DNA of 64,000 nt. Source: Octopus sinensis. Its lineage: Eukaryota. Below the pieces are notes generated by a model. The model made no database searches. It was not told the DNA's origin and worked only from the letters and a program-made list of their open reading frames with translations. The translations under genes and the position numbers were made by a program. Where the stretch lies: the NCBI RefSeq assembly GCF_006345805.1, contig NC_043010.1, forward strand, positions 34,782,001 to 34,846,000, read 5' to 3'. This document shows positions 1 through 64,000 of the stretch, in pieces (the stretch's first letter is position 1; every line of letters starts with the position of its first letter).

Positions 1-92
1 CTATAGTAGAAGACACTTGCCCAAGGTGCCACGCAGTGGAACTGAACCCGGGACCATGTGGTTTGTAAGCAAGCTACTTACCACACAGCCAC
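1..92 (-). mobile_element. tRNA-derived SINE, family B (5' part; cut by window edge)
   Basis: Reverse complement reads gtggctgtgtggtaagtagcttgc...ggttccgggttcagttccactgcgtggcaccttgggcaagtgtcttctactatag (A/B-box-like head). The same sequence recurs at 6785-7190, 22310-22700, 37630-38040, 39980-40135 and 45430-45780. Confidence 0.8.
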
Positions 93-107
93 TCATATAT
101 ATATATG

Positions 108-191
<84 letters not shown>

Positions 192-202
192 ATATATATA
201 TA

Positions 203-242
<40 letters not shown>

Positions 243-917
243 ATATACTCATAAATACACAGACACATGCATAAAATGTATAGTAAGTGATGGCATAAAA
301 GACATACAATCATATTAGCTGCACCACAATTTCAACAGTACATATTCAGGAACAAAGATTTTAATGCATTAAATTTATAGGAGGCCCAGCTTTGTGTATA
401 AGACATGTGTGGTTTCTTTGCAGACAAAGTTTTGGGAAAAAGTGTGTTTTATATGCCATCAAACATGGTACTTAGAGCAAGTTTTATAAACATTTTGGTC
501 TGAGAGTTAGCAGTAAAAATTTACATCCCATGTAATTTATATTACTAAGTCAACTGATCAAAAGAGATCTTACAGCACAGTATTTAACCATGTGAGTGTA
601 GAGTCATCTGGGTTAATAAAACATTAATTAGTCTCACAGAGACGCTTACGGGTTTATTATGGTGACTGCATGAATGGATGAGACAAAAAGCATGTGTCAA
701 CCTTGACATTCCCAGGTAGCAGCAATGCTGCTCTCAGCACAGCTAAAATGATTGGTATTGTTCAAAGTCACTGAAATTGTGATCTCTGGTTTGAACAAGG
801 GAGTGTTGCACAGTGCAAGCTTTATGCAAACTATCTATCAATTTATCTACCTGCAAATTTATGTGAATACATTACTTATGTCTACTACTGTTTGTGCCTT
901 TTCTGCTTTTGTATACA

Positions 918-957
<40 letters not shown>

Positions 958-986
958 AAAAAAGGAGATGTCGAACACGAGTGGTG

Positions 987-1113
987 ATATATAAAAAAGG
1001 AAATGAAGAAAATGCTGACAAATAATTGAAGTAATTTAAGTAATTTAATTATTAAATTACTTAAATTACTTCAATTATTTGTCAGCATTTTCTTCATTTC
1101 CTTTTTTATATAT
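987..1113. repeat. Perfect palindrome: 63-bp arms, 1-nt loop (T1050)
   Basis: Checked base by base: 987-1049 is the exact reverse complement of 1051-1113. Confidence 0.97.
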
Positions 1114-1187
1114 ATATATATATATACATACACACACAAACATACACACATGCGTGTGTGTGATATTAAACATATTACACATACATA

Positions 1188-1390
1188 GGGTGGCGAGCTG
1201 GCAGAAATGTTAGCATGCTGGGCAAAATGCTTAGCTATATTTTGTCTGTCTTTACGTTTTAAGTTCAAATTCCACCGAGGTCGAAGTTTGCCTTTCACCC
1301 TTTCAGGGTTGATAAATTAAGTACCAGTTGTGTACTGGGGTCGATCTAATTGACTGGGCCCCTCCAAAAAAACTTCAGGCATTGTTTCCA
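1188..1390 (+). mobile_element. tRNA-derived SINE, family A
   Basis: Head ggcgagctggcagaa...gttcaaattcc (A/B-box-like); body gcctttcaccctttcagggttgataaattaagtaccagttg. More than 20 related copies in the window. Confidence 0.85.
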
Positions 1391-1974
1391 GCAGCTGGCA
1401 TTTTTTCACTCTTCCTTCTTCCATCTCTCACTCTCTCTATATATGGGTGTGTTTGTGTGTAATTTATCTCAGAAAATAGAACATTAACATCGATTTCCTG
1501 TGTGACTTGCAATTTTCAAGGTGACAGTGCAGTGCATTGTTTTAATGAGTTTTAAACAAAGAACAAACTTTATCTCAATGATCAAACTCTGATTTTTCTA
1601 TTCCCATTCAAATTTAATATTTGTGGGTGTGAGAGAGAGAAAAGACTAAATTTTACAGATTTTAATTTATTCTGATAATGATGATGATGATGATAATAAT
1701 AATAATAATCCTTTCTATTATAGAAAAAGAATAGAAGTGGGTAGGTGGGTGAGTGGTTTGCAAGTAGGATGAGGGGGGGGGGAGGTAGACTGCCAACATG
1801 GATAGGGTTGAAGGGTGGATGTAACAAGAACTATGAAGTGAGAAAAGGGGAAGAGGCATAGAGGGTGGACAGTGCATAGAGGGTGGACGAGAATCACTGT
1901 ATTGGGTGGTGAACCCAAAACATAGCATTTCCCATGTGTGTGTGTGCATGCATTAGTATTACTACTGATTTCAA

Positions 1975-4866
1975 ATTTTGGCACAAGGCCAGCAATTTTG
2001 AGGAGAGGGTAAATTGATTACATCAACCCCAGTGTTCAACTGGCACTTATCTTATCAACTCCGAAAGGACGAAAGGCTAAGTCAACCTCGGTGGAATTTG
2101 AACTTGGAATGTAAAGTCAGACAAAATGCTGCTAAGCATTTTGCCCAGCATGCTAGTGATTCTGCTAGCACTCCACCTTGAGTAAGTATTAATACTGCTA
2201 TCTATTTTATCAACTCCAGGATGACAAGAGGTAAAGTAAGATTTTAACACGGAACTAAATACCACATGGCATTTTGTCAAGTGCTCTACTGATCTTATCT
2301 TCCACCACCCTTATGAGAACCATCAGCAATGCATTATTTCCATTTGATTGTGTGCATTTGATTAAGTGTAAAGCCTACTCTTAACTTAATTTTCTCCATC
2401 ATATTATTGATACTTTCTGAGACCCCCTTCGGTCATGACTGACCATGGGATTGCACCTAGAAAGTTACCCTCACAGGCACAAGTCCGGGCAAGGTTCTTT
2501 ATGGAAGATCAGTAGTGCCCATGTATACCAGCCTCCCCTCTCCACGCCACCAGTGTTATCCAAGGGAAAGGCAAAGGCCGATACAGCTTGGCACCAGTGA
2601 TATCGCAACTCATTTCTACAGTTGAGTGATCTGGAGCAACGTAAAATAAAGTGTCTTGCTCAAGAACACAACACACAGCCTGGACCAGGATTTGAACTCA
2701 CAACCTCGCAATCATAAGCTCAATGCTCTAACCACTGAGCCATGTGCCTTCACTATTGATACCTATTGTATTGATTTTCAAGTGAAGAAAGCAAAGTCGA
2801 CCACAAGAAAATCTGAACTCAGGTCATAAGAGGAAGAAACTAAACACTATCAGACAATTTAAACCAGTATTTTACAGCCCTGCCACTTCACCACTTAAAA
2901 TATAACAGTTCATAATTACAAGATTGACAAGTTGTCTGCTGTACTAAAAAACTAATGATTTCCCACAGTGACATAAGAGACACAAATTTACAAGTAAGGA
3001 GGAGGCATAGAGTTTATCGAATCAACCCAGCACATGACTGATACTTGCTTTATAAACTCTAAATGAACTTCATCTCAGAAGAGTACTTGAATGATTATGG
3101 AAATTTAATAATAATAATAATAATAATAATGATAATAATAATGATTTCTTTTATTATTTTTAATAATGATTTATTTTATTAATAATGATAATAATACTTC
3201 GTATTGTAGGTACAAAACCTGAAATTTTGGGGAGTTGGGAATTAGTTAATTACATCGACCCTTGCACTCAACTGATAATTATTTTATTGACTGCCTCCCC
3301 AACCCCCTCCTTGAAAGGATGAAAGTTGATCTCGGCAGAATTTGAACTCAGAATGTAAAGACAGACAAAATGCTGCTTAACACTTTGTCCAAGATGCAAA
3401 AAATTCTGTCAGTTCATTGCCTTAACAACAATAATAACGGTAAGCTTTTCTACTATAGGCACAAGACCTGAAATTTTGGGGGAAGAGTTGCAGTCAATAT
3501 CATCGACCTCCGCACTCAACTGGCACTTTTAATAACTGTTTCTGATTTAGGTATATGATCAGTAATTCTGAAGGTAGGTGGTCAGTTGATAACATCAACT
3601 TCAAAACCAGGCTGGTGCTTTATTTCGGGAACCAATAAAATAAAGGATGGAAAGCAAAGTTGGCCTCAGCAGGATTTGAACTCAGAACATAAAGAGCTGG
3701 AAGAAATACTGGAAAGCACTTTTTCAGATGCTCTAAAAATTCTGCTAATCCATCACAATAACAATAACAATAATAACAATGGTGATGGTGGTGATGGACT
3801 CTCCTATTGAAGACGACATGAGTGTCCAGTTTTTGCTGAAAGACCTGCACAAATGATTTGCTTATAGTGATCAAAGGTATGTGCTGTACATTGGCTCACC
3901 CCCTCCATCAAATCGACATGATGCATGGTGTGCTATGTGTCAGGTGTTGAAGTGATTGCAGAGCAACATGAGATTAAGTGTTTTGCTCAAGAACACAATA
4001 CACTACCTGACCTAAGAATTGAAACCACAATCTTGCAATCGTGAGTGCAAAACCTTAACCAAAAGGCTATGCATCCTCATAATAATAATAATAACAATAA
4101 CAATTCTTTCAACAAGAGGTGCAAGGCCTTGAAATTTCAGGGGAGAGGGTAAGTCGATTACATTGACCCCCAGAGTTTAACCAGTACTTATTCTATCGAT
4201 CCCAAAAAGATGAAAAGCAAAGATGACTTCAGTGGAATTTGAACTCAGAATGAAATAATGATAATAATATAAGTAGTAACTCACTACCCACATAAATTCT
4301 ACCAAGAATAAGACCAAACCTGAGTCAAGTCAAATAATAACAATTGTTTGAAAAATTTGGCCCAAGTTCAGTAAATTTAACAGGGGCTGAGGTTAGTTGA
4401 TTACATTGACTCCAGTACTTTATTAACCCCAGAGGGATAAAAAGTAAAGTTGGCCTCTATGGGAATTGAACTTAGAAATATAAAGGATTTTAACTAAATA
4501 CCTAAAGGGATTTTGTGTAACACTAATGAGTCTACCAAATAATAATAATAATGATTCCTAATTTAGGCACGTTTTAGAAGAGAGAGGAGAGAGTAAATGC
4601 TGAAGTCAATCCCAGTACTTAACTAGTTTTGTTGTATTGATTGTCTGGAAAGATGAAAGACAATTACACTGGCACCTCATGGTGTTTGGCAGACTACCAC
4701 CTTTATAAAATAATTTTGGTAAAAAAATAAAGATAAAAAAAAATGCCTAACAGAGGTACAATGCCTTCTTACATTTTGGGGATGGAACTGACCGTTAAAT
4801 CAAACCCAAATAATAATAATGATGATGATGATGATGAGGAGGAGGATAATGATAATAATAATGATG

Positions 4867-4909
<43 letters not shown>

Positions 4910-5300
4910 TAATAATAATAATGATAATAATAATGATAATAATAATAATAATCTTTTCTACTCAAGGCTCAAGGCCCGAAATTTTGGGGGATGGGGCCAG
5001 TCGATTAGATTGACCCTAGTGCACAACTGGTACTTTATTTATCGACCCCGAAAGGGATGAAAGGCAAAGTCGACCTTGGCGGAATTTGAACTCAGAATGT
5101 AAAGACAGACAAAATTCCGCTAATAACAGCAATTGTTGAAATTTGGGTGAGGGATGTAGTTGATTACATTCATCCTAGTATATAACTGGTACTTTGTTTT
5201 ATCAACCTAGAAAGAATAATAGGCAAAGCTGGCCTCAGTGGATCTGAACGTAAAATGTAAAGAACCGGAACAAATGCTTCAAAACATTTGTTCAGAAAGC
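1975..5300 (-). mobile_element. Cluster of ~10 same-orientation family A SINE copies, mostly separated by (AAT)n tracts; includes two family D SINE copies
   Basis: Motif gaatttgaactcagaa / actggtactt...ttttatcgaccc / tcgattacat recurs at ~1990, 2190, 3220, 3460, 3570, 4120, 4370, 4570, 4970 and 5140. Long (AAT)n at 3108-3195 and 4810-4950. Confidence 0.8.
2426..2752 (-). mobile_element. tRNA-derived SINE, family D
   Basis: Reverse complement gaaggcacatggctcagtggttagagcattgagc...gagttcaaatcctgg...ttcttgagcaagacactttattt. Related copies at ~3880-4075, 25670-25870, 43010-43310 and 46180-46430. Confidence 0.75.
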
Positions 5301-5687
5301 TTAAGGTGCTCACAGCTGATATCACAAATGACGAGAAAAAAGGGGAGGTGTTTGCTAAATTTTGTTCATAAAAACATCACTAAAAAAAAACCTTAAATAT
5401 CAGCAGAATGACAGCGTTAATATTACAATACATGACAACATACTACAAATGTACACAAACAATTAGGGCGTTAATATGAAGGACAGAGGGAAACTGTCGT
5501 AAGTGTGTGTGTGTGTGATTCTGATTTGCTCTACAAAATTACGCTGAGTCTAATGTATGCATTTGTGTGGTTGCTGAGATTGTGTATATTTATATATACA
5601 ACTATGTATGTGTGTATTTACATACATAATATACATACATGAAAACATACATATCTCTCTCTCTCTCTCTGTATTTTTATATATATA

Positions 5688-5738
<51 letters not shown>

Positions 5739-5772
5739 CACACACACTTTTATACATACATATCCATAAAGA

Positions 5773-5804
<32 letters not shown>

Positions 5805-5846
5805 GATAGATATATATATATATATGAATATGTATGTAAGTATTTA

Positions 5847-5877
<31 letters not shown>

Positions 5878-6784
5878 TTTCACAAGAATGATACCTTGGT
5901 AAGAGTTCCACAACTGTGGAGGTGGCAATGGTGAGTGGATGGGCAGACAACCTAGACAACCTCCTACCTAACCATGACAAACCCCAACTAAATCACTCCT
6001 AATGCCGATCCATCTAAGACAAATAAAAAAAAATCTCTTTGTCAGTCATTTGACAATAAATTAAATTAAGATACATACCTTTGGTGTGTGCATTGATACA
6101 CAGAAGAGAGAGAAAACAAGAGAACAGCAGTGTAACTTGTGACTGTTTTGTTATTATTATTGTTCTTGTTGATTGGTTTTATATTTTTTTTTGTAGGGAG
6201 TATGTAGGGGAGGGAAGAGTGAATGTGATTGTAGGTGAGAGTTTGTTTAGACTAAATGCTACAGTCCTATCCTCTTCTGATAAAACCTCAACTATAATGA
6301 ACCTAAGAGGAAGGTTTGCTAAAATTGCTAGAAATAACAGCTGAATTACCTCCGATTGTAAAGACAATTGTAAAGACAAAAGAAAAAAGAGAAAGAGAAA
6401 CAGACTGGACAATGTAGTCCATGTATGCAAAAAGGCAGGAGTGTCACAGATGAAATGCAATCATTCTGAACCATTTCTTAGCCAATGAACCCCTTTGGTT
6501 CCTATTTTACTCAAAGGACCAGGATCCTCGTAGCCATTTGATATCTAAAAGCTCTTATAATATTTTTATTATTATGAACTGCTTCAAAAAAATGTTTAAA
6601 TACTTTGTATATTGTGGAAATTATTGCACATAAGTTTTAACAACAAAATCTTATATGGACCCCTAAGGACCATTGGGGACCCCAGTATGGAACCACTGTT
6701 CTAAATGATCAGGGCTGAACTCTGAATAAGTCACCAAACTTATGTGTACAAACACACACACTGGATGCAGGCATATATGTATAA

Positions 6785-7190
6785 TTCTTTTACTCTTTTA
6801 CTTGTTTCAGTCATTTGATTGTGGCCATGCTGAAGCGCCGCCTTTAGTCGAGCAAATCGACCCCAGGACTTATTCTTTGTTATCCTAGTGCTTATTCTAT
6901 CGGTCTCTTTTGCTGAACCGCTAATATACAGGGACGTAAACACACTAGCATTGGTTGTCAAGCGATGTTGGGGGGATAAACACAGACACACAAACATATA
7001 CACACACATACACATATATACGACAGGCTTCTTTCAGTTTCTGTCTACCAAATCCACTCACAAGGCTTTGGTCTACTATAGCCCAAGGCTATAGTAGAAA
7101 ACACTTGCCCAAGGTGCCATGCAGTGGGACTGAATCTGGAACCATGTGGTTGGTAAACAAGCTACTTACCACACAGCCACTCCTACGCCT
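6785..7190 (-). mobile_element. Near full-length family B SINE
   Basis: Head aggcgtaggagtggctgtgtggtaag, central (TG)n, tail ...gcatggccacaatcaaatgactgaaacaagtaaaagagta. Confidence 0.85.
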
Positions 7191-7622
7191 AATTAAGAAT
7201 TTTGCTTTTGCAATCATTAGTTCCAAGCTTCATCCTTATGGGAGAGCATCTTGTACAGATGATATCTTTAACCACAGCCTCAAACAGACTGACAGAAACC
7301 TTGGGAGTGAAACTTGGTGGGTGGAAACTGTGGGAACTTGTTGGAAGGACTGTAGCAATAATTTAGAAGCCTGGCCTTGTCATGTAATTGTGTTAAGCTG
7401 ATTCTGTCTAAGAAGTGATTACATGAAGAATATATGTGTGCCAGGCACTTACATTCAATGAATGATTGAATTGGAATACTTGACTGAACTGGAATATTCA
7501 TCAATCATTGTCTGATGAGAAATCCATTTACTTTTAATTAATTATATATATGATTGCATGTATGAATGTGTGTGTATATTTATATATCTATATCTACATA
7601 TCTCTCTCTTTCTCTCAGTATG

Positions 7623-7654
<32 letters not shown>

Positions 7655-7752
7655 TTTATATACACATTTACATATATATATACATATATACAAATAATAT
7701 ATATATATATACACACACATATACAAATATACATGTATACCTATACACACAT

Positions 7753-7795
<43 letters not shown>

Positions 7796-7860
7796 TACGT
7801 AGATATACACACATATACATATATATGTATGTGTGTGTGTATATGTATGTATATGTGTGA

Positions 7861-7892
<32 letters not shown>

Positions 7893-7918
7893 CTTTATAA
7901 TAAATAGCAGATATAATT

Positions 7919-7952
<34 letters not shown>

Positions 7953-8707
7953 AATTATATCTGCTATTTATTATAAAGACACACATGCAGTGACATCACC
8001 CATTATATCATTATAAGCACCAGTTTGAGACAGAAAACCAGAAACAAGCAACCTTCAACAAACAGACCAACCAAAACTACCCTTAAAAACAAAACTGAGT
8101 GAAAAAAAACAACAGTGATCGGCTAAAAATAGTAGCCAAATGTCTTGCAAATCAGACCTTATTGTCTTAAAAACAAACAAACAAAAAAGAAAAAAGGATA
8201 TATTAGATAATGCAGACCTTCATACACAAAACAATGGATGGGACATGGTTGGAATGTCTTTGATTATAGGCCTAGTTAATGAAAGTAAACCAAGGGCTGA
8301 ATGACAACAAAATCAGAGCTGTGGAGTTTATGTATATAGCATTGTAATCAGCAGACAAGGTGAAGACAAAACTATTACTACTACTACTCCTGGTGGTGGC
8401 TGCAGCAGCAGTAGTGGTGGTGGTGGTAGTAATAGCAGAAGTAGTAGTAGTTGTACTAGTAGTGACTGCCACACTGGTGATGTAGTAGTGTAAATAATGG
8501 TAACCTTTGAAGAGGTTAAGAACATACATGTATGTATGTATATTCATTAGTTTGTTTTAGTCAACACAGCCCTGGCTAGGCTGGAACACCATCTTTATAT
8601 TATATGTACTCTTTATATTCAAACACAAACACACATTTCTATATAAGGCACTCGTGTACTGAATTCTATTTCATCTATTTTCTTCCACGAAACCTATATA
8701 TATATAT

Positions 8708-8768
<61 letters not shown>

Positions 8769-9045
8769 CAGACAGACATATACACACAAACAGATATACT
8801 CAATTGTTTGATTGCCAACGATGTCGTTCAATATAGGTGTGTTCTAATTGTTATGAAGACTTTGAACTCTAGGCAAACTGTTGACATTTCTCTAATATCA
8901 ATATCTGGAGCAACACAAGCAACAACAACAATAGTAAGTACCTGAGGGTCTTGTGTAATTTAAACTTTATGAATAGGGATGGAGTTAGTGGATCGAGACT
9001 AGGCAGGTGTTTCTATGCATTCGAGCAATTTTGCTTGAGTGTGTA

Positions 9046-9113
<68 letters not shown>

Positions 9114-11393
9114 TGTACACACATGCATATCTATATAAACGAATGTATTGGGAATCACTTGATTCCTTCTATTGCTACCGGAAGACTCACATACATAACG
9201 TAAACAGTGGGTTAGGTAATATTTGGTGACATTTAATTATATGTACATATAAGAGAGAGTGACAGAAAGAGAGAGAGTGTGTGTAAGCAAATAAAGCAAG
9301 TCATGTACTCTAAAAAGAAAACATTACTGTTTGTATATCCTGGATTGTTGGTTGCTTGGTCCAGCTAAATTATGCTTGAATTTCATTAATTTTATGGCTT
9401 GGTAACCAAGTCCTCATCTGGAGTGCTTGGTTCTACTTGATTCTTTGAATCCAATTTTTACATTATATATATATACACACACACACATATATATATATAT
9501 ATCTTCGTATTTTGTATATTCCAGATGTCTACCAGTGTACTCATAAAAGCACCTACGCTACTTGTTGCTGGCTACTATACATGATTTTCAACATGTTGAG
9601 TATGGAATCACTATGTATGCAGTACTCCATGTAGCATAAGATAAATACATTAATAACAAGAAATACTTCATGGATGAAGATTATATATACACACACACAC
9701 ATATATATATATATACATATATATATATATTGTATGTATGTGTGTATATGAAGCAAGGATGATGATATGCATGCGTATGTGTATACATAAGTGTATTTGC
9801 ATTCATATACACACAAAAGTATGGCTGTGTGGCGGAGAAATTCACTTCACAACCACATGATTTCAGATTTGATTCACCCCTGCAAGACACCGTAGACAAG
9901 AGTCTTTTACTACAGGTTTGTGAGTGAAACAGGAAATAGGTCAGCAGAAAGTATCAGGAAACCTGTCATACACACACATACGTGCATGTGTGTGTGTGTG
10001 TGTGTGTTAGTAATGTGTATGGGCATGCATTTGTGGCTTCTCATTTGCATCTTAATATTAATTGCATGCTTTACTGCAAAACGGTTTCACTGCTTAGACA
10101 ATGTTGCTACTGTGCATGGTGGTGAGGAAAACAAGTCCAGTCACTGAGCAGTTAGCCATGCAAAAGTATCCTATTTGGAAACAAAGGTTGGTGATAAGGG
10201 TATCTGGCCATGGAATCTTGCCCAATCCATGCAGCCTAGAGAGAGAGAGAGTATGTGAGTGTGAAATGTAGCCCTCCAAGTTATTAACAAGAGTTTCAGA
10301 CGAGCCATCTGCAGGAGAGGGGTGGTGGAATTTTGAATTTTGGGTAAGAAATTTCAGAACTGGAGGCAAAGCCTTGGACTGAAGCACCTTGAAGTAGACT
10401 CAGCAATGATTAATGGTTCTGTAAGTTGCAAGAAAGACAGGGTGTAGCTACCATCAGGAAGATAGCCATGATCAGCATGCGGAGGCGAAGTAGGTAAAAA
10501 TTCCATATAATGTGCAAGGTGTAAACCGCAGATACAAAAGGAAGTGTAGTGGGATCACAGGCAGAAAAATACATCATTTCAAGTGTTCAAGTTGTTCTAT
10601 AGAAGTAGTGTAATTAATAGTTTCTGTTACATAGGTGACCTAATTAACCTGCAGTTGTTCTGAAAGCAAAGTAACATGAGTAAGGACAGGGTGAAAGAAG
10701 TTCAAGGAGTTATTACGTCAACTGGTTTCTTGCTCAGCATGGTGAAACTTAAGTTCCTGCCCACTCAAACACAGGGAAGAGTATATTGAAATGGAGGAAG
10801 TGATGGAAGCTGGGATATATACAAAGGTGCAAATATGGCCCTGTTGTAAGAAGCTTGCTTTTAAATCACATGGTTTAGGGTTCAATCTCACTGCATAACC
10901 TATGCAGGACAACGGTCTTCTACTACAGCACCAAGCCATGTGAGCAGATTCAATAAATGGAAACTAAAAGAAGTCCATCATATATACATGTGTATGTGAG
11001 CATGTTACTGTCTCCTCACCTTGACATCACATAGTAGTTGTAAATGAGTATCACCATCATGGAAGCAGTGTCCTTTGTTTCCAATCTTCTCTGAAAATAT
11101 GCCTGGTCATAGGGAAAATTTACCTTACTTAGAATCAGATCAGGGTTGGCAGCAGGAACAGCACCTGGCTGCAGAAAATTTGTTTTAAAAACGTTTGTGC
11201 CCTGCTTGCATAGCACAGTGGGCATTAAAATGATGATGATGATGATCTACAATTAAGTCTTTTGACCATTTTGTACCTCCTAAGTCTCATCTGCCCCTGT
11301 TTATCCATTAGATGTCCTCTCATTTTCCTATTGCTTACTCTCCTATTCACTGTGGTATGGCCTTGGAAAATTATCAATGGAGCAGGGCGAGGA

Positions 11394-11520
11394 GATACAA
11401 CTCAATGAAATCCCATTCAGTGTGGGAACCAAAACAATGTCCTGCTGAATGAGGAAAAAATTTGAGCTCATCCACTTTGGGAAAGAGGATATACTTAAGC
11501 AGCCATATCCTATTCCATTA
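11394..11520 (+). mobile_element. Short degraded LINE reverse-transcriptase C-terminal fragment (CR1/L2/Jockey-group-like)
   Basis: Frameshifted translation ...W...NNVLLNEEKFELIHFGK (KFELIHFGK at 11458-11484) matches the W..N.M.FN..KF..L.FG pattern of CR1/L2 RT ends. Confidence 0.55.
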
Positions 11521-12053
11521 GCAAAATCTCTCAAGCTGACAAACAATGCCAGAAACTTTTATATACATATATATATGTATATGATGTGTGTGTGTGTTTG
11601 TACACACACACATAGCACAAATGCAGGTTTGGATGTGTGGATAAGAAGCTTGCTTCCCAACCATATAATCTTAAGTTCAGGCCCCTGTGTGGCACCTTGG
11701 GTAAGTCTCTTCTGCTATATACTTACACCAATCAAAGCTTTTTGAGAGAATTTGATAGAGAAAAAAATTAAAATCTGTAGTAAATCTGTGCATGTGTGTA
11801 CGTATGTATAGGTTTATATTCATTTATATATTTGTAAATGAGCATCATAATCATATTAGTGATGTTGTTTCCATTCTTGTATAGGGTAATATTACCTTGC
11901 TAGGAAACAGGTGAGGGTTGGCATTAAGAAGAGCATCTGGCCATACAAAATTTGCCTCAACTAATTCCATCATACCAATGCAAGCATAGAATAGAGGACA
12001 TTAAACAACAATAAAGATATGTGTGTGTGAGTGTGTGTATAAGCATATATGCA

Positions 12054-12104
<51 letters not shown>

Positions 12105-12734
12105 ATGTATGTATGTATGTGTGTGTGTATGTGTGTGTATGTATGTATGTATGTAAAAATCTAACCAAAATAAAAGTGAATGCCAAGAGAAAAGGAGAGG
12201 AGAAAAGAGGGAAGAGAAACAAAAATGATAAAAAGTGAGAACTGATATTTCCACCTAAGGATTTCATTATATTCATGCCAATGTTGCTAAATTTGGCAAG
12301 ATTAAGCTCTAGATTATACTTATGACTACCACCATAATGCTACTGCCACAACTATAAACACTACTACTAGCATGAATGTTGCTGCTACAGCTACAAACAT
12401 CTCTATCGCCACCATTACCAGCTGCAACAGATCCACTATGACCATCACCACAGTGTTGCTACTACTAATACTAATACTACTACGGTACTAGTAGTTGCAC
12501 CAGCACTACCAATGCCATCACCACAACAGTATCACTAGCTTCACCATGACCATAATTTTTACACGACGTCTTTTTTTTTTGGTTGTTTGATTTGCTACAA
12601 ATAGCAAACAAATCTCTCTCAAATCATACCCTTTGGTCATAAATAAAGGAAGAATACGTTAGATTATAGGGTACACCATGTCGTTAAAACATGATAAAAT
12701 GTTGTCAACTGGAAAGCTTTTGACCAACCCTCCG

Positions 12735-12735
12735 C

Positions 12736-12781
<46 letters not shown>

Positions 12782-13448
12782 TATATACACATACATATAT
12801 ATATACATATATATATACATATATACACATACATATAAATATATACACATATATGCATACATATATACATATATATCTATATATATATATACACATACAT
12901 ATATATCTATACATATATAAGCACATACATACATATATATAGGCATATATACACATATATATATACATATATGCATATATACACATATATATATACATAT
13001 ATACACATATATATATACATATATGCATATATACACATATATATATATACATATATACACATATATATATATATACATATATACACATATATATATATAC
13101 ATATATGCATATATACACATATATATATATATACATATATACACATATATATACATATACATATATACACATATATATACATATATGCATATATACACAT
13201 ATATATATACATATATGCATATATACACATATATATATACATATATGCATATATACACATATATATATATATACATATATGCATATATACACATATATAT
13301 ATATACATATATGCATATATACACATATATATATATATACATATATGCATATATACACATATATATATATATACATATATGCATATATACACACATATAT
13401 ATATACATATATGCATATATACACATATATATACACACACATATATAT

Positions 13449-13507
<59 letters not shown>

Positions 13508-13562
13508 TATACACACATATGCATATACATATATACACACACACGCGCGCACACACATATAT
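12735..13562. repeat. Large compound (TA)n/(TAYA)n microsatellite with ~30-bp ATGCAT-anchored minisatellite periodicity
   Basis: Unit catatatgcatatatacac(at)n repeats about 11 times in 12960-13430. Source of the long YI/CV/HI ORFs. Confidence 0.95.
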
Positions 13563-14169
13563 ACATTGCAATCATGGTTGACCTGAGTTTGAATAACATC
13601 AAAAACAGACAGCCTGTGTGTAGCCATGGTCACCAAACTTGCTGCTAGTGCAGCGAAATCTCCCATGTATCACATCCTACAATCTTAAAGAAAGACTGCA
13701 TTGAATAATAATGATGTAGTTCTAGAAATATTAGCTGGTTACTGGCGATTGCAATGGTGATAGTTGGAATGCCTATGATCAAAATCTGGTTTCATCAGGG
13801 TTGACCTTGGGCTAAACAGTACCACCACCACCTCCATTCCTAATAACAACAACAATAGCAAAAATAATCTGGCAGTGTTCCTAATTGCCTGTGGTGCCAG
13901 AAAGAAAGTAAAAAGAAAGAAAGAAAGGAAGGAAGAAAGAAACTTTTCTACCCCCTAACTTCACACTCTGCTTTTTCTTATCAATGCAACAATTTAACAA
14001 AGCTGACATGATGGTGGTAGAGGAGTAAGGTGGGGGGGGGATATATGAGAATATGGGAATTTCAGAATATTGGAAGAAGGTGTTATGGAGAGGGTGGGGG
14101 AGTGGAACTTGACATACAACTTGCAAGTGTATGCCAGTTAAACTTTGGGTCATGTTTTCAGGTGTCAAA

Positions 14170-14470
14170 GAGAGTTATATTAATTGTTTGACAGTTGCTG
14201 GCAGCACCATCATATTCACTGCTGCCATTGGTGATGCTGCTGATGATGATAACTGGAGTGATGGAGGTGGTGGCGATGGTGGTGGTAGCAATGGCTGTAG
14301 AAATTGTGGTGATGGTGATAGTAATAGTAATAGTAGTAGCCTAGCAGCAGAAGTGATAATTATAACAGAAGCAGCCGCAGCTGTGGTAATGATTGCCATA
14401 GAAGCAACAACTGTAGTGGTAAGAGTAGAAGTGGTAGCAGCAATAGTGGTGATGGTGCTGGTTGCTAGCA
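14170..14470. repeat. Degenerate trinucleotide (GAT/GGT/AGT/GCA) low-complexity tract; similar tracts at 8370-8490, 12330-12560 and 16690-16830
   Basis: Runs of ggtggt/gatgat/agtagt/gcagca. Confidence 0.85.
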
Positions 14471-17139
14471 CCAAACTCAACTTTGAAGCAAGGACCTGAA
14501 CCTAACATAATTCTAAATCTTGTTCATTTTTCATACTCAAGGGCTCTAATTTGGTGGGAAGGAATAGTCAAATATATTAACTCAAACCCCACTGATTCTC
14601 AAGTTTGGAAGAATAAAAGGTGAGGTCAACCTCATTGGGATTTGAACTCAGAATGTAAAGAAAAAATAAAATTATGAAGAACACTTTTGCCAATTACATA
14701 AGCAATAAGGGTTTTACATTTAAATGTAGAAAGAAATGAAGCAACAAAATTAAAAACAAAATGATATTGAAATAGGATGTATGTGTAAAGGGTTTCTACC
14801 ACCAGGTGCAATCAAGAAAAACTATAGATTCTAGCTTGCCATGGATACCAAGAGCAAGTGCTCATTTCTTGATTGTGGTGTTTGGCCTACAACTGTATGT
14901 CCAGAGTGAGGCCCATTTAGCCAAGCAAAGGAGGTGGTGTTGCATGATCCATTGACCTTTTAAAAATAGCAGCAAAATCTTCATCATTTTACTATGTATT
15001 TCTTTAAAAGGGAAGAGACTTATGTTCAGATAAAGCTGTTCTAGCTACTCTACACTTAAAAAAAATTATAGGATGGCACGGCTGGAATGCCTTTCACTAA
15101 AGATTTTCTTAATTAGAACTGACTTTCAACTAATCTACTGGAGAACAACATGTTTCTCTCCACCCGCATCTTCTTCAAGAGATACTTGGAGAAATTGATG
15201 GTTTGACCAGAGAGTAAAAGCTGTCCCCTCACTCCTATCCACTATACTATCTCTTTCACCATATTCAGCCAATAGAAGAAAACTGTTTGTTCTTACCTTC
15301 CAAAAGAAGATGGTTGGTCATTCCTCAGAAAGAACAAACCAGATCTGTTCTACATTTTTAAAAGTCATTCAACATAAGTCAGCAAAACGATTTCATCACT
15401 CTATACAGACAAGCCCAACTGAGGATACTACTGCTACTACTTACTACAAACATAGATACAAGGTCACACACATGATGGGAAAGGTATAGCTGATACAATT
15501 AACCAAGTACACAACTGATACTTATTTTGTAGATATAAGAAGTGAGCGAAAGAGTCAAGTTGACCCCAGAATGATTCACACTCAGAATAGAGGAATGAAA
15601 CTAAATACTCGTGAATATTTTAATTCAATAGTCTACCAAAATCATTACAGCCATACACTAACAACAAAGGAAAATGGAGACTGAAGAGCGAAAAAAAATA
15701 TAGGGTGAAAAAATCAATAAATAACCAAGTTCCAAGATATAGAAATATGATGTATTTTTTGAGGCATTGGTCTATATGAAACTGAGATAGTATGAAGTGT
15801 CAGTTTAAATTGATTGCTACACTTCCTGTGCCAGAAAGAAGATAAATATACAATAACAATAAACACATAAACATAGAAAGCTTTTATGTCAACTAGTTCA
15901 GATCTTCAGTTATGAGTTTGGTTCCCACCAAAGGTAATTTTAACAGTTTACCTTTTAGGTATTAAAAAAATGGTTTCTTGCTTTGGCAAATATTTTCAAA
16001 AAAGGTAGGTGGTATATTCAAATATAGGGACCCCAGTAATGACTGCTTTTTAACAAGGCCAAAGGCAAATTTAACAACAAATCTTTAATTTGAGACACAG
16101 TAGAAGAATGTTGTAACACTATAGGGTTTCGTTGGCTGCTCTTCCATTTCTTGTAATTCTAATGATGATGTTAATTGTGATTTGTAGCTTTCAGTCACAT
16201 CAATTTCACGACTCCTCATCCACTGGAAGGGAGCACTTCCCTCTCTATTTTTAGAAAGAAATGCTCTCTTCCAGTGAATTTTTAAGAAATAGAAAGCAAA
16301 TTCTTTTATAAAATTGAAAAGCCTGTTTGACCGATACTTATCATCTCTGATTTTCATATAATAAGACAACTCATTTCTAGGAGAAACACTCTGTTGTATG
16401 TAACTTTCCTAGAGGCCCCACTACCTTTTTCAATCAACTATGTTACATAAGAGTTGAATTAGAGTTAAGGTATAATGCCTAAACATATGTAATAAAACCA
16501 TGACTTTGAAGTCAAGAACTGGTAGAATGGAGGAAGATGTGGGAATGGAGAAGACATGACGAAGTAAAATCTCAGGGTGGCTGGGCCCTCATAGATGAAG
16601 TGATGATGAAAGACTGACATGAATGAGTGGTTACCTACGATTCATCAAAGATATCTAACCTATGTCAGCTTGAGAAAAATAGCCATTGAAGAGGAAGGTG
16701 ATGGTTATAGTGGTAGTGATGGAGCAGTAATGGTGGTGGTGGCAGGGATGGTGGTGATAGTGAGAGCAGTAATAGAGGTGATATTGATGCTGATGATGAT
16801 GATGGTAGTGACACTAATAGTACCGACAATGGTGAGCTCAATGGAATATCATTTTGCTGAATTTTCCTTTCATGTTTTTTTTATAAAAGCAATCGACCAT
16901 AATAATAGTGAGGCGCATCACAACTTACTGCACCCTTCTCATTATCTAAATTCCTTTTTTTTTGTTCTTAACAGACTAATTCCTATTGATATACGAGTGT
17001 TGAGATATGGATGTAATGACATAATACCATGTGACTATCATCACATTTCACTGATTAAAGAGAATTTTATAATGACTGGTCATTACTATGATTACACTCA
17101 TATATGGTTTTGTAGTGTCAGGGTATGTGTGCATATCTG

Positions 17140-17400
17140 TAAATGTGTGCACATGTACGTGTGTGTGTGTGCATATGTATGTGTGTGTGCATGTGTACTT
17201 ATATGTGTGTCTGCATGCTTGTGTGTGTGTTGCACATGTGTACTTATATGTGTTGTGTGTGTGTGTACTTATATGTGTGTCTGCATGCTTGTATGTGTGT
17301 ACTTATATGTGTGTCTGCATGCTTGTATGTGTGTTGTGCATGTGCACTTATATGTGTGTCTGCATGCTTGTGTGTGTGTATGAATTTATGTGTGAGTGAG
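17140..17400. repeat. Minisatellite with core tacttatatgtgtgtctgcatgcttgt
   Basis: Four near-complete copies and one partial, embedded in (TG)n. Confidence 0.9.
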
Positions 17401-17689
17401 TTGGTGTGTGTGCACCAGTATGTATGTTTCAGTGTGTGGGTGTATGTTTGTGGATGCAGGAATTTGTTTCCTTTATGAATGGTGGAAGCTGGAACTTGTA
17501 ATTGGATGTGGTGGGGTTCTGCTTACCTATCTGATGTGTGTGAGTTTCTATGTACCTATATACATGTACTTGTTGTTGTTCTGTGAGAGTATCTTTACAG
17601 AAGCTGTGTTGCTATTTATTACTGTTCTACTGACAGGCTGAACATCACCTGGTGTACCACAACAAACTAATTGGCTTTGGGTACTATCA

Positions 17690-17990
17690 CAAAAGGGTGG
17701 GGTTGCCTAAACAAGATCTCAGTTTACAGATACTTCACAAAGAATCAATAATGTATCTGACAACCCAAGGAAGTATTTTTGTAGCTGCTTAGTCCTAATT
17801 TGATAGATTTATCATTAATGATGTTCCAGCCATGACTATCCTACCTTTTATTTATGTGTAGTGTATCTAAGACTACATTATCCAATATGTCCTTTTTTGA
17901 AGATAAAATGGTAAAGTGTAATTTGAGGGATATTTAGCTGCTATTTCTTGATGGTCAAGTGATAATGTTAAGGCTCTCTCATTGGAGCAC
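17690..17990. repeat. Unclassified interspersed repeat (family E); other copies at ~8100-8280, 13590-13830, 14930-15150, 35990-36230 and 44190-44370
   Basis: Shared motifs tagaaatagcagccaaat-ctccctcaaatcacacc, gataatgtagtcctagat and gctggaatgcctttgatca. Confidence 0.65.
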
Positions 17991-18339
17991 TCAAATGAAA
18001 TAGTTTAATATTCTTCCACAAGATGGAGCCTCTACATCAGTTATACTTCCACAATACATAAAATATCTTAACCATTTTTTAATAAAATTCCTTATAATAC
18101 TTAAATATAAAAATATAGTAGGATTTTTTTAACATGGTGGTCCAGTAGAGTAAAATGTGAATCAAAGTGGTCTATAGGCAAAAAATGGTTGAAAGCCACA
18201 GCTCTACAAGATCAATTTATATACTAGAAGGAACAGTCACATTTCCCGTTAAATCACACTCTACCATCTTAAAAACAGAATGAAACATTGAATAATACAA
18301 TCCAAGATATACTGTATCTGAATGAAGGCTGGAATTATT

Positions 18340-18717
18340 TTTACCTCTGTCTTCGCTAAGGCAGAGGTATTGTTTTCAGTCATGTTTGATTTGTTTGTTT
18401 GCTTGTCCATGGACAAGATGCCTCAAGAACCACTGGATGGATTTGGATGAAACTTTCAGGGATGTTTGGTCTCGTAACTGGCACAAACTGATTAAATTTT
18501 GGGATCAATCCAGTACCAGACAAGGATTCTGGATTATTTTTCCGTTTTTTTTTTACTTAATTTTTGAGAGCAGTTGGGTTCATTTTTATTATTCTTGTTT
18601 GTGAGAGTAATCGAGTTTATTTCAGATATTCTCATTTTAAAAATCATCTCCTGGTAATTGTTGAGAGGACGTTGATGTTGCCTTGGCGGAGATTTGCGCT
18701 CTCTGAGTGTTCTTGTT
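18340..18717 (+). mobile_element. Non-autonomous Helentron/HINE(DINE-1)-like element, copy 1
   Basis: 5' hairpin tacctctg-tcttcgctaagg-cagaggta, then a (TTTG)n tract. The 3' subterminal ccttggcggag is near-complementary to the 5' cttcgctaagg; ends gcgctctctgagtg. This is the HINE end architecture. Confidence 0.65.
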
Positions 18718-19393
18718 AGATCTGTTTTTCCATGCTAGCTTGGGTTAGACAAATATATTACTGAGGCATTGTTTTATAACTGGATACCTTGCCTGTTTTT
18801 CAAGGGACTCTTATTCCATGTCTTTGAAGGTACAAAGTCAGCAGATGACTTGTTGACAGAGAAAATAACATCAGCACTGCCTGTTGCACAGTGATTTTCA
18901 GAGAAGCACAAACGCATGCACACACACTCTCACACATACATTTCTTCCAATATCCATCTACCAAATCTACTCACAAGACTTTCGTCAGCTCTGGGCAAGT
19001 GTCTACTACTATACATCATGGACTCTTGCCCAAGATTCCAACTGAACCCCAAATCACATGGTGAGGATGATGATAGAGTTGTAAGCAATAGAGGTCATAC
19101 TTTTAACTCTTTCATCTTGCCCACAATACCTTGCTAGCAATACCTCTCTCAGAAAAACACAAATCATTTGCAAGATAATAAAACACTTGTCACTTTTACT
19201 GTGCTGCCACTGTTTACAGCAGTGGCTGTTCCTCCTTCAGGTGCTTAATTTACAGCCAATGAATCAGGATTTTATCAGGTGTTGGTAGTGTTATTTTCAT
19301 CCTCAGATTATTTCTGCAACACCAGCCCTTTAATGCAGGCTGTAAATAGCTGATAACCACAGTAAAGTGAATGAAATCAGTAAAATAATAAAA

Positions 19394-19757
19394 AACAAGT
19401 GCACTCAGAGAGCGCAAACCTCCACCAAGGTAACACCAACGTCCTCTCAATGATTAGCCAAAGATGATTTTTAAAAGGAGAATATCTGAAATAAACTCGA
19501 CTGCTCTCACCAATGAGAATACTAAAAATGAACCCAACCGTTCCCAAAAATTAAGTAAAAAAAAAATGAAAATAATGATCCATAATCCTTGTCTGGTACT
19601 GGATTGATCCCAAAATCTAATCAGTTTGTACCAGTCACGAGGACAAATATCCCTGAAAGTTTCATCCAAATCCATCCAGCAGTTTTTGAGATATCTTGTC
19701 CACGGACAAACAACCAAACATGACCGAGAACAATGCCTTCGCTAAGGTGAAGGTAAT
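19394..19757 (-). mobile_element. Helentron/HINE-like element, copy 2 (inverted relative to copy 1)
   Basis: Reverse complement aligns colinearly with 18340-18717 (ggatggatttggatgaaactttcaggga, gggatcaatccagtaccagacaaggatt, gagtttatttcagatattctc). Confidence 0.7.
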
Positions 19758-20176
19758 AACGAACAAACGTATATATATATATATTTATATGTATGTATTC
19801 ATTTGTTTTTTTTTTTATGTGATTTTTCCTTACTGGAATGGATTCATTAGGAACATATTTGAAGCAGAATTTCACAAACAGATGTCTTTCCTATAGCCAG
19901 GATATTTTCTTCCATCAGACTTGGAAAGCACAAACCTACAGGAGGTATTGCTCACAAGGAATATAAAATACACGACACAAACTCGAAAGTTTATCCAGTT
20001 CTCAGACATTACACATATTCCAAGAATTCGCCAGACATGCTGTATGAGTCATATGAGCTTTTCCCAGTAGGATGGTATCATGTTGAAGTATTATCTCTAC
20101 ACAAAATTCAACCTACACCACTGCACAGTCTCCAGATTCTGCTTTACATATACGTATACTATTACATACCTATATA

Positions 20177-20228
<52 letters not shown>

Positions 20229-20552
20229 CGCACACACACACAAATATATATACATCATATAAATATATGTACATGTGTGTGTGTGCATGTATGCATATAC
20301 ATACATATGTGTGTATGTATGTATATATATATTCATGTGTATGTATATACGTTTGCGTGTATACACACACACATAGATATATGTAATAAACATATAATCT
20401 AAAATCATTGGTCCAACAAAATATATTTTGTCAGCCAAATGAATATGGATAAAATGTTTATTCACTCTCAAACATTCTTTATGCTAAACAGCCAGACATA
20501 GCTTTTTTGAATACATCACCCACTGGAGAAATTTAAGTACATGTATGTGGGG

Positions 20553-20583
<31 letters not shown>

Positions 20584-21106
20584 CATATATATTTGATTAA
20601 TGAGAGAGATGGAAGATATGAGAATGTGTATTAATCACTACAATTGTTTCAACCCATCTACCATCAATCCCTCATGGGTGGAATACTGAACATCTGGTTT
20701 AGGGGCTTCCATTACTGTAGCTGTGTCTTCCCAAGTGATTACAAAATATGTCTCATTAAAATAATAAACTTTACTGGTAAACTACCAGGTGTATATCATA
20801 CAATTAATTAACTAATTATATATATACATACATGCACACGCACACATACATGTGCAATCATTTGTAAAAGCCAAGTAATAATGATTGGAACCAGTGGCAT
20901 TTGGATCAGTAAGTTAACAATTCAATGAGATGAAAGCTAACTTAATTAATTATACATACATACATACACACACACATCTATATATATATATACACACACA
21001 CACACACATCTATATATATATACACACACACACACATTTAATGCAACTAATACATGTGTTTGTTGTTTACACACCCGTCTTCATATTTTGCTTTTTTTGT
21101 AAATTC

Positions 21107-21153
<47 letters not shown>

Positions 21154-21534
21154 TTTATTTCTTTGTGTATTTTGAATATGAATTTCAGGAAATATCTATA
21201 AATATATTTAGTTTTATGACATTTATAGAAATTCAGTACTGCCATCCAAGATTATTGGAAATGTAAGTGATTTGGCTACAGAATCATACTTTAAAACTGC
21301 AGTCTATATTTAAATACTTAAACTGTAGTTTTAAAATGGTGTCACATTTTAAAATGTTCTGTTGGTACAAGGCCATTTTTCCCTAACATCAAGACATCCA
21401 TGGTTCTGTTCTGACACAATAAATGCATCTTTACCAAATTCACCAAGAATTTAGTCTTAGCCACCACTGCTGAATTCACAAAAAGTATGTGAGTGCACGA
21501 GACTGTATGTGAGTAGGGCATGTCTGTGTATGTA

Positions 21535-21593
<59 letters not shown>

Positions 21594-21599
21594 AGTTAA

Positions 21600-21800
21600 T
21601 CCAAACAAGAAAGCACAAAAAAAACACAACAATGTGAGGACGTGGAACAAATATAGTATTATTGGACACTCAGGAAAGAAGGAAAGAAGGAGGGTTTAAC
21701 GTTTCGAGCGGAGCTCTTCATCGGAAACATAGGAGAAGGAAAGATCCAGAGAAGGGAAGACAGAGGGAAAAAAATCGCCAACGGTACACACGAGGTCACA
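21600..21800 (-). mobile_element. Penelope-like element terminal (pLTR-type) fragment
   Basis: Carries a minimal hammerhead-like motif (next feature). A related fragment with a similar flank lies at 29445-29620. Confidence 0.5.
21694..21728 (-). ncRNA. Minimal type I hammerhead-ribozyme-like motif (U4C core variant)
   Basis: Minus strand GUUU-CCGAUGA-A-GAGC-UCC-GCUC-GAAACGUU-AAAC. Stem I GUUU/AAAC, stem II GAGC/GCUC, palindromic ACGU stem III, GUU cleavage triplet. Confidence 0.55.
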
Positions 21801-21924
21801 TTATACACATACACACAATACATTATATTCATCTAAATACTAATTTAGATGGCAATGAATGAGATCTTCACCATTATGCCATGCCTGAGAAGACCCATTA
21901 AACCAAACAAAATTGCAGTTGTGG

Positions 21925-22140
21925 CAGAGACTGGTATCATGCTAATGGCGCCTGTGCCAGTGACATGCAAAAGCACCTGTTACACTCTCGGAGTGGTTGG
22001 CATTAGGAAGGCATCCAGCTGTAGAAAACCATGCCAAATCAGACTGGAGACTGGTGCAGCCTTCCAGCTTACAAGCCCTGGTCAAACCGTCTAACCATGC
22101 ACCATGAACAACGGATGTTAAATGATGATGATGATGATGA
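21925..22140 (+). mobile_element. Family C retro-element 3' end with (GAT)n tail; other copies at 11020-11245 (+), 30106-30303 (+), 40144-40510 (-) and 43685-43975 (+)
   Basis: Shared tacactctcggagtggttggcgttaggaagggcatccagctgtagaaa...gacgttaaacgatgatgatg. Confidence 0.85.
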
Positions 22141-22700
22141 GATTTCATGTTGCTCCAGTTGCCCTCTTGGTCAGGGGGTAATGATGGCCTGCTTACTTAG
22201 CCAACAGGGTGACATCATTTGAAGGCTAAAATGATGCAAAGCACATTGTGACCAGTGATGTGTAGCAATATCTGATAGTCTGTTTAGTCATGTGATACAT
22301 ATTCTTTTTTTTTATTCTTTTACTCATTTCAGTCATTGGACTGTGGCTATGCTAGAGCACCACCTTTTAGTTGAACAAATCAACCCCAGGACACAGTCTT
22401 TGTAAGTCTAGTATTTATTCTATAGGTATCTTTTGCCAAACCACTAAGTTATGGGAACGTAAACCTACCAACATCAGTTGTCAAGTGATAGTGGGGGGGG
22501 GAACAAACACAGACACACAAACATATATATATATATATATACGACGGGCTTCTTTCAGTTTCCCTTTACCAAATCCACTCACTTTGGTTGGCCTGAGACA
22601 ATAGTAGAGTGACACTTGCCCAAGGTGCTATGCAGTGAGACTGAACCCAGACCCATGTGGTTGGGAAGCAATCTTCTTACCACACAGCCACACATGTGCC

Positions 22701-22734
<34 letters not shown>

Positions 22735-23415
22735 TAAGCATAAACACCAGGCCATCCACATTGCATTTCTGAGGAGACCATTATATTCTGCCACTGCTTC
22801 ACTTTATATAGCTGTATCAAAGAATAGATATAGCCAGATTATCTGTGAGTATTACTTGTGAGAGACTAACACTTTATCTGAGGGGAAGATTTAACACTCA
22901 TATGTTTCACACTATGAAACTGAGTTTACACACCGTCCTTAAAAGCTATTAAATTTAGAGTATTGCTCACATGTGGAAAGACTTGTAAAACACACAAATC
23001 ACTCTCACTCATTCTGTCACACACACACAGAGTCATGCGAACCTAGTCATACACATAATTTACAATCACATATGCAATCTAGTCGTACACACAAACTACT
23101 ATTGCAAACACATAAACCAATCTCACACACACACACATAACACACCAGTTACACAAACAAATAAACCAGTCACAAAAATACACACTTCCATATCACACAA
23201 ACCCCAGATAGGCATAACAGAAACAAACTGGCCATACATACACATGCACAAACCCGATGCATACTCACACATACATACATACACACACAAACCAGATACA
23301 TACATACACACATCAACTGACAACTGCACATGCATCAAACCAGTCATACACAGAGTTTATATTCTAAGTCCTTCAGTAGGATATTCCAATAATAACCAGA
23401 AAATTACTGAAACAA

Positions 23416-23453
<38 letters not shown>

Positions 23454-24288
23454 CAGAATAAATAACAAAAAGTAAAAAAAAAAGACACCCCATCTACTCC
23501 TGACCCACCAGCTGTCAACTAAGTAAGGATTATTAAGAGTTGCATCCATTTCAAAGTGACTTGTTTACCAGAGTATATCGAGCTATCTAGACACACTGCT
23601 GATATCGCTTGCTTTCATTACATCACTGCTTGCCAGCTAGTTCCTCTTTTAGTACAAGAATTTCAGGAATACTTTTGAGAACAGTGACAAACCTCATTTG
23701 TGTGTGTGCGTGCGTGTGTACCAGTCTCTCTCTGCATGCATGCATGTGTGTGTGTGTGTGTGTGTGTTGTGTGTGTGTGTGTTTGTGTGTGTATATTGCA
23801 CTCCAGTCTATCCTAGCTATGATTACAGAGGCCTCACCACCAGGGTGAATTATATCTGTCCAATCATGTAATCTAAAATTTACATACTTACCACGCAATA
23901 ACACAAATTATCTATCTGTTTCTCTCTCTCTCTCTCCCATATATATATATTTCAAAATATAGAAAGATTATATATAGAGATATACATGTGAGATATATAC
24001 ATATGTATACACACACACATACACCAATGATACTATGTACATGTTTTGAGAGAGAGAGAGAGAGGCAAAAGCGGGAAGGATATTAGAAATATTCTTAGTA
24101 AGATATTTTTATCTGAAGTTATGTGTTGGAAACGGTATTGCATTTTTATCGAGTCCTGTTTGTTTGCTCAAGTGCCAACCATTAAACATAGATGTTAAAC
24201 TATACAAGCCTTTATTGTTTTATATGGGTGCAGAGATAGTCTTGCAAATAACACAGAGGGCAACCAGCTGGCTAGTCACCTAGTTATA

Positions 24289-25562
24289 TCAGGTCATCCC
24301 ATAAGTTCTGTCCGATTTTACCTTTTTTGAAATTGAATGAAATTTAATAGTATTTTAGAATGTCTAATGGAATTAAAAATTATTTCTATGCGTTTGTGTA
24401 CATTTAAACTAATTAAATATTATTTTACAGAATAATAGAATTGATTAAAGCCCTTTCTAACATGGAAGTATCCAAAGAGCATTTGAGGCACATAATGCTT
24501 TATGAGTACAAAAAAGGAAACTCTGCAGCCGAAGTGACTCGAAACATACACTCAGTGTATAGGAAAGAGTGCTTGAATGAAAGAACTTGGAGAAGATGGT
24601 TTGCAAAATTCAGAAGTGGAGATTTCAGCCTTGAAGATGAAGATTGAACAGGTCGTCCGTTGAGTTTGATGATAAGCTCCTTGAGGCATTACTTGAAGAA
24701 AATCCTGCAATATCAGTTGAAGAATTGGCAATAAAACTTAGTTCAAACCATACAACTGTTCATTGTCATCTTCAACAACTTGGAAAGGTTCCTAAACTTG
24801 GAAAATGGGTGCCTCATGAATTGTCCGAAAGCAACCGCAAATCCCGAGTTGACATCTGCTCTTCTCTCCATTCTCACAAACTCATTTCACCCTTTTTGGA
24901 TAGACTTGTGACTGGTGACAAAAAATGGATCTTCTATCGAAATGTTAAAAGTTGTAAACAGTGGCTTGGTAGAAGGGAAAAAACTCAACCATAACTGAGA
25001 AGGGAACTTCATGGGAAAAAGGTTCTTATCTCTATCTGGTGGGATTGCAAAGGAGTATTTCACTTTGAATTGTTATCACCTAATGCAACAATCAATGCTC
25101 AAGTCTACTATCAGCAATTAGAGCGTTTGAATCAAGCTTTGAAGAAAAAAAGACCCGCTTTAGTGAATCGAAAAGGAGTGATGTTTCATCAGGACAATGC
25201 GTGACCCCACACTGCAAAGATCACATCACAGAAGATTGAAGAGCTTGGTTGGAAAAAATTCTCATCTACCTTATTCTCCTGACCTTGCTCTTTCAGACTA
25301 CCATTTGTTTCCTAGTTTACAGAATCATTTGGGGGACATAACTTTTGCAAGCCAGAAGGAGGTCAAAACTGACATTTCAGAGTTCTTTGCTTTGACATCA
25401 AAAGAGTTTTACATTGATGGGATTAAAAAGCTTGTAAATAGATGGAAGGAAGTCATGGATAACCAGGGAAAGTACATTGATGATTAAATTTCAATTCAAT
25501 ATAACATTTGATCACTTGTTTTCTTTATTCAAAATTCGGACAGAACTTATGGGATGACCTAA
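24289..25562 (+). mobile_element. Full-length (1,274 bp) mariner DNA transposon, inactive
   Basis: Left TIR tcaggtcatcccataagttctgtccga (24289) and right TIR tcggacagaacttatgggatgacctaa (ends 25562) differ at one position. TA duplicated at 24287-88 and 25563-64. Encloses a transposase pseudogene. Confidence 0.97.
24462..25487 (+). pseudogene. DD34D mariner transposase pseudogene
   Basis: HTH N-terminus (MEVSKEHLRHIMLYEYKKG), WVPHEL, TGDKKW (D1), HQDNA (D2), YSPDLALSDYHLF (D3). D2-D3 spacing is 34 after frameshift repair. Stops at 24645-47, 24992-94 and 25202-04; frameshifts near 24658 and 25260. Confidence 0.95.
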
Positions 25563-26108
25563 TACTTTGGTACTACTACTACACTGAGTCTATGCCTTCA
25601 TAGTCAATTACATAATACTACAATTACAGCGTAATTATAGTACAATTACAGTATGGTATAATTACCAAAAGTGGAGGCATACAGCCAAGTGTTTAGGCTG
25701 TCTAAATTGTAAGATTGTGGTTTCAATTCCTGAACCAGGTGACACGTTTTTGAGCAAAGCACTTCATTTCATGTTGCACCAGTCTACTCAGCTGGCAAAA
25801 ATGAGTAATCTTGTGACAAACCAGCATCCTGTCCAGCATGGTAAATATATATAAATGCCATGGAAGTTTGTTGGGATGCACTTATAATTATCATAGGAAT
25901 GATCCAATAATAGGATTTGTTTCAGCCCTTTACATGTGGTTTGCTAAGTTTTAACACATGGGGTTTCTTAGAAGGAGTACACATTTGATTATGTCATCCC
26001 CAATACTTAGCTAGTAGTTTACTGCTGATCTTAGGATGCTGAATGACAAAGGAGACCCTGGTGAGATTTTAACATGGAACAAACAGGAATGAAATAAAAT
26101 ACATCAAG

Positions 26109-26417
26109 TAGAGGAGTAGCCAGGTTCTAAAGTTGGTGGGGATGCGTACATAATACAGGTGCTGCAACACATACCAAACAATTTTTAATTGATTTCTCTT
26201 ACATTATGTAAAATATTTCATTAATTGTAATATATGTAATTGAATTCTACATTCATTAATTTCATGTTTCAGTAACAATGTCATTATGTATGAAACTTAC
26301 AACAACTAATATAGGTAACTAAAGAGTTAAAACAAAATGTTGAAAAGGGTTTAATTTTGAAAAATGTGCTCAGTGGGGTGTGGTCACTCCCCTTGTTCCC
26401 CTATTAGCTACGCCACT
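26109..26417. mobile_element. Degenerate MITE with (C/T)AGTGGCGTAGC-type ends
   Basis: Left tagaggagtagccagg vs right gctacgccacta; AT-rich interior. Confidence 0.4.
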
Positions 26418-27354
26418 AACCTAAAGATATTTTAAATGGGTGCTTTTCTTATTCAGCCACTCCAATAACCTCATGCTAATCATGATGATGATGATGATGA
26501 TTGTTTCAAATTCAAATGCAAGGCTAGCAATTTAAGGACGGTGGGGATGGGGAGGGATAGGGTGGAGGTAGTGAATTACATCAACATAGTATTTGACTTG
26601 CACTTCATTTTATCAAGCCTGAAAGAATGATAAACAAAACTGATTTGGGCAGGATTTGAACTCAGAATATAAAAGTTGGAAGAAACACTGCTAAGCATTT
26701 TGTTCGATGTGTTGATGATTCTGTCAGCTGGTCTCAAATTTGAGCATTTGGACTGAATGGATTTCTACCTGTGAAATTAAATATTCAAGTGGTTGTGTAT
26801 TCCTTACACTCATCTATCTGCAAGTGAGTAGTTATTTGTGTATCCATGTGTGTGTATGTGTGTATAGGTGTGTAAGCATGTGTGTTTGTATATGTAGGTA
26901 TGTACTTGTGTATGCATCTATATAAGCACATGTGTTATATGTGTGTATATATTTGTGCATGTCTATGTGTTTATATTTGTGCATGTATATGTGTATAAAC
27001 AGACACAGTGCTCTTCAGCTGGTCAGCCCCTATCAAACCATCCTGATGTTAAATGATGTACTCTTTTTTTTGTTTGTTTGTTAGTTTTTTTTTGTCTTTG
27101 TTGCCGTACACATTCACTAGCTTTCTTACAAAGGGGTCTAACGCCCTTAGCTTAGATTTTTTGGGGGACAACCAGATCGAACCATCTCAAGTGTAACTGT
27201 CCGAAATGGTTGTGACTTCTGGTACTTGACTGATGAAAGAAAGCCAAGAATGACACGTCTTTTTTTTACCTGTCCTAATTGTTGTTTCTCTTGTCCACCT
27301 TTGTGTTGTCTATCTGTCCGAACGTTTTAATGCCTTCTATTACATTTTTGTTCC

Positions 27355-27391
<37 letters not shown>

Positions 27392-27829
27392 TATATATAT
27401 ATAAATATATATCTATATATATATATCTACATATGTGTGTGTGTACATGCTTGTCTAAGTACATGCATACATATGTGTGTACAATATATCTATGTGCAAA
27501 ATGTGTGTGTACATAAGTATATTGGTTAGAAGAAGGTACTATATGTGTTTCATGTATGTGTGCAAGACTCTCCCTCTCTCTCTCTCTCTCTTTCCCCAAC
27601 TAGCTTTCTATAATTGAAGGTCAGACATTCTAACTAATATATACTTTCTGTTCCTGTTCCTGTCGAACAGCAAAAATAGTCTCTGGGAAATATGTCAGCT
27701 TCTGAGAAATCTATTAAAGTTAAATGTTCCAGTGTAATAAAGCAACAGAATGTTAACTTTTGGGTCAAAAATTCTAAAACCACAACATATGCAGAGATTG
27801 GCATTTATCTGCAGCAAACAGAAAGAATC

Positions 27830-28720
27830 ATTAGAACATCAAAGTGAATTCTCTGTGGTATTTCTTCTGGCTCTATATGTTCTGAGTTCAAATTCCCCTG
27901 GGGTCAACTTTTCCCCTTTCATTCTTTCAGCATCGATAGAATTAAGTACCAATCAAGTACTGGGGTCAATGGTATCAACTAGCACCTTCTCCTCAAAATT
28001 ACTGTCTTTGTACCTAAATCAGAGGCTATTAAAAGGTGTCATGTTGGCGGAATCATTAGTGTTGGGGAAAAAAATACCTTGCAGCATTTGTTCCAGTTCT
28101 TTACATTGAGTTCAATTCCTGCCATATCCAACCTTGTCTTTCACCCCTCCAGGGTTGATAAAATAAAGCATGTCAAGTTCTGGGGCCAATGGCATTGACT
28201 ATTTCCGCGCATCAAAACTGCTGGCCTTGTGCCTAAATCAGAACCGACTATTATTACCAAAAGCAGTGAGTTGGCAGAATCGTTAGCATACCAGAGAAAA
28301 TGTTTAGAGGCAGTATTTCATCCATCTTTACATTCTGAGTTCAAATTCCACCGAGCTCAACTTTGCCTTTCATCCTTATGGGGGTCAATAGAATAAGTAC
28401 CAGTTGAGAACTGAGGGTCAATGTAATCAACTTACCTCTCCCTTAAACTTGCTGGCCTAGAGCCAAAATTGATATTATCGTTATTATTATTATTATTATT
28501 ATTATTGAAGGCAGTGAGCTGGCAGAATCGCTTTGTGGCATTTTGTCCATCTTTACCTTCTGAGTTCAAATGCAACCAAGGTCAACTTTGCCTTTAATTC
28601 TTTTGGGATCAATGAAATAAGTACCAGTTGAGTACTGGGGTCAATGTAATCGATTTATCCCCTCCCCAAACTTGCTGGCCTTGTGCCAAAATTTGAAATT
28701 ATCATTATTATTATCATTAT
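27830..28720 (+). mobile_element. Head-to-tail train of 4-5 family A SINE copies
   Basis: Repeated (gg)cagtgagctggcagaatcg...ttctgagttcaaat...aagtaccag...gctggccttgtgcc, with (ATT)n tails ending near 28255, 28505 and 28720. Confidence 0.85.
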
Positions 28721-29260
28721 TTTTTTTTTCTCCTTTCTTGCTCAGCACTCATTGTTATTTATTTATTTGTCATGCATTTCTGAGGTAATTCTACATTTCT
28801 GTCAGATTCCTCTGGACTGTTGCGGTTAGGGCTATGAATGTCATAAGAGGAAGGCTAATATTCATAACCTTTGTAGTGTTTCTGAGACTGATGAGGGCAA
28901 AGAGAGGAGAAGAATATATGCAGGTAGAAGAGAAGGACCATGTGTAAATTGAGAAAGGTTTTGGAGACCTGTTGTGCTGGGTTCAAATTCTTGCTCAAGG
29001 CACAAGCTGGAGACACAGCACTGTCCTGAAATCAATCACCAACTGATGGATACATCTGATTAGAAACAGTGAAGTTATTGGCTATATTTATCACACTTCC
29101 TTGTGATAAATATTGATTAATGATAACACTAATGCCTACACTAAAGCAAAATTCTATGCAGGAGAAGAGAGGAGGAGGAGGAGGGGAAGAATATAGTTGT
29201 AGTAGGAATTGTACCCACTGCTGCCAGCAACTGTGGATTGTGGAAGCAATTATTTGAAGA

Positions 29261-30361
<1,101 letters not shown>

Positions 30362-31239
30362 CGTCTAAGACCAATCTTTATACTATGATACTAATTCCCT
30401 GTTGTAAAGAGATCTAAACTAAATTCTTTCATCAAAATATCTTGTCAATATATGTTCCAAACACCAGTTTCAACTTTTTGACACCAACCTTGATCCTAAA
30501 ATACAAACATTATGTTTTAAAAATGTTGTGCTAATTTATGTCTCAAACAACAGATTCATAACAACAAAGTTATTTTACAAAATTCTTCATTCTTTTCAAA
30601 ATTAATTGAAACAAGTTTAGTGCATTTCAGCAAAAATACGGCAACAAAGGGTTTGAAGATGTTTCCCCAGGAATGAAACTAGTCTGGCTGATCTCACTTA
30701 TTTTGTCCATGAAGATACTGCATATAGCAACTAGGTGTTTATATCTACTTCTACTGTGGTACAGTACAGCAATAATAACGTGGTTTGAAAATATTGATAG
30801 AACATTCTTCCAAGATGTTTAATCTTCAATATTCCCATGCAGTTACTCCAAGATGTACCCAATTTTTTGAGATGTAAGATGGGAATCTTTTGATTAACAT
30901 AAACTACAAAGCCACAAATTTGGAGTTTAGTGAACAAACAATATGACCTCCAGTACTTAACTGGTACTTAATTTATCAACCACTTCCCTCCTGAAGGAAT
31001 GTTTTCCTTATTGACAACAATAAAGTAGAAAAATTAAAAATTAGGAAATAAAAGCAATAAAATACTAATAATCAATATCATCCTAATAGTATGTTTGGAT
31101 TCTTGAAAGAACATAGTTTTCCAAAGCAGTTTCCCAACATGTTCTGTCTTGGATATTTTTCATTCGGTTCCATTGTTATCCCCAACATTTTCAATTCCAT
31201 TTCAGCCAATCACCACAAGTTGCTCGATGGGTACCCTAC

Positions 31240-31292
31240 CTTCCTATTTTCTCCTTTGGGTTTCAGTCCAAGGACCATCTTGTCAAACATGC
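31240..31292 (-). CDS. Probable next coding exon of the minus-strand gene (53 bp; could instead be a terminal exon running to TGA at 31210-31212)
   Basis: An 86-bp intron (31378-31293) has GTAAGT, a long pyrimidine tract and ...accatAG. Its phase 1 matches the upstream exon, giving (S)MFDKMVLGLKPKGENRK. Downstream donor AAG|GTAGGG. Confidence 0.55.
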
Positions 31293-31378
31293 CTATGGTT
31301 ATCATAATATAAATGAGCAAGCATAAAACAAAAAAAAATGGAAAAACAAAAAGCAAAACAAGGAATAAAGTAACTTAC

Positions 31379-34300
31379 TTGGCTGATTGGATGTGACACC
31401 CATCCAGTTTGGACTTGATACTGAATCCTTAGTAAGACTGTATCCATTATGGGGCACCTGCCGTCCCTCAAGAGACTGTCGCCTTGGTGGGACTTGGGGA
31501 CTGCAGGGAGGAGAATGAAACGACACCTCCCTAGCAAAGCTTACGCTTTTCTTAGAACGCGCCATATCCTTCTCGCTCAGTGATGTGTTACTGGTTTCAT
31601 TGAGTATCACGTCGCGTGTTGGATTGGCTGACACGCTGTCGCTTCCACAATCACCCGACGGTAATACCTCCACAGGGGATGATGCTGCAACAGCATCAAA
31701 GTCTTTCGGGTAATCAATGGGTCCGTCAGCACCAGCCATTTGGTCTCGGTCACAGCCGTAAGAATGTCGGTGTGTAGTAGCAGCAGTGTTGTGTTTTTTA
31801 ATATTGTCAGTCCAGGGAGCCTTAGCGTAAGGGTCGGATAGGGATCGCTGACGTTTGCGCAGGCAGGATTTTAGGGGCCGTTTGTCAGGACAATAAGTTT
31901 CTGCTAAAGTCAAACCAGTATTTCGCATGCGAACACACTGGACAGCATCTTCTAGCCCTTCTTGTTTCTCATCAAATACCTGGTTGTCATAGTAACCATC
32001 TGTTCCTAACCTACAGTCACCATATTCCTCATTTTCTTCTAATTTGCCCTCCAAGGATTTCTCAGGTGAAGTAGGTGTCTTTTCTTCAGCAACACTATAC
32101 AAAGTTTCTGCTTGAGCCGAGTTGCCACTTGAGTTTGAGGAAGTACTAGCACTCCATCTCTTCCATGGCTTTTGACGGTTGTGTGCAGGGTGGCTTTCAT
32201 ACTGATACCGTTCATAGCGGCGGTCAACTGCTCGCGTCTTTGCTTGGGTCTTCTCCTCGGGCTGGCGTACTATACGCGGGAAGGTTTCAAAACCAGCGCT
32301 GTTGTAGACATATCTGGTATCCAACAACGCTGCACAGCATGGCAGTCTGGGAAAGCTTCCAAAGCTGCCATACCAATAGTCAAAGCAACCAGGATCAATT
32401 CCTGAAGATGTAGAACTAGTGCTAAATCCACTACTACTTGAGTGCCAATCAGCTCCACGACATGCTCCAATTGGTCGAAACATGCCTGAACGTCGGCTAC
32501 AGAAAGGCCCTGATATATGCATAGCTTCTGGTCTTTGGAGTTTCTTGAGTTCTTCTAGAGTTTCCTTAAAATTAGTATTTGGAGGTGCATTTGAATTAGT
32601 ATTTGGTCGGTGTATTCTAGGATTAATTAAAACAGGTTTATCAGTGGAGCGCCTCTGAAGTCTTTGCAAAGAAGGACTTGGAAGGGTAATAAAACTTAAG
32701 TCTGGCAAAGACCTGTGTGAATAAAATACTTCACGTGCTATTCTGGTGGACATGTGAAAAGCTTCTCTGGTTTTCGTTCTTTCAGATTTTGCCATCATGT
32801 GGCAATGACACTTTGGTATATCATAGCTTCCTTCAGAGGTTTGTTTACAGTTTCTCCTCAAACCTGATGCCATGGAGCGTTCATCTTCGAAAGACGTTTG
32901 GACTCCACAGTCTCTTGTAAGAGGTGGAAACTGGGCAGAAAAGTTCTTGGTTCCCAACCATACATTGACAGATTGAGGAGAGATAGCCGTTGCTTGGGTA
33001 CGTTTTCGGTTCAGGGGCACCTGACAACAAGCTGATCTCAATTCAAAAGAACTGAACCCTTCTCTACAATCAATGCAGTCTTTAACATCGTGAGCAGAAT
33101 TGATGTGGTGGTGATGATGATGGTCAAGATGGGATGAATTCTCCCAACCTGTCTGTTCACACTGTATAGCCAGATGAATACCATCTGCACCTTTCATATC
33201 ATTGATGTACAATTTATCATCACTGTTCACAGACCATTGACCACTACCAGGTCGACTAGATGTGCTACTATTTAAAGACCACCCAGGTATATGGATATCT
33301 GGAGACGATGCTTTTCCCATTGCTTTCATACGTTGGTATAGCTCCACTAATGTTGCTGAGTAACGCTTATTCTCAGCTTTCTCATCGTCCTCTTCTTCTT
33401 CTTCTTCTTCTTCTTCTTCTTCTTTGCTACTTTCTAACCCTTTTTTCTTCTCAGCAGCAACTTTCTGCCATGTCCGAAGACACAAGTCTGGCATACTGCA
33501 ACTTTTGCCACCACTGTTTTGATTAGAAAGTTGTTTCCCTTTACGATACATTGTCTTGATTTGCTTCCATGAAACCATGGTTTTGGGGCGAGAGTGCGAG
33601 CCAACTTTATTTTTGAGGGAACTAAATGTTTGCATGCTGCACCCATTTCTTGGCAAGCTGTGCGATATTATACGGCCTTGGCCACTACATTCTGACATCC
33701 CCGAAGAAGTAGACTCGTTTTCAGCCTCCTGATTGGTTTCAGGTAGTGATGTAAGTTGCCCAACGAAGCGTGTCTTTGCTGTAGTGTCTGATCGTAGAAG
33801 TCTTAATAAAGGTGGACATTTTGCTGATACTTCTCCATCTCGGCAGTAGTGGAAGCTGTTTGCAAAAACATCTTCCGCTCCTTCCCCAGAAGAGGTACAG
33901 TAGTGATGAACACCACTCTCATTATCATCAGACTCGTGTGTTCTCAAAGGCGTTAATGAAATTTCTGCTTCTGAACTGCTCGTCTTGCTCTGCGACCCAA
34001 CAAATGATAAGCAGTAATTTTCTTTGCGAGGGTAGCAGTCTATCACCAGCTTGCCATCAACTGACTGGTTAGGATCCATTGACGATTTACTAATTTGAAG
34101 GTCACCGGACTTGTGCCCGTGGTCCAGACTGTCGTTAAGAAGATGACAAGGAGGTGCCTCGCTGGTTGGTGTTGGGGTGAACAATGGATCACTACTAAGT
34201 TCTAACATTTCACTGGAGCACATCATGTCTCGCTCACTAGTTGAAATTTCCATTGAATTTTGGTTATCAGAAAACTCCAATTCGCATTGATCCTCGAAGG

Positions 34301-35057
34301 GCGCGGGGGTTGCGTCAGAGGAGGATTTTAACGATTCGAAGCTCAGATAACTACCATTCAGCATTTGAGGCAAAATAAACATCTCATCTCTTCCTATATC
34401 ATCAAGATTAATCTGTGGATTACTTAGATTTGGTTCAAACTGAACAGAGAAATCCTCATCATAAAAATACTCTAATGCGTCTTCCGGTGACTCATTACTT
34501 GTGCTTCCTGAACTTGTTTTCATTGGTTTCTGCTGTGTTGCCATTATGTATGAGTTGCAGAGTTCTGTTGTACCTTTGATTTTGTGATTTACTTCATTTG
34601 ATGAATATCCACTATCTGGCTCATAGTCAATGGGAGGTGACAGCTTTGTTGGAGATAGTTGTTTCCAAGTGACCAGCTGATTCTTATTCACTTCACTGTC
34701 TTCCCCCCATATTACACCACTGGCTGGGTTCTCCTCACCTGACGAACCACCACTACTACTACTACTGTGTGGAGACAGATTTTTTTGTTTGGTTGGCGAC
34801 AGATCTTTCCAGGTCAGCTTGCTGGGTACATTTGCGGCTGGTTCGGCACACACACCAGTTGACTTTTTTGTGCCGACAATGGAGTTATTCATCTCGGAAT
34901 CTAGGAAGTTAGAACCAGAAGTAAGAGCTTGTTTGTTTCCATGGTGATCGACAACATCAGGCATGGTGTTGGTTTGATTTTGATACATCTCATGGAAGTT
35001 CAGGCTAAAGCCCATATTGTTCCCTTCTTTAGCTGGAGATAGAATCCTCCATGGCTT
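31379..35057 (-). CDS. Giant internal coding exon (3,679 bp, 1,226 codons + 1 nt) of an unidentified, probably disordered Ser-rich scaffold/regulatory protein
   Basis: Stop-free for 3.7 kb in AT-rich DNA. Acceptor ttcttatttctctttttctttttctctttgcAG|AAG (phase 0); donor CCAA|GTAAGT (phase 1). Higher GC than flanks, no microsatellite origin. The supplied ORF start (35063) and tail (31302-31378) are intronic. Confidence 0.93.
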
Positions 35058-35398
35058 CTGCAAAGAGAAAAAGAAAAAGAGAAATAAGAATTAGTCTTTT
35101 AATAGAAAATATGATGACATTTATAAAATAAATGCATATATATGCAAACAGGTTCAATCACACACACATATATAAGCAACCATCATGTTGATAAATATCT
35201 ACATACATATCACTGCCTCTGCTAACAGCCATATATACCAATACCACAAACCAATCTGAATAGTGTAACTAGGATCACATTATCTAATGTATCTCCTTCT
35301 TTTAAGACAAAAATATGTGAAAAGGTGGGAAATTTGGGGAATGTGGCTGCTATTTTTAGCAGAGTGAGTGATAAAAAATTGAAAAAAAACTGGTAGCT

Positions 35399-35592
35399 CA
35401 GTGGTTCTCAACTGGGATCGATATAAGACCTTGTTAAAATTTATGTGCAATAAATTGGTTATACTTCTAAATTACACAAAATATTTTAAGCGTATAATAT
35501 TTAATCATAAAAATACAGTAGGGTGTTTTTATATGCATTGAATGGCTACGGAGGTCCAAGAGAGTAAAAGAGGAGTTGGTTGAGAACCACAG
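35399..35592. mobile_element. hAT (Charlie-like) MITE; related copies at ~6465-6700, 18060-18201 and 37066-37280
   Basis: TIRs cagtggttctcaac / gttgagaaccacag; no intact TSD at this copy. Confidence 0.7.
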
Positions 35593-36398
35593 AAGTGGAT
35601 TGTAATAATGTCTTTGATCATAAGTATTCAGGATCAGATTTTACTTGGAGCAAAACACAACTATTCATTCATTACAGCATCAACAACAGACCAGCAGTGG
35701 GGGCTTCTGTATGATTCTGTGAGAAAATAATAGTCAAATTTCTGATTAATAACAACTTTCAAATAATCAAAGGATGTATTAATGTAGTTCGCCTTATTTG
35801 TAAAAAGATGAGGTGTCATGGCAGGAATGCTTTTGATCAAAGGCTTGGTAGATGTTAGCATTGACTTGGGGTTAAATGATGATGATACTACATAAAATAC
35901 CATTTCAAAAAAACAACTCATATTTGAGCACAAAAAGTTGAGCAACATCTGAACTAGTTTGAATTTCGGTGCATGACTGTAAGCGTCTTTAATGAGTTGA
36001 CAAGAGAGCCTTTATGTGGTTGCATGACCAACTAGAAATACCAGCCAAGCCATCCTTTAATTGCATCTGACCAAGTTAAATAAGGAAAAGACACATTAGC
36101 AATGTAATCTTACATAACTCTACAAAGAATAGTTTTTCACAGCTGGAATATCTTTAGTCATAGGTCTATTCGGTCAGAGTTGACTTGGTGTTAAACAGCA
36201 AACAACAACAACACCAACTACAACAACATACCAACCAAGGCTAGTAACAAAAGACAATGAATAAAGCAAGAGCTGTTTTCACATGTTTACCTAACAAGCA
36301 TAAACATTTTATCTTCATTAAAAGATAAGCTATCAATCTAGTAAACTGCTGTACCATATCAAACCCCCATTACCACCGTGTCACTATCATCATCATCA

Positions 36399-36463
<65 letters not shown>

Positions 36464-36508
36464 TATATACATATACACACACATTTATACATATACACAC
36501 ACACATTT

Positions 36509-36545
<37 letters not shown>

Positions 36546-36960
36546 CACAAACACATACATACATATTTATATATGCATATCATTTTACTTTACATAAGCA
36601 CATACTGACATATGACAACAATAAACACACACAAATATCACGTACACAAACAAATGGTTCATCTTGTTTACTTTTTGAAGTGAGACTTAATATATATGGA
36701 TATATGTACATCCATCTATCCGTATATATTCATTTATTTATTTATCTATTTATCTATTTATTTATCTATCTATCCATTTATTTATTCATAACCCCCTGCT
36801 GTATTTGGTAGTCAAGTAATTACTGTCAGGCAATCAACCTTCTATCACTTCGTAAATTAGCTTGCACCAAGGCATTTCTTGTTTACATTTTAATAATTAG
36901 CCTTCAGTTACTAATATGGGCAGTTTGGGAAGGAAGAGGTGAGCTGCTCCTCTGTCTGTC

Positions 36961-37026
<66 letters not shown>

Positions 37027-38859
37027 GCAGTTGGCCATATTGGCATAAGACTGTAGCGTTAGCTCAGAGGTTCTCAACCAGGGTCCATAAAAGAATTTTG
37101 TTAAAGTTTATGACCAATAAATTGGTTACATATCTACAATGCAGAAAAATATTCAAACAATTTTTTATACAATTTCTAATAATATTTAATTATAAATGTA
37201 TATTAGGAATTTTTTAAACATAAGAGTCCAATAAAGTAAAATGACTATCAAAGGAGTCCATAGGCAAAAAATGATTCAGAAAAAAATGAACTCAAATAAA
37301 ATAAAATGGTGGTGGTGGTGGTAGTGAGGGATGTAGTTTGGTGAATGACTGGATGTCTGATAGATATTTGATGCAGTATGATAAATGGCCAGGTCTACAA
37401 AAGGAAGGTGATTATAGAAAGTAGGATTGGACGACCAGCTTTGAGATAGAAAGAGAGTGTAGTCTGATGGATGGCAATATCTATGGTAGAGAAAGAAGTG
37501 CAAGAGTATGTAGGCTGAACAAACAGAACGAATCATGAATCAGAATTTTGGAGTGATTCATATGCCCAATACATTAAATGCATCATAGCTCAGTCTGGTT
37601 TCTATCAGACAAACCATTGATGTATTGCTATTTTACGTTTTATTTGTTTCAGTCATTAGACTGTGGCCATGCTGGGGCATCACCTTAAGATTTTAGCCAA
37701 ATGAATTGACTCCAGTACTTTTTTTTAAGCCTGGTACTTATTCTATCGGTCTTTATTTTGCCAGAACAGTAAGTTACAGGGGATGTAAGCACACCAACAC
37801 TAGTTTTCAAGTGGTAGTGAGAGTCAAACAAAGACACACACAAGCACACACGCAAACGCACACACACACAACACACGCGAGCTTCCTTCAGTTTCCATCT
37901 ACCAAATTTATTCTCAAGGCTTTGGGCAACCTGCAGTTATAGTAGAAGACACTTGTTAAAGGTACCATGCAGTGGGACTGAACCCTGAACTATGTGGCTA
38001 GGAAGCAAACTTCATACCATATAGCCACACCTGCACCTATATGCATATAGCTGTTTTTCACAACATGTCTATAGTCCACATTCTGCTAATTAGTAGTAAT
38101 AGTTAAATTAGTGTTAACATATTTACTGAAGATAGCATCAAAAGGTTGACTGGAGATAATTATGTGTTTAGTGAACAAAAAATATTTGTGAAATATTTTC
38201 TTTCTTTCGTTAAATACAGGAGATAACTCTGACCATGTTTTGGTCTTATTTTGACTATCTTCAGTGAAATATAAATTTCACTCTACTTGTTGAAATAGTT
38301 ATGGAAAGAATCACTAAATAAATAAGCACTTGTAGACATAGAAAACTATCAACGTTTAGAGAATAAATCAACTCAGTGTACTTTATTTTATAGTTTCTAC
38401 ATTCTCTCTCTCTCTCTCATGATGGGCTGCCTACAACCTATCTATGTCTATAGACTGCCTACAACCTTGCTATGTCTACTGTCTACCTACATTCTATCTA
38501 GAACTTACTAGCACTAATAGAGTACGACCTATCTATATTATAGCATACCTATCAATCTGCCCATCAATCCTTCTATCAGTCTCTCCATACCTCCCTATTT
38601 CTGTTCATCCATCAATCTGTCCATTCATCCATCCAACACTATCTGTCTGTCTCTGTGACATTCACTATCTAACACTATCAATTAATTCCACCTGTCTATC
38701 TAACACTCCTTGCCTCTCTCCCTCGCACACACACACACACAGAGTCTATCTCTCTATCTAGCACAATCAGTCTATTTCTTTATCTGACACAATCAGAATG
38801 TCTTTGTATGTACAGCAGTCTATCTATCTAATCTAAACATCTACAAAGATCTCTAGCTA

Positions 38860-40510
38860 TCTGTAGCACAGTAGCTGCCAAACTGAATTCAAGATGAATC
38901 ATCTCACCAAAAGAGATGTTTGTCACAGCAGGAAACAATCATTACAAAACAACAAACACAGACTCTTGAACATATTCATCAAGTTGCATATTAATGGCTG
39001 CTGTTGAAGAGGAAACTATTTGGCAATGGCCACGTCAACTATGCAAATGCTTTTCTAAGATAAAAATGTTGTAACTAGATTACATTACTGCTACTGCCAT
39101 TGTTATTATTATCATTATTATTTATTTATCATTATGTTGCAGCTCAGAGTAGTTGCAAAATTAATGATCTGTTGGATAAAATACCTTTACATAATTTAGC
39201 TGGGTTTTTGGGGTTTTTTTTTCTTAATCTTATGTTCACAGTACAAATTCTAGGGTGGTCAACGGCCAAATTCATATTTCCAAGGTAGGAAAAATTAAGT
39301 ACAAGACAAATACTTAGGTTGATTTAATTGACTGTACCCTTCACCCAAAATTTATTGTCTTACGCCAAAGTTAGAAGCTGAAATACATCATACACCATAA
39401 CAGTAACCTCCAGCATCACTAGAATATCTGCCAAGATATTCCAAGGTGACTATACACTTGTTCCATATTTTGTCCTAAGCTTATAGCTCTATAATAACTA
39501 ATAAATAGATCCAATTAAGAAAACTATATGAGAGGAGCTGAAAGAGAGGAGCTGGTTCATTATTATCTTCTCTTCGTGGATGCAAAAGATCATCAGCTTG
39601 GGGGTCAATAAACTGAACAAGGACATTCTGGATTGGATAAATGCAAGGAGTTGATTCAGGTCAGATAAGCAAACCAAGCAGACGATTTGGAACTCCACCA
39701 AAATGGGAGATAATACAAGAGTTGGGCAATTTCAAGTTCTACAGATACTTGGGTATGGGTGAAAGTAAAATTGTGTAAAAGCTGTGTGAAGAAGAATGAA
39801 AAATGAATATTTTGATGGAGGAAAAAAAAATCTAGAAATTCATTTCAGTAACAACAATATCTGTGTCATTAACAGGAGTGCCAGCTATAACTTATAGCTC
39901 TGCAGTACTGAAGAAGAATATAACAGATCTAGATTCAGGAAATCATTAAAATGGGAGATCTATAGAAAAATACTATATGTAGCTGTGTGGTAAGAAGTTA
40001 GCTTCCCAACCACATGGTTCTGAGTTCAGTCCCACTGTATGGAACCTTGGGTAAGTGTTTTCTAGTGTTGCCTCAGGCTGACGAATGCCTTATGAGTGGA
40101 TTTGGTAGGCAGAAACTGAAAGAAACCCATAATATATATATATATCATCATCATCATCATCGTCGTTTAGCGTCCGTTTTCCATGCTAGCATGCGTTGGA
40201 TGGTTCTACTGGGGTCTGTGAAGCCAGAAGGCTTCATCAGGCCCAGTCAAATCTGGCAGTGTTTCTACGGCTGGATGCCCTTCCTAACGCCAACCACTCC
40301 GTGAGTGTAGTGGGTGCTTTTTACGTGCCACCCGCACAGGTGCCAGACAGAGCTGGCAAACGGCCACGAACGGATGGTGCTTTTTATGTGCCACCGGCAC
40401 AAGGGCCAGGCGAGGCTGGCAACGGACACGAAACGGGGCGGTGCTGGCAACGGTCGCGAAACGGAAGGTTCTCTTACATGCCACCGGCACTGGTAACACA
40501 TTTGCAATTT

Positions 40511-40554
<44 letters not shown>

Positions 40555-41280
40555 GTGTGTGTGTGTGTCATTGTATCTATGTTTTTCAATTCATTTGATT
40601 AAAAATTCCAGCGTGGCCACAATCTAGTGACTGAAACAAGTAAAAAATAAAAAATATGGATCCCAATTACAATACACTCTTAAAAGACAAAATATTGGTA
40701 GAGGACTACTGAGCATTAAGAAGCAGTATAAGAGGGCTATCACCACTGTTGTCATTCTAACTCATAAAGAAAACCAGTTACATCCCTTCATAGATTATAA
40801 TTTTACAAAATGACAAATCAATTATATTCACAATAAAATTCTCTCGAGAAATTGAATTATTTTTTTGTACAGCTGTCTAAACCTAAAGCAACAGCACAGA
40901 CAGATATACTGATGGAATGTTAAGTCAACCATGGTGAACAACTATAAAGGTATGCCTTTACATGGCCATTATTTCCACAAACTGAATTCCTTATGTATTG
41001 TGGCCTAGATGAACAAATCCACCTTGAATGGAGCAACAGAAACAATAACAATTCATTATAGAGGAGCAGGCCATCTTGATATCAATAATTCTCACAATAT
41101 AAGTAACAGATGTTGCCTGTATGGTGTATTTGCTGAAACAATACACCATGCTGTATCAATTTGCTACAGTAGCTTTGGCAAAATGTACTTTAGGGCACAA
41201 CGATGAAGCAAAACTGTTTAAATATGCAGAGCTACCTTATTTCATCTTCTTTGAATCTTCACCTGTCTTAGAAAATGACA
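38860..41280 (+). mobile_element. Fragmented R4/Dong-type (RLE) non-LTR retrotransposon relic, interrupted by SINEs
   Basis: Colinear degenerate motifs: LAMA-VNYANAF (~39020), IFQGD (39436-50), YLLFVD (39564-81), GLDKC (39630-44), YRYLG (39740-54), GRGLLSI (40697-717), PLHG (~40955-66), EEQA (~41060), C...ETIHHAVSIC (41111-64), HN (41196-201). Confidence 0.8.
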
Positions 41281-41290
41281 ATCAAAAATA

Positions 41291-41554
41291 TAGTAACACC
41301 TCAATATACAAGTTAATTTGTTCCCGGAGAGCACTTGTAAAGCGGTGGAATAATTTCCCATAGTAGCAATAAAATTTTATGCTGTCATTTTACTCCATCA
41401 CTGTGTAGATAGAGGCATCAGAACCAGTGTTGCCACATGTTGCAACATTGCCACGTACACAAATTGGCTGTTTAACCTTTTATGTTTATTATAAAATAAA
41501 ACTCGTAAACCCAGGGTCTTGTAAAGCAGGTCCTTGTAAAGTGAAGTATTACTG
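41291..41554. mobile_element. pogo/Tigger-like MITE, degenerate
   Basis: Ends tagtaacacctcaa / gtgaagtattactg, flanked by TA on both sides. Confidence 0.5.
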
Positions 41555-43652
41555 TACTACAGAACTTTACCCCTCAGATTACCAGACAGTACATAGACCC
41601 AATACCATTTTTCATATTAAAAATGCCAATAGTGTAATGATTATCAACATAGCAGATAGAAAGTAAATATAATGGTAAGCAGAAATTAGCTGAAAACTAA
41701 GGGATTAAACTGATCTAGTAGTTATGGAACATATCAGTCATCTCATTTGTATTTAGTATAACAAGAATAATACAAACTTACAGCTGTAAAGACATGAACT
41801 GATTAAATAAAAGTATATTCCAGAAGAGAGCAATACAAGAATCTGTAAATATTATTTTAGACCTTTCTCCACACATTATCATCTGTTGGCTTTGAGCATT
41901 TTTTATGCTTGTTGTCCACGATATACTAAATCTTTTTTGAAGAAAGAAAACTACCGATGCATTTGTTAAACCATGAATAATAATAATAATAATAATTTCT
42001 ACTACAGGCACCAGGCCTGAAATTTAAGCAGAACATAGATTACATTGACTTCAGTACTTGATTGGTGCTTATTTTACCAACTCCAAAAGGATGCAAAGCA
42101 AACTTAACCTCAGCAGAATTTGAGCTCAGATCATAAAGACAGATGAAATGCTGCTAACCATGTTGTCTGGGGTGCTAATGGTTATGCTAGCTTATTAATT
42201 GATGATGATGATGATGAATTCTCTTATTGATCAGAAGGGCCCAGGACGTAGCCCACTATCAAAGGATGAGGTACAACACACAAAATCAATCAAGGGGAGA
42301 CACTACAAGATTAAAGGATATGAGAGGCTATATTAAAAAGAAATTAGAAAATAAATAGAATAAATAGAAAATAAATAGAATCTCCAGTAGCAGGGTAGTC
42401 CACTTAGGATAATTTGGGAGTAAACCCCACACAAAATGTCCTGGATTACCCTATCATCCCCAAGGCATGGGAAGTGCCATCTTCCTGTTTTTACCTCCTA
42501 CTTAGAAAAGTATACTCAGAGTAGATCTATTCAGCTTCACAAGTCTAGCCACTCTCATCCACCTTTTAATAAACATGCTAAATCAACTGTTGATTCAACA
42601 GATTACCTTCCCACCTCTACAAATGTATGACCTTGAACAAAAGCTAAAAATCATTATTGCAGCTATTATTAATTATGGAGATAATTATTGGGTTTCTACA
42701 TGTTTCCTTATCAACAGTTTTAATTAAATGGCTAAAATAATTACTATAAAATAAAAACTTCACTATTAACATTAACATTAGCGTAGTGGGTGGCAAAATT
42801 GACAATGTTGAACAAAATTAAATTACAATCCTTTGCATTCTGGTTTCAAACCCTGCCAAAGTCAACTTTACATATCAGGTAATGTTGACATCAATACTGG
42901 AAAAAGGGGTTTAATTTACAGAATATATGATCATGTGCCAAAAGTTAGAAATCCATGACAGCAACAAAAAAACTCATTATTATTATTATTACTATTACTA
43001 CTACTACAATGAGGGCACATGACCTAGTGGTTAGAGTGTTGTACTCATGATTGTGAAGTCATAGTTTCAATTACTAGACAGGGTAGTGCGTTGCGTTTTT
43101 GAGCAAAAACACTTCATCTCATGTCACTCTGCAAACACATTGACACCTGATGCATGGTACATGGTGCACCTATTCAGGTATTGTCAATTTGATGAAATGA
43201 GTGAACTAATGTGCATCATGAACATTTGATTACTATAAACAAATCATTTGTGCAGGATGTTTGGTAAAAGCTGAACACTCATACACCGTCTTCGACAGTG
43301 ATAATTACACCTTTTCTATACAGGCTTCATTGTTAATTGCTATGATTAATTAGCTAAAAATTGCCTTTAAAGTAGAAGCTTTACAATTACAATTATTATT
43401 GTTATCAATACTTTTTTTTTTTTGGCAGCAATTTTAAACATATAAAGACTGTTTTAAGTCAGAACATTGCGGCAATCTACAGACCCATCACTACCACCAC
43501 CATACCACCAAGAAATAGAAACAGAAATAACATGGAAATATAAAAAGAAAAACAACTGAAAACTATTTCAGATATGGCAGTGGAGTGGTAGAAATGTTTT
43601 GCATTATCTGGCTATGTATCTTTAATTTCTAAGTTTAGTTCCTGGAATGGCA

Positions 43653-44053
43653 GACCCCATAGGAGGGTGTAAAGACTCAGAAAACCAAGGCCTTTGGCAT
43701 TATGTCGTGCTTGAGAAGAAGATCCATCAATCTAAGCAAGATTGCAGTCGTGATAGATATTGGTGTCATGTAAATGGCATCCATGCTGGTGGCATGTAAA
43801 AGCACCCATTACACTCTCAGTGTGGTTGGTGTTAGGAAGGACATCCAGCCATAGAAAACCATGCCAAATCAAACTGGAGTCTGGCGCAGCTTTGCAGCAT
43901 GCCAGCCTACTCAAACCGTCCAACTCATGCCAGCATGGACAACTGACGTTAAATGACGATGATGATGATGATGGTGATCAGGCAGAATTATGCGGGCATC
44001 AGTAAAAAAAATGCTTTGCACTTTTCTGAGTCTTTACACCCTCCTATGGGGTC
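43653..44053. repeat. Perfect 32-bp inverted repeat (43653-43684 / 44022-44053) bracketing a family C copy
   Basis: gaccccataggagggtgtaaagactcagaaaa vs ttttctgagtctttacaccctcctatggggtc: exact reverse complements. Confidence 0.95.
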
Positions 44054-45166
44054 AATAAAATAAAGTACCACTGAAGTGCTGGTGTTGAGGTATCAATTAC
44101 CTCCTTTCCTAAATTTCAGAATTTGGGCCTATGCTAGGTTGTCTCTACAGCATCTTCAAATTATGTTAAATCTAGCACACACCAACAGCAAAACCTTCCA
44201 TGGATCATCCAGTAAGCTAGAAAAAGCAGCCAAATTCCCCTCAAATTATCTCTTACCATCAAGGATGCATTACATAATGTAGTTCTGGATACATTGTCAG
44301 CAAAAACAGGATGGTCATGCCTAGAACTCTGAGTATAGGTGTGCCTGATCAAATCTGACTTGGGTTAAAGAGCCCACTATTTAAATTGGTTTTATATGTC
44401 TTGGAGAAAAACCTGAGATGTATACATATGGGGTAGGGTAGGGTGGTGAGGTAGGCTTACATATGGCAAATCTTCTTTTCAGCCACCACCTCCCTTTTTT
44501 TCACTCTCAACCCATCTACCGACCCATCAACTGCGGAGCCCCTTATTTGAAAGGTGGGGATACAGGGAACTGCAGTAAAGTAAGATATATGTGTATGTGT
44601 TAAATAACATTTAGCAACATTTATAAATAGCTCTGCCTTCCCCATCTAAGGATTATTTTGGTATTAGACTGTCAGAAAAGAAAAGGAAGCTTGACGGCCC
44701 CACCCCAAAACATACATACAAATTACAAAAAAAAAAGGACTAGATGAGGACTAAAACACATCTACCACCACCACCACAACTTTCTGTGCCTTAACAATTA
44801 AGAGATGAAATTGATATTTTCAAGTGGTGGTGATATGGGTGTTAGCTGGGGTGGGGACATAGTGAGGCAAGGTTGCTGAGATGGAGGCTATCAGGAGTGG
44901 GTGGCATGTTGTAGCTGCACAGAATAGCTGGGGTCGGAGCAAGGTAGATAACTAGAGAAGAAAAGTAATTAGAAGAGAAGATAACTAGATTAGAGAAAAC
45001 TGCTAGAGACTGAGATAAGAATTATAAAATATTAACAATAATATATGCTCCATTTAAGTCAATCCAGCTGACAATAACAAAAATATAGACTAACACGTTT
45101 TCATATATTTTATTCACATGGCACTATGTGTGTATGTATACGTTTGTGTGTATATATATATATATA

Positions 45167-45379
45167 TAGGGTGGCCCAAAAGTAGGTTTACAGTTATCAC
45201 ATAGGCACTTTAAATTTCTATCATTTCTATCTTACAAATTGAAAAGGGAGCTTGACAAAATTAACTAAACTAGCATAGAATAAGGGTTTCATACTTTTTT
45301 TTATAACTAAGATCTAAACTGTTAATATAGGAATACAAAATAGATAGTTGAATACATGTAAACCTACTTTTGGGCCACC

Positions 45380-45382
<3 letters not shown>
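45167..45382. mobile_element. Tc1/mariner-superfamily MITE (216 bp) inserted in (TA)n
   Basis: 26-bp TIRs (t/c)agggtggcccaaaagtaggtttaca / tgtaaacctacttttgggccaccctg; TA flanks. Confidence 0.9.
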
Positions 45383-45427
<45 letters not shown>

Positions 45428-46513
45428 CAGGCACCTGTGTGGTAAGAAGCTTGCTCCCAATCATATGGTTCCTAGTTCAGTCCCACTGCATGGTACCTTG
45501 AGCAAGTGTCTTCTACTATAACCTGAGGTTAACCAAAGCCTTGTGAGTGTATTTGGTAGGCAGAAACTGAAAGAGAGCTGTCATATTTCTATATAACGTG
45601 TGTGTGTGTATTTGTCCCCACTGATGTTGGTCTGTTTACATCCCTATAATTTGAGTGGTTGGACAAAAGTGACCAATAGAATATATACCAGGCCTAAAAA
45701 GGTAAAAAAAAAAAAAGTAGTGGAGTCAATTCCTTTGACTAAAAATTCAAGGCAGTACCCCAGCATGGCCAGAGTTTAATGACTGAATAAGTACAAGATA
45801 AAAGATACATACACACGCACACTGTCCATCTAGTCATTCTGTGTCCATGACCAAATCACATAACACAAAAATGGCCCAGTCCACTTAGCAGTAAATAAAA
45901 ACCAAGCATCACACTCTCTCCTTAAATAGTTTTCACAGAAAGCTTACCTCGATCATTCACTCAGTTGACTATTTATGGGAAAATTAAATACAACTCATTT
46001 AAAACCATTCCATGATCAGTTGATAAAACACTTATTTTTAAATGTATGTACATGCTGGCATGAAACTAAAATCCCTTGAGTCACTTTGTAACTTCTGATG
46101 ATTAATTGATTAAAAATAATAAAAAGTATAAACGTTTTGAGTTTAATATCCTGTTTGTACTAATCACATGTGTGTATATGTGTGTGTGCGTGGTGCACAG
46201 CATAGTTGTTAGGGTGTTGCACTCCTGATCAAAAGATTGTGGTTTTAATTCCTGGACTAAGCGATGCGTTGAGTTCTTGAGCAAAACACTCCATTTCATG
46301 TTGTTCCACTTCACTCAACTGGCAAAAATGAGTAAACCTGCAATAGAACGACATCCCATCGAGGTGGGGCATGTATATGCTATGGAATCTAGGAAACCAG
46401 CCTTATGAGCCTCTGGTTTGAGAAGGACTTGTGCTCCTTTTTTTTGTAATGTGTATATATTATTAGATAAATTGTATAGTATACACTTGGTAGCTTATAT
46501 GTATATATACATT

Positions 46514-46611
<98 letters not shown>

Positions 46612-46873
46612 GTGTATGAGAGAGAGAGTATTTCTATGTTTCTTGTAATTCTCAACTAAAAATTAAGGAGAGTCCAACTCATTAATACACTTGATATGTT
46701 ATATATATGGAGTCTAAGTATATTCTATTAATGAAATGAAACCTTACAAACGTACAATTGTTTCAGTACATATTTGTATTTTGTTGAAAGTAAAAAAAAA
46801 AGCATTTGTTTAACTTTTAACATAACACAAAGATTATTGAAACAACTGTATTTTTGTAAAATGTCATTTCATC

Positions 46874-46908
<35 letters not shown>

Positions 46909-48990
46909 TACACACACATATACATTTACACACACACACATGCTTGACAGAAACCATATGCTGTTACTGAAGTTATATGTTTACATAACTGAAGTAACAG
47001 CACATTAATGTAGCATGATGTACAGCAATGAAATATTCTTTTATCCAAGACAGCAACAAGTCCTCATTATCCCAATGACTAAGACAAACCAGCAAAGACT
47101 GTTATAAAATCTGGCCTTCTTCTTCATCTCCAAACCTACATCTCAAACAGTGTAACTGTTAAATACACACATACAGATATCTGTTCAAAGAAAGGCTCCT
47201 GGCTGAAGTCCTTGTTTGTCGCCTCTATGTTTAGGCCCTTGTGGGCAAGAAAGAAATAACGTAATGAAGTCACTCATCCTCATACTCAAACCTCTGGTCC
47301 ACAGACATACTGTATTTTCTCTTCGCCTTATCTTCTGACAGAAGAATGGTTTCTACTTATCAGAGCTTGCTGGTCACATGCAAACCCTACTCATGTGCTC
47401 TCAGTTCACTGTCATTCATATTGTGCCCGTGCCCCTGCCCCCCCCCCACCAGTTCCCCAGTCTAAGCGCTAATCACCTCACTATAATGTTAGTCCTCTTG
47501 AATTTCCTTCCTGCACATGCTTTTCACAGTTTTTGACATTAGCCATGTTAATTTTTACCGGTTTGTGAAAAGACATGGACACAACCCCTTCCTCCGTATC
47601 AATAAAACATGTTTTGTGTGTGTGTGTGTGTACATGCACATGTATATAAATGAATATATTGAATCAGTATATAGGTTTGCGTATGTATGCATACATGTGC
47701 ATGTATATAACTAAAGATAAGTAATGTAGATTAAACTACACATTACGATTTTCCGGCATTCAATGAGTGAAGGCTTTGTGATATTGAAAATATAGAATCA
47801 ATATTCAATAATGTAGAGGTGAGGGAGAAGAGGAATAAGAAGAGGTCTGCTGGGTAGACATATAGAGTCTGATTAAAACCTGACTCACACACTCATTTTA
47901 TACATACACATGTGTATATGTGTGTGTGTGCGTGTGTAGGTAAGTAGGTAGAGAGATAGATTGATAGATGGATACACAGACGTGTGTGTGTGTGTATGCA
48001 CACAAAACATACAAATAATTATTTTTGACATGAATAAATTTTCTTTTTGCACCATACATCTTTTTCTCTCTCTTTCCACACAAACATGTGCACGTATACA
48101 CACAGACACTCACACACATATAAAATACTCATTCACACACACATGCACACATATGTAGAGAGATGCAGCAACAACAACAACAATAATGCCATTGATAAAG
48201 TGTAGTGGGGTGAAGCATTTGTTGAATTGATGCAAGAGATCAGAAATTGCTGATCAATATTGCAAGGAACAAGAATTCCAGCAAGAATGCATGCTGCTCT
48301 AACTGCTGACTACAATGAAGCTAGCAGCATGCCTCATCTTGGCAGGACCACATTATTAAAGGCACTGCCAAAATATACTAAGCTTACATTCTGATACATG
48401 CAAGGGCTTAGGAAGATTTCAGTTCTTTTCCATTTGGGGGCACACATACACATGTCTGTGTATTTTGCATTATATGTGTGTGTGCATTTTCCCGAATTTG
48501 AGTGTGGATGTTTTAGTCTGAATGTGTGAGTGTGTATCTGTGTGTGCAGGCATGCACATCTGTGTAAGAATGATGAATCTAACAAGAAAGTATGGTAAAT
48601 TCAATATGCATATTTTATTCCTCTAACAATCATATTTAATGTAAGTCAGATCCCATTTACTTATCCATCAACAATAAATTACTTTATTTTCGTAATAAAA
48701 TTTACTTCATATTTACAATTATTTTATGTTTTTCTTTCTCATATCTAAAACAAAAGAATTATTTTTTGATTTTCATTTTTATATTTTAAGGACTTTTTTA
48801 AAACCACTTTTCTTTTCAAGTTCCATTTAAGTCTATATTTTATGTTATTTTCATTTACTTCACTCTTTAAAAAAAAAAAAATGGTATTTTCTGGAAATTA
48901 ATTTAAGCTAAGCACATTGCCTTTTTGAATGTCTGTCTTTCAGCTTGTAAATTATTATAGTAGACAACCAAATAAAATACCCATCTATAT

Positions 48991-49234
48991 CAGTGTTTCT
49001 CGACCATCTTTTACCTATGGACCCCTCTGATTCCTATTCTAATTGAATATACCCCGACAGCCATTTTGATGTTTTAAAAAAATCATAATATATTTTTATT
49101 ATTAAATATTATTAGGGATTGTATTTAAAAAAATTGTAAAAATATTGTTTGAATGGTAGAAGTATAACCAAATTTACTGCAGATAAATTTTAACAACAAA
49201 ATCTTATGTGGACCCCCTAGGTTGAGAACCACTG
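48991..49234. mobile_element. hAT (Charlie-like) MITE with intact 8-bp TSD
   Basis: TIRs cagtgtttctcgac / gttgagaaccactg; TSD ATCTATAT at 48983-90 and 49235-42. Confidence 0.9.
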
Positions 49235-49355
49235 ATCTATATATTCATCTGTCTATCCAGCCATAAATCTACCTTCCCATTGATTTAACTATAAATCAAC
49301 CTTTCTACCTTGCTAAACATCTTTGCTGAAATTCAATACAAGCTGAATATTGAAG

Positions 49356-52300
49356 TTCAGTCATTGGCGGTCTTCTTTTTTCTTTTTCCTCCTCTTCTTC
49401 TTCATATGCTAAAACTTGAAAACCGCCATTACTATTACTATTACGATTCTGCAATTTAAATTCCCAGTTCAACTACTTTCTTCTTCAATTTCAACTCCCG
49501 CTCGATGACCGCAGCAAGTTCTTAAAAAATTTATCTTACTATATTTTTTTTTTTTTTTTTTTCGTTGTTAATACGTTTATTCATACACTGTTACGAAAAT
49601 TTAACCTTTTTTAAGATACTTTCAAGCCTTCGCCATAACTTGATTTATCTTCCTATCTCTCTCTCTACAATATTTAACCGCAGGCTGCCTCAAGCCGTAA
49701 TCCCATCTTTTTCCCATCTTTCAGTCATTGGCGGTCTTCTTTTTTCTTTTCCTCCTCTTCTTCTTCATATGCTAAAACTTGAAAACCGCCATTACTATTA
49801 CTATTACGATTCTGCAATTTAAATTCCCAGTTCAACTACTTTCTCTTCAATTTCAACTCCCGCTCGATGACCGCAGCAAGTTCTTAAAAAAATCTTACTA
49901 TATTTTTTTTTTTTTTTTTTATTCGTTGTTAATACGTTTATTCATACACTGTTACGAAAAATTAACCTTTTTTAAGATACTTTCAAGCCTTCGCCATAAC
50001 TTGATTTATCTTCCTATCTCTCTCTCTACAATATTTAACCGCAGGCTGCCTCAAGCCGTAATCCCATCTTTTTCCCATCTTTCAGTCATTGGCGGTCTTC
50101 TTTTTTCTTTTTCCTCCTCTTCTTCTTCATATGCTAAAACTTGAAAACCGCCATTACTATTACTATTACGATTCTGCAATTTAAATTCCCAGTTCAACTA
50201 CTTTCTTCTTCAATTTCAACTCCCGCTCGATGACCGCAGCAAGTTCTTAAAAAATTTATCTTACTATATTTTTTTTTTTTTTTTTATTCGTTGTTAATAC
50301 GTTTATTCATACACTGTTACGAAAATTTAACCTTTTTTAAGATACTTTCAAGCCTTCGCCATAACTTGATTTATCTTCCTATCTCTCTCTCTACAATATT
50401 TAACCGCAGGCTGCCTCAAGCCGTAATCCCATCTTTTTCCCATCTTTCAGTCATTGGCGGTCTTCTTTTTTCTTTTCCTCCTCTTCTTCTTCATATGCTA
50501 AAACTTGAAAACCGCCATTACTATTACTATTACGATTCTGCAATTTAAATTCCCAGTTCAACTACTTTCTTCTTCAATTTCAACTCCCGCTCGATGACCG
50601 CAGCAAGTTCTTAAAAAATTTATCTTACTATATTTTTTTTATTCGTTGTTAATACGTTTATTCATACACTGTTACGAAAATTTAACCTTTTTTAAGATAC
50701 TTTCAAGCCTTCGCCATAACTTGATTTATCTTCCTATCTCTCTCTCTACAATATTTAACCGCAGGCTGCCTCAAGCCGTAATCCCATCTTTTTCCCATCT
50801 TTCAGTCATTGGCGGTCTTCTTTTTTCTTTTTCCTCCTCTTCTTCTTCATATGCTAAAACTTGAAAACCGCCATTACTATTACTATTACGATTCTGCAAT
50901 TTAAATTCCCAGTTCAACTACTTTCTTCTTCAATTTCAACTCCCGCTCGATGACCGCAGCAAGTTCTTAAAAAATTTATCTTACTATATTTTTTTATTCG
51001 TTGTTAATACGTTTATTCATACACTGTTACGAAAATTTAACCTTTTTTAAGATACTTTCAAGCCTTCGCCATAACTTGATTTATCTTCCTATCTCTCTCT
51101 CTACAATATTTAACCGCAGGCTGCCTCAAGCCGTAATCCCATCTTTTTCCCATCTTTCAGTCATTGGCGGTCTTCTTTTTTCTTTTTCCTCCTCTTCTTC
51201 TTCATATGCTAAAACTTGAAAACCGCCATTACTATTACTATTACGATTCTGCAATTTAAATTCCCAGTTCAACTACTTTCTTCTTCAATTTCAACTCCCG
51301 CTCGATGACCGCAGCAAGTTCTTAAAAAATTTATCTTACTATATTTTTTTTTTATTCGTTGTTAATACGTTTATTCATACACTGTTACGAAAATTTAACC
51401 TTTTTTAAGATACTTTCAAGCCTTCGCCATAACTTGATTTATCTTCCTATCTCTCTCTCTACAATATTTAACCGCAGGCTGCCTCAAGCCGTAATCCCAT
51501 CTTTTTCCCATCTTTCAGTCATTGGCGGTCTTCTTTTTTCTTTTTCCTCCTCTTCTTCTTCATATGCTAAAACTTGAAAACCGCCATTACTATTACTATT
51601 ACGATTCTGCAATTTAAATTCCCAGTTCAACTACTTTCTTCTTCAATTTCAACTCCCGCTCGATGACCGCAGCAAGTTCTTAAAAATTTATCTTACTATA
51701 TTTTTTTTTTTATTCGTTGTTAATACGTTTATTCATACACTGTTACGAAAATTTAACCTTTTTAAGATACTTTCAAGCCTTCGCCATAACTTGATTTATC
51801 TTCCTATCTCTCTCTCTACAATATTTAACCGCAGGCTGCCTCAAGCCGTAATCCCATCTTTTTCCCATCTTTCAGTCATTGGCGGTCTTCTTTTTTCTTT
51901 TTCCTCCTCTTCTTCTTCATATGCTAAAACTTGAAAACCGCCATTACTATTACTATTACGATTCTGCAATTTAAATTCCCAGTTCAACTACTTTCTTCTT
52001 CAATTTCAACTCCCGCTCGATGACCGCAGCAAGTTCTTAAAAAATTTATCTTACTATTTTTTTTTTTTTTATTCGTTGTTAATACGTTTATTCATACACT
52101 GTTACGAAAAATTAACCTTTTTTAAGATACTTTCAAGCCTTCGCCATAACTTGATTTATCTTCCTATCTCTCTCTCTACAATATTTAACCGCAGGCTGCC
52201 TCAAGCCGTAATCCCATCTTTTTCCCATCTTTCAGTCATTGGCGGTCTTCTTTTTTCTTTTTCCTCCTCTTCTTCTTCATATGCTAAAACTTGAAAACCG

Positions 52301-55300
52301 CCATTACTATTACTATTACGAAAACCGCATTACTATTACTATTACGATTCTGCAATTAAATTCCCAGTTCAACTACTTTCTTCTTCAATTTCAACTCCCG
52401 CTCGATGACCGCAGCAAGTTCTTAAAAAATTTATTACTACTTTTTTTTTTATTCGTTGTTAATACGTTTATTCATACACTGTTACGAAAATTTAACCTTT
52501 TTTAAGATACTTTCAAGCCTTCGCCATAACTTGATTTATCTTCCTATCTCTCTCTCTACAATATTTAACCGCAGGCTGCCTCAAGCCGTAATCCCATCTT
52601 TTTCCCATCTTTCAGTCATTGGCGGTCTTCTTTTTTCTTTTTCCTCCTCTTCTTCTTCATATGCTAAAACTTGAAAACCGCCATTACTTACTTATTACTA
52701 TTACTATTCGATTCTGCAATTTAAATTCCCAGTTCAACAACTACTTCTTCTTCAATTTCAACTCCCGCTCGATGACCGCAGCAAGTTCTTAAAAATTTAT
52801 CTTACTATATTTTTTTTTTTTTATCGTTGTTAATACGTTTATTCATACACTGTTACGAAAATTTAACCTTTTTTAAGATACTTTCAAGCCTTCGCCATAA
52901 CTTGATATCTTCCTATCTCTCTCTCTACAATATTTAACCGCAGGCTGCCTCAAGCCGTAATCCCATCTTTTTCCCATCTTTCAGTCATTGGCGGTCTTCT
53001 TTTTTTTTTCCTCCTCTTCTTCTTCATATGCTAAAACTTGAAAACCGCCATTACTATTACTATTGAAAACCGCCATTACTATTACTATTACGATTCTGCA
53101 ATTAAATTCCCAGTTCAACTACTTTCTTCTTCAATTTCAACTCCCGCTCGATGACCGCAGCAAGTTCTTAAAAAATTTATCTTACTATATTTTTTTTTTA
53201 TTCGTTGTTAATACGTTTATTCATACACTGTTACGAAAATTTAACCTTTTTTAAGATACTTTCAAGCCTTCGCCATAACTTGATTTATCTTCCTATCTCT
53301 CTCTCTACAATATTTAACCGCAGGCTGCCTCAAGCCGTAATCCCATCTTTTTCCCATCTTTCAGTCATTGGCGGTCTTCTTTTTTCTTTTTCCTCCTCTT
53401 CTTCTTCATATGCTAAAACTTGAAAACCGCCATTACTATTACTATTACGATTCTGCAATTTAAATTCCCAGTTCAACTACTTTCTTCTTCAATTTCAACT
53501 CCCGCTCGATGACCGCAGCAAGTTCTTAAAAAATTTATCTTACTATATTTTTTATTCGTTGTTAATACGTTTATTCATACACTGTTACGAAAATTTAACC
53601 TTTTTTTTTTTTTTTTTTTAAGATACTTTCAAGCCTTCGCCATAACTTGATTTATCTTCCTATCTCTCTCTCTACAATATTTAACCGCAGGCTGCCTCAA
53701 GCCGTAATCCCATCTTTTTCCCATCTTTCAGTCATTGGCGGTCTTCTTTTTTCTTTTTCCTCCTCTTCTTCTTCATATGCTAAAACTTGAAAACCGCCAT
53801 TACTATTACTATTACGATTCTGCAATTTAAATTCCCAGTTCAACTACTTTCTTCTTCAATTTCAACTCCCGCTCGATGACCGCAGCAAGTTCTTAAAAAA
53901 TTTATCTTACTATATTTTTTTTTTTATTCGTTGTTAATACGTTTATTCATACACTGTTACGAAAATTTAACCTTTTTTAAGATACTTTCAAGCCTTCGCC
54001 ATAACTTGATTTATCTTCCTATCTCTCTCTCTACAATATTTAACCGCAGGCTGCCTCAAGCCGTAATCCCATCTTTTTCCCATCTTTCAGTCATTGGCGG
54101 TCTTCTTTTTTCTTTTTCCTCCTCTTCTTCTTCATATGCTAAAACTTGAAAACCGCCATTACTATTACTATTACGATTCTGCAATTTAAATTCCCAGTTC
54201 AACTACTTTCTTCTTCAATTTCAACTCCCGCTCGATGACCGCAGCAAGTTCTTAAAAAATTTATCTTACTATATTTTTTTTTTTTTTCGTTGTTAATACG
54301 TTTATTCATACACTGTTACGAAAATTTAACCTTTTTTAAGATACTTTCAAGCCTTCGCCATAACTTGATTTATCTTCCTATCTCTCTCTCTACAATATTT
54401 AACCGCAGGCTGCCTCAAGCCGTAATCCCATCTTTTTCCCATCTTTCAGTCATTGGCGGTCTTCTTTTTTCTTTTTCCTCCTCTTCTTCTTCATATGCTA
54501 AAACTTGAAAACCGCCATTACTATTACTATTACGAACCGCCATACTATTACTATTACGATTGCAATTTAAATTCCCAGTTCAACTACTTTCTTCTTCAAT
54601 TTCAACTCCCGCTCGATGACCGCAGCAAGTTCTTAAAAAATTTATCTTACTATATTTTTTTTTATTCGTTGTTAATACGTTTATTCATACACTGTTACGA
54701 AAATTTAACCTTTTTTAAGATACTTTCAAGCCTTCGCCATAACTTGATTTATCTTCCTATCTCTCTCTCTACAATATTTAACCGCAGGCTGCCTCAAGCC
54801 GTAATCCCATCTTTTTCCCATCTTTCAGTCATTGGCGGTCTTCTTTTTTCTTTTTCCTCCTCTTCTTCTTCATATGCTAAAACTTGAAAACCGCCATTAC
54901 TATTACTATTACGATTCTGCAATTTAAATTCCCAGTTCAACTACTTTCTTCTTCAATTTCAACTCCCGCTCGATGACCGCAGCAAGTTCTTAAAAAATTT
55001 ATCTTACTATTTTTTTTTTTTTATTCGTTGTTAATACGTTTATTCATACACTGTTACGAAAATTTAACCTTTTTAAGATACTTTCAAGCCTTCGCCATAA
55101 CTTGATTTATCTTCCTATCTCTCTCTCTACAATATTTAACCGCAGGCTGCCTCAAGCCGTAATCCCATCTTTTTCCCATCTTTCAGTCATTGGCGGTCTT
55201 CTTTTTTCTTTTTCCTCCTCTTCTTCTTCATATGCTAAAACTTGAAAACCGCCATTACTATTACTATTACGATTCTGCAATTTAAATTCCCAGTTCAACT

Positions 55301-58300
55301 ACTTTCTTCTTCAATTTCAACTCCCGCTCGATGACCGCAGCAAGTTCTTAAAAAATTTATCTTACTATATTTTTTTTTTTTTTATTCGTTGTTAATACGT
55401 TTATTCATACACTGTTACGAAAATTTAACCTTTTTTAAGATACTTTCAAGCCTTCGCCATAACTTGATTTATCTTCCTATCTCTCTCTCTACAATATTTA
55501 ACCGCAGGCTGCCTCAAGCCGTAATCCCATCTTTTTCCCATCTTTCAGTCATTGGCGGTCTTCTTTTTTCTTTTTCCTCCTCTTCTTCTTCATATGCTAA
55601 AACTTGAAAACCGCCATTACTATTACTATTACGATTCTGCAATTTAAATTCCCAGTTCAACTACTTTCTTCTTCAATTTCAACTCCCGCTCGATGACCGC
55701 AGCAAGTTCTTAAAAAATTTATCTTACTATATTTTTTTTTATTCGTTGTTAATACGTTTATTCATACACTGTTACGAAAATTTAACCTTTTTTAAGATAC
55801 TTTCAAGCCTTCGCCATAACTTGATTTATCTTCCTATCTCTCTCTCTACAATATTTAACCGCAGGCTGCCTCAAGCCGTAATCCCATCTTTTTCCCATCT
55901 TTCAGTCATTGGCGGTCTTCTTTTTTCTTTTTCCTCCTCTTCTTCTTCATATGCTAAAACTTGAAAACCGCCATTACTATTACTATTACGATTCTGCAAT
56001 TTAAATTCCCAGTTCAACTACTTTCTTCTTCAATTTCAACTCCCGCTCGATGACCGCAGCAAGTTCTTAAAAAATTTATCTTACTATATTTTTTTTTTTT
56101 TTTTGTTTAATACGTTTATTCATACACTGTTACGAAAATTTAACCTTTTTTAAGATACTTTCAAGCCTTCGCCATAACTTGATTTATCTTCCTATCTCTC
56201 TCTCTACAATATTTAACCGCAGGCTGCCTCAAGCCGTAATCCCATCTTTTTCCCATCTTTCAGTCATTGGCGGTCTTCTTTTTTCTTTTTCCTCCTCTTC
56301 TTCTTCATATGCTAAAACTTGAAAACCGCCATACTATTACTATTACGAAAACGCCATTACTATTACTATTACGATTCTGCAATTTAAATTCCCAGTTCAA
56401 CTACTTTCTTCTTCAATTTCAACTCCCGCTCGATGACCGCAGCAAGTTCTTAAAAAATTTATCTTACTATATTTTTTTTTTCGTTCGTTGTTATACGTTT
56501 ATTCATACACTGTTACGAAAATTTAACCTTTTTTAAGATACTTTCAAGCCTTCGCCATAACTTGATTTATCTTCCTATCTCTCTCTCTACAATATTTAAC
56601 CGCAGGCTGCCTCAAGCCGTAATCCCATCTTTTTCCCATCTTTCAGTCATTGGCGGTCTTTTTTTTCTTTTTCCTCCTCTTCTTCTTCATATGCTAAAAC
56701 TTGAAAACCGCCATTACTATTACTATTACGATTCTGCAATTTAAATTCCCAGTTCAACTACTTTCTTCTTCAATTTCAACTCCCGCTCGATGACCGCAGC
56801 AAGTTCTTAAAAAATTTATCTTACTATATTTTTTTTTTTTTTCGTTGTTAATACGTTTATTCATACACTGTTACGAAAATTTAACCTTTTTTAAGATACT
56901 TTCAAGCCTTCGCCATAACTTGATTTATCTTCCTATCTCTCTCTCTACAATATTTAACCGCAGGCTGCCTCAAGCCGTAATCCCATCTTTTTCCCATCTT
57001 TCAGTCATTGGCGGTCTCTTTTTTCTTTTTCCTCCTCTTCTTCTTCATATGCTAAAACTTGAAAACCGCCATTACTATTACTATTACGATTCTGCAATTT
57101 AAATTCCCAGTTCAACTACTTTCTTCTTCAATTTCAACTCCCGCTCGATGATGACCGCAGCAAGTTCTTAAAAAATTTATCTTACTATTTTTTTTTTTTT
57201 TATTCGTTGTTAATACGTTTATTCATACACTGTTACGAAAATTTAACCTTTTTTAAGATACTTTCAAGCCTTCGCCATAACTTGATTTATCTTCCTATCT
57301 CTCTCTCTACAATATTTAACCGCAGGCTGCCTCAAGCCGTAATCCCATCTTTTTCCCATCTTTCAGTCATTGGCGGTCTTCTTTTTTCTTTTTCCTCCTC
57401 TTCTTCTTCATATGCTAAAACTTGAAAACCGCCATTACTATTACTATTACGATTCTGCAATTTAAATTCCCAGTTCAACTACTTTCTTCTTCAATTTCAA
57501 CTCCCGCTCGATGACCGCAGCAAGTTCTTAAAAAATTTATCTTACTATATTTTTTTTTTTTTATTCGTTGTTAATACGTTTATTCATACACTGTTACGAA
57601 AATTTAACCTTTTTTAAGATACTTTCAAGCCTTCGCCATAACTTGATTTATCTTCCTATCTCTCTCTCTACATATTTAACCGCAGGCTGCCTCAAGCCGT
57701 AATCCCATCTTTTTCCCATCTTTCAGTCATTGGCGGTCTTCTTTTTTCTTTTTCCTCCTCTTCTTCTTCATATGCTAAAACTTGAAAACGCCATTACTAT
57801 TACTATTACGATTCTGCAATTTAAATTCCCAGTTCAACTACTTTCTCTTCAATTTCATCAACTCCCGCTCGATGACCGCAGCAAGTTCTTAAAAAATTTA
57901 TCTTACTATATTTTTTTTTTTATTCGTTGTTAATACGTTTATTCATACACTGTTACGAAAATTTAACCTTTTTTAAGATACTTTCAAGCCTTCGCCATAA
58001 CTTGATTTATCTTCCTATCTCTCTCTCTACAATATTTAACCGCAGGCTGCCTCAAGCCGTAATCCCATCTTTTTCCCATCTTTCAGTCATTGGCGGTCTT
58101 CTTTTTTCTTTTTCCTCCTCTTCTTCTTCATATGCTAAAACTTGAAAACCGCCATTATATTACTATTACGAAAACCGCCATTACTATTACTATTACGATT
58201 CTGCAATTTAAATTCCCAGTTCAACTACTTTCTTCTTCAATTTCAACTCCCGCTCGATGACCGCAGCAAGTTCTTAAAAAATTTATCTTACTATTTTTTT

Positions 58301-61300
58301 TTTTTTTATTCGTTGTTAATACGTTTATTCATACACTGTTACGAAAATTTAACCTTTTTAAGATACTTTCAAGCCTTCGCCATAACTTGATTTATCTTCC
58401 TATCTCTCTCTCTACAATATTTAACCGCAGGCTGCCTCAAGCCGTAATCCCATCTTTTTCCCATCTTTCAGTCATTGGCGGTCTTCTTTTTTCTTTTTCC
58501 TCCTCTTCTTCTTCATATGCTAAAACTTGAAAACCGCCATTACTATTACTATTACGATTCTGCAATTTAAATTCCCAGTTCAACTACTTTCTTCTTCAAT
58601 TTCAACTCCCGCTCGATGACCGCAGCAAGTTCTTAAAAAATATTATATTTTTTTTTTTTTTTATTCGTTGTTAATACGTTTATTCATACACTGTTACGAA
58701 AATTTAACCTTTTTTAAGATACTTTCAAGCCTTCGCCATAACTTGATTTATCTTCCTATCTCTCTCTCTACAATATTTAACCGCAGGCTGCCTCAAGCCG
58801 TAATCCCATCTTTTTCCCATCTTTCAGTCATTGGCGGTCTTCTTTTTTTTTTTCCTCTCTTCTTCTTCATATGCTAAAACTTGAAAACCGCCATTACTAT
58901 TACTATTACGATTCTGCAATTTAAATTCCCAGTTCAACTACTTTCTTCTTCAATTTCAACTCCCGCTCGATGACCGCAGCAAGTTCTTAAAAAATTTATC
59001 TTACTATATTTTTTTTTTTTTTCGTTGTTAATACGTTTATTCATACACTGTTACGAAAATTTAACCTTTTTTAAGATACTTTCAAGCCTTCGCCATAACT
59101 TGATTTATCTTCCTATCTCTCTCTCTACAATATTTAACCGCAGGCTGCCTCAAGCCGTAATCCCATCTTTTTCCCATCTTTCAGTCATTGGCGGTCTTCT
59201 TTTTTCTTTTTCCTCCTCTTCTTCTTCATATGCTAAAACTTGAAAACCGCCATTACTATTACTATTACGATTCTGCAATTTAAATTCCCAGTTCAACTAC
59301 TTTCTTCTTCAATTTCAACTCCCGCTCGATGACCGCAGCAAGTTCTTAAAAAATTTATCTTACTATATTTTTTTTTTTTTATTCGTTGTTAATACGTTTA
59401 TTCATACACTGTTACGAAAATTTAACCTTTTTTAAGATACTTTCAAGCCTTCGCCATAACTTGATTTATCTTCCTATCTCTCTCTCTACAATATTTAACC
59501 GCAGGCTGCCTCAAGCCGTAATCCCATCTTTTTCCCATCTTTCAGTCATTGGCGGTCTTCTTTTTTCTTTTCCTCCTCTTCTTCTTCATATGCTAAAACT
59601 TGAAAACCGCCATTACTATTACTATTACGATTCTGCAATTTAAATTCCCAGTTCAACTACTTTCTTCTTCAATTTCAACTCCCGCTCGATGACCGCAGCA
59701 AGTTCTTAAAAAATTTATCTTACTATATTTTTTTTTTTTTATTCGTTGTTAATACGTTTATTCATACACTGTTACGAAAATTTAACCTTTTTTAAGATAC
59801 TTTCAAGCCTTCGCCATAACTTGATTTATCTTCCTATCTCTCTCTCTACAATATTTAACCGCAGGCTGCCTCAAGCCGTAATCCCATCTTTTCCCATCTT
59901 TCAGTCATTGGCGGTCTTCTTTTTTCTTTTTCCTCCTCTTCTTCTTCATATGCTAAAACTTGAAAACCGCCATTACTATTACTATTACGAAAAACCGCCA
60001 TTACTATTACTATTACGATTCTGCAATTTAAATTCCCAGTTCAACTTACTTCTTCAATTTCAACTCCCGCTCGATGACCGCAGCAAGTTCTTAAAAAATT
60101 TATCTTACTATATTTTTTTTTTTTTTATTCGTGTTAATACGTTTATTCATACACTGTTACGAAAATTTAACCTTTTTTAAGATACTTTCAAGCCTTCGCC
60201 ATAACTTGATTTATCTTCCTATCTCTCTCTCTACAATATTTAACCGCAGGCTGCCTCAAGCCGTAATCCCATCTTTTTCCCATCTTTCAGTCATTGGCGG
60301 TCTTCTTTTTTCTTTTTCCTCCTCTTCTTCTTCATATGCTAAAACTTGAAAACCGCCATTACTATTACTATTACGATTCTGCAATTTAAATCCCAGTTCA
60401 ACTACTTTCTTCTTCAATTTCAACTCCCGCTCGATGACCGCAGCAAGTTCTTAAAAAATTTATCTTACTATATTTTTTTTTTTTTATTCGTTGTTAATAC
60501 GTTTATTCATACACTGTTACGAAAATTTAACCTTTTTTAAGATACTTTCAAGCCTTCGCCATAACTTGATTTATCTTCCTATCTCTCTCTCTACAATATT
60601 TAACCGCAGGCTGCCTCAAGCCGTAATCCCATCTTTTTCCCATCTTTCAGTCATTGGCGGTCTTCTTTTTTCTTTTTCCTCCTCTTCTTCTTCATATGCT
60701 AAAACTTGAAAACCGCCATTACTATTACTATTACGATTCTGCAATTTAAATTCCCAGTTCAACTACTTTCTTCTTCAATTTCAACTCCCGCTCGATGACC
60801 GCAGCAAGTTCTTAAAAAATTTATCTTACTATATTTTTTTTTTTTTTATTCGTTGTTAATACGTTTATTCATACACTGTTACGAAAATTTAACCTTTTTA
60901 AGATACTTTCAAGCCTTCGCCATAACTTGATTTATCTTCCTATCTCTCTCTCTACAATATTTAACCGCAGGCTGCCTCAAGCCGTAATCCCATCTTTTTC
61001 CCATCTTTCAGTCATTGGCGGTCTTCTTTTTTTTTCTTTTTCCTCCTCTTCTTCTTCATATGCTAAAACTTGAAAACCGCCATTACTATTACTATTACGA
61101 AAACCGCCATTACTATTACTATTACGATTCTGCAATTTAAATTCCCAGTTCAACTACTTTCTTCTTCAATTTCAACTCCCGCTCGATGACCGCAGCAAGT
61201 TCTTAAAAAATTTATCTTACTACTATATTTTTTTTTTTTTTCGTTGTTAATACGTTTATTCATACACTGTTACGAAAATTTAACCTTTTTTAAGATACTT

Positions 61301-64000
61301 TCAAGCCTTCGCCATAACTTGATTTATCTTCCTATCTCTCTCTCTACAATATTTAACCGCAGGCTGCCTCAAGCCGTAATCCCATCTTTTTCCCATCTTT
61401 CAGTCATTGGCGGTCTTCTTTTTTCTTTTTCCTCCTCTTCTTCTTCATATGCTAAAACTTGAAAACCGCCATTACTATTACTATTACGATTCTGCAATTT
61501 AAATTCCCAGTTCAACTACTTTCTTCTTCAATTTCAACTCCCGCTCGATGACCGCAGCAAGTTCTTAAAAAATTTATCTTACTATATTTTTTTTTTTTTT
61601 TATTCGTTGTTAATACGTTTATTCATACACTGTTACGAAAAATTAACCTTTTTAAGATACTTTCAAGCCTTCGCCATAACTTGATTTATCTTCCTATCTC
61701 TCTCTCTACAATATTTAACCGCAGGCTGCCTCAAGCCGTAATCCCATCTTTTTCCCATCTTTCAGTCATTGGCGGTCTTCTTTTTTCTTTTTCCTCCTCT
61801 TCTTCTTCATATGCTAAAACTTGAAAACCGCCATTACTATTACTATTACGATTCTGCAATTTAAATTCCCAGTTCAACTACTTTCTCTTCTTCAATTTCA
61901 ACTCCCGCTCGATGACCGCAGCAAGTTCTTAAAAAATTATCTTACTATATTTTTTTTTTTTTTATTCGTTGTTAATACGTTTATTCATACACTGTTACGA
62001 AAATTTAACCTTTTTTAAGATACTTTCAAGCCTTCGCCATAACTTGATTTATCTTCCTATCTCTCTCTCTACAATATTTAACCGCAGGCTGCCTCAAGCC
62101 GTAATCCCATCTTTTTCCCATCTTTCAGTCATTGGCGGTCTTCTTTTTTTTTTTCTTTTTCCTCCTCTTCTTCTTCATATGCTAAAACTTGAAAACCGCC
62201 ATTACTATTACTATTACGATTCTGCAATTTAAATTCCCAGTTCAACTACTTTCTTCTTCAATTTCAACTCCCGCTCGATGACCGCAGCAAGTTCTTAAAA
62301 AATTTATCTTACTATATTTTTTATTCGTTGTTAATACGTTTATTCATACACTGTTACGAAAATTTAACCTTTTTTAAGATACTTTCAAGCCTTCGCCATA
62401 ACTTGATTTATCTTCCTATCTCTCTCTCTACAATATTTAACCGCAGGCTGCCTCAAGCCGTAATCCCATCTTTTTCCCATCTTTCAGTCATTGGCGGTCT
62501 TCTTTTTTTTTTTCTTTTTCCTCCTCTTCTTCTTCATATGCTAAAACTTGAAAACCGCCATTACTATTACTATTACGATTCTGCAATTTAAATTCCCAGT
62601 TCAACTACTTTCTTCTTCAATTTCAACTCCCGCTCGATGACCGCAGCAAGTTCTTAAAAAATTTATCTACTATATTTTTTTTTTTTTTTATTCGTTGTTA
62701 ATACGTTTATTCATACACTGTTACGAAAATTTAACCTTTTTTAAGATACTTTCAAGCCTTCGCCATAACTTGATTTATCTTCCTATCTCTCTCTCTACAA
62801 TATTTAACCGCAGGCTGCCTCAAGCCGTAATCCCATCTTTTTCCCATCTTTCAGTCATTGGCGGTCTTCTTTTTTTTTTCTTTTTCCTCCTCTTCTTCTT
62901 CATGCTAAAACTTGAAAACCGCCATTACTATTACTATTACGAAAAACCGCCATTACTATTACTATTACGATTCTGCAATTTAAATTCCCAGTTCAACTAC
63001 TTTCTTCTTCAATTTCAACTCCCCCTCGATGACCGCAGCAAGTTCTTAAAAAATTTATCTTACTATATTTTTTTTTTTTTTTTATTCGTTGTTAATACGT
63101 TTATTCATACACTGTTACGAAAATTTAACCTTTTTTAAGATACTTTCAAGCCTTCGCCATAACTTGATTTATCTTCCTACTCTCTCTCTACAATATTTAA
63201 ACCGGCAGGCTGCCTCAAGCCGTAATCCCATCTTTTTCCCATCTTTCAGTCATTGCGGTCTGCGTCTTTTTTCTTTTTTTCCTCCTCTTCTTCTTCTTCA
63301 TATGCTAAAACTTGAAAACCGCCATTACTATTACTATTACGATTCTGCAATTTAAATTCCCAGTTCAACTACTTTCTTCTTCAATTTCAACTCCCGCTCG
63401 ATGACCGCAGCAAGTTCTTAAAAAATTTATCTTACTATATTTTTTTTTTTTTTTATTCGTTGTTAATACGTTATTCATACACTGTTACGAAAATTTAACC
63501 TTTTTTAAGATACTTTCAAGCCTTCGCCATAACTTGATTTATCTTCCTATCTCTCTCTCTACAATATTTAACCGCAGGCTGCCTCAAGCCGTAATCCCAT
63601 CTTTTTCCCATCTTCAGTGGATTGCGTCTTCTTTTTTCTTTTTCCTCCTCTTCTTCTTCATATGCTAAAACTTGAAAACCGCCATTACTATTACTATTAC
63701 GATTCTGCAATTTAAATTCCCAGTTCAACTACTTTCTTCTTCAATTTCAACTCCCGCTCGATGACCGCAGCAAGTTCTTAAAAAATTTATCTTACTATAT
63801 TTTTTTTTTTTTTTTATTCGTTGTTAATACGTTTATTCATACACTGTTACGAAAATTTAACCTTTTTTAAGATACTTTCAAGCCTTCGCCATAACTTGAT
63901 TTATCTTCCTATCTCTCTCTCTACAATATTTAACCGCAGGCTGCCTCAAGCCGTAATCCCATCTTTTTCCCATCTTTCAGTCATTGGCGGTCTTCTTTTT
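49356..64000. repeat. Homogeneous ~360-bp tandem satellite array (40 complete units + start of 41st; continues past window)
   Basis: tcattggcgg unit starts at 49361, 49725, 50086, 50451, 50806, 51161, 51519 ... 63981. Units differ almost only in poly-T length, small indels and a ~27-bp internal duplication in 8 units. Confidence 0.99.

What the first reader, a model, noticed from the sequence alone, without database searches (positions are those of the whole stretch)
49356..64000. Near-identical ~360-bp satellite array (>14.6 kb) beside or inside a protein-coding gene
Forty units have almost no substitutions, against heavily decayed surroundings (seen). The ~360-bp period equals about two nucleosome repeats, as in several centromeric/heterochromatic satellites (established analogy). 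The giant exon needs an upstream exon and I found none convincing in 35-49 kb, so the array may be intronic (inference). I do not recognise the monomer as any rRNA, tRNA, snRNA, SL RNA or histone repeat. It is a candidate undescribed satellite family: centromere-associated, regulatory, or a rolling-circle element array.
Basis: partly seen in the sequence, partly recalled or inferred. Interest (0 to 1): 0.75.

Follow-up and report, generated by a model that had tools for sequence, protein, structure and literature searches.

The report
Young intronic satellite array in octopus
A real run of 40 near-identical 361-bp non-coding repeats sits inside the first intron of an Octopus sinensis RUN-domain gene; it looks like an ordinary young satellite-type tandem array, notable mainly because octopus satellites are hardly described and because it has escaped the CpG loss seen in the DNA around it.

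Summary
Window 49356-64000 contains 40 head-to-tail monomers (consensus 361 bp) plus a 23-bp stub, and the array runs off the window end. I counted 15 substitutions in 14,620 bp (0.10%). The 110 indel events are mostly homopolymer-length changes and may be long-read noise. Part of the array has a 5-monomer higher-order pattern, marked by a 25-28-bp internal duplication.

The window is Octopus sinensis. The "giant exon" (31379-35057, minus) is exon 2 of LOC115219087, a RUN-domain protein whose gene model spans 187.5 kb. Neither alternative first coding exon is in the window, so the array very probably lies in intron 1.

The monomer has no long ORF with homologues, no Rfam match, no tRNA, no ribozyme, no miRNA-like hairpin, and no dispersed copy in the other 49 kb. 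On the gene's sense strand each unit carries AATAAA, 16 nt, then an A-run of 6-19. This hints at a retroposed ancestor.

CpG observed/expected is 1.5 in the array and 0.29 in the flanks, which argues for recent origin or absence of germline methylation.

Nothing supports a centromeric or regulatory role. I could not test genome-wide copy number or read depth.

Verdict: a new member of a known kind, of modest interest.

The parts
49356..64000 (-). Tandem array of 40 monomers plus a 23-bp stub, consensus 361 bp. It continues past the window end. Strand is given as the one carrying AATAAA and the A-run, which is also the sense strand of the host gene.
   Evidence: TRF; monomer splitting and alignment. 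GC skew is -0.48 and AT skew -0.27 across the array.
59182..59542 (-). Reference A-type monomer (m28), identical to the consensus.
   Evidence: 0 substitutions and 0 indels against the consensus.
59902..60287 (-). B-type monomer (m30, 386 bp) carrying the 28-bp internal duplication AAAACCGCCATTACTATTACTATTACGA at 59963-60018. B-type monomers recur every 5th unit (m15, m20, m25, m30, then m33, m38), giving a higher-order repeat of about 1.82 kb.
   Evidence: TRF 25-28-bp sub-hits spaced 1811-1843 bp apart. Insertion list. Lag-5 mean edit distance is 10.4, against 13.2-20.4 at the other lags tested.
59368..59380 (-). A-run on the minus strand (T-run on plus), 13 nt in this monomer and 6-19 nt across the array.
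   Evidence: Run lengths per monomer.
59397..59402 (-). AATAAA hexamer on the minus strand, 16 nt upstream of the A-run (GTATGAATAAACGTATTAACAACGAAT-An).
   Evidence: Motif positions in the consensus; sequence read directly.
59189..59252 (.). 11-nt inverted repeat (TGGCGGTCTTC / GAAAACCGCCA) enclosing a spacer of about 42 nt. Most of the spacer is a pure polypyrimidine (plus) / polypurine (minus) tract.
   Evidence: the repeat finder I2/I3. It is the best local hairpin on the minus strand, -18 kcal/mol with a very large loop.
49326..49360 (.). Proximal array junction. The unique flank ends at 49355. A 13-nt inverted repeat (CTGAAATTCAATA / TATTGAAGTTCAG) straddles the first bases of the array.
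   Evidence: Sequence; the repeat finder I7.
31379..35057 (-). Giant internal exon (exon 2, residues 27-1253) of LOC115219087, a RUN-domain protein. It has a CAG acceptor at 35058-35060 and a GTAAGT donor at 31373-31378.
   Evidence: tblastn. 100% identical to the O. sinensis proteins XP_029645013.1 and XP_029645014.1. Splice sites read directly.

Best explanation
This is a young, non-coding, satellite-type tandem array of 361-bp monomers, at least 40 copies and at least 14.6 kb. It lies inside intron 1 of the Octopus sinensis RUN-domain gene LOC115219087.

It most likely grew and stays uniform through DNA-level mechanisms: unequal crossing-over, replication slippage and gene conversion between misaligned repeats. 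A variant monomer with a 25-28-bp internal duplication was fixed in a 5-monomer block, and that block was then amplified in turn (a higher-order repeat).

The unit encodes no protein and no recognisable RNA gene. I regard it as a passenger of the intron with no sequence-specific function.

The founding unit may have been a retroposed, polyadenylated sequence. On the gene's sense strand each monomer ends with AATAAA, 16 nt, then an A-run. Its undepleted CpG content shows that it has not shared the long history of CpG decay of the surrounding gene body.

Shown: the array, its homogeneity, the higher-order pattern, the absence of coding or known-RNA content, and the CpG contrast. Inferred: the intronic position, the amplification mechanism, the young age, the retroposed origin and the lack of function.
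For: - Array and homogeneity: (15 substitutions in 14,620 bp).
- Higher-order pattern aaaaaaaaBbBbaaBaaaaBaaaaBaaaaBaaBaaabBba, with an edit-distance minimum at lag 5. TRF sub-hits are spaced about 1.82 kb apart.
- No coding or RNA function detected. Only spurious TTG ORFs of 82-147 aa occur on the T/C-rich strand, and the 121-aa one has no homologue among 5.8 billion proteins. The minus strand has stops in all frames. There is no Rfam family and no tRNA or mitochondrial tRNA. Fold z-scores are only -1.4 and -1.7. There is no miRNA-like hairpin and no internal sub-repeat.
- Host and position. The exon is 100% identical to O. sinensis XP_029645013.1. The gene model spans 187,543 bp. Neither first coding exon is in the window. 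Minus-strand ORF pieces between the exon and the array have no Pfam domain. The exon has a canonical acceptor.
- Youth. CpG o/e is 1.52 and CpG/GpC 0.93 in the array, against 0.29 for both in the 49-kb flank. Only 1 of the 15 substitutions is a CpG>TpG change. In octopus, methylation is concentrated on the bodies of a subset of genes, and satellites are the repeat class with relatively higher methylation (PMC9476566). An old array in this position would therefore be expected to have lost its CpGs.
- Retroposed origin. AATAAA lies 16 nt before a variable A-run in every monomer, on the same strand as the host gene.
Against: - Only one locus and one assembly could be examined.
- Extreme homogeneity can be inflated when long reads are polished across near-identical repeats, and copy number may be wrong.
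- The intronic position is inferred from the absence of the first exons in the window and from the size of the gene model, not seen directly.
- AATAAA within 10-30 nt of an A-run has roughly a 7% chance expectation on this A-rich strand (my estimate from base composition). No target-site duplications, no Pol III boxes and no dispersed copies were found, so the retroposed origin is only suggestive.
- High CpG retention could instead reflect protection from methylation or selection, which would point to a function I cannot exclude.
Confidence: 0.7

Rival explanations
1. The array is one locus of a genome-wide satellite family that forms centromeric or pericentromeric heterochromatin in Octopus. 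This intronic array would be an outlying copy, or the array is far larger than the window shows.
For: Monomer size (about 360 bp), extreme homogeneity and higher-order organisation are typical of centromeric satellites. The array runs off the window, so its size is unknown. Cephalopod centromere sequences are undescribed in the literature I could search.
Against: The array starts 14.3 kb from a conserved coding exon and lies within a gene model of 133-188 kb that is preserved in three Octopus species. No monomer-like sequence occurs elsewhere in the window. There is no direct evidence of any kind for centromere proteins or heterochromatin.
Confidence: 0.12
2. The array is made of transposable-element units: serial head-to-tail insertions of a poly(A) retroposon or SINE, or a rolling-circle (Helitron-type) read-through array.
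For: Each unit carries AATAAA plus a variable-length A-run. Variable tail length is what independent retropositions would give.
Against: - All units are full length and essentially identical, with no 5' truncations and no target-site duplications.
- The 5-monomer higher-order pattern indicates block amplification of DNA rather than serial insertion.
- There is no tRNA-like head.
- No dispersed or solo copy occurs in 49 kb of TE-rich flank.
- The monomer has no GC-rich terminal hairpin of the Helitron kind; its best hairpins are weak.
- No ORF of 150 aa or more, and no Pfam domain in minus-strand pieces, lies between the exon and the array.
Confidence: 0.08
3. The array, or at least its length and uniformity, is an assembly artefact: over-expansion, mis-join or consensus homogenisation of a shorter or more variable repeat.
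For: The indel spectrum is dominated by homopolymer-length changes typical of long-read error. The last monomers (63249-63977) are visibly noisier. The related O. vulgaris assembly is known to be built from ONT R9.4.1 reads with short-read polishing (PMC10700109). That the O. sinensis assembly is PacBio-based rests on the title of Li et al. 2020 as cited in that paper.
Against: A regular 5-monomer pattern of a specific 25-28-bp duplication, together with a sharp unique junction, is hard to produce by mis-assembly. Assemblers more often collapse such arrays than expand them (general knowledge).
Confidence: 0.07
4. The array is functional. It could be a CpG-rich, unmethylated macrosatellite acting as a regulatory or insulator element for the host gene. 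Alternatively it could be a tandem set of small TATA-to-poly(A) transcription units producing a novel non-coding RNA or piRNA precursors.
For: - CpG density is 3.4 per 100 bp, against 0.9 in the flanks, with no CpG decay.
- Each unit has a TATA-like ATATAG just after the A-run and an AATAAA about 340 nt downstream on the same strand.
- Two CGCCAT motifs occur per monomer; this is the YY1/Pho-type core, recalled from memory.
- A polypurine tract is flanked by an inverted repeat.
Against: There is no structural signal above shuffled controls, no known RNA family, and no conservation data. Every motif is short enough to occur by chance. Youth alone explains the CpG retention.
Confidence: 0.05

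Closest known systems
Animal satellite DNA with higher-order repeat structure (for example alpha satellite, and the bivalve satellites described in PMC5537241 and PMC5874043)
   Same: Head-to-tail monomers of a few hundred bp, very high intra-array identity, a multi-monomer higher-order period, and no coding capacity.
   Different: Only one euchromatic, intronic array of at least 14.6 kb was seen. Genome-wide abundance, heterochromatin and centromere association are all untested. There is no sequence similarity to anything I could search.
Intronic or genic macrosatellites and VNTR-type arrays in animal genomes (for example the human macrosatellites DXZ4 and D4Z4; from general knowledge)
   Same: A locus-specific array of long units, richer in CpG than its surroundings, embedded in or next to a gene, and probably variable in copy number.
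   Different: The known macrosatellites have kb-scale units, often containing an ORF or defined protein-binding sites (CTCF/YY1). Here the unit is 361 bp with no ORF and no demonstrated binding site.
Satellites derived from retroposons or SINE/LINE tails (general knowledge)
   Same: Each unit carries a poly(A)-signal-like hexamer followed by an A-run of variable length.
   Different: No Pol III promoter boxes, no tRNA-related head, no target-site duplications, and no dispersed parent copies in the window.
Ribozyme-bearing tandem repeats (retrozymes; the newt, schistosome and cricket satellites with hammerhead ribozymes; general knowledge)
   Same: Tandem units of about 300-400 bp in an invertebrate genome.
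   Different: No hammerhead or other self-cleaving ribozyme was found by the Rfam scan at E<=10, and the monomer has no CUGAUGA core.

Membership tests
Satellite / tandem-repeat DNA | Head-to-tail direct repeats of one unit, far beyond chance | tested here: met
   TRF score 24,962, 40.1 copies; 40 monomers aligned.
Satellite / tandem-repeat DNA | Non-coding monomer | tested here: met
   Stops in all minus-strand frames. The + strand has only spurious TTG ORFs, and the 121-aa one searched has no homologue.
Satellite / tandem-repeat DNA | High copy number genome-wide or at multiple loci (a family, not a private array) | not testable with these tools
   No eukaryotic genome DNA collection is available. 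Exact 22- and 24-mers are absent from the metagenome, prokaryote-genome and (24-mer only) viral collections, as expected.
Centromeric satellite | Association with CENP-A or the primary constriction; long gene-free arrays | tested here: inconclusive
   The array begins 14.3 kb from a conserved exon and lies within a 187.5-kb gene model, which argues against. Its full length and chromatin state are unknown.
Tandem RNA-gene arrays (5S, snRNA, SL RNA, tRNA) | Monomer contains a recognisable structured RNA gene | tested here: not met
   Rfam gives 0 hits at gathering score over the window, and only one chance-level hit at E=9.3 in 2.5 kb of array. ARAGORN finds 0 genes, including in mitochondrial mode.
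Histone or other tandem protein-gene arrays | Conserved ORF in each unit | tested here: not met
   No homologue for the 121-aa ORF that spans about one monomer. The other ORFs are frame-shifted versions of the same T/C-rich strand.
Ribozyme-bearing satellites / retrozymes | Self-cleaving ribozyme motif in each unit | tested here: not met
   No ribozyme family at E<=10.
Poly(A) retroposon / SINE-derived repeat | 3' A-tail preceded by a poly(A) signal | tested here: met
   AATAAA, 16 nt, then A6-19 in every monomer on the minus strand.
Poly(A) retroposon / SINE-derived repeat | Dispersed copies with target-site duplications; Pol III head for SINEs | tested here: not met
   No copy in 1-49355 and no tRNA-like head. 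Target-site duplications cannot be assessed inside an array.
Helitron / rolling-circle arrays | Terminal GC-rich hairpin near a CTRR 3' end; Rep/helicase element nearby | tested here: inconclusive
   Only weak 4- to 11-bp stems in the monomer. No ORF of 150 aa or more lies at 35-49 kb, and minus-strand pieces have no Pfam hit. Plus-strand pieces were not scanned, and the distal side of the array is outside the window.
Tandem miRNA cluster | Pre-miRNA-like hairpin of about 60-80 nt in each unit | tested here: not met
   The best single hairpin is -18 kcal/mol per 80 nt, with a loop of about 40 nt.

The most novel reading that the evidence does not exclude
The 361-bp unit is the monomer of a previously undescribed Octopus satellite family that either marks centromeres, whose sequence in cephalopods is unknown, or acts as an unmethylated CpG-rich macrosatellite controlling the large RUN-domain gene that hosts it. 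In the second case the 40 or more sense-oriented AATAAA/A-run units would influence transcription through intron 1.
Probability: 0.1. Interest if true: 0.6.

Novelty: new member of a known kind. Interest (0 to 1): 0.28.

Why it matters
Cephalopod satellite DNA and centromere sequences are almost undescribed. My literature searches found no octopus satellite monomer, and two recent Octopus genome and repeat papers do not mention satellites at all. A clean monomer with higher-order structure is therefore a useful probe for FISH and genome-wide mapping. The sharp CpG contrast (o/e 1.5 in the array, 0.29 in the flanks) offers a natural test of how quickly gene-body methylation erodes newly arisen sequence in an invertebrate. 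On present evidence, however, this is an ordinary young tandem array with no demonstrated function.

Tried and rejected
- Known RNA genes: Rfam at gathering score over the whole window and at E<=10 over 2.5 kb of array, plus ARAGORN in standard and mitochondrial modes. Nothing found.
- Coding repeat: no long ORF on the minus strand. The + strand ORFs are compositional artefacts, and the 121-aa ORF has no homologue.
- Structured RNA or miRNA cluster: fold z-scores of -1.4 and -1.7, and no pre-miRNA-like hairpin.
- Internal sub-repeats within the monomer: none.
- Dispersed TE origin: no copy elsewhere in the window.
- NUMT idea, prompted by the strong strand skew and undepleted CpG: no mitochondrial tRNA and no protein homology, so dropped.
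- CENP-B-box-like motif: checked by eye only, no match.
- Copies elsewhere: exact monomer words searched in the metagenome, GTDB-genome and IMG/VR collections, all negative. These collections do not hold octopus DNA, so the result is uninformative.
- Orthologous loci: fetching them failed because all three gene models exceed the 100-kb retrieval limit.
- Literature: six searches, including literal monomer strings, found no description. The O. vulgaris repeat re-annotation paper holds no sequences.
I redid it with stop-to-stop pieces for the minus strand only.
Full report

Yes. Tandem Repeats Finder reports a single array from 49356 to the window end at 64000: period 359, 40.1 copies, 93% matches, 4% indels, score 24,962. 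Splitting on a conserved anchor gives 40 complete monomers of 355-397 bp and a 23-bp stub at the window edge.

- The majority-rule consensus is 361 bp. Monomer m28 (59182-59542) is identical to it.
- Against the consensus there are only 15 substitutions in 14,620 bp (0.10%), but 110 indel events.
- Most indels change the length of homopolymers or short repeats. The main T-run varies from 6 to 19 nt. After homopolymer collapse, 17 of 40 monomers are identical to the consensus.
- The + strand is strongly C/T-rich (GC skew -0.48, AT skew -0.27).
- The proximal boundary is sharp. Nothing resembling the monomer occurs in the other 49 kb.

**2. Substructure**

Eight monomers (m9, m11, m15, m20, m25, m30, m33, m38) carry an 18-28-bp internal duplication of GAAAACCGCCATTACTATTACTATTAC (25-28 bp in seven of them).

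- Written by type, the array reads aaaaaaaaBbBbaaBaaaaBaaaaBaaaaBaaBaaabBba.
- From m13 onward, the mean edit distance between monomers is lowest at lag 5: 10.4, against 13.2-20.4 at the other lags.
- So a monomeric domain (m1-m8) is followed by a domain with a 5-monomer higher-order repeat of about 1.82 kb. One unit is shortened (m30 to m33). This is the footprint of unequal exchange between misaligned repeats.

**3. Where is it?**

The 1253-aa ORF at 31302-35063 (minus) matches a 2054-aa RUN-domain protein (Pfam PF02759 precomputed on the full protein).

- The exon proper is 31379-35057, residues 27-1253. It has a polypyrimidine tract and CAG acceptor, and a GTAAGT donor.
- It is 100% identical to Octopus sinensis XP_029645013.1 and XP_029645014.1. 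It differs at 2 residues from O. vulgaris CAI9732881.1 and at 13 from O. bimaculoides. The window is therefore O. sinensis.
- The gene models span 187,543 bp (O. sinensis), 170,166 bp (O. vulgaris) and 133,481 bp (O. bimaculoides).
- The two alternative first coding exons (MGIVFITHEDVKSVSRQTPWRLLAGD and MDCNENSTEKHNGHVITSK) are absent from the window.
- Minus-strand ORF pieces between the exon and the array hit no Pfam family. This also excludes the methyltransferase gene that lies upstream in O. vulgaris.
- Since the gene is on the minus strand, its first exons must lie beyond 64000. The array therefore lies in intron 1. This is an inference. I could not retrieve the DNA, because all three gene ranges exceed the tool's 100-kb limit.

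**4. What is the monomer?**

- Not a protein repeat. All minus-strand frames are closed. The + strand ORFs of 82-147 aa exist only because that strand is poor in A and G, and the 121-aa ORF spanning a whole unit has no homologue among 5.8 billion clusters.
- Not a known RNA. There is no Rfam family at gathering score in the window, and only one chance-level hit (E=9.3) in a permissive scan of 2.5 kb of array. There is no tRNA in standard or mitochondrial mode.
- Not a structured RNA. Single-strand folds are barely better than shuffles (z = -1.4 and -1.7). The best local hairpin is an 11-bp stem around a loop of about 40 nt, mostly polypurine, which is not miRNA-like.
- There is no internal sub-periodicity.

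The one suggestive feature is on the minus strand, the sense strand of the host gene. Every unit reads ...GTATGAATAAACGTATTAACAACGAAT(A)6-19 TATAGTAAGATAAAT.... That is a canonical poly(A) signal, 16 nt, then an A-run of variable length. This is what a retroposed polyadenylated RNA or the tail of a poly(A) retroposon would leave. It is weak evidence, for three reasons. I estimate about a 7% chance expectation from base composition. There are no target-site duplications, no Pol III boxes and no dispersed copies. And the higher-order pattern shows that the array grew by DNA-level block amplification rather than by serial insertion.

**5. Age and methylation**

CpG observed/expected is 1.52 in the array (CpG/GpC 0.93). 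It is 0.29 across the 49-kb flank (range 0.16-0.38 per 5 kb, and 0.51 in the block holding the exon).

- In O. bimaculoides fewer than 10% of CpGs are methylated. Methylated sites cluster on the bodies, introns included, of a subset of broadly expressed genes. TEs are essentially unmethylated, and satellites are the repeat class with relatively higher methylation (PMC9476566).
- The flank values fit a germline-methylated gene body. An array that had resided there for long should have decayed too.
- Instead, only one of the 15 substitutions is a CpG>TpG change.
- Together with 0.1% divergence, this argues that the array, and probably its founding sequence at this site, is recent. The alternative, protection from methylation, cannot be excluded.

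**6. Technical caveats**

The indel spectrum looks like long-read error. The last monomers (63249-63977) are noisier. The sister O. vulgaris assembly is ONT R9.4.1 polished with short reads (PMC10700109). The O. sinensis assembly is cited there as PacBio-based. Polishing across near-identical repeats can both leave indels and erase true substitutions. The exact copy number, the homopolymer lengths and some of the homogeneity should therefore be treated as provisional. The regular 25-28-bp duplication pattern and the sharp unique junction are unlikely to be artefacts.

**7. Interpretation**

The best-supported reading (about 0.7) is a young, non-coding, satellite-type tandem array. It was amplified and homogenised by unequal exchange or gene conversion inside intron 1 of a RUN-domain gene, possibly seeded by a retroposed sequence, and has no demonstrated function.

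The rivals are:
- an outlier of a genome-wide or centromeric family (0.12);
- a TE-unit array (0.08);
- an assembly artefact in length or uniformity (0.07);
- a functional CpG-rich macrosatellite or small transcription-unit array (0.05).

The 'two nucleosomes' remark is only an analogy.

**8. Novelty**

I found no description of this or any octopus satellite monomer in the searchable literature, including searches for literal monomer strings. It is best filed as a new member of a known kind. Interest is modest (0.28). It would rise if genome-wide mapping showed a chromosome-by-chromosome distribution, or if the array proved unmethylated and transcribed.

Noticed in passing
window 48991-49234: A MITE of about 244 bp with terminal inverted repeats CAGTGTTTCTCGACC / GGTTGAGAACCACTG, flanked on both sides by the 8-bp direct repeat ATCTATAT. 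This is a hAT-type target-site duplication. It lies 120 bp from the array start.
   Followed up: partly
window 49326-49360: A 13-nt inverted repeat (CTGAAATTCAATA / TATTGAAGTTCAG) straddles the junction between the unique flank and the first monomer. It could have promoted the initial duplication, or it could be chance.
   Followed up: no
window 1-49355: The whole flank is severely CpG-depleted (o/e 0.16-0.38 per 5 kb; 0.51 in the exon block) while GpC is about 1.0. This is consistent with germline gene-body methylation of this locus (PMC9476566).
   Followed up: partly
window 31379-35057 (minus): The giant exon encodes a long region that looks low in complexity and matches no Pfam domain. It contains a 12-residue glutamate run followed by DDE, and an HHHHHH run, upstream of the RUN domain, which is encoded outside the window. 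Homologues at 28-31% identity (38% over a shorter stretch in Solemya) occur across gastropods and bivalves.
   Followed up: partly
window 40004-40627 and 45455-45595: A SINE-like element with a 63-bp internal tandem duplication (40313-40432). A second, 81%-identical 141-nt copy of its neighbourhood lies 5.4 kb away.
   Followed up: no
window 12739-13566: A very long compound (TA)n/(CA)n microsatellite of about 830 bp. It generates several spurious ORFs of 158-335 aa on both strands.
   Followed up: no
gene models outside the window: The orthologous gene range differs by 54 kb between O. sinensis (187.5 kb) and O. bimaculoides (133.5 kb), and by 17 kb from O. vulgaris (170.2 kb). Whether the array contributes to this could not be checked.
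   Followed up: no
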